DNA from: Haplodiscus bocki | Taxonomy: Eukaryota | DNA: 64,000 nucleotides | Direction of reading: 5' to 3' | Assembly (NCBI GenBank): GCA_965655095.1 | Contig: OZ296653.1 | Span: forward strand, 25,172,001 to 25,236,000 | Shown here: one piece after another, positions 1-64,000 of the stretch | Layout: the number at the start of each line of letters is the position of its first letter | Position numbering within the stretch: the first letter of the stretch is position 1 | Program-made: the position numbers and the translations under genes | The notes under the pieces: model-generated | Told to the model about the DNA's origin: nothing | Seen by the model: the letters and a program-made list of their open reading frames with translations, nothing else | Databases searched by the model: none

Positions 1-57
1 TGCAATGCCCATAAATTTACGCTTGGATGTTAGAAATATCAAAAAGAAAAGACGCAC

Positions 58-326
58 TTCTTTAGCGATATGATGGAAATCTTTTCCATGCACTTTCCAA
101 GCTCTGTTGAACTCCATTCTGTCACTGTGAGACCACTTCGTAGAGTTTTGATATGGGTAATCAATGAATGGGCAGTTCGCTTCGACAAAGCGCGGCTTGC
201 GTCTCAGCAGAATTTTGAGGGAACTCTTAATGTTGCGATACAAATTCAACACGTGATGTGCCAACTCCGCGTTTGATCCGCCTCCATTTATTGCACACGA
301 ATTTGCCAGGGTGAAGTAGCTCTCCA
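58..326 (-). CDS. ZNF541: Host gene exon: ELM2 C-terminal half and start of SANT domain
   Basis: Not in the ORF track. After acceptor ttttag (327-328) it reads LESYFTLANSCAINGGGSNAELAHHVLNLYRNIKSSLKILLRRKPRFVEANCPFIDYPYQNSTKWSHSDRMEFNRAWKVHGKDFHHIAKE, then donor gtgcgt at 57-56; phase 1 matches exon 18724-18936. Confidence 0.88.
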
Positions 327-3300
327 CTAAAACACAAAACAATGCATCATGCAAAAAGCCTCACAGCGAAAAAAATCATTCAATATCATGGAAAGCATTT
401 GGCCGACGCAAACCGAGGTGACAATGGCAACTGCTTTCAATGCATATTTGCCCGCATATTCAACCGAAATTGAAAAATTTCGTACGTATTGCATACTTTA
501 TTATGATGTGCATGGCAAGTTTCAATAAAAACTTCCAGAATTTTTAGCGAAACTGGACTCAAAATTTGTTCATTTCTACAGAAAGATAATGCACTTCTAC
601 TATATATTCTCCGGAAAAAGCGATGCTTTTCGACAAATTTATCGCACTTGGCGACAATATGGAAACATAGGACTGCTGATCAAAAATTTGTTGAACAACA
701 GTATATTTTTTCAAAAAAAAGAAACCTGGTTTACAGATGTTGAATTTTTGGCCGGCTATGAGTTCGATTCGAGATTTGGGAATCTGTTCACAAAACCACC
801 AGCCCCACCCAACTAAATACGTATCCACCTCTCCAAGACGAGGCTGGCCAAGAAGCAGGGTGTTTCAGAAAATTTTTAAAAACCGAGAAGGTTTGGTGCG
901 TCTTTTGTGCGCCGATGAATCTAGAATAGAATCAGACGGTTTTACAGTGGGTCGCTTATCCTCAACACAGCAGGGCCTCGTGACTCATGGCGCTGTTCTG
1001 TCTAAAGTCTCTAATTCCCTCAAATAAACTCGTTAAAACACAAACAACAATTAATACTCTTTAAAAAAACTAATGAAAATCAATTATACCTTCAATGAAG
1101 TAATATAAACTTCCAGTACTTCGAATATAACAGAATAACATCAAAATTTCAACTTTGTCCGATTTCGTGATCAAGCCCAAAAACTGATTTCAGTGGTGAC
1201 ACCTGGAGACGTCGAAAGTGCGTTATTTTCTCTTTTTAAGTCACACACATACTGGCTAACTATTTCAGGGAGACATGGATCGAGTATCAGAATTTAATTC
1301 TTTAATTCACAGATTCGTTTGTGATTTTTGCATTGCAAATTGAGCTTTAAAACATCTAAGTGTTATAGAGAATTTCCAGAACAATGAACACCTCACACAT
1401 CTCACAATTATAACTTAAAAACCTCATATCTCATCAAGGGAAATACTTACCGAAAATCGCATCAACAGTTTCGTGTATGAAGGAGAATTGGAAACAAAAG
1501 AGTACAGATTCAGTAAAATTGGCCCATTCTCTGCAAAGGGAAGACAACAGGTTTAGCCAAGTTCTATTGGAAATGGATTTTGACAAAATTTGAAACGGGA
1601 TTATTCGAGGCGGGGGAAGATATCACAAATCCTTTCACCAGATTGGCGTTAAGTGTCTTGAGAGTAATCATGCCGAATTTGAACAACATCGGGTTGATTC
1701 TGGGCAAGAGGAGAACAGGTTCTGCTAGGTTGGGGTTTTAGCGAGTTTTCGGAATTTGTTCAATTTTGAAACCCTGTTTTTCGGCACAGGGAAAGATATC
1801 AAAAGTCTGGTCCACAGTTTTTCGTAATACCTCCTCGAAATCAGATTGGCTGAGTATTAGGGATAATTTTGAGCGGGAGGGGGAGAGCAAATTCTACAAA
1901 AAGCTTAATTTTTCCAAAAACCGCTACTTTTGCCACTTTTTGGGCCATCAGTTTTTCACGCAGTTACTTGGTTGGATAAATTTTATATCGAATGACAGCT
2001 CACAGTCCCACCTTAGCAGACTAAAAATCTCTACTAGCTACCTTTTGTAAAATTCGAATTTGTGCACCAGCTTCTGTTGCACTCAACTTGAAAAAAAATC
2101 CGCCCTTGAGTACGCTCTACAACCTATTTCATTCGGTGTCGTTCCTATTTGCCGAACAACTGCTTTAAAGTACGAGCTAAAACTAACAAACAACCGGCAA
2201 AGACGGTAGGAACCACATATCCTCACATACCCCTCATTAAAATTAAACTATCATGCCGCATAGTTGCCGTTGGAACCTCGTTAAAGATGCGTTCTTAGCA
2301 AAAATTCCTACTGAATGTGTTCTATATCACATGGACTATACTTTCCCATTCCGAAAAAAAATCGGATATTTGCAAGAACCCTAGATTTTTGGTCACGAAA
2401 AGGCATTAAAAAACCATTTTATTCACATTCTACAGTAAAATCTGTTGCTTTTTCCAATTCTTAGAAATTTCGTTTTCTTTTTCTCACTAAAAAACCCTGT
2501 TTTCGTACGTTTTTAAGACACCCTACTAACTCATTCACATTCTACCGCAAAATTTCCACACATTGGTCATGAAAAATTTCAAAGTCAGTCAAAATTTCAT
2601 CAAACATTAATTTGCAAGTATATGTTAAACAAGGCGTCCGGTTAACTCCGGGAAATTTTTCACCTTCCAATTTACAAAACCTTGAAATGCCCCGTTATTC
2701 GGACCAAAAATTGTCCAAAATTGCATCAATAATCGATCTTTTTTTTTCGAAAGAGAACCTAAATTTTTGCAAAACAAAAACTATTTTTTGAGAAAGACCA
2801 TCATGCTAGATGCATTCTACGGTAGTAATATATAATTCATTTTCTTAACAAGAATTGACAAAAAAGAGAAACGACATTAGCCACTGAATAATTTTCCTTT
2901 CCATATACATATGGAGGTGGAAAATGGAGAAAAAACGCACTTTTGGAGTGGAAGATTTTCTTCCATATTTAAAAATGGGCGGAAAATGAAACCGCAAAAT
3001 TCTTATTAGTTCTCATTAAAATTAAACAGCTCGAGGGATAATTTCCATTTTCTGAACCCAATTGCGCTCCCCGCGCTATGGGTTTAAAATTAAAGCAATT
3101 CAACTAAATGATCATCATCGGACTTGAATTTGTAATGAGCATCTTGGTGTTTCTTGCAACACAAGGACATCGGCACCTCTTAAAACTTCACTTCCCTTTC
3201 AATATCTCTTTTAGGGAGTGATTTCTTCCCATTAACAAACTAAAGGATAACGTATCTAGTTCTCATCTTCGTTCATCAAACCCGCCTCCTTTTTCTTCAA

Positions 3301-6300
3301 TATTCAGACAGATTTTGTCTGCAAAGGAGACAAAATTCACAGATCTGAATGTCTAAAGTAGTGCGCAACTCAACTATTTTCATGACACAACTTCCGTTTA
3401 GCTAAAAAAACTCAAGCACATTTTTGAGGGTTTTGAGTAGTATAGGAAGGGGGCTTTAGAGCCACTTATGACTCTTTCCATATTAGGACGTGTCGTTAGA
3501 GCCACTTATTGCTCCTCAATCTTAATACGTTACCAACTCCCAGTTTAACCTCATGACAGCTTTGACAGGTTATCTAGTTTAACTTTCTGACAGATTTCAA
3601 GCCACTTATTGCTCCTCAATCTTAAGACGTTACCAACTCCTAGTTTAACCTTATGACAGCTTTGACAGCTTATCTAGTTTAACTTTCTGACAGATTTCAA
3701 ACCTTGAAGCCAAGATTTCGCTGTGGTTCAAATATCGAATATTATACCAATACTGATGAAAATGTTCAAGCCTCATCATATTCTGAATTAATTCCTTAAG
3801 GGAATCCAAAATTTACCGAAACGAATTTCAAGAATTTGACCAATTTGAATAAATCAGAGCGCATTTTGCCTCAAATTTCAAAAATTGAGCTCAAATAGAG
3901 GAACATTGAAAAAAATTCACGAATTGAAATAGATTATACTAGCAAACAGTTCTGCCGGATCGGCAAATCGAACATTTCAATCGGTTCAATTCTTTTTAAT
4001 GATACGTTTTTTCAGTCACTGTCATCACGCGCAATGAATGAAGCAGGTGAGTGAAATTGGCGGACGATTCGACGATCTCACTCGCGTACTTCAATCGGCA
4101 GGATCGTCGCGACGTGAAAGCACAGTCACTGAGTTTCATTTACTTGCTTTTTGTTGGCTCGCTATTTTCACTGCTGACTCCGGTCTTTCAGTAATGACGT
4201 GAAAAAATTTTGATAGTTTTGAAAGCTGAGACACGGTTCAATCTCTCCATTTTTATAGGATTCTTTGAAAAATGTACGAATTCATTATATACTGCAATTT
4301 CAACCTCAATTTCGACAAGGAGTTTTTATATAGCTTACGATACTGAAACGTTTTAAGAATCCACTATTCTTTTTCAATGTTCCTCAGCAAAATGATTCGA
4401 TGTGACCATTGCCAAAAAGTAATCACATCGAAACGCACTTTGTATCAGCATATTCGCCAAAAACACAATAAAGTCGCCAAAAACACAATAAAGTCGCTAA
4501 AAACACAATAAAGAGCCAACATTGCATCTCCGGAAATTCGTTTGTGGTCATTGCAATCAAAATCTCTCTTCTTCCTTCAACCTTCTTCGCCACGTTCGAA
4601 ATAGTCATATATTAACTGGAAATTTCAAATGTCTTTCCTGTTTTATTGTATTTGGATGCGCTGAGTTGCTCGAAAGTCATGAAAAACAAATTCATTTACA
4701 AGCCTCCCCGTCTGCTAATTTTCAACGCGCTGTGTCCGATCACAACCTGCAAGCTTCTTGTGTTGAAACTTCGATCAATGATACTTTCAAGGTTTTCAGA
4801 GTAAACTTGGAACCAGAAAACGTGGAACCTTTCCAATTTCTAACCTCCAGTGAGGAGGGTATCAAATCATTTGTCAACGAAAAACTACCTTTTAACGGGT
4901 CGAACAGAGTTGGGATAACTATACATGTTAAACTGTGCAAGCCGTTGGAGGAGGAACGTGTTACTGTGCACTTTCATTCACCAATGGAGCGTGTTGCGCA
5001 TGAGTTAGTCCAAGACGATTTTATCAACATAACTGATGCAATAATTTCACAATTAAATGTGTATTGCTCTGGTGGCTCAGGATGGGTCGTAAAAACCCTA
5101 AAAACTTTGGAGATCAGGATAGCAGGCCCCTTCAAAGGAACAGCATCATCTTTTGCCCCTTCAAAGGAACAGCATCATCTTTTATCGAGACCCCAGCTGA
5201 ACTCAAAAACGTATACCGAAGTTTGCTCAACATAAAGAATAAAGATGAGTTCTGCTTTCTTTATTCTGTACTTGCTGGCTTATTTTCTCACAAAAAGCAT
5301 GTTGAGGGACGCTCTACTTATTCGCCGTACATGGACCAGCTTGTCTATAAACAATCTGATTTTCCAATGAGTTTAAGCAAAATTCCACGTTTTGAGGAAC
5401 TAAATAACGTTTCGATATCTGTTTATCGATTCGAACAAGGGGGGCTCCTGAATGTTTTTTATAGCAAAAAACCGAAAATGCCAACGAAAAGTGAAACTGT
5501 TTCTGCTTGTTGACCATGACAAAACACACTATTGCTTGATAAAGAACTTCTCGAACCTTATGCACCATCTGACTCGATCTTCGTCGAAAAGAGTTGGAGG
5601 CCCAAGAACTCGCTTCTGCGGCAACTGTATGCAATCAATTGTGAAACACAACTTTAGCAATCACGTTCAATTTTGTGAGCACCACAAACCGCTGGAAATA
5701 AAAATGCCAGGCAATAACAAAAAGCTGACTTTCGAAAACTGGCAAAAAACGCAATTAAATCCTTTTGTTGTACATGCCGGTCTAGAGGCAATTGATGTGG
5801 CTTCTGATGGTGCTGGTGAAAACAATATTCCAAACACAATCGAAATTGAACGACAATATCCTGCTAGCTTCGGAGCTATATTGATTAACTCCAAATGTAA
5901 GTGTTTTGCATAGCTTGTGGAACCTATAACTTGGCTGTTCTGAACTGCTATTTTTCAAATCAAATCATGTGGTGGGTTTTTGAAGTTTTGCGTTTTTTGT
6001 TTCAGCACAAATAATTGAGAAATCGGCTTCTTATCGGGGCGCAGATTGTATTTCAAAGCTTATGGAAACTCCCCGCTCGTGGTTGAAATGGATGTACAGT
6101 GAAAAGCAAACCTTCAGTTGGGTTCAAATTTCTGCCGCTGATCGTGAAAAACATCTCTCGCCAATGACAACCAATTGTTGCATATGTGGAGATTCAGTTA
6201 CTCAATCCGAGCGTGCTTTTCATCACTGTCAATTAACTGGTAAAGTTTTCAGAGTGGCCCATTCCTCCTTCAACTCAAAAGCGAGATCAACAAGTTATCT

Positions 6301-9300
6301 GCCAATATTTTTCCATAATCTTTCACGTTACGATGCTCATCACATTATCAAAAATCTGACTCTTCTCTCGGGTGAAAATTTGTCTGCCATTTCTCGAACC
6401 GACGAAACGTATACTTCTTTTAGCGTTTCTGTTCCTGTCGGTTCTTATTATACAAAGAATCATAAAAATGCAACATTTATAAACAACCTCAGATTTCTCG
6501 ACAGTTTCCAGTTCATGTCTCAAAGTTTAGACTCTAGCGAAAACTTTGAAAACTGATGACTTTTCGTTATTAAAGACGTTTTTTCCTTCGACACATCCGA
6601 CAGTGGATTGGAAGTTACTCACTGGAAAAGGCCATTTTGCATAGTCCTATTTGGACTCATTCGCAAAGTTCGAAAGACTTTTACCCAATTATGGAGACGA
6701 CTGGAAAAACACCTTGACTGGCAACCTTGACATTTCCAAGGCAGACGTTGCCCAGGCCTTCAAAATTTACACCTTGTTTGGTTGTCGCAACTTGGGCGAT
6801 TACCATGATGTGTATTTACGGACTGATGTTTTAATTCTAGCTGATGCTTTTGAGAAAGTCCGGCAAGTTTGTATGAAAGTGTACAAACTAGATTCAGTTC
6901 CCTTCTCAGCCCCCAACCTAAGCTGGGACGCAATGCTAATTACTAATCGCGTCGATTTGGGTCTTTTGAGTGATATTGACAAGTTGCTGTTTTTTGAGAG
7001 AGGAATTCGTTGAGGTATTAAGGAAATTGGTGAGCTACGCCATTTCCGAGCTAATAATAGAGATTTGGATGTCTTTGATGAATCAAAAGCAAATGTTTAC
7101 GGTGCGTTTTTTGATGTTACTTTTCTTTATGCCGGTACCATGCAACAAACTTTACCTGTGGACAGTTATTATTGGAATGAAACAATTACATTGAGACAAC
7201 TCCTTGCTACCAGCGACGATTCAGTTGTTGGATTTTTTGGAGAAGTCAATAGCACCTATCCGTCTCCTCTGCATGACTCTCTCAATGATTTGCCTCTGGC
7301 ACCCGAAAAGATATTGATTCAAAAGTCATGGTTATCTCCCTACGCACAACCTTTCAATGTCAAATTACGAAGTCACGGTCGAGAAAAACTAGTTGAGACA
7401 TTATTGGATAAGATTCGTTACATTTGCCACTACCGAAACCTTAAATTTTGCGTCAATCAGGGTCTCAAAGTTCGAAAGCTTCATCGTGTAATTCAATTCC
7501 GTCAAAGCAAATGGCAAGGTGATTACATTTCGAAAAATAATATTATGAGGAAGCAAGCAAATGATTTCGAGAAATATTTCTATGAATTATTGAGCAATGC
7601 TTGTTCCGGAAAGACTATGAAAAACTTCCGAAATCGAAGAGAAATTCTTTTTGTCAACAACGAAAAACAAGCTGAGAAATCGTTGTTAAAACCTACATTC
7701 AAATCTTATCAAATTATTCATGATGGATTGGTCTCCGTTTCCTTCGCCCCGAGTAAGATTGTTTGGTCAAAGCCTACCCCTGTGGGAGCGTCCATACTTG
7801 ATTTGTCTAAACTGAGCCTCTACAAGTTCCACTACGATGAAATGAAACCACGTTTTGGTGACAAAAGAAAAGTTGGCTACAAAGACACGGACTCACTTTT
7901 GTATAGAGTAGAGACTGAAAACTTATACTCAGAAATGGCCACCTTCAAGCACCTCTTGGACTTGTCAGATTACCCCGAAGAGCATTTTCTACATGACAAA
8001 ACGAATAAAAAGGTTCCGCTCATGATGACAGATGAATTGCAGGGGAAAGTATTGAGTGAAGTTGTTTGCCTCCAATTGAAACTTTATAGTATTCAATTTG
8101 AAGGCGGTGTCAAACGGAGTGCAAAAGGAGTACAAAAAACTGTCAAAAAACCCTAAATCACGATTTGTTTAAAGAATGTTTGCTGAGCAAAGGAAAAGTG
8201 AAACGGTTCATGACCCAACTTAGATCTAAAAACCATCAAATTGTTGTCAGTCGTGTTTACAAAGTAGCCCTGAGCAGTTATGATGACAAACGGTATCTAC
8301 TCAATGACGGCATTCATTCGCCCGGATACGGACACTACAGAATTAAGGGACAGCCATGCAGCAATGGTTAATTTCTTTTTCACATTTCCTGGTTACGTTC
8401 ACGATCTAAAACCCTGACAACCTTTTCTTTGTTTCTCAGAATCCGACGTTTCCTCGCTGCTCAGTCAAAACGACGATAAAAGTGATAATGAAAGTTCCTA
8501 CTACTCCAACAATGCTCGAAGTGACACAGAAGTAGATGACAGCCAACGCGCAACTCCGCCAACTTTACACAATTTCCTGCAACATCACGACTGTTCTTGT
8601 TAGAAAGCTTCAATTGCTCTTTCTCATCATTGGTTTTCATTTTCCTGGAATTATAAAATCGTGAATTTTAGCGCCTCCGGACCCTGGTTTCCACCAATCT
8701 CACTACTCAGACGTCAATAATGATGAGCATTGCATTGAATGGGACCGCTTCGATGAAGTGGTCGCAGAAGCTGAACAAGTTGAACCCAGCAATACGTGTC
8801 CCTTCATAGACTGGGAGGCGTTACAGTCGATTGATGATGATGTTGATGAAAATTCCCATGGTAGCACTAGCAACAATGATACTGCAGCGTCCGCCAATAA
8901 AAGATGTAAACTTGTTCTCTATAGTGATAGCAGTGACACTGACAATTAGTATGAAAATTTATTCATCGTAATTACTCTGAGTATAACAAACTTTATATCC
9001 AAAATTACATTTACAGTGTATATGGAAATAACGTACAATGTCAATCTCTGAAACAGTTGTTAGTTTGGAAAGGAAACGGTTGGTGACAGATTGTATTTTT
9101 GATGTGAAGCTTTTACTTCTTTTACAAAAGAAAGTACAGAGGTTTTCAGCAAAGTGAATTTCATTTAGGTAGTGGGCCATAAACAAACAGTACAGTCCGC
9201 ATAAGTTAGAACTCGGATTTTGCATAGGGAAAGTTATCTCAAATGCTCTGATCGTTCTCGATGAAAGGGCAGTTAATCGTTTTTGTATTTTTCTGTAACT

Positions 9301-12300
9301 TTTGATGGGCTCAACGAGAGGATCCCATAGGAAAATCGTTATTATTGCATCATTAGACGCTAAAGCCTGCTTTCTTGAAGGATCAATTAAAATGTATGAC
9401 AGCAAAAACCAATGCTGTCCCGCTTCGGTCTGGGCTGCACTGTTTACAATTTGATAGATAAATTTTTGGCCAGTTGTCACAGCAGAGTTTAGTATTTCCT
9501 CAAGATCTCGACCCGAAAAAAAGTTGTCAGATGAAGCCACACCAATAAATTTTTTTTGAAAAGTTTGGGACAGCAGTTATCCGCCAATTGAATTAAACTG
9601 AAAGTATCCATTGACCAACGCCGAATTCTTCGAAATATTTCGAGAATTGTCAATAAAAAATTGACTGAATCTTTCTCCAATCAGAAATAACTCGACTGCC
9701 TCAGGTAAAGCTTTGCTGAAAGACAATTTCAACGTTTTTCCTGCTCCCGTCAATTCGGGAAAAAATGTCAAACTTTTGCTAGCTTCTCTTGTTGATGTTA
9801 GATCGAATACTAGGTAGAAATGGTTATCCTGATAGTCTTCCAAGGTAATGCCGTTGCCGCCACGTTCGAATCCCAAAGCTGTAAAGGTATTGTAAAACAG
9901 GCGTGTGTCGTTTGATGTATCCAATGGTGTCCCTGCTATTGGTAAACCGTTTCCTCTCAGTAACTCGATCTTTCGCAGGTCAAATTTTTCAGAACTAAAA
10001 GGCGTTGAAGCCGTCGTTGTTCCGCGGAAAAAACGATTCCGAACCATGCACATTGTTAAGCGACGAAAGGGTTCAGTGCCAAAGATGTTTTCTCTTACAC
10101 AGCAATTTTATCTGGATTGTATCATAAAGCTTTTTGTTGAATTTTCTATGTACGGATATACCGCATAACTCTTTGTGAGCGCCCGTTCAATGCAAAGTTT
10201 CACGGTATCCGACAAGACAATCTTGTTTACAAACAGGGACGCTTTGTCAATTACAACAACAGGCGGATTTTTATCAAGACTTTTAACTAATCTGCATCCA
10301 AATCGGTCAAAGTTTCCAAAGTGCAAAGGTTGGGCGATCGATAGAGGGGTAAGTGAAGTGTCACGCCTGGCAGTAGTAACCGCTCGCAATCCAAAAAGTC
10401 AATATGTGGAGCTCCATAGAGGTAAAGTGAGCACTTACCATATTCAGCAAATTTTTTCATGATTATGTTTATCACTTCTAGATTTTTTCTTTGTTTCGTC
10501 GATAACGGTAGCCTTGGCAAACGGTCCATGTCCTTTTGCTAAGTGGGTCGGTTGTTAATTCTGTTTCAACAAAGGCGGTGTGATGGTAGTTGTTGTTACT
10601 ACTGGATATCAATTTGCCGTTCAGAATTCAACGTGTGAAAACAAAGAGTGTAGCGTGTTGTTGGAAAAAAGTAAATTGTCCGGCGTTGCAGCATCTTTTC
10701 CACCTGGGTTGTATAATTTTACGTCCAATCCCAAACAAATTCGGTTCAAATCAATGCAGTTTTTATTGTCTGATGTGACAAAAAAATCTAGCTAAGGCCC
10801 TTTGCAACCTACATGAGGAAAAACTTCTTGATCGAAGGATCCTTCGTAATTTATCAGTACGGTTGGTCTCTCAAAAAAGTCAAGAGCGCTGTGGGTTACG
10901 TGATATGCAATTTCACTTGAGGTTCCAAAATACGTTTTGGTTGCTACTGCTGGTATTCATCACTCCTTCCTTCGTTATGTGATGCTTGCTAATCAGGTTC
11001 TTTACCAGTTGTGGAACGCCACACCAGAGAGTATATCGGACCGACTTCTCGCAAAATTTTTCCGATTAATGACTTCTTCCAATTTATTGTCCCGTGTTCG
11101 CCGCCCAGACGAAGGCCCGCTCCCCGCCCGTTGCCTGTCGGCTCCATCGCTCGTCACTCGCCCGCCCGGCCGCTGCCCGCCCGCTCCGTCCCGCCGCGGC
11201 GTGCCAAGCGGTCGCACAACCTCAGATACACTTACAATTGTTTTTTTTTAAGTAAATGCGCGAGCAATAACTCTTTTTGAAGAAGCGGCGGCGGCGGAGG
11301 TGGTTGAAGCAATGGTTTTTGAAGCGCTTTTTTTCAATGTTTCTCCCAGCACAGTCTTTGGTCTTTTCCTACCCGAGATGACGTTTGAGATTTCCGGCAC
11401 AAATGACGATAACAAGTTCTTTCCAAATTCTTTGGCCACAGGCATCGCGTATTGTTTTAGGAGAGGGATCGCCACGTGGCCCATACGCATGGCGAATGCT
11501 CCCAATCCTCCAGATCCATACTGACGCGCCGGCCCGCGGAACGTAACTGCATTGGGAGTTCCAATCGTCTTTTGCCCCCTTTGATTGGCAAAGTGAGCAT
11601 CCATCAATCTGTCTCGTTTCATTTTTCTCCGTGTCTCTTCTTCCAACGACCACAGTACAGGAGATGCTCTTTTATGACTGACTCTTGTTACAGATTGTCA
11701 ACGGACAATTGTTGTTGCTGATAGTCAGATGGATGAATGGAAGCTGCCTACAAGGAGCATGACTGCTTCATCTAACTTCCAATTTAGAGAATGAGGAAAT
11801 TGACAAAGTTTAGAAAGAAGCACGTGGAGCTTAAGAAGGATGACAACAACCACAAAGAAAGCAAAAAAACTCGTGGGCTGTTGCGCTAGAGTTTAATTTG
11901 TTTGTCTATATTGCAAAGTCAAGTTTGTTCTTCCTCGACTCAAAAAATGAATGAGACCGCCCGCTTCATTTCGAAGAGCAATGGTTAATGAATGAATTGA
12001 AGACTTTATCACTCGACGCCATTGAATTCTGGTGAACGTTCGCTGTCTTTTGTTGTCACCAAGTGGTACGGCTCTGACTAGTGCTGTTTGTGTCTCCGAG
12101 TATTTCGTTTTGAACCAAATCACAGTAAACTAACATAGTGTGACATCCTGCTGTTAGATCAACAGGATAGTTACCAATTTGCTCGCTCATTTGGCCGCGT
12201 CTTTCAACTTTTTTTGGTTTCTTGCAGTCTTGCGGCACCTCCAAAATCATGACTTCCTTCAGGCTGTTTGGCGTCATTATTTGTTTGGCTACAGTCAACT

Positions 12301-15300
12301 AAGTAATCCAAACCGAGTATGTTTCTCAAATCTTCGGAAACGGCTTTGAGCCGGATTTTTTTTCGTTTCTTTATTTGAAGTCGTGCTGAATTTGACGTGC
12401 AGTAACTGGGATTCTTCGCAAATGTCCCAGCTAAGTGGCAAATGACTGATATCCCATCCAACACTGCTGCAGAGGTTGTCACACATGGACTGGAGGATAG
12501 AGGTGACCGAACTGTAACAGCCTTTCGTTATAAAAAAATACTTCTCTGGAGGAAATTTTTCTAAAAGCGTAGAACTGTTCCGTTTGAGCAGGTTCCTGGG
12601 AACATACATGGAAATCATTCCGTTACCAAAACGCGGCCGCTCAACAATAGTTTCTTGTGTTGATGTATCACGGTTTTGTTTATCTCGATTGAGTTGATAG
12701 CTGAACAGACCTTCTGTCACGTTTTCAATCAATCCGGGCCATGACAACTCCACCAAGGAAACCTCCCATGTACCGTAGAGGACCAGGGATTGTGGCAGTA
12801 AGGTTGTGAATTTAGCGAGCGTGTTATCGGGAAACGTTGACATGGAAGCGTTAGAGACCAAGTTAATGGTGAAACTTTGCTGTTGACTCATCTTTCACTT
12901 TATAGCCAAGTATTGTGTGCTCTGCTCGTTGTCTTTCTCGAATCGTACTAGCTCGCTCTCGTAGAATTTTCCTCGAATCAACTGATTATTGCAATCTCTT
13001 AGAGTAAGTGGGGGGATTCAGTGTTTCCACTGCTGCAACCTGGAATACCTCCTCAGTAATTTGGATGCGATATCCACGATGCAAAAAGATCTATTTCGCG
13101 ACGAATGCGAACGTTCTGTCCGAGTTTGAACTTTGGTTTTTTGATGGCGTTACAATTTTGTAAGGATACTAGAAACGATTCGTCAAGAGTTTTTCACCTG
13201 GTTTGGCGCCAGCTTTGTGACTTGATTGATTCTGGAATTGATGATGTCAACAAATGCTTGTAATTGTTCATGATACACTTCAGTGTTGTTTCCGTGGAGA
13301 TATTTGAAAATCAGAGCTTTGATTGATCTAATGCTCTTCTCAGGAAACACCGATTTGGTTTAACTACATGTCTAATAGAAATGGATTCCCGATTGTTGAC
13401 AAAAATTGGCAAACTCGCGTGCAAATTCCCGGCCTTGATCTACCCAAAATTTTTCTGGGTCTGGTGATACAGGCCTCGATCCACGGCAGAACCGAGGTTG
13501 CAAAAGTGGTGGACCCCATTTATTGCCCTCAATGACGTCAATTAGAGCTTGTCGACAGGCTGCTGCTGTTTTTCATTTAAGTGGAACAACCCACAAGAAT
13601 CGGCTGAGTGTATCCACTGCAGCAAAAAGAAACGTTATTCCCTGATTGAATTCTGAGAGCTGCTGCATATCAGGCAAGTCAATTGACCAGATTTCATTGA
13701 GTCGGTAACTTTGAACTTTTAGTCTTGTGAAGTTTCTGCAAGCTTGTTTAAATATTGTGTAGGTTTCACTTTTTTGTAGGAAATTGTCACCTTGTTTAAA
13801 GGTGCAATTTGACTCCTTCTTCAGGGAACTCTGGCTTCCAAAAGAGGCAGGATTTTGACAGGACGTGTATATGTTTTGTAGCTTACTGTATGCTATCGTC
13901 TTTTGAGTCGCTGGAACCAAACGACGCGTTGTTGAACACTTTGAACACAAGAAATTCTCCCCTCTATATTTTGAGTACTCGGTTACAGTTGTCAAACCAC
14001 TGCATTTGTAATGAACCCAACCGCAAACGTTGCACCAAATTGAGGGTTGTTTAGGCGATCCTTTTCCGAGAGCCTTTTGACAGTTGCCACAAGTGTATTT
14101 TTTTGCGTTTGCCTTTCGTCGTTTAACCATGATAAACTAAAACTACCGCCCTCTTCTTGGGATGATTTTGACAGCTGTGGTTGTTTACTTCAGCATAGAC
14201 GCAGCCATTTGGCGTGTTCATTATTGGGTCCAGGATATGATTTGAATGGGCTTTCATCGTCTTCGTTTGAGTCACTTTTCATTTTTGATGCCACTTTTTT
14301 AGCAAAAGTGTTTGCGAGAAGGTATCCTGGTATACGCAAACGTCTCACCAAGTCCAGGCTTAAATCGTCAATCTTTTTAGTAGGTACTTGAATATCGGAA
14401 AGAAAATCTAAAACTGCCAATCCAGTGTCTGTGACGTGTAGGCAGATTCTCCCATAAATGTTGTTGATAGAAACATGCTCACTGTTGCTGATTTTTCTAA
14501 GGATTTGTCGGGCTCGCTCGACCTTGCCACCACTCAAACCGCAAGACAAAAGGTCCAACATAACATTTTGATTTCACAGCTGTCGCTGCGTCCTCAGTTC
14601 GTTTGGCGTCAGAGAGAGTGCTCGTTGTTGCTTTGCCGAACCTTGTCTTCAAATTCATTTGCGCACATTCTGATGCTCTTGGAAAGTCACAAGGAGTATC
14701 GATTGAGTTTTCTAGATTACCTTTTGCACAAATTTCCAGACTCGTACTTCTAGTGTCAATCGGGTTCACGAAATTGTGGTTGTCATTTGAGATTTTGCCC
14801 GCTACAAGCGATGAGTATTCATCGAGTGTTATAAGGATGAATTCTTTTGTCCTACCACTCGATGGCATGGCGTACTTCTAAATGACGTGAAATCGAAGGT
14901 TGTATCAAAGCGAGCAGTTTCAATCCGTGGCTAGCTGACAAAATTTGCATTAATCCCACTTTCTTGTTACATAAAATTTCTATCAATCTTCTGTGCCTCT
15001 CAAGTTTTTTCTGGGAAACATTCTGAGCCATTGCAATATGCCCACTGACAATGTTCAAAAGACAGTTACAGAAAAATTTTATATTTTCTTCTGAACAATG
15101 TAAAAGATACAAACGCCTCATGATTGGTTTCATGTTAACGAAAAATTCAAACATATAAAGCTCTTAATGACTCATTGGTCAAGTTTTCTCTAGTATAGCT
15201 TGATGATACAAAGAAATCCGATGGTCCAGTTCGTGAGCAGTTGGAGCAGAATTTTAGTTTAGCATCCGTGTGCGAATCAAAATCAATCATCAAATGACCG

Positions 15301-18300
15301 AAAGGGGCCTGTGTTGCCTTTTTATATGCGTCGATTAGTAGTTGTCGATCTCCCATTTGTCGGCCGAGCACACCTATCTGTTCCAAGTCACGGGGCTCTT
15401 GAACAAAATCATCTGTGTAACATTCAATCGATTGTCTTTGAAAGCTTTGATTGTTGAAGAAGATTATGCTTCAGTGCAATCAAATGGATATTTCGATGTC
15501 TTACCGCAACTACCAAGTTTAGAAAGTATTCATCTTCGCAAGCTTGCTGATACAAATCGTCAATTACCACAAGTGTTCTCAGTTTTTGAGCTTCGCATTT
15601 TTCAACTGCTGACCAGTGAAGGCCCTGATGAAACTCAATGGAATGCTTTTTTGACTGACGCAGTTGACCAAGAGGGTATCGAAATCTTTCTGGTAATGAT
15701 TATATAGGTAAACAATTTTATCAAAACATGGTTGGAAAATTTTGCTTTGATTCTTTAACATATTCGATACTAATTGCGTTTTGCCGCTCCCACAGGGTCC
15801 TACAATGGAAATGAAGCAATGAGGGTCGGTGCGAATGCGCTTATCCATTGTTTTCCTTTTGGTACCAAGTAACCGATGCACGTTGACAAAATTGCGATAA
15901 TCCCAGTTTGCAATGAACTCAGCGAAAGCTAGGTAGGCAATGGAGAAGATTACAGTCGCACCAATCATGAAGTAATGAAAAAAAGTACTAAAAAGGAGCG
16001 GTTACATTCAATCTTGTCCGAACAGCAGCCGCAATTGAGCTGAAATGGAGGTCTTTCTGTTTCATTACCATCAAAGATGAAATCATTTAAGTTTACGTGA
16101 TCTGCCAAATCTACGGCTACAGGCTTGATTGTTGATTCCTCAGTCACTTGCGATGCTAATGTCGTAGTGTCTTTTTTCATTGTGATAAGTGGTTCTTGAA
16201 TGCGTATAAGTTGAATATGATTTGAATTGTTTGGTTTAGTCTTGCTAGATCAGTTAAGGTCAGCCGGATATTCGATTGCTTACCATTGCTATTTTGCTCA
16301 ATCAAAATTTTGGGATTTTGCGTTGGAAGAGAGGCCTTCAGCAAGACTCTCTCGGGAATAGGTAATGAGATGGTAATCGCAGGCAACTCCAGTGCAAATG
16401 ACATCGAGCTCGCCAATTTTTGTAATGATTAGCATGCAAACTGCTCGTAAAGTGTTCCGTGGAACAACTTCAGTTAAAGCCAGTACGCTAAACCAGATAA
16501 ACGTCCAAGCAGCATGTTATCCGCAAGCAGCGGTTTTTCTGTAACTGCGTAAACATAACCCGGACCTAAATCGAAATTACTCTTCATGAATCCAAACGCG
16601 TCGTGAAAAACCGCATGCATACGGAAAAGTTTGAAATAATTCAAGCAACGATCCATGTAGCTTCTGCCGGGACCTATTAGCCCGCCATAGGGAGCGAAAT
16701 CGTTTATATCATTTAGATTTATGTTTTTATCTAGACAGTAGCAAACTGCCAGAAACGCGTTTTCACTTTCCGGATTTCTCGAAAAAAGATAATTTACTTG
16801 GTCGAAATTGTCTTTCAATTGTTGTACAATAACTAACTCTCGCATGATCTCTACGTATCCGAAAAACCAACTGCTTTTGTCCAGTTTTCAATTGATAATG
16901 AATTGGCTACACAAATTGAGCATTGTCATTCATGAAAGAAAACAAATTAGTATCAAAGTTGAAATCTTTTCTCTCATTACCCTCGAAAACAGAGTCTGAA
17001 GCTTCGGTGCATTCATTACTTTGGCACTGGGCATTGGAAAATCCAAGATCCACTTTGAGAACACTATTATGGTGAGCAATGTTGATGTTCCCGAAACCAC
17101 GTTGAAGCAAATTGATAAAATCAATCACACAATCTTTGAAAATTGAGTTGGACTTCTGCAGCTCCGGCAATTTTCTGCACAGATAAAATAGTTTCTCGGC
17201 GTCTTCATTCTCGTCGAACTCACTGTAACAAGATCGCTGTAATTACCACACGTTTTCAAATTTGCATCCCAAGTCTTTTATTGATTCAAATTGCAACATC
17301 GATTTCATTCTCGCGCCATGTATGAAGAGTCGGTTGCCTCCATAACTTGCTTCTCTCTTTGTACAGTTCTCCGGATACGACACTGTAAACAACTTGACAA
17401 AACTGTTTCGAATTTTTAAAGGTGGTTTTGCTCTAGGGATATTTTCACTGATGCTTTCTTTTATGAAGTTCTCGGCTCCCACGAAAGCTTTCAAGTTGAG
17501 GAAAATGTGGTAATTCTCTCCAGCAAAGTTCGAACAAACATATTCTGTTTCAGAAAAAAGTTCCTGTAATGTGGCATCGTATGGTGTATTCACAATGTGT
17601 GCTGCTTAACAGGGTTTTTAGGAAGCGACAAAAGCTTTTGGGCAGTTTTGGTTGCTGAAACTCATTCGCATACCTAACAATTTTCGAAGGAGGCTCTTCA
17701 TGCTCTTCCCATTCGCCTTCTTCAGTAGATGAGAAAACCAAGTAATGGAATTGTGATGGAGCACACTTGTCATCGCGAATTTTCACAGTAGAATGGTCAG
17801 TGATTTCACTTATCTCTTATCAGGTTACTTGTCAGGTTATGCAATTCCGAAATTTCCGTTTCTATGGTTTTTTTCCCAAATCAAATGACGTTGTTGCTAG
17901 CACAGTTCCATTGCCCTTCCCGTGGTTTTGGTTTTTGTCCGAAAACAACGTGCTTTGGTTGTTATACTGTGCTAGCTGCGATCTGGTTTAACATCAAATT
18001 GGTCTCTTCTGTGGGAAGTCGATTTTTTCGACTCCTCACAGTTGCAATTAACAATTATTTTTCATTCTTTGCGTTTCCCCTGGTTTACGATCTTTGGAAA
18101 TTATCGAATGCAAACATGGTGTGGATCAAATTTTGAAAGTTAGTTTTGCATATTTAACAGAAATTTAACTTTAAACTCTTTGACATCGTTCAAAATATGC
18201 CAATCGTACTTCATTTTGTTTTTGTTCAAACAACTTCCATAGCTGTCGCAAAGTTAGACTAGATGAGCTGTTGGAGCTGTCATAAAGTTAAACTAGGAGT

Positions 18301-21300
18301 TGGTAACGTATTAAGATTGAGGAGCAATAATTGGCTCTAAAGGCACGTCCTCATATGGAAAGAGTCATAAAAGGCTCTAAACCCCCCTTCCTATACTACT
18401 GTTTTGTGATTATTTTGAAGAATTCGATAAGAAGGCTTTCCCCGGCTCACCAACTATGGCCACCGTATCGTGATCTCAATGTTTGAGCAACCCGGATAAA
18501 AAGCTATTTTAAGTCCCTGTTAAGGTTTCCGTCCTTTTTAAAGCACCTGTTCTCGGCAAAATTTAAAAAATCCTACACGGCTCATAGAAAACCTCTATAC
18601 ATTCATGGGCAGACCAAGAACCACTAAGCCACACGCGCTTTGATACCTCCTATGTGCCGGAAGCCTCTGAGCAGTTCTTGTCTAGTTTCACATATCCATT
18701 CCTTTACAAAGATGAGTACTAACGTTCATTTTGAGAGAAAGATTTGCAAGTTGATGGACTCCATAAAAGCACAGCTCTATCCTTTAGAGTCTCGACGGAC
18801 CCGCAGGACTTTGTGTCATTGACAGAAGCACTTCTGAGATGAGGAATCGCAGCTTGGAACTGGGCACCGATGTTGATTGCAGGCTCCAGGACCTCTTCTT
18901 CCGATTTATCCTCCACACTGAAGCTGCCCGACACACCTAAACACAAATCATAACTCATAAAACGCATATCGCCCAACAAATTGAATTCAGGAATGGGAAC
19001 GGCCTGTGGTATCCGGTGCGGCATAGAGCACCATGCCCTCTCTCAAACGGCGGAGGAAAAACCGTATATGGCAAACACCGAGCATTGCTCTTTCTCCGTG
19101 CAAAAACAGTAATAAAATTGAGAAACTTGACATAAGTTCTGTGATTTTCAACTTGTCGTAGCATAGCATAGGTGGACTAAAAACTAATTTTCCCATTGTA
19201 CATGTCGAAAGCCACTGGAAGCGTTATTGTTCCAAAAAATATAAATACTCATCTAATAGATAAAGAAATGCTGAAAACAGGTTTTTTTTAACTTGCTGTA
19301 TACGACGCTGTATATAGTTTATGGCAGCGTAAAAACTGTATAAGGTGACGTTAGCTGTATACAGCAAATTACCCATCAGTAGTATAGGGATTCACATGGT
19401 TTTTCGCGGGTCAATCGTTTCGCGGTTGAATCTTTAGTCTCCTTCAATCTTTTCGCAGACTGTTAAATAAAGGAAAGTAAAATGATCACAGAATTGTCCA
19501 CGGCGAAGTTATGAAAACTATTTAACATAGCAGATGTCTAGACATAAATTATTTACAAGCCAAGATTCACCTGCTACTGATTTAGGATTCACATGCGAAA
19601 AGATTGTCATAATCCTAAGATTGGGGTGCAAAAACCATGTGAATACCTATACTACTCCCATCCCTAATGATATTTTAATCCTTCCACCCGTTATATCAAT
19701 GCTAATATTTGAAATTGCATGTGAAAACTACGGCCTGTGAATAGTGCCTGCTTAAGTCAATCATGCAAAAAATGAAGAAAGCTTCTTCAAAAATAATTGC
19801 CGCAGTTTCTTGGTGAAAGCAAACTTGAAAGAAAATAGCGACAATTCTGGGGGTGAAGAGACGTCTAATAGGGAAGGCTAATTTCAAGAATAATGGCAAC
19901 ATTTCTGGGGAAAGACGCAGTCTTATGGGCAGAGCAAATTTTAGGGAAAATAGCGATATTTGCAACGAAAAGTGCCAAGTAAAAATCATAGCACACGCTC
20001 CTAAGGAAAACTTCCGCCCCAGGAAACACTTTTATGAATGCATGGTACTCAAAATAATCAATTCAATAACTACAGCACTAACTGCTTCGTTTCAAAGGTT
20101 TGTTGACAGAGGAAATGGGCGTGGTCGCCGCGAACTGAGAGGCAAAGAGACCACTGCCATTGCGTAAGGGACAAAGCATTGGAGGTGGCGTGTAAGGCAC
20201 AGCCGTCGCAGGTCCAGATGAATCTCCTCCCCCAATGCCTCCGGCTGAGGGACAGTCCCCGGTAGAGAGCCCTGTTTCTTTCTTTGATCCTCCTATACTT
20301 GGCGCAGAAGATGAACTTATCTTCAGATTTGATGAAAGTCGGCCCAGACCTGATTTGCCCTTGGCTATGAAGTCGTGTCTGAAGCATACATACAAACCGT
20401 CTAGTGATTACTTTCATCTAACCGTTTAAAATCTGGCGTGAAAAGTTCGCAAACTAGGCTGAACAGGGAGCATTGGTAGTTCAATGTTCTTTAAGGTCAC
20501 CTACGTGACCCAAAATATTCCTCTTCATATATTCAACAATGAATATCAATTACTCGGAAGGTAAATTTATAGCATTCACCTGATGCTTGATTCTAAATAC
20601 TGTATGCGTTTTCTTTTCTTTTCATATCTCACGTTACAAAAACATTACAAGATCGTTTTTAGCTTTTCAAAAAGTATGTTCAAACAAAAGAAGCACAAAC
20701 CTTGGTGACCTGAGCCAACTCTGGTACACACCAGTTCCTCCACTGCCAGTAGACGTGCCGAGATAGTCTCGTGCTATATTCAAAGACGGAGGTTTTGATT
20801 TACGTTTTATGCTTTGGTAATTGGGTAACGAGGATCGAGGATCGTGGGGAATCTTGAAGATGCCTCCTTCGGATGGTGAGTCATCCTGTGAACTGGATTC
20901 GCTGGTTGTGGTCGCTGAATGATGTCTTGGGGGCCCCACGGCTGACGGCGAGCTAACAAGGTCAGCGGAGTCACTGTCGATTGAAAGCGACGCTTCCGTT
21001 TTACGATGTTTAGCTACAGCAGAAAGATTTTCGTCAAACACCACTGCTGACGTCGCCACTCTTCCCATCCCATTATTTACCCCCGTAGAAGCCGTTAAAG
21101 GGGACACCCCAGGAGAAGAAGTTCCACCCGGAGACTGTCTGATAGGACTTCTAATGGTTCCTTTAGGTGTCGTTGATATGTTTTGATTACCTAAACAGCC
21201 AAACTTACCAGTGTTTCCAAAATATTAGTGAATTTTAAATGTTAATACCGTATTAACACTCATTAGCTCCAATTACAGAAATTTTACCCAAGGCGTATTG

Positions 21301-24300
21301 GCATTGCCGAAACCAAATTTACAACTTGGATGTCCGGAGAGGGATCTAGATGCCCTAAAATTTGCAGTCTTTGCATCATTTTAGGAATACTAGTTTTGAG
21401 AAACCATCAAAGAGATAGACAATACTATCACATAAAACCTAATTTGATTTAAATTTGAGGAAAATCCGCATTCTTTACAATTTCAGGAAGGCGAAACAAA
21501 GCATTGATACCAACAATGCCCATTAAATTGTCCAGAGTACCTCAAGGAACTTTTATAATTTTTGAATTTTACTAAAAAAAAAACAGCAATAAACCGTATT
21601 ATTTTGACACTAACCCTTGAATATGTGATAGGAAGATACGATTGGTGTATTTTTTGTTTCCATTGGTGATTTGGGAGGTACATCGAAAGTGAAAACACTG
21701 TCGTTGGTTTTGGGCGTTTCCAAAGGTGTAATACCCGTGGGCATTTTCATTTGGAAACCACCACCCTCGTTCGAAGCCCCGCCTAGAGGCGGCATAAAAG
21801 AGCTCCCATCAGTGTCTTTATTATTTCTTCCTGAAATGTGAGCACCGCTTCTTACACCACAGCGTAAGAGATTTTCGTTTGATTCTGAGAAATGTCCGTG
21901 GTACTGCAAGGCTCTGTCGCTGAATGAGAAATGGGCAGAGTAGTCTGATGGGTTAGTAGGGGTAGCGCAAGCAGCTGCAGAAGTGTTGTTATTCATAGAG
22001 TTTGGCTGCTGAACTTTGCTGGGATGAGCGCAATAGGCATTCGCAGAGCCGGCCGTACCTTGAAAGTTGCTTTGCTGTCTAATAGTTTTATGATCCACGG
22101 CCGCTAACACGCTGATATTTTCGTCCGGAGTATATGGCGTTCGCTCTCCAGCAGCTATTTGTGTCGAGCAAGAGGAATTGCTGCTGGAGCTTTTATCAGA
22201 CAAGCGACGTTTCATTTGCAGTTCACGTTCACTTTTCTCTTCGTCCATCTGCTTCAAATCACTCGTTATGTATTCATCAACAACGTTCAAAAACTCATCC
22301 AGAGGCTGTTTTGGATGCAATTTTGTTTCATCAACCGACGCGCTTCTGTATTTATTGCATTCCGGCAGAGGAGAAGACAGGTCGTCCAGAGAACTTATCT
22401 CCAGACTTCTGTGCGCCGGTCTTACAGAACTAGGTCTTCCTTTGCTACCTGTCATGGCGGATGCGGTCGTAATTCCACTGGGCATAGAAACTCTTGTGGG
22501 TCTAATGGCTGTCGTGAACCGATTAGGACTCGGATGTCTCATGGCTGACTGGCTATTCAAACCAGTAGGTGAGGCCATCTCCGAGTTCGGGAGATCCTGT
22601 TGTCTCGAATTTTGGTCAGTTTTTAGCCGAACCAAGTTTCTCGACGTCGGCGAACTCCAAGGACTTTGTGCCATCTTCAGAAGTTTCTCTCCTTCGAAGA
22701 ACTTTCCTTTTAGGCTTCTTTCCAATAAAGGACAATGCTCTTCATGGGCTTGAAGTTTGGTGTCATTTGTAAGATTTTTTGAACAATTGGGTGTTGTTAG
22801 ATCAGAGTATGAAGTTAACGGCGGGCAGGAAGTCGTTCTTTTTGAAACTCGCAATTGGCAGTTTCTGCAGAAATGAAGGTGTTGCTTTGCCAGAGAATGA
22901 TGTACAGTTTTTGTGTAAGGCAAAGGATTTGAAAAGCAACGTCTCTTGTCATATTCTGAAACAAAAGTAATTGCTTACCCAGCCAGTAAATCGAAGCAAG
23001 GGGCAACAATGATTAGATATCCAAACTTTCAAAATCCAGTTACAAACGCAAATACTTCATTTCACGGTTCTTCAAAAAACGGGTTCATCAATTGCCCAAA
23101 TCAGCCTGCTCTCAAATCCTCATTTCAGGAAGTGGATATGAATGTTCTACAAACCAATTCCTGCCAAAGAAGATGATCTAATGTCCAGATGATTCCTTTT
23201 CGAATAATCCACAGATAGAAAATTGTAATAATGTCTATCGGGTGAAACAACTCTATCAGCAGTTTTAGTCTGGGCCTCAAGAACTGATAGTGTGGAATTT
23301 TCCAAGCGGTGGTGACAGACTTCGGTGAAACATTTGGTTGCTTTCACACGTGAGTGGTATGTTTGGTTAGTAGGATCAGTTTTCCAGCTGATTCGCTTCC
23401 TTTTACGAGCTCCTTTTTCGGTAGGGGTCTGCAAATAATGAAATGTCAAAACACCGAACTGATCATGGGGATACAAATGCACTGATGTATTTGATACAAG
23501 CAACCTTCCTGCCTGGTTTCAAAGATAACTATTCACTGCTAATTAGGAAACTCAAAATGATAAAACACGTTATTACTGATAAACATCAAAAAAACGAATA
23601 AAAACTTACTCGTAAGTAGCTCTACGGGATCTTCTTAGCAAATTTAATTTTGAAACATCACCTTGTCGATCAGAATTCGCTTTTCTCATTTTAATTGATT
23701 AATTTTTTTTCGCATTCTTATTAATTCTCAAACTACGGTTTTACTGAAAACAGGAACTAACATAAAACGTTTTTGTTAAAGAGATTTCCACATTAGAGAA
23801 CCATGAAGTTCGTATAAAGACGTCTTTTCCAACAACAAAGATAGCCACACAAGGCGGACAGGACTTCAAAAAATTTGGAATTTTTTATCAGCTTGATCTC
23901 ACCAGCTCGATGCTTGTCCATAGCTTTACCCCTTTACTCTAAAGCCGTTTGCCTGCAAATTAGGAGAACAATCAAAAATTTTCAAATTTGGTCTGTGGCA
24001 TTTTGTATTAATATAGTAATATGATTTTTTTTCGAAATTGGGCGTTCTCAACATTACTCCACTACTATGATGGTCCGTATGCTTCCTCTTATACTCACTT
24101 TCCTGCCTTTAGAAAATAATTTCAAGTTTTTCATCTTTTGACTGGTGGGGAAGGGGATTAACACTATAAAGATCCCAATTTTTTTCAACATGTCGCACGA
24201 AAATGCTTATGTCGAACGAAGTCGCAAAATGTCGAACCAAAAAGCGTCGAACAACGAAAACCAAGTACCATTAAGCCTAAAATATCTGGTAGAATTTGAG

Positions 24301-27300
24301 TTTTTCGAAGTCCTAAAAAGAACGAACCACTCGTGTGTGAGTGACGGAGCATGAACTGCATTCTTCATAACGGTAGCGATTCCAATTCGCTTTTTTGAGC
24401 GACGAGTTTCAAATGAACTTCAAGTCGTGGGTGGCGTTTCACAATAAAATGTAGTTAACTTCCTTAAATTAGAGGAAATATGGTTCACGTTCAAAATACT
24501 GGTAATAACCTTTAAAACTTCCTTTCAAAAAACGACAAGAGATTAATTTAAACTTAATGGTGAGAAAAACTTATTGATTCAAAGTAAATAAACGACCAAA
24601 ACATCATCGAGGAAATGCGATGTTAGGAGAAAGAAAAAGCAGGAAGGTAGACAACTCGAGAGTTCATTCTCTACAACAGTTCACCTCTCAAGCAGCACAG
24701 CCATAAAAAATTTATCGCGAAAAATTAATTATCTAAATGGGACAGTGAATACTATAATCAGTACTACAATAAAGGTTTCCTAATGTAAAAGCTAAGTCAG
24801 GGAAATTTGTCCTCGCCCATAAACCCTATTAAGCAGACAGATTGGTTCATAATATTTGGTTCAAAATAATACAAATTAAGTAGATTTTGTAACGAATGGA
24901 TTCGGTGGTTTTATGTATAGAGTTCAAGAAGTACATCGAAAAATTGTCTACTGGTTTTTGACAAATTCTCATCAGCATCTTTAAAGCAGCGTCTCTTTTT
25001 AGTTGGTGCTTTGCTTTAAGTTAGGAGGCCCACTATTGAAGTGACTTTTTTCGTAAGATGACAGAACTCACATCGAACTGATCCAATTTAAGAGTTGGTC
25101 AAACTGATGATCTTGATGATTCGAATTGTACCATAGCTTCCAAATTGTCCAAAAATCAGAAAAGTTCATGAAATCAAAGGTCCCTTTGAACTTTTAGTCG
25201 GCGCTTTTACTTTAGTAAAAAAAATCGGTTCTTATAGTCACTTTTTTTAAGATCACAACGAATTGTCCACTTTTTTCCTTGGCATATTATTTTAAAGCAT
25301 GCAAGTACAATCTATCACAAGCGCGGGCAAGTACTCACAAAAAACAAAAGGTGTCTTCTAAGAAAATTCTTTCGGCACAGCGACAAAAACAATTCGAGCA
25401 AAAATCGTGACACCTTCGCATGTAAAGTTTTTCGATACCAGAACATTTCAGAAAGGGTTCCCTATGGAATTTTTTGGTACGGTATGACAAAAGATACTTC
25501 CCCTATGGTTTACAGAAATTTTCGCACCCGACAGATGAGCAGCACCGACTTTGAGATGTTTTCACCTTGTTTGCATTTTATATGGCCCATTGGGTAGCAG
25601 AGAAGAGGTTCAGAGCCACATGTTGCACTTCGAACCAAATGCAGTCTTTATTTTTTATATTTTATACTGGAAACTTTAGCGATCTTTTCTTACATTTTAT
25701 ACCAAAAATTATACCAAAATATATATTTTTTCAAACATCAAAATCAACTCCGTCCCATAAGAGTTTAGAGCAATACGGGCGGCGCCGAATCTAGCCATTC
25801 TCGGCTTGTTTCAACTTAGGAATTAATTTTCCACTAACCCTGTTTCAACAGCACTTTGCTTTTTCAGTCTTTGATATTCTTCGACAGCAATATGAATGAG
25901 GTTTAAAGCTGCTCTTTCATGTCCGCTAGTCAGAAAAACCGCTTTTTCTTTCCAAAAAGTGAAAAATTCACTTTACGGCAAGTGACAGTTTTTCCAAACC
26001 GCTTGCCGCAAATCAAATGGCATCCACAACCCATCACAAAGCCATGCCCAGAGTTTACAGTAGTGTGATTAAAGAGTGGAACCTTTATTTGGTAATAAAT
26101 ATTGGAACGATACATATATTTGCAAAATACTCAACACACAGGAGAAGCGAAACTTTGCAACACATGGATGTCAGTTGAGATCAAAGACCCTGAGAAACAT
26201 TTGAAGCCATGATCCGAGACATGATACAAAAACTAAACCAGTTATCAGTCACTGTTTGTTCAAAAAAAAGTCAAATTTTCGTCAGTGAGACAAGTACATG
26301 CCACAGTCTCATACTCGGACATATGATCTGCCAATCATGTCTTCATGGGTAATGCCATTTTACAACCCAATGTTTAGGAAACTTGCACATTTTACTTTGC
26401 TACAATCTAGAATAAAAATCGATGTTTAGATAACGTTTTAAGACGTCGTTGTTCATTTTATAGGACCAATGTGGAAGTTCATTTAATTGTACCAATGTGG
26501 AAAAAAAGACATTTTACTACACCAAATCAGAGAATCTCCTGCAAAAGTTAAAAAAACGTCATTTTTGACCCTTTACACTGCACCACTATACTTTCTGATG
26601 ACGTCAAAACAATGCATGTTTTGGACTAGGCATATGCCGGTTTCAATACACACTCTTGCTTTTACTAAGGTTATTTGGGGTTAACAGAAGCGGTCACTAG
26701 GCGTGCTATTTCAATTTGAATATAGCAAAATTACAATCGCCGAAGTTTCGCGCAATTTTTCATTCAAAATCGCCTCTTTCCTTAGTTTGCATGGACAGCA
26801 CACTTTTTCCGTGCGTGAGAAGTATGTATACGACATACTTACCGAGTCTTTCAAATAAAATTCGGGACCAATCGCCAATATTTAGTTCGAATCTTAATAG
26901 TTAACATAACATCAACAGAAACAACCAAATAATAGCTCCGACCTCATGCAGAAAACTATCAGTGGCTCTTTTCAATGATTCCAGTTAAAAACAATACTCG
27001 TTCTTCTCTGAAGGGTATTTGTCTTCTTGCAAAAATTTCTACGGATGTAAAATACACCTCTGGCAGGGCTCGAATATTGACGCATTTGATAACGAAAGGA
27101 ACTTTATTAGATAGGAATTTAACAAAGTCGATCAGAGTTGACAAAAGTTTTCTTGAATTTTCCAACTAATTTTTCAAGAATTTGAAATTGATCCACGAAT
27201 ATGAATCCCGCTTAATCATTTCCAGAAACAGATGGCTTTTGATTCAAGGCTCTGTGAGCAAAATCGAACGGTCGTTTAAGGGCAAACTCCCTGTTCAAAA

Positions 27301-30300
27301 TCAAAGTCTACAAATATTGTGTTTTCACATCCAAAACAAGTTTCCGGGAAAAAGAAAAGAATTTTTCAAAAATTTGAGTCACTGAGCATTTCTGAACATT
27401 TTCTTTCGCATAAGGAAAATGAACCATTGATATTACCTCCGAAAATCTTTAGCTTCCGATGAAGGGCTTGATGGGAAAAATTGAAGGAACCGTTACTGAA
27501 TTATTTTCGAAAGCGGTTGAAATTTTTTTGGAAATTTCAAAGTTTTTGCGATTATGGTCTTGAATGGACTTGAAAATATGTTCCATCAAGTACTTTCTAA
27601 ATACAGTTAACATTTGATCATCCGCTCGATGAAAAATAGGAACTGGTAGTTGTTGCGAAAACTTTTCAGAATCGGCAAAGTTTGCAAGCTTTAAACCATT
27701 CCTAGCATTTTGAAGTGCTTTTACAAACTCCAAAATACCAAAACTTACCTCTTCAGGCAAAATTTTATGAGAAACTGTTAAATACCTCCTGCCAGGTTGA
27801 TTTTCAATGCAGCTGTAACTTGAAACAAAATTAGAAGGCGAAGGAGCGGAAATTCCGCAACACTGCAAATTAATCAATTAATCAATCAACTGGTGCATCA
27901 GATTTGGAGCGAAACAAGTTATTGAACAGACACAATGCTAATTCGTACTACAGACTTGCAAAATTCTAAAAATGACGTAATCAGAAAATTCGGTGGATCT
28001 ATAAACAGCTGAGTCGAAATATTCGTACATCTTGACGAATGTCGTTTGATGAGATGTCAATTGAAATTGTGCAAAGATGAAGAAACGTCACAACATAGGT
28101 GTGTTGACACAACCAGGATCCAAAAGAGCAGTTTACAACAGAGTTCAAAGCTTCAGCAAACAAGGGCAGATTAGTATTTCTAGGGCAGCTACAAATACTG
28201 AAGATGACAAATGCTCTTAACACGTTATAAATTGCACGGTCATTTTCCAAGAACAGTTCTGACTTAATATACAAAGACCGCAGTTATATGCCGAAACATG
28301 TATTGTCGCAACAGGCTAGACTACAAACGGGTGAAATTTGACATGACGTAGGAATTAAAACTTATTTTTGGCTTTCTGGCCAAAAATTTCGAGTTCATCA
28401 AACGGATACTTGTATTTTGTAGAATCTGGAAGGACATTTTTGTGGACATAAAATTGCGGTTCTTAACTTGAAAACTCACTTGGAGAGTTCACATATTGGG
28501 TCACATCCAAATATGATGATATTTCTAACGTTGCTGCATAAGCTAGCTAATTCACAGAAATAGATATTTGTAAGCTTATGTGCAAAAGGCGATGAATAAA
28601 AATGTTATCCAGAAGTGCAAAACTGCAAAGCAAGCGGACGCAAAAATGCTTTGCTATAGACAGACTATGATAGTTAATGAGGCGATAAAATGAAAGGTAG
28701 TTAGTAGGAGGGTGAGCTAGGTTATGATTATGAAGAAGGCGAAGGCAAGACAAATGTAGGAGGCCTTCTCCACGGAAAAACCTCATCTCATTTATAGTGT
28801 ACATCAGGTATTGCATGCGAGACATTCGTGACACTATTAGGAGGAGGATACCACGGCGATAGTACCATTTTTTGACTGAGAATGGTAATAATGGTATGAT
28901 AAGTGTCATTGTTTTGGTAAAGCCATAGTAATATTTTTGTCTGACTGCCTCTGACTCATTAAAAACGGTGTCATGGATTATTATAATAATAATGATGATG
29001 ATTTAACGGCGAAGGATTTGATAGGATTCAATGACAAAGCAGTCTCCATATTTAGACTGCATTAGGAGTAATTTAAATGCTGAGACAGAATTTGAAAGAC
29101 TCGTCAATTATTATTCCCCTCTTGACACAGATAGCCCAGCTAGCAGAAGCAATCGCACGCTTAACTAGTTATTATAAGATAATATAACTTAACCAGTTAG
29201 TTAACCCTTCGGTCACATAAAAGGCCAACTAATTCGAAGATTAAACACCAATGCAACATGCATGTCAACACAAGGTCTGTCTATCTATCTACTGCCTTCA
29301 AACGAGGTTCAACAAGGCCACGTCTTCGAGCAGTTTCATTATTAAACAAAAGTAGACGCCATATTTGGCAGGGGTGGCGGTGAACTAGAAATATTAGTAA
29401 CTTTATATTAGTACAGTCCATGTACAGTACTGTGGGTAGTAATAATAACAGTAGCAACAATAATTTTTATGATCAGAATCATCAAAGTTGTCGCGAGATA
29501 TGGCTTGAGATATTAAACAGGTAGTACCGCTGTATTTACGTTGAACAATCCATAATACAATCGTCTAATGATTGCGTAATATTTGTGCTGATGTTACCTT
29601 ATCATCGATGCGGAATGATGCGATGACAAAGCAGCACCAAGCAGCGCAACGCACGGAAATGCAGTCATACATTACATATGGTCTTTGAAGGTTTCTGTCG
29701 CTTTTTCATGTTTTGTACTATCAAAATTTTGTCGTCTACATGAAGTAACAAGATTGTATAGACTTATATTGTATTGCAAGAAATACAGTGCTTCTATAAT
29801 TTCTTGTATTTCAACGCCATGTAACGCCCCTTCGGCAAAACGGGAGCAATCATCACAAACATTCTATTGGATAACAGTGACCTTCATGTTGTGTCGCAGT
29901 CACAAGTCGGTCGCTCAGCTGTTTTGCTTCGAATATTAGAAATGATAGAGAATTTCACTGATGCTGTGACGGCAGTACTTGGTATATTTGACCGGAGTAC
30001 CATTTCCTGGTGCATTATTTAAATCAGTTGAACTCTCTAAACTGCAAAACAGATACTGGAGAAGAGCTTCTACTCCTGATTCGATACTGCGCCTATCAAT
30101 GCTGCATCTCAAGGGAAAAGCGTGTGAATAATTTAAAAGCACGATAGAAGTTATCTTTTTGTACATGCATCAAAACACGGCGTCATGTCTACTATTGTTC
30201 CTTTCTTTAATTCATTGCAATTCCATTCCCGCGCATCGCAACCTCCGAAGTCCAATGATCATCACGAATTACCTCTTTCCATACAATCCATCATCATATA

Positions 30301-33300
30301 CAAGCAGTCTTTTCCGTTTCCATAATCTTGTCAAACGTCCGTCCTACCCCTGATCCCCCCTCCTCTGTCCTACTTTCAATTTTCTAAGCTCTGACAACTC
30401 TTCCACATAATCCTTTTCCATGGTCGCCAAAGTCGCCGTTCAAGGACACAACTGGCTATTTGTGCAAAAACAATGAAAATGAAATTTGTGAATGGAAAAA
30501 GTTTTCATCACGTCTAATGCATCATCCATAAGTCTCCTGTGTGGCCAGGCCGCCACATGTATTATCAATTATAATATATTCAATTTCATCCAACAAGTAT
30601 GCCACATGACACTTAAATGGATATCTGAAACTCATTGAATGTATTTCATTTGCATTTTGCAGATTATTCTTTTCTTTTTCCTAACAATCCAAAGCTTCAT
30701 CAATATGACGCTATGCTCTTTTAATAACTGATACAATGCCTGCCATCCGCATACAGATCAGGTTAAACATTTCCAAAGCGCTTCATCCGTCAAACAAATT
30801 TGTTTGTGCGCAAATTTAATTTTTCCCAAAAAAAGGGAAGCTTCATGTTTCAACATAAATTAGTTGACATCGAAAGATTAGCGGCACTGCAGAAATATTA
30901 CAAATGAATTACTTCAAGTGATTCCACGAAATCAATTTTCTGCAAAAATAGCAAACTCGGCTGATAAATATGCACCTAATAACTTTATTTCTCAGTTTCA
31001 ACAAATTCTTCCATCAAAAAAGCAATTCTCAAAACAACGGCGGCAGATCAGCGCCAATACGCCATCGTCACTACCGAGAACGACGAACGGCGTCTTATGT
31101 ATCAATTTACCATTATTTTTATGCAAATGAGCGTAAATTATTTTCACAAAATTATATCAAAATTTACACCAAGGAGAAAATGATTATAGCCAAATATTTT
31201 CAGTTCCATTTTGGAAGTGAAAAACAAGACATAAAGATTTTAGTATACAATGAAAACACTTTATTATGCAGCTACTATTGCAATACCATAAATTACGTTT
31301 CCGCTCACTTCAAAATTTGTCGAAAATAACCCATTGTAAGCAAGAATATCTAATGCGAAGGCAAAATTATTATTCTATAATGTAATGCTAATATGAAAAA
31401 TGCTCCATAAAAACACCCCACAAAGAAAAATTGGTCAAAATCTACATTAAATCTACTAGCAAACCCTTCCGCTGGTTCAGCAGATTAAATTTTCAATCAC
31501 TCCCAAGTCATTCTAAAGATCCGTTCACGTTTTTTCGGCTTTGGAGTCACAGTCACTGTTACCACGCTGAATGAATGAGACAGACGACTTGATGAACTCA
31601 CTCGTTTTCTTCATTCGGAATGATCATCATGACGACATAACCGAAACACTATCACTGAGTTTTATGTACTCGCTTTTTATTGGCTCGCTATTTTCACTTG
31701 CTGGCTTCCTTCCTTCGGCAATGACGTCAGAAAGGTTTGAGTTTTGGAAAACCGAGACACGGTTTACCAGCTCCATTTTATATAGGATTTAAAATGATTT
31801 AAATGCATATATCATTCATCGTCAAAACTTATTTGCAACATAAACTTGTTAAGCCAATCTGATAATTCAAACAAAACTGACAACACTAACCTCTGAACGA
31901 GTTTGCTTTTCCCTGTTTTCAGTCAGAAAACCCCCGTCAGCAAAAGCACAATAGTGAGAAGTCAGCCTCTGTTGTGAGTAGAACACTTCTCCACACGCAA
32001 TACACAAAGTACTCTCGCTATTTTCTGCACCTTCTGCGACAGCCGAACAGAGATACTCTACAACACCTTCGGAAACTTTTCCCAATGCTGATTTTTCTTC
32101 ACTCACTTCTACTTCTGCACCCAGAGGACTGTTAGTCAATTCCGACGATGATGTCAAGTCTTCACTGACGTCACTGCTTCTACTTCCGGATCGAGTGAAA
32201 TCAGAATGAACAGCCTGTTGCTGCTGAGAAAGGGGAACGCTGTCGCAATTCACAGATATTAAAGCGGAAGTTACGTAAGGGTTTGGGTTTTGTTCACGTG
32301 TTTGAACTCCGTTGAAAGATTTTTTAGAAGAGGAGGAAAAGTCTTGGTTACTACATGCAAGGTGTTTTGTTGGATTATGTGCTTGGTTGGTTTGGTTGGG
32401 TTTGAGAGTGGCTTTGTTGTCATCATCCTGAGCAGGACGAGAGTAGTCGACGAGGTCTGATGAGTTTGGGCGGCTTTTCGGTCTCTTTCCAGTCACCAGA
32501 GATTGTTTCTGCTCATAGGTTTTTAATTTAGCACAGCAATCACTGTTTTCCTCCTTTTCGGAATCCTAAAACGCTTCAAAGAATATAATAACGATCAAGT
32601 CATCCAAGTGCTTCATATTTACATTAAACTTAACTTTATTCATTCTATTCTGATTTGAATTTTTTAATCAATTTGCTTTTCAATTTTGATTACTTTACAT
32701 CGAATGTGTATGCATTTCAGTTCTTTGCTAATCAAGCAAGTCTTAATTTTGGGGCACAGTCCAAAAACTGAAACTAACGAAAGTGAAACAAGCTTCTAGA
32801 ACAAGTGGTACTCCATTTTCTTTGCCTCTCTTCTCACTGTCTGATTCTGCGACTGCTGTTTTGAATAGAATGTGAGACACTTTGCGTTTCTTTAATTCGC
32901 TCGGGTCAATTTTGAATTTATGATGGTCCTTCTCTAAGTGTCGTCGCAAACTGCGTTGATCACAGTAACTCTTGTTGCAACCTGTTTGTCCACACGCGAA
33001 GGGTTTATTCACTGCATGAGTCATCAAGTGACCCGACCTGTAAACAGGATTTTAGTAAAAAGGACCTGAGATATTCAAGTCTTCACAAAAATAAGATAGT
33101 CCTGCCAAATTGAACTGAAGAATTTTTGGGTCACTTACGCCTCCCACTACATGGAAGGCATTAAAAAAATTCTTTTGACACGTCTCTGAAAGCAGCTTTA
33201 ATGATGTTCCAATACAAGCGCATCATTACCCATGCTTTTTTAGTCAACATTTTTCGAAAATAATTTATCCACAAGACCAACTCGTGATAGATACCAAGGC

Positions 33301-36300
33301 AATAACCGCCTCGGGTAGTATCACTCATTTTCAGTTGAAGCTGGATGCAGAAGTCAAGTATGCTTTCTAATATGGTTTAATCTTGCAAATGAAACACAGT
33401 GGTGAAACGGAACTTCGCAACACACTGACTTGTCAGTTGAAATTAAAGATAAAGTTGACATATTAAAGGTCGCGAGACATTTGAACCTTGATCGGATACA
33501 TGATTGACACTTTTAGAAATACAGCACCATGTCTCTATCGAAAGGTTGCTCGAAAAAGTTGAATTGAGACAAGTCTTCGTCACGGTGTCTAATACTGGAA
33601 TGGTTAATCTGTCAATCATGTCTTTACAACATGCTATTTTTTAGCCCAATTTTCAAAGACTTTGCAGTTAACAACGCAAATATGAACAATGCTACGTGTC
33701 CCAAAAAAAACGTTACTTGTGAAAAATCTATAGCTCTCAAAATGGCTAATATTACTCAACAGACTTGAAAACCTCTTCAAAAACTTCTTTTCTCACTTGT
33801 CAATCATGAGGCCTGTGACTCAATTGAAACATTAAAAAGAAAGTGGTATATTATTGGTCAACTTAGTGTAAACAACATTCTAATTGTTTACCTACATTTT
33901 CACAATTTCAGATTCAGGGCATGTGTCAAATTTGATGATTGACAGGCGGTATGTGCCGATTTGAAAGAAGTTCCGGTGTCTTGTTTACTAATATTAACCA
34001 CTTTGAATTTTGAGAATTCGAAATTTTTACATGTAACGTTTTTTGGGAACACCTAATACACTTTCCACAATGCCTTGTATTCAAAACATTACTACGTGAA
34101 ACCATACATTTTAGGACGCTGACGTTCATTTTTCAGACCGTTTAAACTCTATGAATAGACTCTCTCATGACGTCATAAACTGCAAGTTTTGGACAGGTTG
34201 AAAAAAACTATGCATAAGCTAGTTTGCAATGCACATTCTTCCTTTCAGTCAAAATGTTTACAAAAATGAAAAAAAAAAACGATTGAAGGAAGCGTCAAAC
34301 TTACAAGTGGTCTTGACGCTTGAACCTCTTGCCGCATAGTTTGCATGCAAATCTTCTCAAATGACTGTGAATCAACTTGTGTTTGGTCAGCGCAGACGAG
34401 GATCCGAACTTCTTCTGACAGTGAGGGCAACACAGATGCTGCTGCTGTTGCTGCACTTGCGATAGCCTCTGCAAAAAGGAAGCTGCAACAGCCGAGGTCG
34501 GGTAACTTGCTACCAACGCAGCTGCCGGTGACGACAAAAGTCTCTTAGCCGCGAGATGGTTCACCCAAGGTAAAAGTAGATTCGGGTTGGTCGAATTTGG
34601 TTCGATAGGGGCGCTGCCACTTCCGGTCGAACTTAATCCAGCAGGGGCAGGGTGAGTCGAAACCCATTTCAGGCCAGGTATAGGTACTTTGTAGGGTATT
34701 GAGGTAGTGGGGGAGGATAGTCCGTGGTAGAAGGCATTGAGGTTGTTAGCATTCAAGGGCAGTGAAGGGTTCCACAGTGAAGTTGCGACGTCTGTGAGTG
34801 AAGGGTTCGGGCTTCTTTGAGTGAGATGCGGAGGTGCTGGGGACACTAGTTGATTAGCTACAGTTGGCGGTGGTAAGTTAAACGGAAATCTCGGATTGGG
34901 CCCAAGTTTCAATTCACCTGCAAACAGAGGTCCATGATGTGAAACAAAAAAAAACTAGCAAACAGAAAAGCTCAAAAATGCTTATCAATGTACGTCAAGT
35001 ATTTAAAATCAAAAGCCACCACAAACTGTATTTGAACATTTGCTGAACACAGTAACTTGAAACTGCCTGTGTATTGGAAGCCGAATGTGTAAGCGACTGT
35101 TTGAGAAATGAACATGTAGCAAGCAAATCTGTTACTAATCTAATGTTCTCGCAATTGGAACAGAGAAATGCAACTTCGTCTAACTTAAGATAATGGAGCT
35201 AGCCAACTCCTCATCGACTAGCAGGCGCAAATCTTTAGCCGAAGTTAATGTCTTCAAGCAAATGAAATACAAGAAGAATCAAATCATCCCTAAAAGCGAT
35301 CAATAGTAGGTTTGGCTTGAGAGAATAGGAAAAGCGATCATTTTACTAACAAACACTTGCTCCCATATAAAGAATAAGAAGAAAGATTTTGCTTCTATGA
35401 TAATCTTCTTTCTCAATGATTAACTCCAATTCAAGATGAATCTCAGTAGGAGCATATCACATGAACAAAATCAGACATAAATACACGCATAAGCTTTTGA
35501 TTTTGTAAAGAACCTGGCACAGAAAACTCAACGAAATCTGGTTTTATCATCACTCCGTACTTTTGAGAAGAATATATTTCTTCACATTGATGATTTTACA
35601 CATGTTGAGCTGTACTTCGCACACACGAGCGATGGATGGAGATGAGAAACGCTAAAAACTAACTGCCTACCGTTGAAATTGCTAACTTGATTCTGAAACT
35701 TACCGTTGGAAATTTTGACCAAAAAAAAAGACGTTGACACTGGATGGCCGCAAATCAAAACTAAGACACGCCATGAAGGATGCTTTGCTTCGTTAATTAT
35801 TTTTTTGCTGGTTTGTTGAATGATCACTAGATGTTCGGCATCTATTACATAGCTTTCGAGGAAAAAATACTCACCAAATGGCGCAAACTTGTTAAGAACA
35901 TCAGACTAAAATTAGGACTTCCGTCTGAAAAAAAAACGAGAGAGTACACCCTTGCTAATCCGCAGATGCTCCAAAATGCGGTGTTTACAATGAGCACTGG
36001 ATGACCGCAATTCCAGCGGTAGCCTTCGGTAAAAGAACAAAAAAGAAAACGCAATTAAAAAGAGATCAAACAATCAGTCAAAACAATTTCCTAACCACAT
36101 GAAACTAGACATCCCTGTTACTCCACAGTCGAGACTTTCCACATTAATGGCTTCTAAACGAGTGCTGTTGGGTGAGAAAGAAAGCAAGTGGAAAAATTTC
36201 AAGTATCACCGACAAGTCAAGCCAATTCGCTGTAAGAGAATGATGCGACACATCATGTTTCTTTGGAGACTTTCGATAATGCACACTTTTGAGTGACCAC

Positions 36301-39300
36301 TGGGTGGTTTCCATCCGACCGGTACTATATGAGACAAAAGACTTGCAAGATTGTACGCAAGTAAAATATTTTCAGTAGTAAAAATGGACAAACACAAACA
36401 AGTCTAAATATTTCGGAACCACACGTTTAGAAAACTCGAAAACAGGAAACTTGCAATATAACAATAGCTCTGTAGGAAACAAATTCCATTGAACGCAGTG
36501 ATATCCAACAGAATTTGGAGCATATGGAATCCAATAAATACCGATGAAAGGCACTTTCCTTGTCTAAAATCCAAAAAACTTCAAACTTTTCTTCGGTTTC
36601 CACATCATAATTTCGTCAAAAAGTACACTTTCCTAGCGTATACACCACCGAACATCGAAAAAAATAGGACAAATAAACTGTAGTTCCAGCCGAATGAAGC
36701 AAAAAAATGGCCTTAGTTGAAAAATAAAATTTATGAAAATCATAAATTTTTATTAACGTTTTTTGACATCAAAATCTTGGACATATAAATGTTTTCCGGA
36801 AGCTTTCCCAGCATACTTTTGCCGTGGAATAATTGGTTATCCATTAGTGTAAAAACACAAATCTCATTTTCCTGCAAAGATAAGATTCCTAAAAACTATT
36901 GCTTAAAATATTTACCCGTCGAAAAAATTCCCACCACATTATATGTACTTCCAAGGGAGAAACGCAGCTGCAGACAAGAAACCTTCCTCCAAACAGCGCT
37001 GCTGCAGGCAAGCAGTACAGAAGTGCAAGCGAGATCCTGCATTTTAAATTTTTGTTCCAGGTCAGAAAAAAGTGCCACCGTATCGGCTATCGCAAGTGTA
37101 AGAGGCGAGGCGGAGCTTCGCAAAGGCGCCAAGATTGACCGTTTATCCGATCAATGGCGCTCAATAAAATCAGTTTCGATAACGCAACCTGACACTTTAT
37201 TTCGAAAAATCGAAGTAAACGTTCCATTTAAAGAATGAGAATGGAGATTCCTGACTTCGAGCAGATTTTACTGATTCAAATATTTTCCTCCGAATAACGT
37301 ACAAGAAAGATCCTGAGTTTCCATCAAATTTTGCAAGCCGTTAGTACTTATATTAGCATTGGTGAATTGCAACTATGACGTTAGTATTCAAGAGAACGAC
37401 AGTCGAAAACAACGTTCTGTTGAATACAAAATATGAAAATGGAAATCTCTAGCTTGAAGCAAACTTTACCGATTGAAATGTGTCCGTTGACGGCGGAGGG
37501 TTGCAATCCAAACAAGGTTGTTCAATGAAATCACATTGGAAAACCTCATTTTGTTAAGAACGACTCAACTTCGTTCCCAGGAAAACTTTTTTAGCAATCG
37601 TTTCAAAACAGAGAACCCTGGTTACCAATAGATTTTGAAAACTTGTAACAGTTAACCTGAAAATGGATGATAGCAATCCAGCAATTTTTTTAAAAAAAAA
37701 ACTCCGAATTGTCATTCTGCTATAAACTGCATTTCGAAGTTCATAAGCATTTTTTCCGCAAAAAGTACGGGAAAAGATAAATCTGGTTCCCAGTAAGATT
37801 ACAGAACTGCAAGTAAACTGAAACTGGATAATTGCAAATCAGGCATTATTCTTCCATAAAAACTGTTCGAAATCATGACTCTTCCAAACAGATATCTTAA
37901 TTTCGAAGTTTAAAATGAAGCATTTTCCGGAAAATGTATGAAGATGGAGATCTATGGCTTTCGGAAATTTTCTGATCTGTGAGCTGAATTAAAGGGAAAT
38001 GATTACATTCGATCAACGGTCAGAAAAACTAGCCAAGAATGGCCAGAGTCGGCGCCGCCTGTATGGCTCAAAACATTCATAAGATGGAGTTGTTTTCGGT
38101 GTTTGAAAAAAATGTATTTTTGTATAATTTTTGGTATGTTTTCAAAGAGTGATATTAGCTGCACTGCGAGCTCGCTATTTGTCCGTTCGTTACGTTTTCA
38201 CGGGGGTTATAACGAGTAAAAAAATTGGAATGAAAGTCCACGGTTTTTTCGAGAATAGGTAGATTTTTGGAATAGGTTCCAGTATAAAACGTAACGAACG
38301 ATAGTTTTTTGGTATGTACAAAGGGTATATCCATTTTTGGTCTTACAGTGCCGATAAACGCTGTAGGGTTTTTTTAATCTTTCACACATTTTTCCTTCCC
38401 TAGCAAAGCGTTTCATTAAACGAAGAATGGGTCGACCACGAAAAGAAGAGTGTATCTTTTTGAAACTAGAAAATCGTCTTACGAAAAAATAGTCACTGTA
38501 ATAGTCGGGCACCTTCTCTTCTGAAAAGTGATCAAAAATCACTACTGAAAAGCTCAGGTATGATACTGACTATATACTTCAACTGTCCCTTTTTATTTGA
38601 TTTCTCGGGTCATCTGCATTATAAAAGCGCCGAATATATGCCACCCCCAAACATAACCCGCACCTCGGATAAAAGCCTCATTTTCGAATCGAAATAACCT
38701 CTATAAGCCGCGGCTTCTTTTCAAGTCTGCAATAAAAATACACAATCCTAATTCTTCACTTAAGAGTGGAAGTTTTATGTACCCAACAATCGTCGATCTG
38801 AGACGGAATAGTTTCATGATTCACCTGTAATTTTTCTACGAGTTTAATTGTTGGCAAAATGATCGTCTTAGCTGCCGTTCTGTATTATAACATCTATAGT
38901 TGGCTCCATTAGAAACACGTTTTCTCTTTTAGCTTTAGCTTTAATTTCACACGTATAGCCGCCCCCGAATAAAAGCCGAGAAATTTCCTCGGAAATAAAT
39001 TTACAAGCCGCAGCCTTTTCCAAAGAAGTACGATATTACAGTGACTGTTCTTTTTCAAATTGTTCTAGTAAAATTTTATGAATAACTCAAAATGACCGGT
39101 ACCTCAGAGGGCCCCGGTGGTATAGAGGGTACGACAAAAAGGCTTTTAAGCCATAGACACGGGCTTGAGACTACGTAAGTCCATTTTTTTTCCAAAAAAA
39201 AACGACTCTTTGGTGTTTATGATTATAAAACACCCCTTCCCATTTTATGATAGCCCCCTTAAATATTTTGAGTCTTTGTCGGCATCTTGAGCGTTCTGGG

Positions 39301-42300
39301 CTTGCTGTAATTGTAATGGACAAGCTTTTTGCAAACATTTCATTTTCCAAAAAAAAGTTTTCATAACGTTCTAAAAGGGTCGGAACATTCTGTGCTCTAA
39401 ATAGTAAAGTAACCAACTTCATGGAAGTGGAATTTTATTCAAATGAAATAACACAACCTGAACAAAATGTTTAAGTACTAAAACGGGATTAAGTTTAACT
39501 TTAATTGATCGACACAATAGTTAATGAGACAGAAGAGATTTCAAACAACGACCATCATCCACAAATTCTACAAGGATCAACAATTGCTTAAAAAGGAAAC
39601 AGAAAGACACAAAGGATCCCACTCAAACAGAACCAAACATGTAGGCTTCTGAATGAAGCCCAAAAGCAGATGCAGTAAATTCTTTTAATTCGTATTCGGA
39701 AAATTTGCGTCTGCAATTTCGTACTATCCTCGTAGTCATTGAGACGGAAAAATTCGGAAACCGAAAAATTGCCAGCAAAAATAAGTATTTCTCAATAATT
39801 TAGGCATGATTTCTCGAAAAAAAAAACAAAATCAAGTTCGCTCGATAAACTATTTAACTAATTTTGTTGTTTATCAAAGTTTTCGAAAGAAAAAATAGAA
39901 AATTTTTCCTGTGTCTAGTTCGGGTTTGCAGAAAACTACGAAAAAAAGCACAACACCAAACCTTCAGATCTCGTTTCACCGCCGAAAGAACCGAAATCGG
40001 CAAACATCGATCATTCAAAACAACCCATTTTATTGATCAAAACAACGAAGGTACTTCAAAATCCGCGCAGTATTGCCTGTCAATCGTCAAAATTGGCAAC
40101 TCGAGAGTAGGGGCATTTCATCAACAGAAAATGGAAGCTGTCTTGAATTGTTCGATCAAAAATTTTCAATTTGATGTTCGAACCGTAGATTTCTGGTACC
40201 TTATTTCAAGATTGACAAGAGGAATTAGACCAAAGTAAAGCAGTTCTTACGCCTTTTTGACTGCTTCATCGACCATTTTGCGGAGCTCAATTCGTAGGTG
40301 CGTTGTTCAGCCTGCTAACAAAACGGTTCATTTCGACTTCCTACAACTGCTTTTGACGAAAAACTAAAATCCACAATTTTCCGTACAACCGAATCTTATC
40401 AGAGAAGCTGCACAAAAATGTGAAACTGAAATTGCGGTACAGGGTTGGCGTTTTAAACACTTTTAACGGAATTAAACAAAAAAAAAACATGTTTTAATTG
40501 AAAAAAAAAACATGTTTTTATTGTTTTTTATTTTCTAAGTCAAAACAAGTGGATTTGACCAATGTTTAATTACAAAATTACCGGTTTAGTTGCTGGTGCA
40601 AAAATGCCAGTTTTCCAGCTTTTGCAACTCCAAGACGCATACGAAGACAGCCGTAGGTTAAACCCAATCTTGAGAAGTGGCGCTCTAATCCAGACGAAGA
40701 AGCCACCGCCGAACCCAGAGAAACTGCCACTTTAATAAGTGACTCGCTGAAGCGCAAGCGTTTTCCGGATTTCCACCATGATATAGGGTCCACCTTAAGG
40801 TACGATCTCTCAAACAATGATGCCGAATATGTTGGTTCTTTGGCGATAAATTTAACAGTCTCTGGTATTAAATCATCAGCATTAAATCATCATCATGAGT
40901 ATTACTGAACCATTTAAATACTTCTTGGACCTTTAATAAAATGCCCTTTATTTCATGCGAGGAAATAAAATCTTTAGCAACCAGATTCGCTATATGAGCT
41001 TGGCACCCATACGCATGCATAATTGGGATGCCAGATTCTTTCTTTAACAGATATTGTTGACTGTTTCAATTTTTTGCTGCCGCTTGGCCCAGAATCAGTG
41101 GAATCAGTCGTATCAAGACAGGCGCGTTTTCGACAACTCTCCGCATGCTGTTTCATGCGGGCAACCAGCGAAACCATTTCAATGTTGCAAAGTTTACACT
41201 GAGCACCCGTTATACCATTTACAACGACTTCTGTAAATCGGTCCCACACAGCATCTCGTTGGCGAGGCACTGTACAAATTTAAAGCAAGCACAATCTTAA
41301 AGCAAGCACAATCTTAAAGCAAGCACAGTCTTAAAGCAAGACAGTCCATAAATAACTGCCACAATTTGCCAGCAATTCAAACAATGGACATTCATTAACT
41401 AGGGGAACACGAACAGCACACAGCTGTTGTCCGAGGGTTTTATTCACATAGCAATCATTCGCACGAGAAGCGTATTTCAAGGCTGGTAAGGCAGTGAGTT
41501 CTCTATACACTTGTTTAAAAAAACACGTGTTTTTTTTAAATTGTTTTAAACATGTTTTTTATCGATGTGTTTAAAACGTCTTGTTTTAAACATACCAACC
41601 CAGTTGCGGTATTCACTGAAATACCTGAATCTTTAAATTAATAAATGAATTTACATCAATTTTGTCACTTCCATCATGATTTTTCGTCTTTCCACATTTT
41701 TAGTCGGCGCTTTACAATTAAGTGAAAATGTCCGACTATTACAGCGGGTATTTTTTTACCGTGTAGTCAACAATAACGAAAAGTCGATTTCGTGCACACC
41801 CAAGACTGAAAATGGCCCAAAAAATCCCACACACTATGCGACGAAAGTGAGAAACGGCAAACTTTCCGTTCTTCACAAACTTCACAAAAAACCCCTTTAC
41901 AACTGTTGAAGAACAATTACCGTGCGGATTCACATTGAGCAGAGAATGGTCTCAATCTAAAAAATACTACTTGAAGAACAACTCTGAAAAAAACGCTAGC
42001 TGAAAACAGTCGCAATACAATTGGAAGTAAAAAGAGTTCATTTTTTAAAGCATCAAACAATGGAAACGGGAAAAAACTGATTTTTTGAAAATTCCCCATG
42101 TTGTGGCCTTTCGAATGAGCACAGGACGGCCGCAAAAGAATTGACGCTCTGCAACAAAGAGGTTTGCGGAAAAGTGCCCAACAAACATGTTCGAATTAAG
42201 ACACACTAAAAGAAACTTTGCGCGGAACGAAAAAGTATGTCACCTCATCTTCTCCGCATATTCCGTACCAAGTGCACTTTAGAACAAGCATCTTCTGGCC

Positions 42301-45300
42301 TCTGTATGGCGGCAATCCCATAGATCTTCGAGAAAAACAACTTCGATTGAAAGAAACAAGTAATAAACCATCCGATCCACGAAAAACTCATTCGTAGAGG
42401 AAGAACAATACGATTCTTCGCAGATACATATTGCGAGCTTTAGAAAGACTACTGGACGGTCGCGCCCTAGCAAGTAGACTTCAAAAACTTCGGAGAACAG
42501 ACGCATATAATAATTCTCCGATTCACGAATAGCAAATGAATATATTTCCTGAGAAAAATATGAAACGTAGGAAACATGACTTGCCTTCTTCCCGCAAAAT
42601 CTCCATATTGCGAGTTTCCAATGAAGACTGGCTGGCTTCAATCCAAACGGTAGTCTGCGAGGAAACAAATTCGAAAGACGGAATTACAGGTCAGCAAATT
42701 TCACCAAGATTTCAATTTCGAGACTTCAAATGACCCCTGGATGGCCGTAATTTTAACAAGTTGGACACAAAAACTTCGAATAAAACACAAGTAATCAATC
42801 TCCGACTCACGAATGGTAAATTAACATACTTCAAATTTCAAACATTGAGTATGAAACGTATGACTTGTGACATACCTGCATCCTGATAGAGTTCCCCTAT
42901 TGCGAATTTTTGAACGCAGTGGATGGCCACAGACCAGCACAGAGTTTGCGTGAAAAACAATTTTAGACACTTTTGAAAGTTATGCACAATTCGAAGTAAA
43001 AAAGATTTTTCACAAGACAGGTACGAAAGAAGCATACCAGCTTTCTCAAACATTCACAAAACTAAGGGTGTTGGAGCAAGCACCTGATCACCACAATCCG
43101 ATGAGTATGCGACAAGAACAAAGTTAAAAAAACGCACGTGTAAAAATTCTCCGACTCACGAATACCGACAAAAATATGTCTTGTGTGGTAAATTACGATA
43201 CACCGCATATTTTTTGCACCGATTCTCCAGAATGCGAGCTTTCAAAAGAGCATTTGACGGCCGCAACCCAAGTAGTTTGTAGGGAAAAGCATCGGAAAAG
43301 TCCGTTGAAACACTTTCGAATTTCATAGTAAAAGTGAAGATATTTCGCAAAACAAGTATGAACAGGGAAACTTCTTCGCATATTGTTTTTGAGCTTTCGA
43401 ATGAGCATTACATGGCGACGATGCAACCAGCAAGCAATCTTCCAAAAAAGCGGCGCGAGTGAACAAAACTGAGCTCAAAGGACAAGTCAAGATAATTCCG
43501 GTGAAAAACAAGAAACGAGTCATCCGGTTTACGCCGAAGATGCTCCATATTTTTGGATTTCAAACGAGCACTGATTACAGCTAGTTGTCTTTGTGAAAAA
43601 TTGAAAAGATCAGGAATTTCAAAATTCAAACAAGGATATTTTGCTAGAGAAGTACGCCATGGGACAGCCAATGGTACTCTGTAGAATCCCCATATTTCGG
43701 GTGTTTGAATGCAAAATGGACGTTCGCAATTGGAGGAAAAATCATCTGCTAGGATGATGATAAGGATTATGCAGTCAAAAATCAGGCAATTAGCCGACAT
43801 CCGAAAATCCAACAATACAGATCTGACAGGTCACTTACCACTGGTTAACTTACTTTTCCTTACTTCATTCGCCACGCGTGCGAAAGAAGCCCGCTTAGAA
43901 AGTAAGCGAGGTCGAACTTCCGCCAAACTTCAACCAGCGTATTATTGAATAGCTCAGCAAGCGACGCGATTACTGAAAGGATCGGAAAAGTGGTTAACAA
44001 TCCTATTCCAAAACACTTCCTAGTCGCAAGTGTCACGCTGAAGCGAGGCTTCGCTTCATAATACTTTTGAGACAAAAAGTGGTTCCCAGCAGACAATTAA
44101 GACATCTTCGGGTGTCGTATTTAGACAGATACCAACAGCATGTCAAAAAATTGAATCTCAAATTAGTTGGCATTGAAGTCAAAAGATGTCCTTTCTTGGA
44201 TGCGATTTTATACTCAGCCTTCATTCGATACAGGACACAATGGCTTCGACGTCAACAACACTTTCCGGGAAGACCTTATTTGACAAGAGAGGCACGAATA
44301 TATGAAAAAAATCGTACGGGAACCCTTCTGTGTTTCAGAAAAATTCTGGTATGCAAAAAATTATGGATTAGAGGAGGGGTATCGCGTTTTTCCGTCGGAA
44401 TTTTTTTGTTTCACCGAAAACAAATGTAGGGGAACCGTTTTGTGCATCAGAAAAATTCTGGTATGTAAAAAAGTTACGGATAAGAGAGGGGGGAGGGGGT
44501 ATCACGTTTTCTTGTCTATATCGTTGGTATTAGGAATCAAAGCTGACTTTTGTATCAAAATATAAACACCTCTAAAAAATTTTTGTCTGATAAAAAGCGG
44601 TATCATATCCTTTAATTGCCATTTTAGTTGATTTGTCAGAAATGCTATTTCAGTTATCTCAAATCATGCCTTTTCTTTAGATCAGAGAGGAACAGTAGCC
44701 AACTCTTTAACTTCAGTCTAATTAGAAGACCTATCAACCAAAATCTAAAAAAGAGCAATAATGAGAATTTTCAAACTCTCTCGACGGAGATTTGATTAAT
44801 CCGTTGCCATTTTTGGCGCTGCTACTGAATAATAGCTTAGAAGTCGAAGCATTGATTTTGGATCAAACGTTCGGTCCAAGATTCGAATACTGAACTAGAA
44901 TATTTGTAGCACTTTAAAAAGGCACTGCCCAAAACAGGCCCAGAGTGGTCAGGAGAGACAAAATGAACACAACGTCGTCCGCGTTTACTCACTTAGTTTT
45001 TTCAATCAAACTTCCAAGCATCTTCTAATTTCGAATTCTTCTCCAAGCTTCATCTTTGAACTATTCTGTATTTACTAGGAAGAACAGATAGCACCGCAAT
45101 CAATGTCAACTGCAAATTCAATCTTCGCGACATACCACTCGTAGAAAATTTTTTTTCGGAAACCCGGAACCATGTCAAATAAAAAGAAGAAGCTCCGAAA
45201 CTTGCACAAAATTTGTATCTAACCAAAATTTTTCAAAAACCAAGCTACTTTCAGCTAATCTAACATTCAACAAGTCGGCCCTGTCCATATGGCTCAACAT

Positions 45301-48300
45301 ATGTAAGGGTTTTCGGTACGAATCACGAAAATTTCCCCGAAAATCTGGAAAAATTCGTATTGGGATTTTTGTATTCTTGTACGTAATATATTACGCTTTG
45401 AGTTGTCCTTTCCAGGACGGCCGACGTTTAGGACCCCAATACTGAACTATATTATCTTTGTAGAATTTTGTCCATTTCGGAGGCCTTAAAAGAAAAAAAC
45501 ACTGTAATAGTCGGCCATTTTTCCTTCTAAAAAGCGTTGACTAAGAAATGGGGTTATATACAAAAACTGGGAAAACTAAGCCCCACTCATCCAATTTACA
45601 CCTTCACTTGTAAAAATCGCCCACAGTTTAAGAATTTTGTTCAAGAATTATAAATTCCAACATCAACTATTTTCGAAAGTTAAGCCAAAGTATTTTTTTT
45701 CTATTCTTTAGTCCAAAAAATCAACTTTAGCGTTCTGTCCTGATTTATTGCTGAGCCATGTGGCAACTAATGTTAAATTAATGCTATTGAAATTCTTTTC
45801 AAAACTTTTTTGACAAATCAAATAAAAGCAAATTGATTGTGGAAAACCAATGATTTTTTAAAGGGCATAAGCTCAAAAGTCAGACTGGTAGGCTCTGTTC
45901 TGAAAGCATTATTGATCCATCTCATAGACGCGTGCGATTGATTAATTGATCTGAAATTAGGGAATAACAAAAAGCCAAGAGGACGTACATCGATTCCTTC
46001 AGCTGGAAACAAAGCCACTGCCACCACTACTACAGATGCAGCACACAATTAATCTGTTCTCACACAAAAAGCAGATAGATAGTATGAGCATATAGTATGA
46101 GCTTACAAAAAGCGGCAACCAATACAAGACAATAGGATACTTTTAAACTATACTTCTTATACCTCCTATTCTAAGGGACAGCAATTACGGCGACAGACAT
46201 CTCTCATGCCCACGATCAATGATGAATGGATTCTTGGATGCACCACCGGTGGTACAAGAGATACCTAATACCACGTGACACCGTTACAACCAATCATAAC
46301 ATAGCATCTAATACATGCGCATCTGCTCATTCGATCCTTTCCTAATTTCAGTCTTGGAAAGACATCGAACACAGACAGTTCGCTCGGAGGGCTCCGCTCC
46401 CAAATCGATATTTACTCGAACAGGTGTCGCACAAATTTCAAGAAGAACATTTTACAGAGTTATTGAAATATTAATATCAAGTTGAATATGTGAATGAGAG
46501 GTAAAATATCGAAAATGTCAGTGTGGAGCCTCTTTGTTGGGCTCTCGTTAATTCATAATCAGTCAGCAACAAGCACACAATGCAAAAACAGCGAGTTTTT
46601 CAAGAATTCAAAAAGTCACCTTTTGTTATTTTTGCTCCGACACGACGACTGCCCCAAACGACGACTGCTTCTGAGAAGATAATTGCTCTAGCTAGCACAG
46701 ATACATTTTTAATTCGCGAAAAAGAAACAAAAACAACACTCTTGTACTGAAGAAGCAGAACACAAAACAGCGAAAATTTCTTTTGAATGAGAAAAAAACA
46801 TTGAATGAGAAAAAAGAGATTTAGATCAAAATCACTAATCACCAAGCTGAAAATTTCACAGCGAGAGATTAAAGAAGAATTAACATCACCAAAAATTAAT
46901 TTTTGTCATAGTTTTCATTGTGGTTTTAAAAAATTGTAACAAACATGAAAAACTGATGAGACCAGGAGCCCACAGCAAATTTCTTGGTAATTCAGACAAC
47001 TGGCGTCTATGCACTATAAACCAAAAACCGCAAGAACTTGAATGACCATGTGTTAGTCCCCACTTCAACAGATGTGCCAGCAAATGAAAGCCAATTAGGT
47101 GTTCCACAACATTTCAGTAACTGAAAAACTTTGAGATGTGATGATGTCTGTGGAGCCTAATAACTTCAAAAAGAAATTAAAAACTGTATCGAGATTTTTT
47201 CGAACTAAAAAGATCAAATTAACAGGAATTGTAGAAACTGAAGTTCTCAATTACTGCAACCGAACGTTATTCATCATTGGTACCATATCTTCAAATTGGC
47301 CAAATAATTTCAAGATGATTTATTTCCCAGACCCGCATTTTAACTTCTCTCTTTCCTCTCTGACATTCTAACTAGACACCCGGTTGCCGCCGGGACATTT
47401 TCCGCCCTCCACCTTTGAAAGAAAATGCGTTTTTTAGCAAAACTACCCCTCTATTTGCGTTCTAAATCACATTCGATACTTTTACCCCATTTTAAAAACA
47501 ATCCGATTTTTCAAAACCCCTTTTCAAAAATTAGTTTTCTTTTCCAGAAAAAAATCAATTTTTTTTCAGTACAAACCCTATTAGTTGACTCGCTTGTACG
47601 GCAAATTTTCTTTAATTTGGTCAAAAAAATCATAAATCGAAATGAAAAAAAAACATTTCGAACCCATAATCTCCCGCAATCGTACAATTCGCATTTCAAA
47701 AACCAATTTTTCTGTCGCAAAAGAAGCATTTTAAGAAAAGTTTACCATTTTATTTACAGCCATAAAGCCACCCTTCCCAGATTATGAAGGGAAAAATTGA
47801 GTTTTTTTAAACAATTTTTTCAAAAAAGACCTATTTTCGAATGTTTTCAAGACAAGACACGAGTCGAACCTGAAATTCGCAACACATTGGAACTTGTTAG
47901 TTGAGATCACGGATGCCGGAAGGCATTTGAAACCATGAGCGGACAAGCGACTGGAAATTGTAGAAATACTATCCTGGCTGTCAATAACGATTTTGTTCGA
48001 AAAAGTCCAATTGACATACGTACATGTCACACTCTCTCATATTCAACAAATTAATATCAATCAGAAACGACAAAAAACGAAAACAAAAGTTCGCAAAACA
48101 GTCAAAAGCTGACCTTCCAATCAACTTTACAAGAACACTAGGCTTCCACCGTTTGAATAAGTGCTGCATAGCATAGGTCCCATTTGACCAGCATTTATTG
48201 AAAAACAATTTTAACGCACAGCAGAAGCAAAAAGAGTCTAAAGGCTTCAATATTTTCAAATATGAGTCAAAATTTTCCGCAATGATATATTAAAAAAAGA

Positions 48301-51300
48301 CTCTCAGAGATATTCCGCAGAAACTCAACTCTGCATGTAATTGAATCAAGGCTGCAATGACCCAATTCGACCAAGAGTCAGAATGAAAAACACTTTCAAA
48401 GAACAACGCAATTAGAAACATTTTTAATTTTTCAATCAACTTCTCAAGGATGTTCAAAAACAGACTATTCTTGCAACTCAACAAAAAACACAGAGGAAAA
48501 AGTTCGAAAAAAACGACGCCAATTTTCCACTGGCTGAAATTAACACTTTTAACTAACAACGAAAGTAAAAAATGAACATCGACTTTAGAATTTCTAATCA
48601 AGATTTTTCGCACAGATGTCCGACACGAGCGATCACGAATAGCTCAAAAATCTGTTGAATTGAAATGAAACCAAACGGCTGGCCAACGCACGAATATTTT
48701 CCGCCCTCTCAAATTGCCAAAGATACTTGTCACAAGAATGAAAGCGTTTTTCCAAAAAAACTCTCCAGCAAAATTTGATAATTTTTCCTAACTTAAAAAT
48801 TTTCTGAATTCTCCATAGAACCATCAATTCAGGTTGAAAAAAGACATTTCAATGAAATAGTATCATTTTATACACATCCTACAGCAAAACTGCCACGTTT
48901 ATCAATTATCAATGTTGAAGAAATTCAAGCTTTTCTAAAAGAGCCATTGATTTCCCTTCAAAAATATTCTTCGTACGATTTGAGAAATCTAAAGACGTCA
49001 GTACAACTCGACAACAAATTTTCTATAACTTGGTGACAGAAAAAACTTGAATTCATTGGAAACTTTCGATCAGACATTATCAATTGGCAACTAATCCTAC
49101 AAAAAAAACGTTCGCGTTGAGTGAATGAATTTCCTTCCATACTATTTATGGGCGGAAAAGAATAAAAACTATTGAAACGAAAGAAGCAAGCCTGAACACC
49201 AACGTCAATTAAAGGCCCAAAATGAACGAAATCTGTTCTGCTGCAACTTTGTCGGATTAGTCGCAATCTGCAGTTATGTACAGGCGGAAAAGTGACGGCT
49301 TATCCAGATTCCAAAACGCTGTCTTATCACAGATGTAGCAGAGAGGGGCAGCTATGCTTCACGATTACTGGCGACACACAACAGACCTCCTGCTGAGTTA
49401 TCGGAACAATTAGGACGCAATGGTCAAACCAAAACTAACGAAAGCCAGCAAGATTGACATTTAACTTATTGAGCATTAAACTAAAGGAAGCTACCCTGTC
49501 AGTGGATGAAACTTTCGATTTTTGGTCGGACGCACATTAACCAACATGTAATCATTAGTCACCGAGAAGTTTTGACAAATATAGCATCATATTCCAAGAA
49601 AAACTTGGACGAAAAAAAAGCACTCGTCCAATCTTAAGAACACATGTCAAGATTTTTGATTGGACGAGAGCAATGAGCACACACTATGGCACGCTGCAAA
49701 ACCTCTAAGTACTAGTAGTCGACGAAAAGCTACATGGACAAATGCGATGATGATGAGTATTCAAGAGAAATGCTTCTGAAGAAAAACCAAAGTAAAAGTT
49801 CCCTAGATGTGTCGCTTACAAGCCAAAGTATTTTGCTATTTTTCAAGAGTCAGACCATCTCGGCTCCACATGGAGTTCTCTGGCAGCAACTCGTTTATTT
49901 AGCCATGAAGTGACAACATCTGAACAGTAGTAATAAAAACACTTGCGACGACAGACAAGTACAACCGTCATCAATTGTTCAAACAAAAGCCAACAACGTT
50001 CGCGGTAGAAGCAGAAAAAAGAGCATCCGAGCTTTTTACCAAAAGTTCCGGCAGCGAGTAGTTGAGTCAGCACTGGATGGACCCAATCGGACCAATATTC
50101 AAGAGGGAAAACATTCAACGAACGAGAAAATATATCCACCCAAAGCGAAAAGGAACTCTGAAAATTTTTGGGAGGACAATAGTGTCCCCTTTAACCATTA
50201 TATCATTTTCCTGCCAATTAGGATAAAAGAATTCAAAATAACCCAGGCTTTTCACTTTTAAAAGCAGAAAAACTGGGAAGCACGAAAAAAACTCTTCTCT
50301 TCTGCGCGCTCTCACCGCTACTATGATGGTCCGTATGGTCCCTCCTGTACTCCCAGGCACCTTTGCTGAAAAAATCAAAACTTTCAAATGTAGCACAAAG
50401 ATCCTATTTTTCGACGAGTTCGCAAATTGTCGTACAAAAAGCGTCAAAAAAACAAAAGCGAAGTGACATTTGAAAAACTTCGTGAATAGGAAACTGTCCG
50501 GAGACATAACAAATAACGATTTTTCGAAGTCTTAAAACTAATCATGAAAAGTTCATTCGGAGCTCCACAACAGATTATCTCAAATGGTCAAAAGCTGGAG
50601 AAACCGATGTCAGCGTAATCCGTAAGGCTCCAGATAGTTTTTCGTAATTCTGACTTGTTTGCGCTTTTCCAAAAAATTCAATCTACATAGGGAGGTACAG
50701 CCACCCTACATTTGTTTGCGCTTTTCCAAAAAATTCAATCAACATAGGGAGGTACAGCCACCCTACATTTTTCCGACATCATTAGGACAGCAAAATTGCC
50801 GGAAACGGAGGGTGACGGCCAACCAACAGTTGGCCTGAGTTGCTTTGTCTGTTTTTCAACAAGGAAGCGTCAAAGATTAATTATTTTCCCGAAAACAAAC
50901 ATGAAAAAAAAGATGGCCTTTGATTCAAAAAAAGGCTTCCCGATATTTTTCGGCATAGGAAACGGTGATGACGCATTTTTGTACCAAAATAAAATGCCTG
51001 AAAAACCTCAAAAAATGTATGAGAGCTCTTTTCCGTTGAGAGATAAATGGTCTCGAGAAATTTAGTTACACTTAAGGGGGTCTCAATTACTTCTGTCATT
51101 AAATTTTTCTCATATTGTGCAAGAGGACACTTTGACCGTATTTTGCATTATTTCTGGTAAAAAACAACCTGAACAGAAAATCCCGAAATGTTGTGGAAGA
51201 AGTTCCTCGACTCGAAAGACGTTCGTTCATTTTACAGGGGAAAATATTGGTACTTTGGCCATACGCTTCAGCCCCAATGGACCTACCCAATTTTCCGAGA

Positions 51301-54300
51301 TTCCAAAAAATGAGATGAAAAACTCAAAGTCAAATATCTCCTCAACTACTTCTTTCTGGGAGTTGAAGAAAAGCGCATTTTAAACGTCTAATTGTGAGCT
51401 TTCAATTTAATCCGATGAGCCGCTGTCGTCGTGCGTCCCCCAATCATCAAGATCTGTTTCTTTTTCAGGCACTTTCGGCCATCGCTGCAACAACGACCTG
51501 CTATTGGCTTTGTACGCACAAAGTATGAGTATACGGCCATTCAAGGTTGGATTGCCTGCTCATACGCGGCAAGGATTTTGAAGAAAAATGTATTTTGTTA
51601 TGAAGTGAGAAAATTAGAAACTTTCTGGACGAAAAAGCAGAGAGAAACATTTGAAATGATAATTTAATCTTGATCAGGATTACTAACAGGAATAAATCAT
51701 CGTATCGCTTTCATTTTGAAAAAGTTGATGGCAGTGCTGAAACATCAAGTTCGGCAACGGTTATCACCTTGAACATAATTCAGTCTGATGCCTAGTCTTG
51801 AAACTCAATTGGAAGGAAAATAAAAGTTTCGGAAATTTCGCGAAATCAGCTAGTTTCACCGACTCCAAAACATTAAGAATCACGTCTTACTTGCACCAGG
51901 CCCAATTTCTGATGAAAAATTCACCAATTAAATTCTACCGCATCGATTTCAATTGCACTTGTAGCTATATAACAGTATCTAAAAGCAGGAGAGCGAAGAT
52001 ATCATTTCTACTAAACTTATCTAGATTTGAGATTCTGCATTGTATTAGTTCTGACAGTTGCTTAAAAATTTGATACGAAAGGCAAAGATTCCAAAAAAAT
52101 GGATGAGTAAAAAATTAGCTTTTTAAGCTAAATTCGAAACAGTAAAAACATCACGCCCTGACGAAACATTCAAAATTTTGAAAACAAAAGGAATCAGCGT
52201 TTTGTAATGATTTCTGCTGGTTTCGAAGGTGGGAAGAAAGCTCGCAAGGCAAAAACAAAGAATCGGGAAAAATACCCATCTTGGCTGTTTTTGTACAATA
52301 GAAGAACATTGCCTAAACAATAAGTTTTAAAACTATACGTTCGTATTACATTTATCTAATTTTGCGACAAAACGTTGATTTCTTCTAAATGCATAATGAA
52401 AGCGACCAAAATTCCGATTATACAAGGGTCTACTAGTCCGATTCTACGTTTTGAACAGTTTGCAGTTTATCGATTCTTCAGGAATCAACAAACTTCAGGC
52501 GCGAGGAGTGATCACCACTTTCGAAAAAGTAGGAAATAGGATGCTAAGTAACGTGACAAAAATAAAGACTTGAAAATTTGAGTGTAAGCTCCGACTACCA
52601 AAAGTACTTGATATCTACGTGTGCAGTGACGCTCGCTCCAGCTTAGGGATGGCTAGAAAAAAAACTGAAAAATTAAGCAGAAACAAGCAGGTACCTTGCC
52701 GTTTCACTAAAGCGATCAATCTTCCCCCAGTCGGTCAATCACGAAGAACTTTGCGAAGCCTAAAAAGCCATGAAAAGATCAGGCTTATTATCTGGTATAA
52801 CATTTGCTTGCCAAGTCAATCGGATCAAGAATTTGATTCACTACCAATCCTTTCTGCCAGCCCGGCAGATTAAAGTTTAAATCTAACCAAATTTTTTTGG
52901 GCTTCGGAGTCACGGTTATCACACTGAATGAGAGAGTGAATAAATGAAGACGACTTGATACATTCAATCATTTTCTTCATTCGGTATGATCATCATGACG
53001 CCATAGCTCGAACACTATATCATTGTCGCTTTTCTGTTTGCTCGCTATTTTCACTTGCTTGCTTCGTTTCTCGAACAAAGAGCTCAGTTCGTTAGAACGC
53101 CGGTCGAGAAATTAGAAGAAAAAAGCTTATACTGTTGTCTTAACCATGGACTTCTGGATTTGGAAAAGTTTTCGTTATACTCAAGAGGCCACTGTGACAA
53201 TATACAGTCAAGAAACCGTCTTTGCTCAAACTATGCTTTAGCAGTGAGGCTGAAGAAAAGCAGACCCTGCAATAGTAGGGCAATGTTTATTCTATACAAC
53301 CGCCGATTAAAAACTTATAGAGTCTACAACTTTGAAGACCACGCAAGAGAATCCTACACGAAAGCGAGTGGAGAAAAAAGAAGTGAAAGACTTGCGGATG
53401 CATTTTTATCAGCCTTCAAAGTCTTCTCCTGGAATCAATTTTTCTCCGGATTAAAGGAGTGCTATAAAAAATACACCATTAGTCTCATCGCCGTGCCGAA
53501 TTGCTATTAACGATACGTCTTCAACTTCGGTAAATGAACTCAGCGTCCGTACAAATTTGAGAAATGACCATTTTTTGTTTATTAAAATTGCTTATCAACA
53601 AATATTGCTTATTAAGAGAATAATTGGCTCACTTTTAGCAGAGAACGAATCTACCCACACTATATTGGTATTTGTAATCTATATTGCTGCAATATGGACA
53701 TCGTACGAGAAATGGCGAAAAGAGTCGATGCTCAAAAAATTTGTTCTCAGGGCATTCTTTCACAAAAGAATCGTTTTTAAAAAACGTTTCCATCAACGTT
53801 CGCAACGCTTTTCAGATTTTTTTCAAGGTATAAAAGTTCTTCAAATTTGACAATGCAGAACACATGTTTAAAGCACAAGAAAGTAAAAGCAAGATTCTTG
53901 AACCCAACAATTGGAACTTAAATGTGTCTAGATATCAAAAACTAAACCTTACCCGCAGAACAACGCGGATGGCTGACGTGATAACGTCCGTTGCTCTATG
54001 AAATTGATAACTGATATTAATGTTGACAGCATGACAGCTGAGGGCCCAATAGTCTCACACGCGAGAAAAATAATCTGAGGCGAAACGAAAAACTACAAGA
54101 TGATCGCGTGCAATTTAGTTACTTTAGCAAATGGGAATTGTACAGCATCAAGGACGAGATAAAAACAGTTATTACACCATTACAAGGACAGTTCCGTTGA
54201 GAGGCTTGCTATTATTTTATAACCTTATTGAAGAACGTTGGGCAAGGAAAGAGTTGTGCAATTTTTGAGGAGTTGGAGCGACGAAGGTTGCTGATGTTGC

Positions 54301-57300
54301 TTTCCTTGCTTGCCTGTTTGCTCCAATTTCATTTCAAGGCGATTGCATGACTCCTGCTACTTCCCCACTACGACGCCCGGTTACGTGTGCTTGTAGCTCG
54401 TCTGCATGGTTAGCATAAGCAAGGCCACCATCCTCGGTGCGGGTTGTGAGGAGGATTAAGCAGAACAAAAGCAAACAGGAAGAACTGTTACGCTAGGAAC
54501 CAAATTAACTGCACAGTGAAAGAGCGAAAAAAGAGCGGAAGCGAGTTTAAATTGTACCGGAGCCCAGTAGTAAAATACTGGTATACTATTGTAAGATGTC
54601 GTAGGCATATACTGCATATATGGTTTTGTATTGTGAATGTAGTATAGTAGCCTACTTACAACTAATAGTAAAAGTAATAAATAAGAACACGGAGGGCATC
54701 GGCGCATTAAAAAATACATTACAAGGTTGTAATAATGAAAAGATGATTCTAAATGCATAATACTTTTACCTACACGCATAATAAATATTTACCTTGTAAC
54801 GTAAAATAAGCGTGCGCGAATAAACATACAAACATACATCTGGGAAATCTGCTCGGTACCAAAGGAAATTAAGCCAATTTCAAACGAGAAAAGGCTTTGA
54901 CGCGTCGATTCAGGGCAAAATACGATACAACAACCATCAAAACAATTTCCCTGAGTACTTTCTATAACACCAGGAAGTGTGAAAAAATAGGGGAAAACAG
55001 TGTAAAATAATTCTCATTTTATCAGGAAACACAAAACACTGAATGGACGAGATACGGTTGGTGAAAGCGAGACTAATTATAAAAACAATTTTTTATCATA
55101 TCCTGCTTAGAAACCATGTATTACAAGGCCACGAAAAGATTGATTACCACAAATCTAACCTTTTAGACTTTTCTAACCCCACTCAACAGGTATGATGACA
55201 AGTCAGCAACATAAAACAAAAGTTTTAATAAAATTAAGATCGTACAGCTGAGCTCCAATTTTAGAAGCAACTTTCTCATTAGCAAAATAACTTAAATTAA
55301 ATAGCAAACAAGACGGCTGGCTAGCACCGGCATATTTTTCGCCCAACTACAAATATTTTGATCAACTTCTGCAAACGGATAAAAACAAAACAACTGTTTT
55401 GAATTTAGCGTCCAAAGAGTTTTTACAAACATCAATTCGACCACTGATTTTTGTACTTTATGCAAAAAGGTATCACGATTTTCCGTTGAAAAATTTTTGT
55501 CTCAGTGCCGAAAAATATTGTTGAGGAACCCTTCTGTGTTTCAGAAAATTTCTGGTACCGAAAAATTTTAGGGATAAGAGGGGGGGGGGAGTATCAAGAT
55601 TTTCCGTCGAAAATTTTTTGTCTCTGCCGAAAATTTTGGTAGGGGAACCCCTTAGTATTTCACTAATTTCGGGTATCAAAAAATGTTAGGGATAAATCGT
55701 AAAAATTTTTGGCAGGGAAGTGACTCGATACCCGAACCTACTGCTTGAGAGCCTTGTTGTCCTAAGCCTACCGCTGTCATTTATTTTTGAATAAAAACAG
55801 TTGGCAATTTTGGTCTGATAAAAAAGAAAAACGACCCTACTGAATAATTTTTCTTGTATATTACATATACGGCGAAAAATAAAGTTTTCGTCACCTCAGA
55901 TAACTACTATCCAGTGGCTTCTCAATGAATGTATGAAATCGAAGAAAAAAGCCTGGGCGAGTTTTAGTTAGCATCACGGGTGAAACAAAAAAAATGAAAT
56001 GTCATTTTATCGAGGAATTCAATCAAGCAAACGATTAAACGCTCTGATTGATAATGTTCTGCAGTAGAAACACCAACGTAGGGATAAACATTTTTTTTTC
56101 AGTTTGCGCAATATCACAGGCTCTATGGTGGCCCAGAGGGTGAAACTTAACCCTTATTCCGTTTCCCGGCGAATATGGTTATATACAATGGATATATAGC
56201 CACCCAAGGCGGTTAAGACTTGGGAAAACTTTGGGAATAATCAAAGGGTCTCCCCTTAACCCACACTCCGATTTCCTGCGACTTGGGGTAAATGGATTCA
56301 AAATGTCTCAGGGGGTGCCACTTTTATAGGTAGTAAATTTACTGGGGAGGCGTCAAAAAAAATCGAGTAACATTATAAGTACTTCGTAAAATTAAAATTT
56401 CCCGAAGTCCTAAAAATCCCGGGTTTTACACTTCCATCAGTGTATTGACTTGTAAGCCCGGAGAAAATCATTTTTTTTAAATTCCACATGAAAATCCCTT
56501 TGCCGGACGAAGTCGCAAAATGTCGCACGAAAAACCGTCAAAAAACAAAAACAAAGTAACACGATGATAACTTCGTTAAAATTGAAATTTTCCTGAGACC
56601 GAAAAAAATCACGATTTTCGAAGCCCTAAAAAAGTGTTCACGAAAACTTAACGCACGACTCCACGATTAACTATCTTAAATCGGAACAAGCTGTAAAAAC
56701 CAAAGTCGGCGTCACCCATAAGGCTCCAAATAGTCTCATGAGCAGTTCTAAATCGTTTGAGCTTTTCCAAGGAAATTCCATCTACAGAGGCAGGTAAGGT
56801 CATCCTACATTTTTCCGACAGCATTGGGGCAGAAAATTTTTGCCAAAAAACGGAGGCTGGCGGCTAATCGACAGTTGGATTGAGTTGGGTTGTCGTTGTT
56901 TCAACGCTGAAGCGCCAAAAACATTATTTTCTCGAAAACTGGAAATATAGAAGGGAATTGATTCAAAAAAAAGCAACCAAAAACTTTTGGCGTAGGAAAA
57001 GAGGGTAGCGCAATTTTTGTCAAAATGTAATTTCTGAAAATACCTCAAAAATGTATAAGGGCCCTTTTCCGTTTGGAGAAATATGGCCTGAAAAATGTCG
57101 TTACCCCAAAGGGGGTCTCATTAGTTTTTATCGCTAAAATTTTCTCATATTGTGCGAGGGGACACTTTGGCAGTCTTTTGCATAATTTCTGGTACAAAAC
57201 AATCTGAGGAGAAAATCCCGGAAAATTGGGCAAGAGTCGCTCGACTCGGAAAAAGTTCGTGCGTTTTACAGAGAATAGTCGGTGCATTAGCCATACACTT

Positions 57301-60124
57301 GAGCCCCAATGGACCTGGACAATTGTGCGAAATTCGAAAAAAAAATGAAATTCAAAGTCAAGTATCTCCACAGCTACTTCTTTCTGGGAAATGAGTAATA
57401 GCTACTTGGAAACGTCTAATATTGAGCTTTCATTTTGATCTGGTGAGCCGCTGTCTTTGCGGGTCCCCGCTCTTCAGAATTTTAGTTTCTTTCTCCAATA
57501 CCTTCGGGGGCTCATAGTAACTACGGTCTTCTATTGGTTTTTTACGCACAAGGCATGGGTATATGATGCTTCAAGGTTTCTGTCTCATACCGAGCAATCA
57601 TTTTGGCGAAAAATGTTTTTTGCCATAAAGTGAATTTTCAGTGAAAAAAAGGAAAGAAAACGCGCTTTATCAAGGTCAGGCAGTAAAAGTCGCTTCAAAT
57701 CCCAAATCTGTTCGAGTTGGACATGATTACAACAGAATGTGGAAAATGTACAGAGCTAATGAAGGAAGGTTTGTGGGAAACTGATTTGGAAGTTTAAAAA
57801 ACGGTTGGCTGCTTAAAGCAGCGGTAGGACAATTGGGGTTAATACTAAACACGCACCGACTAAAATATACTGATGAGTATAGTAGCGCTTTCCAGACGTC
57901 TCGAACCTTCATTTTTTCCGCAATTAAAAAAGTTTTCTGCAGAACACTTTCGGTCGGAAATTATTTATGTGCGATCTGCGTTTCTTTGCATATATTTCAG
58001 CTCTGCGCTGATAATTACATATTGGTAATGTATTTTACAATCTTCACGTTTGCAATCGCCGTTACATAGTCAGAAAAAAAGGTCATGGCATGCCTTAATA
58101 ATATAAGCATCCTTCATATTAACGAGGGAATTTAAAGTATTTGCATTTTAAATTCGTTTAGCTTGAAATAAAAGTGTGGCTTTTGCTAGTTGGAGCTTTA
58201 GTAGTTTTACAAAAAGCCCGACTATTACAGTACAGTTTTTGACGCTGACGCTCTCACTGTACACGCCGTATTACTACTCTTACTGACAGACCAAATTCCC
58301 AATACAGTAGAACAAACCAAAGAGGTCCCAACCTTGGAGTCCAAAAAATTTTAAAAGGCGGATACCAGAAATTTTGGGATTCCCCTACGTTTGTCTCTTC
58401 GAAAGAAAATTTGAGAGTTTGGTCCAGCATTTTGCGTGATAACCCCTTTACATATACCCAAAAAATTGAAAGGCATATATCAAAAATGTTTGAACTAATG
58501 GCTTTCCCAATCAGTGTATATTGTAAGTCTCTACTAAAAATTTCGGCAGTCTGACAATTTTCACGAGAAAAAGGATTCTACATTTGTTGGAAAAGTGGCG
58601 ATTTATATAAAACGAAGCTCCCCGTGGATATTTTGGGTTTTACGGACGGGCTGACATGGTCACTACCGTTTTTTTCTACTTTTAGCATACTTAAAATTCT
58701 TACCTTGTTGTGGGAACTTAGGAGGTGAGTTAGCTGACAGAGAGGGTTGTCTCTTGTGGTAGAAGTTTTTGTGATCTAGACTTGGAGCAGATGACGGGGA
58801 ATTGGTTTGTGGTTGTTGTGGTGAAAGGGCTGCAGTGACTGAAGAAGCAGCGGTGGCGGCAGCTGTTAAATGTCTCCTCCAGTCTATCAAAGAAGCCGCC
58901 GCAGAAGAGTTGTATAGAAGAGGATTCGGATTCAGTAACACACTAGCAGGAGCCCCGGAAGACACCCATGGAATTACTGGATCTGAAAATATTACAGCAA
59001 AAAGTTCACGATGGAAAATCAGACACTTTAGATTTTGAAACACCTACTCGCAACTGTAATTAACAAAAATCAACAGGCAATTTTAGACATCATTATTACT
59101 ATTTATACAGCCCTTGGATTCAGTACAGTACATCGAAGGATTCCGTTCGACATATAATCAAGTTAATTTACAAAAGTCATACATTTTGCACTTTAAGGCA
59201 ATTATAAATATTTTGTAAATTGAGCTTCTAAAAAAGCAAAAATAATTGAAAGAAAAACCATGGAAAACTGGATAACATTAAACACGTCCATTTTTTAATT
59301 TATCAGATTTGAACTACCCCGAACAACCAAGAAGCCCGGAACGCTCAAGTCGGTGCTGCCCGTTAGGCTCAAACCAGTAAGGGTGACATTACAAAAATGG
59401 TAATTTTCCAGAAAAACTTGGTACCAAAAAAGATTCAATTTCTCTACTCTTGGTTCCGTATCTATGGCTTAAAACCCCTTTGTCGGAAGATTTACAGAAA
59501 AACTGAATCTGTAACTGGTAAAAAAAGTCGTGTCATTGAAAACAACATAGCTGAGATTTTTTGCATGGCTGTTTACTGTGAATCTCAATTATGCATTTTG
59601 TTCTCAACTCAAAACTACAAAAACGAGGAAGGAAATGAAATTGATTGATTTATTTACCCTTGACTGAGACAGCATTCAACATTGGATGAAAATTTTAACT
59701 TCCGAAACTCACAAGCTGGTTAAAGAAGTTGGCTTCCAAGGAGGCCCTAAAAATAGAACTGAGTTTTGCTTCTTGGGAGACTTATCTCAAAGTCACCTTC
59801 TAAAGGCGAGGAAAACCTGTTCTAATCTATATTCGGAGAGGCAAACCTGTTCTAAGCTATGTTCGGAGAACTTTCAAGGACTGGTTAGGAACTTCAAATG
59901 AAACAAGAATTGAAGCAAGGCGCCAACTTACCCAGGGTACTGAAATGATTAAGGTGCCCCTCGGCACCTGTGGCGGCCACTTTAGGCGGAGGGGGCACGA
60001 TTTGTTGGAAGATGGCAGCTGCCGATAGCGCATGGGGGGCAAGAAGTCGAGGAGAATTTCCACCACCCCCGCCAACAACTAGATTGGTTTGGTGGTGGTG
60101 GTGCTGCGGATTTTTTGAAAACAT
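58..60124 (-). CDS. ZNF541: ZNF541/TRERF1-family C2H2-ELM2-SANT transcriptional co-repressor; multi-exon, 3' end lies beyond the window. Coding exons: 60124-59932, 58982-58704, 34917-34305, 33037-32779, 32565-31891, 23428-23155, 22955-21615, 21190-20701, 20378-20083, 18936-18724, 326-58
   Basis: All 10 introns are GT..AG and exon phases chain without frameshift (total 4902 nt). Spliced fingers read CPHCQKKFGSSSALTKHKLIH / CKLCGKRFKRQDHLSGHLMTH / CGQTGCNKSYCDQRSLRRH, closely resembling the N-terminal fingers of ZNF541. Also family motifs YQSWLRSPR and PYTPPPMLCPLRNGSGLF, ELM2 (INIGAQFQAAIP..LLWSP..GGGSNAELA) and SANT start (KWSHSDRMEFNRAWKVHGKDF). Orthology to ZNF541 versus TRERF1/MIDEAS is not resolved. 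Confidence 0.85.
3436..3595 (+). repeat. Polinton left terminal inverted repeat (~160 bp)
   Basis: Ungapped manual alignment to the reverse complement of 18241-18400: 19 mismatches in 160 (~88%). Internal TTAGAGCCACTTAT repeats. Confidence 0.95.
3501..3700 (+). repeat. Exact-length 100-bp tandem duplication of the inner left TIR
   Basis: 3501-3600 vs 3601-3700 differ at 4 positions; single copy in the right TIR. Confidence 0.95.
3939..4260 (-). mobile_element. Non-autonomous Helitron (~320 bp) nested in the Polinton
   Basis: On minus strand starts A/TCCTATA, ends with hairpin TGCCG-ATC-CGGCA about 10 nt before CTAG/T; no TSD; homologous to 31456-31787 and 52841-53060. Confidence 0.8.
5897..6005 (+). 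other. Predicted spliceosomal intron 1 in Polinton pPolB (109 nt)
   Basis: gtaagt...ttttttgtttcag; removal fuses ORF 5452..5913 to ORF 6062..6556 in frame (LINSKSQIIEKSASYRGADCISKLMET). Confidence 0.8.
8367..8439 (+). other. Predicted spliceosomal intron 2 in pPolB (73 nt)
   Basis: gttaat...ccctgac (branch-like)...ttttctttgtttctcag; removes the stop at 8369 and opens an acidic exon 8440-8598. Confidence 0.68.
8599..8671 (+). other. Predicted spliceosomal intron 3 in pPolB (73 nt)
   Basis: gttaga...aattttag; removal joins in frame to PPDPGF...CPFIDWEA (ORF 8758..8949). Confidence 0.6.
8959..9611 (-). pseudogene. Adenain/Ulp1-like cysteine protease (Polinton PRO)
   Basis: VNS..GQHWFLL, WDPL, QNPSSNLCGLYC catalytic motifs; start MDTFSLIQL at 9611 needs one frameshift in a poly-A run to reach FIGVASSD. 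Confidence 0.9.
9577..10960 (-). pseudogene. Double jelly-roll major capsid protein (MCP), frameshifted
   Basis: Fragments LDFFERP, NNTLHSLFSHVE, LLPGVTLHL, FYLVFDLT and C-terminal LKLSFSKALPEAVELFLIGE..IDNSRNI are typical of Polinton MCP. Confidence 0.85.
11002..11646 (-). pseudogene. Basic core/protein-X-like virion protein
   Basis: QRG and QYGSGGLG motifs, amphipathic middle, Arg/Gly-rich tail ending RSRSDIL; two ORFs joined by a poly-A frameshift near 11245; lies between mCP and MCP. Confidence 0.7.
11893..12891 (-). pseudogene. Minor capsid protein (penton), frameshifted
   Basis: N-terminus FTINLVSNASMSTFPDNTLAKFTTLLPQ..WEVSLVEL; C-terminus VYCDLVQNEILGDT..LVRAVP..TIALRNEAG, typical of Polinton mCP. 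Confidence 0.88.
12895..14130 (-). pseudogene. Retroviral-type DDE integrase with N-terminal PHD finger; no C-terminal chromodomain
   Basis: IY..NPASFGS, WSIDL, VDTLSRF, WVDQGREF, PEKSIRSIK, KFKLGQNVRI, GKFYESELV then stop at 12895; internal stops and frameshifts. Confidence 0.92.
14190..14868 (-). pseudogene. Conserved Polinton structural-module protein (PZ-like), frameshifted
   Basis: KEFILI start, KVERARQILRKI..SINNIYGRI..DFL and KWLRL end resemble the protein usually found next to INT; ORFs 14497..14868 and 14190..14561. Confidence 0.55.
14852..15154 (-). CDS. Conserved small Polinton protein of unknown function
   Basis: FFCNCLLNIVSGHI..KLERHRRLIEIL..GLKLLALI pattern; lies between ATPase and the PZ-like gene. 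Confidence 0.6.
   Translation of the reverse strand: MFEFFVNMKPIMRRLYLLHCSEENIKFFCNCLLNIVSGHIAMAQNVSQKKLERHRRLIEILCNKKVGLMQILSASHGLKLLALIQPSISRHLEVRHAIEW
15147..15848 (-). pseudogene. A32/FtsK-like genome packaging ATPase
   Basis: Walker A GPCGSGKT, Walker B VVIDD, VRHRNI, FKSPRD, YKKATQAPFGHLMIDF; frameshifted. Confidence 0.92.
15965..16416 (-). CDS. Two small overlapping Polinton accessory ORFs (79 aa and 71 aa), unknown function
   Basis: ORFs 16177..16416 and 15965..16180 overlap by ATGA, in the same strand as the gene block. Confidence 0.45.
16474..16845 (-). CDS. Phospholipase A2-like accessory protein
   Basis: YGGLIGPG loop, then HAVFHDA (HD dyad) and a second GPGY; resembles viral PLA2 motifs. 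Confidence 0.5.
   Translation of the reverse strand: MRELVIVQQLKDNFDQVNYLFSRNPESENAFLAVCYCLDKNINLNDINDFAPYGGLIGPGRSYMDRCLNYFKLFRMHAVFHDAFGFMKSNFDLGPGYVYAVTEKPLLADNMLLGRLSGLAYWL
16907..18116 (-). pseudogene. Cluster of decayed Polinton accessory ORFs of unknown function
   Basis: ORF fragments 16907..17170, 17243..17593, 17550..17786 and a stop-interrupted frame from ATG 18116; no recognisable motif. Confidence 0.4.
18241..18400 (-). repeat. Polinton right terminal inverted repeat
   Basis: Reverse complement of the left TIR; followed by TSD GTTTTG. Confidence 0.95.
18724..18936 (-). CDS. ZNF541: Host gene exon: ELM2 N-terminal half
   Basis: EPAINIGAQFQAAIPHL...DRAVLLWSP; acceptor tgtttag, donor gttagt; phase 1 at both ends. 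Confidence 0.88.
19378..19656. mobile_element. 279-bp non-coding mini-element with Polinton-type ends (candidate Polinton-dependent MITE)
   Basis: 27-bp TIR AGTAGTATAGG(G/T)ATTCACATGGTTTTT (26/27 match); 6-bp TSD CCCATC at 19372-19377 and 19657-19662; first 11 nt identical to the Polinton termini. Confidence 0.88.
20083..20378 (-). CDS. ZNF541: Host gene exon with PYTPPPML..R.GSGLF family motif
   Basis: ORF 20078..20395; acceptor gcttcag, donor gttagt; phases fit neighbours. Confidence 0.85.
20701..21190 (-). CDS. ZNF541: Host gene exon (Ser-rich; ends in YQSWLRSPR)
   Basis: ORF 20667..21107 extends in frame to acceptor gtttag at 21191-21192; donor gtttgt. Confidence 0.8.
21615..22955 (-). 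CDS. ZNF541: Host gene large low-complexity exon
   Basis: 437-aa ORF 21610..22923 extends in frame to acceptor ttttgtttcag; donor gttagt; phase 1/1. Confidence 0.78.
23155..23428 (-). CDS. ZNF541: Host gene exon with basic NLS-like RKRKR
   Basis: Acceptor tttcattatttgcag (phase 0) and donor gtttgt (phase 1) bridge exons 31891 and 22955 in frame. Confidence 0.65.
31456..31787 (-). mobile_element. Non-autonomous Helitron, same family as 3939-4260
   Basis: A/TCCTATATAAAATGGAG start, hairpin plus CTAG/T end; shared internal blocks such as ttggctcgctattttcac and gagacacggtt. Confidence 0.8.
31891..32565 (-). CDS. ZNF541: Host gene exon with degenerate finger CIACGEVFYSQQRLTSHYC
   Basis: ORF 31867..32496 extends to acceptor gttttag; donor gttagt; phase 0/0. 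Confidence 0.78.
32779..33037 (-). CDS. ZNF541: Host gene exon: end of C2H2 finger 2 and finger 3
   Basis: SGHLMTHAVNKPFACGQTGCNKSYCDQRSLRRHLEKDH; acceptor gtttacag. Donor at 32778 (gttagt) is the best guess; an alternative lies near 32810. Confidence 0.85.
34305..34917 (-). CDS. ZNF541: Host gene exon: Pro/Ser-rich region, C2H2 finger 1 and start of finger 2
   Basis: ORF 34301..34912; acceptor tgtttgcag, donor gtaagt splitting the Leu of QDHL. Confidence 0.9.
38600..39035. mobile_element. Degenerate pogo/Tc1-type MITE remnant
   Basis: Repeated ATAAGCCGC / GAATAAAAGCCG sub-terminal motifs and a TACG.TA-like end; boundaries uncertain. Confidence 0.35.
40440..41603 (-). mobile_element. Internally deleted hAT DNA transposon (1164 bp)
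   Basis: 8-bp TSD TTGCGGTA (40432-40439, 41604-41611); TIR CAGGGTTGG/CCAACCCAG; BED finger ORF 40974..41270 (VWDRF..AQCKLC..MKQH) and dimerisation-domain ORF 40578..40817 (DPISWW..SSSGLERHFS); DDE core absent. Confidence 0.93.
41280..41346 (+). repeat. 17-bp tandem repeat x4 (TTAAAGCAAGCACAATC) upstream of the hAT transposase
   Basis: Read directly from the sequence; last unit degenerate. Confidence 0.9.
44318..44520 (+). repeat. ~110-bp satellite-like unit (GAACCCTTCTGTGTTTCAGAAAA..TTCTGGTA..GGGGTATCA), about two units
   Basis: Same unit recurs at 55470-55695 and inverted near 25350-25490. Confidence 0.75.
47372..49170 (-). mobile_element. Helitron/Helentron-like non-autonomous element with sub-terminal inverted repeats; may contain nested repeats
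   Basis: CCCGG-N6-CCGGG hairpin next to CTAG/T (47371-47394); perfect 10-bp IR TTTTCCGCCC (47398-47407) / GGGCGGAAAA (49150-49159); related fragments near 2380-2990 and 27330-27480. Confidence 0.5.
50140..51640 (+). repeat. Dispersed ~1.5-kb repeat, copy 1 (probably a non-autonomous DNA transposon)
   Basis: Collinear similarity with 56150-57640 (e.g. ggacactttg..ttttgcat.atttctggta, gcgcttttccaa, aaacgtctaat); partial copy near 24050-24330. Confidence 0.7.
52841..53060 (-). mobile_element. Truncated third copy of the same Helitron family
   Basis: Hairpin TCTGCC-N5-GGCAGA and the shared blocks ttcttcattcgg.atgatcatcatgacg and gctcgctattttcacttgc; 5' TC end missing. Confidence 0.65.
55470..55695 (+). 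repeat. ~110-120-bp satellite-like units adjacent to a tRNA-like sequence
   Basis: Same unit as 44318-44520. Confidence 0.7.
55710..55778 (-). pseudogene. tRNA-like sequence (Glu-like, CTC), probably repeat-derived
   Basis: GACAGCGGTAGGCTTAGGAC..GGCTCTCAAGC..CGGGTATCGAGTCACTTCCCTGCCA: B-box-like and anticodon-loop-like motifs, but stems are imperfect. Confidence 0.35.
56150..57640 (+). repeat. Dispersed ~1.5-kb repeat, copy 2
   Basis: Homologous to 50140-51640; begins TTAA/CCCTT (piggyBac-like), but no matching right end was found. Confidence 0.65.
58704..58982 (-). CDS. ZNF541: Host gene coding exon 2 (Ala/Ser/Pro-rich)
   Basis: Acceptor attttcag, donor gtaaga; phase 1/1; joined to exon 34917 across a 23.8-kb intron. 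Confidence 0.65.
59932..60124 (-). CDS. ZNF541: Host gene probable first coding exon (MFSKNPQHHHHQ...)
   Basis: ATG in AAACCATG context with an in-frame stop 6 nt upstream; donor gtaagt phase 1. An acceptor at 60252-60253 implies a 5' UTR part 60125-60251. Confidence 0.6.
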
Positions 60125-60781
60125 GGTTTTTCACGCCGTCTGAGCGGTGGAGCGGAGAATGGAACAATAAGTGGAAATCATGGAAGTGAAAAAACTGCGG
60201 ATGACTTTAGCTGCAGCAGAAACAGTAGTCGATACTCGGCGATTATTGGGCCTGAAGAAGAAAGAGTATTGGTCAAAATGCAAGTGCTGTTACTGAGTTT
60301 CATGAGCTGAATTTCTTTTGGAAGTAAAAGTCATTTTTTTCATTATGTCTCTCACTACACCTTCTATAATTAACATCTTTTTGTTAAAAACTAAGAGCGC
60401 AGTTGTAAATATTTCATTGAGCCAAGCCGTGTCGCTTTTAAAGGCACCATGATAGAATTCACTTGGCAATTCTCAAGAAAATCTGATGTTAGTTTGTCTA
60501 ATTGACTTGCAAAGAAAATTTTAGATGCATTACACCTGTCCAATGAAGCATTGAAATGCAAACATTCCATTCAAGTGAAAGGCGATCAACAAAGCCCTTT
60601 CCACGTGCTATTTGTCACCTGTAGCAGCGTCAATGCAAAAAGAACAGCTCAAGAAGCATCTGGTCATATTGAACAATTCTAATTGAGGCCCACCAGTACT
60701 TTTTAATTATCTGAACGATTTACCGGAGTGGAAGAAATACTGACAAAAACTTGCAGCTTAGTCCCCTTTGATTTGACTCAC

Positions 60782-60990
60782 CTGTGATCAATAATGAACA
60801 AAAACCGAACACAGCCAGTTGTGCTGCACATTCTCAACTGTCTCAATGGCCAAATTTTCCAGTTTTTTCACTCAATGGACCGGTGTCGAGCTGGACATGA
60901 ATCAATTAAGATAAAGATGCCTCTTTTCATTGAACAAGCCAGCTGCAAATCAATTTCTGTGTTTTGTTGCGATGCTTTTGAAGTTGCTTT
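60782..60990 (-). other. Candidate non-coding 5' UTR exon of host gene
   Basis: Acceptor ttcattttctgcag and strong donor CAG/gtgagt on the gene strand, no long ORF; splice signals only. Confidence 0.3.
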
Positions 60991-61299
60991 CTGCAGAAAA
61001 TGAAGCAGTCACACTTGAGGCAACTCTTTCTACAGCACACAAAACAGCAACAGAACACAAAACATTCAATTTTTGCAATATTCTCCCATTTTTAAGCACT
61101 TTTTAATGGTTTAGAAGTCTCAGAAAACAACTAACGACGTTGCCAGTTTATAAATTCGAGGAAACCGAAACCAAAGATAATTGCGGAATGAATGCTACTT
61201 GTCGCATTTTTGCAAACAAAATATAAATACTATCAAGGGTCCGTGGATATATCATAATGGAACCAGTTTTATAACATCAGCTTAGCGTACTATTCACTT

Positions 61300-62750
61300 A
61301 GTTTAATTTGCTCGCACTGGAGCACTCGAGAGCTTATACCGCGCCCTCGGAATCTGAAAATCAATAATTTCATTCAACTTCATGAGCGACTGTAAATTGT
61401 AGACATAAGCCAAGAAAATCTATCTGATAAGCGTCGGAATGCCAAGCTCTTTTGATTTTCAGCTTGCCAAGTCTCTTGATGCCTCATCTATTGGCAGTTA
61501 CAGCTACAGAAACCAGAACTGGACTTGTTCAAATTATGCAGCACTTAGAGGTACTCTTTTCTCAAACCTTCCTGATGCAGTCTGGAAAATTCAAAGCTAT
61601 CGCTGATAAAATCAACTAAAGCACATCCGTAAGCTTCGCATAAACCACAAATTTGCACCTTGGAAAATTACTTCAAGAAACACCGGATGATTAGCAATAT
61701 TGATAAGATTAGCCAAAACAACTGTGATAAGCATAAAAAAATCCGTATAAGAAAACTTTTCTGCTGTATCCTCTTTCGAACAATATGTTGGTTCCTATAT
61801 TCAATATCCGAAGATTAGAGACCCTTTTGCTAAAGTCATGCGCTCAACTAGAACAGTAGACAGCGTAATCAGACGAAAAATAGATTGATGATACTATACA
61901 TTTTCCCACTCATTAGTGATTGATAATACGATGTACTTCTGTATTGTTCAAAAAACCTTAGCATGTTCGTGATTCTCCAGGTTAGGGTAGTCCGTAATTC
62001 CGTATATCCACACCCCTGAATTCCATTTTTGGACTCAAAACAAGATACGAGTGCATCGAGAGAAAACTGAATCAAAAATCTGTTCCATTTTCCATTACCG
62101 CAACAAGAAAGGATAGAATCCATTTTCAGCAATTTAAAAAAAGTTGTGAAAAAAATGTTTGCATTCAGTCTTGCGTTAATTGATATTCAGAAGAACACAT
62201 TCTGCCTTCAAAACAATTCCACTGTTTCACCCCGCATTTTTCGATAAAAAAGAACTATAGACAAGTGAGAAGGATCATGTTCATAGACAATTTCGACCCC
62301 GTTGAGGCCTTGAAACAACTCGATTGTCAGCTTTCACTCATTTATTCAATATCAGAGAACCTCTGAACAACATCACAGTTCCATGGGGGACTACCGGTAT
62401 AATCTGTAGTTTTTGGCGCAAAAATCATGAAAATTGGTCCTCCCGTCATTCATTGAGAAAACCGTCAAATTGAAATCTTTCTGACCGATTTGAGAGAAGT
62501 GTTCTCTTGTCATGGCTGCAAAATATATATTTCAGATAAATACGAAGTAAAAATTTCTATTAGACAATATCGAAGCTTCCTTTATCACAAAAGTCGAGAG
62601 AAGCAGAACTTTGTTTCAAGAACATTAGTGCCATTATGGCTCTATCGTTGTTGGAATTTATCAACGCTATCAGTGAACTATCAAAATTTTCCCGATCCAA
62701 TATATCAGTGAAACTCTTTCTATCTAATTATTAACCGGAAAATGCGATGG
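61300..62750 (-). pseudogene. Possible highly decayed LINE ORF2 remnant
   Basis: Weak resemblance only (ORF 61869..62132: KNGIQG..LRTTLTWR..SG; a YRP-like site near 62395). Confidence 0.3.
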
Positions 62751-63367
62751 AGTGTCGTATTCACCACATCTGCAAAACGGTAATTCTACTTTTCAGCATA
62801 TGTGTTCAAAAACGTTCAGACCATAATCCTTTGATTGAAATATAAAAAGTCGAGACTTCTCTTGATATGATTCTTTGATTTTGTCCAGTGAAAACAGAGT
62901 TCTACAGTCAATTTTCAATCCTGATGATTCAGTTAGCTCTGATTTTAAACGTCCCAAAGTGCCATGTACAGTGACAGTAATTTCGGATTAAGGTCTTAAG
63001 GATGCCTGGTATCTTGCTACAAAATTAACGAAAATTTCCAGTCTGTCCATCATCACCTCTTGCCACATTAATTCAGAAATCTTAGAATTTTTCCACACAG
63101 ACTGGCTTCCATGAGTAGTGGCTTCAAAAAGCGATCACAGGCTACAGAAGTCATATGTCTTAAAACATTTTCGAGGAAGATAGTCTGTGGGGAAGGACAG
63201 CTGATTAGGTTGGAAGTAACTTGTTTATAAAAACCTATGCAACTGGAAGAATTGATAGTTCCTACTGCATACCCTCACAGACATTTCAGAGCTAATAGAA
63301 TTCTATTGCACCATAAAAAGGACCAATGATCGACTTTTGGTTAACTATATATTCTAATATGTATGAG

Positions 63368-63950
63368 TCAAAAACCTGGTTTGATGGCTTTCTCGAGGAG
63401 ACTTTTAAAATTTTTCCCAGCGAAGACCTTTAGATTTTTCAATGGAGTAACGTGGCCTTTAATTTTTATGATTTGATCCAATGAAACCACCAAAACCCTG
63501 CTAATGTCAGTAGTTCGTTGAAAACTAGTTGTATACAGAAAATTAATTACCATCTGTTCATTTTTGGGATCGTTAATCATAAGTCCTCTTTATCTGAGAT
63601 ACCCTTCGGTAGTGTCAGAGCTTTGAATTGGTGCTGTCATCATAATACTCACATCTTGTTTCGTAAATCTCAAGTGAACGCTTCCGAAAGGAGAAAAAAT
63701 ATAAAGGTGAAGGAACACCACCTTGGGCAACGCCATCAGATAGAGTTGAGAGGGATTCCCCGATTAAGAGACCATGATCAATCGAGTCGAAGGATTTGCC
63801 TAGCACTTGAAAATTAGCAAAACATGAGTCTTTTGTTTTAGTTTTCAATTTGGAGTAGACGCTGCAAGGTTCTGTGATATCTACAGCCGACAATTTTTGC
63901 CATCAGTCTTTTTTTCTGATTGTTTATGTGTTCTCAAGAGTTCTTTCTAT
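63368..63950 (-). pseudogene. Degenerate non-LTR (LINE) reverse transcriptase fragment
   Basis: KSFDSIDHGLL, GVAQGGVPSPLYF and YYDDST correspond to KAFDS.DH, GVPQGS.LSP.LF and YADDT. Confidence 0.75.
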
Positions 63951-64000
63951 AAATGGTGTTGTGGGCTAAAAAAAGTCAGCCTATTGTGAACACGTTTATG

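Follow-up and report, generated by a model that had tools for sequence, protein, structure and literature searches.

The DNA polymerase gene of a Maverick/Polinton in Haplodiscus bocki is interrupted by three GT-AG introns, and our comparisons strongly favor a reading in which these introns are old and inherited and the host spliceosome is likely needed to produce one polymerase with a C-terminal tail. The element lies in the window, i.e., the complete 64,000-nucleotide stretch of DNA analyzed here. Sequence comparison confirmed the three segments as genuine introns, with ends conserved far beyond chance. The spliced, tailed polymerase is very likely the product, because distant relatives join the motifs of the last exon and the polymerase in one protein.

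A decayed Maverick within a host gene

The Maverick is inserted in an intron of the host ELM2 gene and a 6-bp target-site duplication flanks it (GTTTTG, 3430-3435 and 18401-18406; Table 1). AGT-type ends are a Maverick/Polinton trait. The polymerase gene, pPolB, matched the protein-primed family B polymerases of Pfam (PF03175, 28.2 bits against a cut-off of 25.8), and 978 homologues were found. Searches with the candidate capsid gene (455-456 aa) returned no match in Pfam, in PDB, or among named proteins, and the 233-aa relative of the packaging ATPase scored just under the Pox_A32 cut-off (E 8e-5, 22.6 bits; cut-off 22.8). No introns were found in the other core genes of seven other elements, where those genes were single frames.

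The window copy is dead, and no polymerase, spliced or unspliced, comes from it, because approximately five frameshifts and two further in-frame stops (6642-6644 and 7011-7013), none of them intronic, break pPolB. Frameshifts were located near 4460-4510, at 5126-5183 (a 29-bp duplication), and at about 5460-5510 in exon 1, and near 6530-6556 and 8130-8156 in exon 2, which also carries both stops. The death of this copy had been missing from the earlier note. A candidate 5' leader intron, suggested by a pyrimidine tract with AG immediately upstream of the ATG at 4392, was rejected; other families lack it.

Table 1. Features of the Maverick and its genes (window coordinates)
Feature	Position	Strand	Description
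Maverick/Polinton, whole, decayed	3436..18400	.	AGTAGT ends, 6-bp target-site duplication; ~15 kb
Left terminal inverted repeat	3436..3693	+	Contains 100-bp tandem duplication 3500-3699
Right terminal inverted repeat	18243..18400	-	88-89% complementary to left repeat
pPolB exon 1	4392..5896	+	C2H2 zinc fingers, N-terminal region, start of exonuclease region
Intron 1	5897..6005	+	109 nt, phase 1, GTAAGT..TTTCAG
pPolB exon 2	6006..8366	+	YRG.D, exonuclease and polymerase domains through DDKRY..YGHY; PF03175
Intron 2	8367..8439	+	73 nt, phase 1, GTTAAT..TCTCAG
Exon 3	8440..8598	+	Serine-/acid-rich linker; frame open; no indels shared by siblings
Intron 3	8599..8671	+	73 nt, phase 1, GTTAGA..TTTTAG; acceptor 8 nt before D of DPG
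Exon 4	8672..8949	+	Acidic tail with motifs and basic patch; stop 8947-8949
Adenovirus-type cysteine protease	8959..9576	-	C48/C5 peptidase matches E 0.002-0.007, under cut-off; convergent with pPolB
Broken gene, likely major capsid protein	9577..10960	-	Assignment based on size and place alone; in relatives, one frame of 455-456 aa
Integrase, broken in window	12930..14140	-	Single frame of a sibling matches rve PF00665 (34.2 bits) and aligns to window
Packaging ATPase, broken in window	15150..15850	-	Relative has a single 233-aa frame

Three phase-1 introns and their conservation

Each of the three segments starts after the first base of a codon, contains an in-frame stop (5911-5913, 8369-8371, and 8601-8603 in introns 1 to 3, respectively), and has a length that matches the shift to the next open frame. 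The earlier note had proposed phase-1 GT..AG introns at exactly these places, and its coordinates, stops, and frame restoration proved correct. A pyrimidine tract, a YAG acceptor, and a GT donor, which are traits of U2-type introns, were found in the segments, and their T content was 0.44 compared to 0.23-0.29 in the exons. The donors resemble those of host genes, as had also been noted: GTTAGT occurs at two donors of the neighboring ELM2 gene, and GTTAG scored highest at 4 of 20 host chaperonin junctions, by a scoring heuristic that left several junctions ambiguous.

Among close siblings, GT and AG were kept at intron 1 in 18 and 18 of 20 copies (the 20 best of 40 listed, window included), at intron 2 in 28 and 29 of 30, and at intron 3 in 30 and 28 of 30 (the 30 best of 40 listed). 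Shared polymorphic columns made up 6-12% of the introns versus 2.5-3.5% of the exons, exons 3 and 4 included, and within the family the non-triplet indels common to siblings were confined to the introns. Siblings share the segments by descent, their ends preserved and their interiors drifting apart, which is the outcome sought by the sibling comparison that had been suggested. Synonymous to nonsynonymous changes within the family stood at 2:2 in exon 3 and 4:3 in exon 4, counts too small for a selection test. Conservation of GT/AG among siblings is weak evidence by itself, because neutral decay of 6-12% would spare most sites, and the case for introns therefore rests on divergent families.

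For intron 1, we examined 41 loci of divergent families, 40 of them hand-picked out of 150 matches. An insert of 66-123 nt occupied the site in 35 of the 37 resolved loci; GT stood at precisely the expected base in 31 of these 35 and AG in 32, and the donors included GTTAGT (15), GTAAGT (10), and GTTGGT (4). Removal of the insert always left 21 codons between the anchors, the same as in the two empty loci. The site spanned exactly 63 nt in all 30 of the best continuous matches, which were chosen for continuity among 231, and 21 residues in 15 of 16 pattern-matching database proteins. This spacing in continuous homologues matches removal of the intron; the earlier note had called for an alignment with intronless ones. 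Other Maverick families of the same genome thus carry exact empty intron 1 sites, as the sequence comparison showed. The interiors of intron 1 were unrelated across families (z -2.1 to 2.7, 21 pairs) in contrast to the next 120 exon bases (z 3.8 to 19.6), and one family includes a few copies whose intron 1 is 66 or 69 nt long and stop-free.

The acceptor of intron 3 was placed by counting from anchors. This approach took the place of an automatic two-intron solver whose thresholds were too strict: it resolved just 15 of the 41 loci and failed to recover the window itself. AG preceded the D of DPG by exactly 8 nt in 28 of the 35 loci bearing the motif and sat one codon upstream of that place in 5 others; in the remaining 2 it was mutated. 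Six of the 41 loci had no such motif. The same acceptor was compatible with the leader of 27 of 31 scorable database tail fragments. Intron 2 is common to the families in phase and rough place only, with its donor 28-55 nt after YGHY as judged by eye, because the surrounding linker is unalignable. Both introns measure 73 nt in the window, as had been remarked, and this equality carries no meaning: siblings range over 66-75 nt for intron 2 and 71-77 nt for intron 3, and the two interiors are unrelated (z -1.0).

The acidic tail and the probable polymerase product

Three motifs are conserved in exon 4, DPG[FY], [IV][DE][WF]D, and [CF]PFI..EA, and they were kept in all families examined. Pairwise similarity of the exon was weak (E 0.004 to P0017, and none to the tail of P0010). 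The tail was continuous with DDKR..GH in P0010, P0014, P0019, P0074, P0017, P0233, P0238, P0240, and P0242, proteins that may derive from transcripts or gene models and not from intron-free DNA. Neither a scan of viral contigs with a tail profile nor one of JGI metagenomes with P0010 gave a match. In the predicted fold of the tailed relative P0014, the polymerase was confident and residues 694-874 had pLDDT <50, suggesting a disordered tail; no docking of the tail was seen in this model, in which only 12 of 117 alignment rows cover it.

The earlier note had suggested that intron 2 may serve as a two-isoform switch; in a regulated form of this idea, the host or the element would choose between a short polymerase made by intron retention and a tailed one made by splicing. 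The unspliced frame of the window family indeed stops 10 codons past YGHY, and of the 73 database homologues that have the YGH motif, 58 terminate no more than 15 residues from it; the predicted disorder of the tail would also allow a short form to fold. P0003 is continuous over the intron 1 site and ends at the place of intron 2, which a partly spliced transcript would match. Yet the early stop is simply the TAA contained in a GTTAA donor of phase 1, and its place is not conserved, with the unspliced frame running 0-381 nt past YGHY in other families. Many of the short database ends are likewise frames cut at intron 2 (P0001-P0009 end in G, GK, GW, etc.), and relatives carry the exon 4 motifs fused to the polymerase. 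The switch did not hold up and is improbable; tissue-specific control of the element by the host, also raised there, is a conjecture.

Less probable still, and very unlikely, is that pPolB has intron 1 alone and ends after YGHY, with exons 3 and 4 forming a separate small gene or non-coding sequence. It would agree with the tail profile, since most of its 56 database matches are called as short separate proteins, and with the failure of Pfam and PDB sequence searches to match the tail. Of the scorable short calls, however, the 27 of 31 given above open in intron-like sequence that leads up to the intron 3 acceptor; exon 4 has no conserved start codon, and at least nine proteins run from the polymerase end straight into the tail.

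The favored reading, one tailed polymerase made by splicing, starts from the inserts, their ends and phase, common positions, diverged interiors, and exact empty sites, all established by the comparisons; its second step, equally established, is the continuity of the last-exon motifs with the polymerase in relatives. Active elements would then be transcribed in the nucleus by host RNA polymerase II, and the three introns would be spliced constitutively. Two sequencing runs of unrecorded kind showed no exact skip of any of the three segments among the 15 joints listed, a result that bears neither way on splicing. Intron 1 is probably old; its distribution would reflect either repeated exact loss, which would require a spliced cDNA, or repeated gain at a single base. 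The tail may be a docking module of short acidic-aromatic motifs for a host or element protein, and its basic patch looks nuclear-import-like, with histones as one candidate partner. Dependence of this Maverick lineage on host splicing, which the earlier note had put forward, is likely, given the introns common to many related elements.

Known Mavericks and the meaning of the introns

Vertebrate Mavericks share with this element the terminal inverted repeats, the 6-bp target duplication, pPolB, integrase, ATPase, and protease, and their copies are mostly decayed; as far as the account of Barreat and Katzourakis (2021, PMC8097293) goes, their frames are intronless, no introns being seen in intact elements, whereas in the present pPolB three introns have been inherited and the gene includes a tail exon. 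Nematode Mavericks, in the portion of Widen et al. (bioRxiv 10.1101/2022.07.12.499685) that describes them, have the same core gene set and show that an element can carry introns, but these lie in host-derived cargo genes and the core genes are intronless; here, the introns are in the polymerase itself and in no other core gene examined. Intronless core genes are a descriptive and not a defining Maverick trait, and the present pPolB departs from it. In the main-text literature covered, we found intron-split Maverick polymerases described only for dinoflagellate introners.

Those introners populate dinoflagellate eupolintoviral elements, which resemble ours in having spliceosomal introns in Polinton-like elements with terminal repeats, and the account in PMC12166617 presents them as young, repeated, and of a protist, unlike the old, mutually unrelated, position-conserved introns with exact empty sites of this animal. 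Despite that precedent and the heavy decay of the window copy, it is the least credible reading, with next to no probability, that decay, or introner/transposon insertion into dead copies, gave rise to the segments and to GT..AG ends by chance, for their base and phase agree between families that are 55-75% alike in protein while their interiors are unrelated, the three window introns are mutually unrelated in interior (z -1.4 to 0), and no target duplication or terminal repeat was seen at their ends. An ancient introner origin of the introns is still conceivable.

The nearest named homologues are the predicted proteins LOC142335839 and LOC142351740 of Convolutriloba macropyga, uncharacterised models that quick trees placed in a sister clade to the window's family. 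The automatic gene model of that species already ends in a DPG / DWD / NPFIDDEA tail, as here. The tail also recalls the histone-binding motif of Pol alpha/Mcm2, as outlined in PMC6166128, in being a disordered polymerase tail with conserved aromatics among acidic residues. That motif, per the same outline, is N-terminal, binds histones, and places a pair of aromatics, spaced eight residues apart, next to a helix; the acidic-aromatic motifs here are spaced differently, no sequence similarity was found, and a profile search with the tail gave no match to Pol alpha/Mcm2-type histone-binding proteins, which makes the likeness a lead only.

Maverick surveys, as PMC8097293 sets out its own procedure, take genes as single open frames for intact and count large inserts as decay. 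Such surveys truncate the polymerase of this lineage at both ends: among close relatives, database entries start within intron 1 and break off within intron 2, and the tail surfaces as dozens of orphan proteins. A broader proposal, tentative and on balance doubtful, is that an animal Maverick clade carries an unrecognised C-terminal module of three acidic-aromatic motifs, hidden from gene callers by two introns, through which the polymerase, like cellular polymerase alpha, deals with host histones or docks on a nuclear factor of the host, and that its elements gain and exactly lose introns via their own spliced RNA, leaving intron-bearing and intron-free families in one genome. The introns imply that the replication gene of a virus-like element would be expressed in the nucleus in a spliceosome-dependent manner. 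With occupied and empty sites side by side in one genome, intron gain and loss can be studied in a natural series, and the conserved polymerase tail uncovered here has a putative partner that can be tested.

The Maverick element and its host locus

The window carries a 15-kb element with AGTAGT ends, bounded by inverted repeats and flanked on both sides by the 6-bp duplication GTTTTG. The element is a Maverick/Polinton, with a protein-primed B polymerase gene (pPolB) on its plus strand and protease, integrase and packaging ATPase genes on its minus strand. A further gene, without a match to anything named, probably encodes the capsid protein. The nearest named homologue of the polymerase is from Convolutriloba macropyga, an acoel, which makes an acoel host probable. 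Within the host genome of 1.5 billion bases, the Maverick is inserted in an intron that splits the ELM2 domain of a host gene; pPolB lies antisense to this gene, and the remaining element genes lie sense. The cysteine pattern at the start of the integrase is PHD-finger-like, which we take to mark a possible chromatin reader.

A 279-bp element in the window has 27-nt inverted ends starting AGTAGTATAGG, resembling those of the Maverick, and a 6-bp flanking duplication. Its ends recur at no fewer than 40 related places in the genome, and it is likely a non-autonomous Maverick derivative. Eleven matches to its end, spaced about 2.45 kb at G000:C6:2249357-2300950, suggest a tandem array.

Features of the window
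Feature	Position	Strand	Remarks
Host exon	about 327-58	-	resembles SANT and the end of ELM2; without a Pfam match
Host intron holding the Maverick	330-18722	-
Inverted repeats of the Maverick	3436-3693; 18243-18400
pPolB exons 1 to 4	4392-5896; 6006-8366; 8440-8598; 8672-8949	+	PF03175 match (exon 2)
pPolB introns 1 to 3	5897-6005; 8367-8439; 8599-8671	+
Probable capsid gene		-	455-456 aa
Integrase start	13900-14140	-	cysteine pattern
Host exon	18960-18723	-	Pfam ELM2; donor GTTAGT
279-bp element	19378-19656
Host exon	34301-34954	-	C2H2 zinc fingers
Another repeat	50665-51440; 56764-57468		two diverged copies (about 80%), some 6 kb apart

Three introns in the polymerase gene

The three segments that the earlier note had read as introns all have GT..AG ends and are phase 1. 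Each contains a stop in frame, and its removal explains the shift into the following open frame. Unmentioned there, about five frameshifts and two stops, none intronic, also interrupt pPolB. This copy is dead, and claims about splicing therefore refer to its active ancestors. The host-like character proposed for the GTTA donors agrees with GTTAGT at two inferred donors of the neighbouring ELM2 gene and, by a heuristic score with ambiguous cases, with host chaperonin genes, where GTTAG was the best-scoring donor at 4 of 20 junctions (one being GTTAGA, as in intron 3).

Close siblings were compared as the best 20 and best 30 of at least 40 copies per DNA search (86–94% identity, window included). 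As the note's proposed sibling check anticipated, all three segments were present in every sibling examined, and their boundaries were largely kept: GT and AG each in 18/20 for intron 1 (104–112 nt), in 28/30 and 29/30 for intron 2 (66–75 nt), and in 30/30 and 28/30 for intron 3 (71–77 nt). Shared polymorphic columns, defined by two letters each common to at least three copies, were more frequent in introns 1, 2 and 3 (7/109, 9/72 and 6/73) than in exon 2 (12/411 and 5/201), exon 3 (4/156) and exon 4 (9/273). Shared indels were confined to introns and mostly not multiples of three. In their low polymorphism and lack of shared indels, exons 3 and 4 resemble coding sequence, synonymous counts being too few to test.

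Forty loci of divergent families, hand-picked from 150 protein matches, gave 41 with the window, 37 of them resolved at intron 1. An insert of 66–123 nt separated two anchors in 35/37 and was missing in 2/37; the position of GT was identical in 31 of the insert-bearing loci and that of AG in 32. In the empty loci the anchors were exactly 21 codons apart, and subtracting the insert gave this same spacing in all intron-bearing copies. Searching across the site yielded about 60 continuous matches; the best 30 of 231 matches, from at least two families, all had exactly 63 nt between anchors. Between families, intron 1 interiors were unrelated (z -2.1 to 2.7, 21 pairs) and the 120 exon bases that follow were related (z 3.8 to 19.6). 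Database calls of three relatives (P0001, P0009, P0138) start within intron 1. We consider it highly probable that these are real, old, lineage-wide introns of the Maverick polymerase, whose splicing we infer.

In one family (L088, L095, L102, L103), intron 1 measures merely 66–70 nt; in three of these copies it is stop-free and divisible by three, so that a frame finder reads through it.

The polymerase tail

Both tail introns, 2 and 3, are also present in families without intron 1. A DPG motif lies downstream in 35/41 loci. The intron 3 AG ends exactly 8 nt ahead of the motif's D in 28/35, ends one codon further upstream in 5/35, and is mutated in 2/35. Loci L084–L090 form one family with this acceptor one codon further upstream, phase unchanged. 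For intron 2, a phase-1 donor is legible by eye 28–55 nt past the polymerase motif YGHY in each family; its homology is less strictly shown, since the surrounding linker is unalignable.

Across twelve loci, exon 4 can be aligned on DPG[FY], [IV][DE][WF]D and [CF]PFI..EA, and its profile matched 56 proteins among 1.84 billion, with a leader compatible with the same intron 3 acceptor in 27 of 31 scorable matches. Four of the profile matches (P0233, P0238, P0240, P0242) run uninterrupted from polymerase end into tail, as do 6 of 120 long homologues, including P0011, which reads through an intron-like stretch at intron 3. This continuity and the common acceptor leader indicate that the tail is part of the polymerase in the window's clade. 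In the predicted fold of P0014, a natural tailed relative, the polymerase is confident and pLDDT falls below 50 from residue 694, which fits a disordered tail, the prediction resting there on a thin alignment.

The earlier note had proposed a two-isoform switch, in which retention of intron 2 gives a short polymerase and splicing a tailed one. Ten codons beyond YGHY, the stop is formed by the TAA within the donor GTTAAT, and any phase-1 GTTAA or GTTAG donor creates a stop. Frames do end soon after YGH in 58/73 homologues, but these ends are partly real, in distant relatives, and partly artefacts of frames cut at intron 2, and unspliced frames of other families end anywhere from 0 to 381 nt past YGHY. 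We regard such a switch as very improbable.

Intron history and known elements

Two quickly built polymerase-core trees, omitting rows below 55–60% coverage, placed the intron-1-free families with an intron-bearing family (94–96%). The homologue P0003, continuous across the intron 1 site and cut at intron 2, clustered with the window's family (99–100%); it could derive from partly spliced RNA or from DNA of an intron-1-free family. The sister clade is mixed: P0138, in the P0011 cluster, has an intron-1-like leader, and P0010 and P0012 are continuous there. The simplest reading is that intron 1 is old and was repeatedly lost exactly; several gains at an identical base, or recombination among families, are possible alternatives. 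In seven other elements examined, the remaining core genes are single frames without introns, which leaves the polymerase as the only core gene that carries them.

Vertebrate Mavericks are described as intronless (PMC8097293), nematode Mavericks have introns in cargo and none in core genes (bioRxiv 10.1101/2022.07.12.499685), and a nematode pPolB survey mentions group I introns alone (bioRxiv 10.1101/2023.08.22.554363). Group I introns are reported in cryptophyte elements (PMC12220804) and introners in dinoflagellate elements (PMC12166617), and a Tetraselmis study assumes viral genes to be intron-free (PMC9356565). A literature search covering few subscription journals turned up no animal Maverick polymerase described as having inherited spliceosomal introns or this tail. 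DNA polymerase alpha has a histone-binding tail (PMC6166128). The Maverick tail may be comparable, as a lead, although its motifs are spaced differently and the two tails showed no similarity. What stands out here is the exact empty intron site in sister families of one genome, together with a hidden, conserved polymerase tail.

What the first reader, a model, noticed from the sequence alone, without database searches (positions are those of the whole stretch)
19378..19656. 279-bp mini-element with Polinton termini and its own 6-bp TSD: candidate Polinton-parasitising MITE
Seen: 27-bp TIRs (26/27 match), perfect TSD CCCATC, no credible gene. The first 11 nt (AGTAGTATAGG) are identical to the Polinton ends 1 kb away, but the sequence is unrelated beyond that. 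It also has internal inverted repeats (13 bp at 19445-19457/19594-19606; 9 bp at 19461-19469/19519-19527) and a second GGATTCACATG near 19585. Known: AG..CT ends with short terminal repeats and 6-bp TSDs are Polinton hallmarks, and the ends act as origin and integrase substrate. Inference: a minimal non-autonomous element mobilised in trans by Polinton integrase/pPolB, i.e. a helper-satellite pair; it would also define the minimal cis requirement. Alternatively it is the remnant of a different Polinton family after a large internal deletion.
Basis: partly seen in the sequence, partly recalled or inferred. Interest (0 to 1): 0.82.

Follow-up and report, generated by a model that had tools for sequence, protein, structure and literature searches.

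The report
Tiny non-coding element with Polinton ends
A 279-base, gene-less DNA element carries the same outermost 11 bases as the large virus-like Polinton transposons of its host and the same 6-base insertion footprint, so it is most likely a miniature hitch-hiker that uses their integration enzyme, although how many copies of it exist could not be counted.

Summary
Its outermost 11 nt occur only four times in 64 kb, at its own two ends and at the two ends of a 14,965-bp Polinton 977 bp away. That neighbour has many stops and frame changes, so it is a poor helper candidate. A second Polinton family in the same assembly is 16.1 kb, multi-copy and intact-looking. It has the same 11-mer at both ends and a 6-bp duplication. 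A pattern asking only for the 11-mer at both ends about 270 bp apart found seven credible mini-elements in other metagenomes and none in 596 Gb of prokaryotic genomes. An eighth, 154-bp one lay on one of those contigs. Three of the six testable ones have perfect 6-bp duplications, and four form a family inserted at different sites. So small elements with Polinton ends do move as small elements. For the window's own element no second copy and no long parent were found, because the host assembly could not be searched at DNA level. Verdict: real, a non-autonomous Polinton-type mini-element. Mobilisation in trans is inferred, and an in-place deletion remnant is not excluded. Moderately interesting.

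The parts
19378..19656 (.). The mini-element: 279 bp, non-coding, 37% G+C
   Evidence: Bounded by a TIR and a duplication. As single-stranded DNA it folds into a long hairpin: -46.3 kcal/mol, z = -7.1, 0 of 200 shuffles as good. There is no ORF over 37 aa inside it. It is single-copy in the window.
19372..19377 (.). Left copy of the 6-bp target-site duplication CCCATC
   Evidence: Read directly; found again by the pair scan.
19657..19662 (.). Right copy of the 6-bp target-site duplication CCCATC
19378..19404 (+). Left terminal inverted repeat, 27 nt. The first 11 nt are the Polinton terminal motif, which begins with a doubled AGT.
19630..19656 (-). Right terminal inverted repeat, 27 nt, with one mismatch at position 12 from the end
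19388..19398 (+). GGATTCACATG motif, copy inside the left TIR. Further copies lie at 19563-19573 (9/11), 19585-19595 (11/11) and, inverted, at 19636-19646 (10/11).
   Evidence: (D1). Only one other match at 1 mismatch or fewer exists in the rest of the 64 kb, and none at any sampled Polinton end.
19402..19433 (+). Two tandem 16-nt units (13/16 identical), just inside the left TIR
   Evidence: D2.
19445..19457 (+). Subterminal 13-nt motif CAATCTTTTCGCA. Its perfect inverted partner is at 19594-19606.
   Evidence: I9. It is absent from all other loci.
3436..18400 (+). Neighbouring Polinton/Maverick element, 14,965 bp, decayed. It is not part of the mini-element but is the source of the comparison.
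   Evidence: The TIRs are 3436-3593 and 18243-18400 (158 nt, 89%). The 6-bp duplication GTTTTG lies at 3430-3435 and 18401-18406.
4531..8362 (+). [quoted passage not shown]
   Evidence: PF03175 matches on two ORF pieces. Against the two polymerase ORFs of the L002 element it gives 6 aligned pieces in up to 3 frames, with 8 in-frame stops inside the pieces.
8989..9552 (-). Adenain/Ulp1-like cysteine protease gene of the neighbour, an open 193-aa ORF
   Evidence: Weak matches to PF02902 and PF00770. One piece, no stop.
12937..14100 (-). Retroviral-type (rve) integrase gene of the neighbour, broken
   Evidence: It aligns to the 407-aa rve integrase of L002 (PF00665) at 49% identity over 96% of its length, with 6 in-frame stops.
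15153..15848 (-). A32-like packaging ATPase gene of the neighbour, broken
   Evidence: A P-loop ORF piece. Against the L002 ATPase it gives 2 pieces in 2 frames with 2 stops. The comparators carry PF04665.
18719..19024 (-). Host exon encoding an ELM2 domain, 354 bp from the mini-element
   Evidence: PF01448, E = 5.7e-7, above the curated cut-off.
21610..22923 (-). Long open host exon on the same strand. With the ELM2 exon it places the mini-element in a probable intron of a minus-strand host gene.
   Evidence: 437-aa ORF. The only database match is the window's own product.

Best explanation
The feature is a miniature, non-autonomous element of the Polinton/Maverick kind. It is 279 bp of non-coding DNA, and its two ends carry the terminal sequence that this host's Polintons carry. 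It was inserted here as a small element by a Polinton retroviral-type (rve) integrase made by another, intact Polinton in the genome. The integrase joins the two AG...CT ends to a target cut with a 6-base stagger, and repair of the stagger leaves the duplicated CCCATC. What is shown: the structure, the 6-bp duplication, the shared 11-nt terminus, the Polinton nature of the elements that share it, and the existence elsewhere of small elements with the same ends and the same footprint, some forming a family. What is inferred: supply of the integrase in trans, the identity of the helper, and how copies are made. The best helper candidate is the 16.1-kb multi-copy family seen in L002/L020/L021, not the decayed neighbour. 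The doubled AGT at the very end is the kind of terminal reiteration that protein-primed polymerases use to recover the terminal bases. Copying by the Polinton polymerase is therefore possible, but it is only a conjecture. The element's own repeated motifs (GGATTCACATG four times; the 13-nt inverted pair) differ from those in the Polinton TIRs. Their role is unknown.
For: (1) Exact structure. (2) The 11-mer occurs in the window only at the four element ends (0.23 expected). (3) The neighbour is a Polinton, with pPolB, protease, rve integrase, ATPase, a 158-nt TIR and a 6-bp duplication. (4) A second family whose pPolB is 59% identical has the same 11-mer at both ends. It measures 16,129 bp, has the duplication GTTAGG and long open genes including a 407-aa rve integrase. 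Its proteins sit in clusters of 14-45 members at 90% identity or more, on different contigs. (5) Among 9 sampled Polinton ends only the outermost 7-11 nt are shared while the rest of the TIRs differ. Sharing only the tip is therefore the normal relation between Polinton families here. (6) The pattern '11-mer, 242-272 nt, inverted 11-mer' found 9 loci in JGI metagenomes and none in 596 Gb of prokaryotic genomes or in IMG/VR. Seven of the nine are TIR elements of 266-283 bp, and a further 154-bp one lies on L010. Their duplications are 6/6 in L017, L018 and L010:1270-1423, 5/6 in L013 and L015, and 4/6 in L012. (7) L010, L012, L015 and L017 share length and an 18-nt subterminal motif in both arms but lie at different sites, so they spread as mini-elements. 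(8) The two ends of the 154-bp element share only the terminal motif with each other, yet its duplication is perfect.
Against: No second copy of this element was found. It is the only one in about 200 kb of the same assembly. Its 22-nt TIR start is absent from IMG/VR, JGI metagenomes and GTDB genomes. No ORF-derived relative was found. The assembly it comes from could not be searched at DNA level, so these negatives are weak. No long element with its 27-nt TIR was found among the 9 sampled Polinton ends. A run of five or more G follows the terminal motif in 8 of 9 Polinton ends but in only 1 of 18 mini-element ends. The minis may therefore depend on a Polinton lineage, or another integrase-bearing element, that was not sampled. 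The hosts of the JGI minis are unknown, and no Polinton was seen on those short contigs. Positions 1-11 of the JGI minis, and 1-6 or 1-7 of most sampled Polinton ends, were fixed by the search patterns. Their invariance there is therefore partly by design.
Confidence: 0.7

Rival explanations
1. One-off remnant. A full-length Polinton of another family inserted here and made the CCCATC duplication. A later internal deletion in place then removed everything except about 140 bp at each end. On this reading the 279-bp form never moved.
For: Only one copy is seen in all the sequence that could be examined (17, 44, 45). Decayed Polintons are common in this genome. A deletion remnant would keep the ends and the duplication.
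Against: The Polintons bounded here have TIRs of 91-158 nt or more, and 8 of 9 ends have a G-run just inside the tip. The arms of the mini-element are inverted repeats for only 27 nt plus a separate 13-nt motif, and they have no G-run. No trace of Polinton coding sequence or TIR sequence remains inside. Elements of the same size and build elsewhere form a family at different sites, which shows that the small form is itself mobile.
Confidence: 0.2
2. The mini-elements belong to a different autonomous partner that has the same terminal motif but is not a classical Polinton. Candidates are an unsampled integrase-bearing element or a distinct Polinton lineage without the G-run. The shared 11-mer would then reflect related integrases rather than use of the sampled Polintons.
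For: The G-run contrast, 8/9 against 1/18. Position 12 is G in 12 of 18 mini-element ends but in none of the 9 Polinton ends. The subterminal motifs of the minis are absent from the sampled Polinton ends.
Against: Every long element seen with this terminus encodes pPolB and an rve integrase. The 6-bp duplication is the Polinton footprint. Only 9 ends out of more than 200 polymerase relatives were sampled.
Confidence: 0.08
3. Chance: an unrelated short inverted repeat that happens to start with the 11-mer and to be flanked by a 6-bp repeat.
For: None beyond the fact that the element is single-copy in the data in hand.
Against: Expected 11-mer matches are 0.23 per window, and all four observed lie at element ends. 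No match to the 27-mer is expected by chance. A perfect 6-bp flank repeat has odds of 1 in 4096. There are no hits to the paired pattern in 596 Gb of prokaryotic DNA.
Confidence: 0.01

Closest known systems
Non-autonomous Polintons catalogued in Repbase (names seen in papers: Polinton-1N1_DR of zebrafish, PMC9341505; Polinton-N1A_NV of Nematostella, PMC11296320)
   Same: They are filed as Polinton derivatives that lack the full gene set and so depend on other copies. They have Polinton ends.
   Different: Their sequences and lengths could not be read with these tools. Polinton-N1A_NV still encodes a capsid protein (PMC11296320), so it is a large element. The present one is 279 bp, has no gene, and shares only 11 nt with the long elements.
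Classical MITEs of cut-and-paste transposons (Stowaway with Tc1/mariner, Tourist with PIF/Harbinger; the piggyBac-type MITE in bioRxiv 10.1101/2025.02.07.637071)
   Same: Under 300 bp, terminal inverted repeats, a duplication of the length set by the helper's enzyme, no coding capacity, hairpin potential. Often only the terminal bases are shared with the autonomous partner.
   Different: Those use DDE transposases that excise and reinsert, with TA, TTA or TTAA duplications (general knowledge). Here the footprint is 6 bp, and the presumed enzyme is a retroviral-type integrase of a self-replicating, virus-like element. The source of new copies is therefore an open question.
TIR-only Polinton remnants in Caenorhabditis elegans (Polinton_CE_TIR; PMC11414722)
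   Same: Polinton terminal sequences found at loci without the internal genes.
   Different: Those are 744-bp TIRs left by rearrangement and recombination. They are not compact two-ended units with their own duplication.
Minimal replication origins of protein-primed linear genomes (adenoviruses, phi29-like phages, linear plasmids); general knowledge, not tested here
   Same: A short reiteration at the extreme end (here AGT twice) and function concentrated in the outermost one to two dozen bases.
   Different: No evidence here that the mini-element is replicated by a protein-primed polymerase. This is a lead for how it might work, not a membership claim.

Membership tests
Polinton/Maverick, non-autonomous derivative | 6-bp target-site duplication | tested here: met
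   CCCATC on both sides, not extendable. The same length is seen for the two bounded Polintons: GTTTTG and GTTAGG. The literature gives 6 bp (PMC3014272) or 5-8 bp (PMC10748475).
Polinton/Maverick, non-autonomous derivative | Terminal sequence shared with autonomous Polintons of the same genome | tested here: met
   11 of 11 outermost bases are identical to both ends of the window Polinton and of the L002/L020 element. Nothing is shared beyond that.
Polinton/Maverick, non-autonomous derivative | Long terminal inverted repeats (100-1,500 bp in full elements; PMC10748475) | tested here: not met
   The TIR is 27 nt, plus a separate 13-nt inverted pair. This is a feature of the full-length elements and is not required of a miniature derivative.
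Polinton/Maverick, non-autonomous derivative | A related autonomous element (pPolB plus rve integrase) with matching ends present in the genome | tested here: inconclusive
   Intact-looking Polintons with the same 11-mer are present and multi-copy. None of the 9 sampled ends has the full 27-nt TIR.
Polinton/Maverick, non-autonomous derivative | Several copies at different sites, each with its own duplication | not testable with these tools
   The source assembly (ENA ERZ26859043) can be reached only through protein look-ups. There is one copy in about 200 kb. The feature is met for analogous minis elsewhere.
MITE (structural class) | Short (under about 800 bp), TIRs, duplication, no coding capacity | tested here: met
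   279 bp, 27-nt TIR, 6-bp duplication, longest internal ORF 37 aa.
MITE (structural class) | Stable hairpin potential | tested here: met
   z = -7.1 against 200 shuffles.
MITE (structural class) | High copy number | not testable with these tools
   See above. The exact-TIR scans of three collections were negative.
Polinton/Maverick, autonomous (the 14,965-bp neighbour) | pPolB, rve integrase, protease, packaging ATPase, TIRs, 6-bp duplication | tested here: met
   Three of these genes are broken, so it is a decayed member. Capsid genes were not tested.
Other DNA-transposon superfamilies reported with 6-bp duplications (e.g. Dada; from memory) | Superfamily-specific termini and transposase | not tested
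   No comparator sequence was available. The identity of the termini with Polintons of the same genome makes this unnecessary.

The most novel reading that the evidence does not exclude
Polinton-carrying genomes harbour a so far undescribed class of 150-280-bp MITE-like elements that need nothing from the Polinton except its outermost 11 or so bases. These would show that the integrase, and perhaps the protein-primed polymerase, recognises only the extreme tip (a doubled AGT plus four bases). They would also show that the G-run and the long TIRs of full elements serve something else. The window's element would be one family of this class, and the JGI elements several others.
Probability: 0.4. 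Interest if true: 0.7.

Novelty: new member of a known kind. Interest (0 to 1): 0.5.

Why it matters
Polintons are very widespread virus-like transposons of eukaryotes, yet how they integrate and copy themselves is still known almost entirely from sequence inference. Short elements that keep only the tip of the Polinton end and still show the 6-bp footprint act as natural deletion series. They indicate which bases the integration machinery needs (11 or fewer) and which conserved features of full elements are dispensable for insertion (the G-run and the long TIRs). They are also easy to miss or misfile in repeat annotation. On the practical side, a simple paired-end pattern proved enough to find such elements in unrelated data sets.

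Tried and rejected
(1) Exact 22-nt TIR start (one N) in IMG/VR, JGI metagenomes and GTDB genomes: no hit.

(2) Phage-record blastn with the 279 bp: nothing. Rfam scan of the window: nothing.

(3) Word-based protein search with the 68-aa ORF that runs out of the element, as a proxy for other copies: no candidate. This is a weak test.

(4) Search for a long parent. Nine Polinton ends from seven elements in the source assembly and one other ENA assembly were read. None carries the mini-element's TIR or its internal motifs. A locus from a third assembly (L007) gave no recognisable end.

(5) Shuffle-controlled local alignments of the arms past the 11-mer against all JGI mini arms and all Polinton TIRs: nothing survives multiple testing. 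The L010 TIR reads like the window's at positions 12-20 (8 of 9). This was noticed after the fact and I give it no weight. The 'CTCCTCAATCTT'-like patch shared with the neighbour's TIR is likewise not significant.

(6) L011 and L014 are the same AT-rich palindromic region from Antarctic rock metagenomes (PMC7171226). Their inverted repeat runs through the supposed ends and they have no duplication. I rejected them as unrelated.

(7) L019 is an 18-nt match to the neighbour's terminus, in an intergenic region of a giant-virus MAG contig (PCNA, VLTF3, kinase). It has no partner end and I treated it as chance.

(8) Linking the JGI minis to the source host through P0141, a JGI-held member of the L002 ATPase cluster: the look-up found no record.

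(10) The large protein-representative search was not run.

(11) Several key papers are not in the held library, including Kapitonov and Jurka 2006 and the Krupovic/Koonin reviews. What I say about them is from memory and marked as such.

(12) The host organism was not identified. It is a eukaryote with an ELM2/C2H2 gene with long introns, probably an animal.
Full report
**1. The observation**

- Window 19378-19656 is bounded by 27-nt inverted repeats that differ at one position (I1).
- The flanks carry CCCATC at 19372-19377 and 19657-19662, and the repeat cannot be lengthened.
- The 27-mer has no other match in the window at up to three mismatches, with none expected.
- The 11-mer AGTAGTATAGG, even with one mismatch allowed, occurs four times where 0.23 are expected. 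All four are the outermost bases of an inverted-repeat element: 3436(+), 18400(-), 19378(+) and 19656(-).
- There are also two tandem 16-nt units (D2) and a degenerate third direct copy of the GGATTCACATG motif.
- As single-stranded DNA the element folds into a long hairpin, z = -7.1.
- The longest ORF wholly inside is 37 aa.
- The window has no N.

**2. The surroundings**

The window comes from a 258,638-bp contig of an ENA long-read metagenome assembly (ERZ26859043, about 67x coverage). It is eukaryotic DNA.
- A host exon with an ELM2 domain lies at 18719-19024 on the minus strand.
- A 437-aa open exon lies at 21610-22923 on the same strand.
- A C2H2 zinc-finger exon lies further up, at 34301-34912.
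- The mini-element therefore sits in a probable intron, and the large element sits just downstream in the same gene.

The large element, 3436-18400 (14,965 bp), is a Polinton.
- It has 158-nt TIRs at 89% identity and the 6-bp duplication GTTTTG.
- It encodes a protein-primed family B polymerase (PF03175), an adenain/Ulp1-like protease and a P-loop ATPase.
- It also has a region that aligns over 96% of a 407-aa rve integrase from a relative.

It is decayed. The counts below come from alignment to intact relatives; I give counts and outer bounds only.

| Gene | Aligned pieces | Frames | In-frame stops |
|---|---|---|---|
| Polymerase | 6 | up to 3 | 8 |
| Integrase | 1 | 1 | 6 |
| ATPase | 2 | 2 | 2 |
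| Protease | 1 | 1 | 0 (open) |

This neighbour cannot now supply polymerase or integrase. The 977-bp distance between the two elements is not evidence of partnership.

**3. Polintons of this host**

The polymerase fragment has more than 200 relatives, almost all on long ENA metagenome contigs. Look-ups gave loci from the same assembly (L002, L004, L006, L008, L009, L020, L021) and from two other assemblies (L003, L005, L007).

The element in L002/L020 is the most informative.
- It is 16,129 bp, with TIRs of 91 nt or more at 96% identity.
- Both ends begin AGTAGTATAGGT followed by a long G-run.
- Its duplication is GTTAGG, 6 of 6.
- Its long open genes include a polymerase carrying a C2H2 finger and an endonuclease VII domain, a protease, a 407-aa rve integrase and an A32-like ATPase.
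- Its proteins belong to clusters of 14-45 members at 90% identity or more on different contigs. These include several full-length integrases.
- L021 is another copy.

So the same genome holds a young, multi-copy Polinton family with the same 11-nt tip as the mini-element. Its polymerase is only 59% identical to the neighbour's over the fragment compared.

Across nine ends of seven elements, only the outermost 7 bases are invariant, the next four are nearly so, and the rest of the TIRs are unrelated.
- Caveat: I located most of these ends by searching for the first six or seven bases, so that invariance is partly by design. The ends of the window element and of L002/L020 are independently fixed by TIR and duplication.
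- Sharing only the tip is therefore how Polinton families in this host relate to one another. It is not a reason to doubt that the mini-element is of their kind.
- One contrast remains unexplained. A run of five or more G follows the tip in 8 of 9 Polinton ends but in only 1 of 18 mini-element ends.

**4. Other copies**

The source assembly cannot be searched at DNA level with these tools.
- In the roughly 200 kb of it that I could read, the window's element is the only one.
- Its TIR start is absent from IMG/VR, JGI metagenomes and GTDB genomes.
- A protein word search with the ORF that leaves the element found nothing.
- No sampled Polinton carries its TIR or its motifs.

The copy number of this family and its parent remain unknown.

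**5. A class of such elements**

I searched for the 11-mer, 242-272 unspecified bases, and the inverted 11-mer.
- JGI metagenomes gave nine loci.
- 596 Gb of prokaryotic genomes gave none, and IMG/VR gave none.
- Two of the nine loci are one AT-rich palindromic region from Antarctic rock communities and were discarded (PMC7171226).
- The other seven are TIR elements of 266-283 bp.

| Element | Size (bp) | Flanking duplication |
|---|---|---|
| L017 | 266 | CTTGAG, 6/6 |
| L018 | 278 | CCTATA, 6/6 |
| L013 | 283 | 5/6 |
| L015 | 272 | 5/6 |
| L012 | 276 | 4/6 |
| L010 | 273 | not testable |
| L016 | 282 | not testable |

(Sizes and duplications are.)

- In L010 and L016 the right flank is the exact reverse complement of the left flank up to the contig end. 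This is what a short-read assembler produces when it walks through a perfect TIR, so their duplications cannot be judged.
- L010 holds a further element of 154 bp at 1270-1423, with a perfect duplication CATGTC.
- The right arm of that 154-bp element is related to the arms of L015 and L017. Its left arm is related to nothing, so its two ends share only the terminal motif.
- L010, L012, L015 and L017 have similar lengths. L010, L012 and L015 carry the same 18-nt motif about 45 nt from each end, in inverted orientation. L017 carries a variant of that motif on one side. Their other parts have diverged.
- They lie at different sites with different flanks, which is the signature of a family that spread in its small form.

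The window's element is not significantly similar to any of them past the tip. The hosts of these contigs are unknown, and no Polinton gene lies on them.

**6. Explanation**

The best reading is that the window's element is a non-autonomous Polinton-type mini-element, inserted as a small unit by an rve integrase supplied by an intact Polinton. The L002 family is the best candidate helper.
- Shown: structure, footprint, shared tip, the Polinton nature of the long elements with that tip, and the mobility of comparable small elements elsewhere.
- Inferred: action in trans, the helper's identity and the source of new copies.
- The doubled AGT at the extreme end is the kind of terminal reiteration used in protein-primed replication (general knowledge). 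This makes copying by the Polinton polymerase conceivable but untested.

Rivals:
- An in-place deletion of a full Polinton of another family (about 0.2). It is weakened by the short TIR, the missing G-run, the absence of any Polinton remnant inside, and the evidence that such small forms move.
- Dependence on an unsampled partner with the same tip (about 0.08).
- Chance (about 0.01).

**7. Comparison with what is known**

- Polintons are described as 13-25 kb with 100-1,500-bp TIRs and 5-8-bp duplications (PMC10748475). A lizard study reports 6 bp, long TIRs and an apparent absence of non-autonomous copies (PMC3014272).
- Non-autonomous Polintons exist as Repbase entries: Polinton-1N1_DR (PMC9341505) and Polinton-N1A_NV, which still has a capsid gene (PMC11296320). 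Tlr1 elements were once viewed that way (PMC5499653). TIR-only remnants are known in C. elegans (PMC11414722).
- Five full-text searches found no paper describing MITE-sized Polinton derivatives. The library lacks many subscription papers and Repbase itself, so I do not claim that they are undescribed.
- I therefore file the finding as a new member of a known kind (a non-autonomous Polinton derivative of MITE form). The possibility that the class as a whole is new to the literature is given separately.

Noticed in passing
window 3436-3460 and 18376-18400; L002:5462-5490; L020:8793; L021:8790; L003:8049; L004:5493; L005:21021; L008:7385: A run of five or more G follows the terminal motif within 30 nt in 8 of 9 Polinton ends, but in only 1 of 18 mini-element ends. 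It may serve a function that only full-length elements need, or it may mark a lineage difference.
   Followed up: partly
window 3495-3693: The left TIR of the neighbouring Polinton contains a tandem duplication of a unit of about 100 bp. Both copies match the single unit in the right TIR (I1 and I2).
   Followed up: no
L010:1270-1423 and 2739-3011; L017:1380: Two mini-elements lie within 3 kb on one short metagenome contig, and a third terminal motif lies near the end of another contig. This suggests high density in that unknown host, although these contigs were selected for having one.
   Followed up: partly
L010:2739-3048; L016:4461-4756: The contig ends fold back. The sequence after the right TIR is the exact reverse complement of the left flank. 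This is probably an assembly artefact caused by perfect TIRs of 47-68 nt.
   Followed up: yes
L002:7771-9936; window 4522-5235: The Polinton polymerase genes here start with a C2H2 zinc finger and, in L002, carry an endonuclease VII domain ahead of the polymerase domain.
   Followed up: no
L004:13700-21461: Downstream of the polymerase gene the called genes repeat with a period of about 3.37 kb, at least two and a half times. This is a tandem array inside or next to that Polinton.
   Followed up: no
L019:1288-1305: The first 18 nt of the neighbour's terminus occur once in an intergenic region of a giant-virus MAG contig that encodes PCNA, VLTF3 and a kinase. There is no partner end, and I treated it as chance.
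   Followed up: partly
window 25699-25730 and 38106-38137: A 32-nt inverted pair (91%) lies 12.4 kb apart in AT-rich sequence (I3). One search showed no clear element boundary or duplication there.
   Followed up: partly
window 18719-19024, 21610-22923, 34301-34912 (minus strand): Host exons with an ELM2 domain and a C2H2 finger suggest a single large minus-strand gene. Both the Polinton and the mini-element appear to be inserted in its introns.
   Followed up: partly
L005:21669-21683 onward; L003:1826-2260: Other mobile elements flank the sampled Polintons: a Tc1/mariner-type transposase gene and a retrotransposon RNase H fragment.
   Followed up: no
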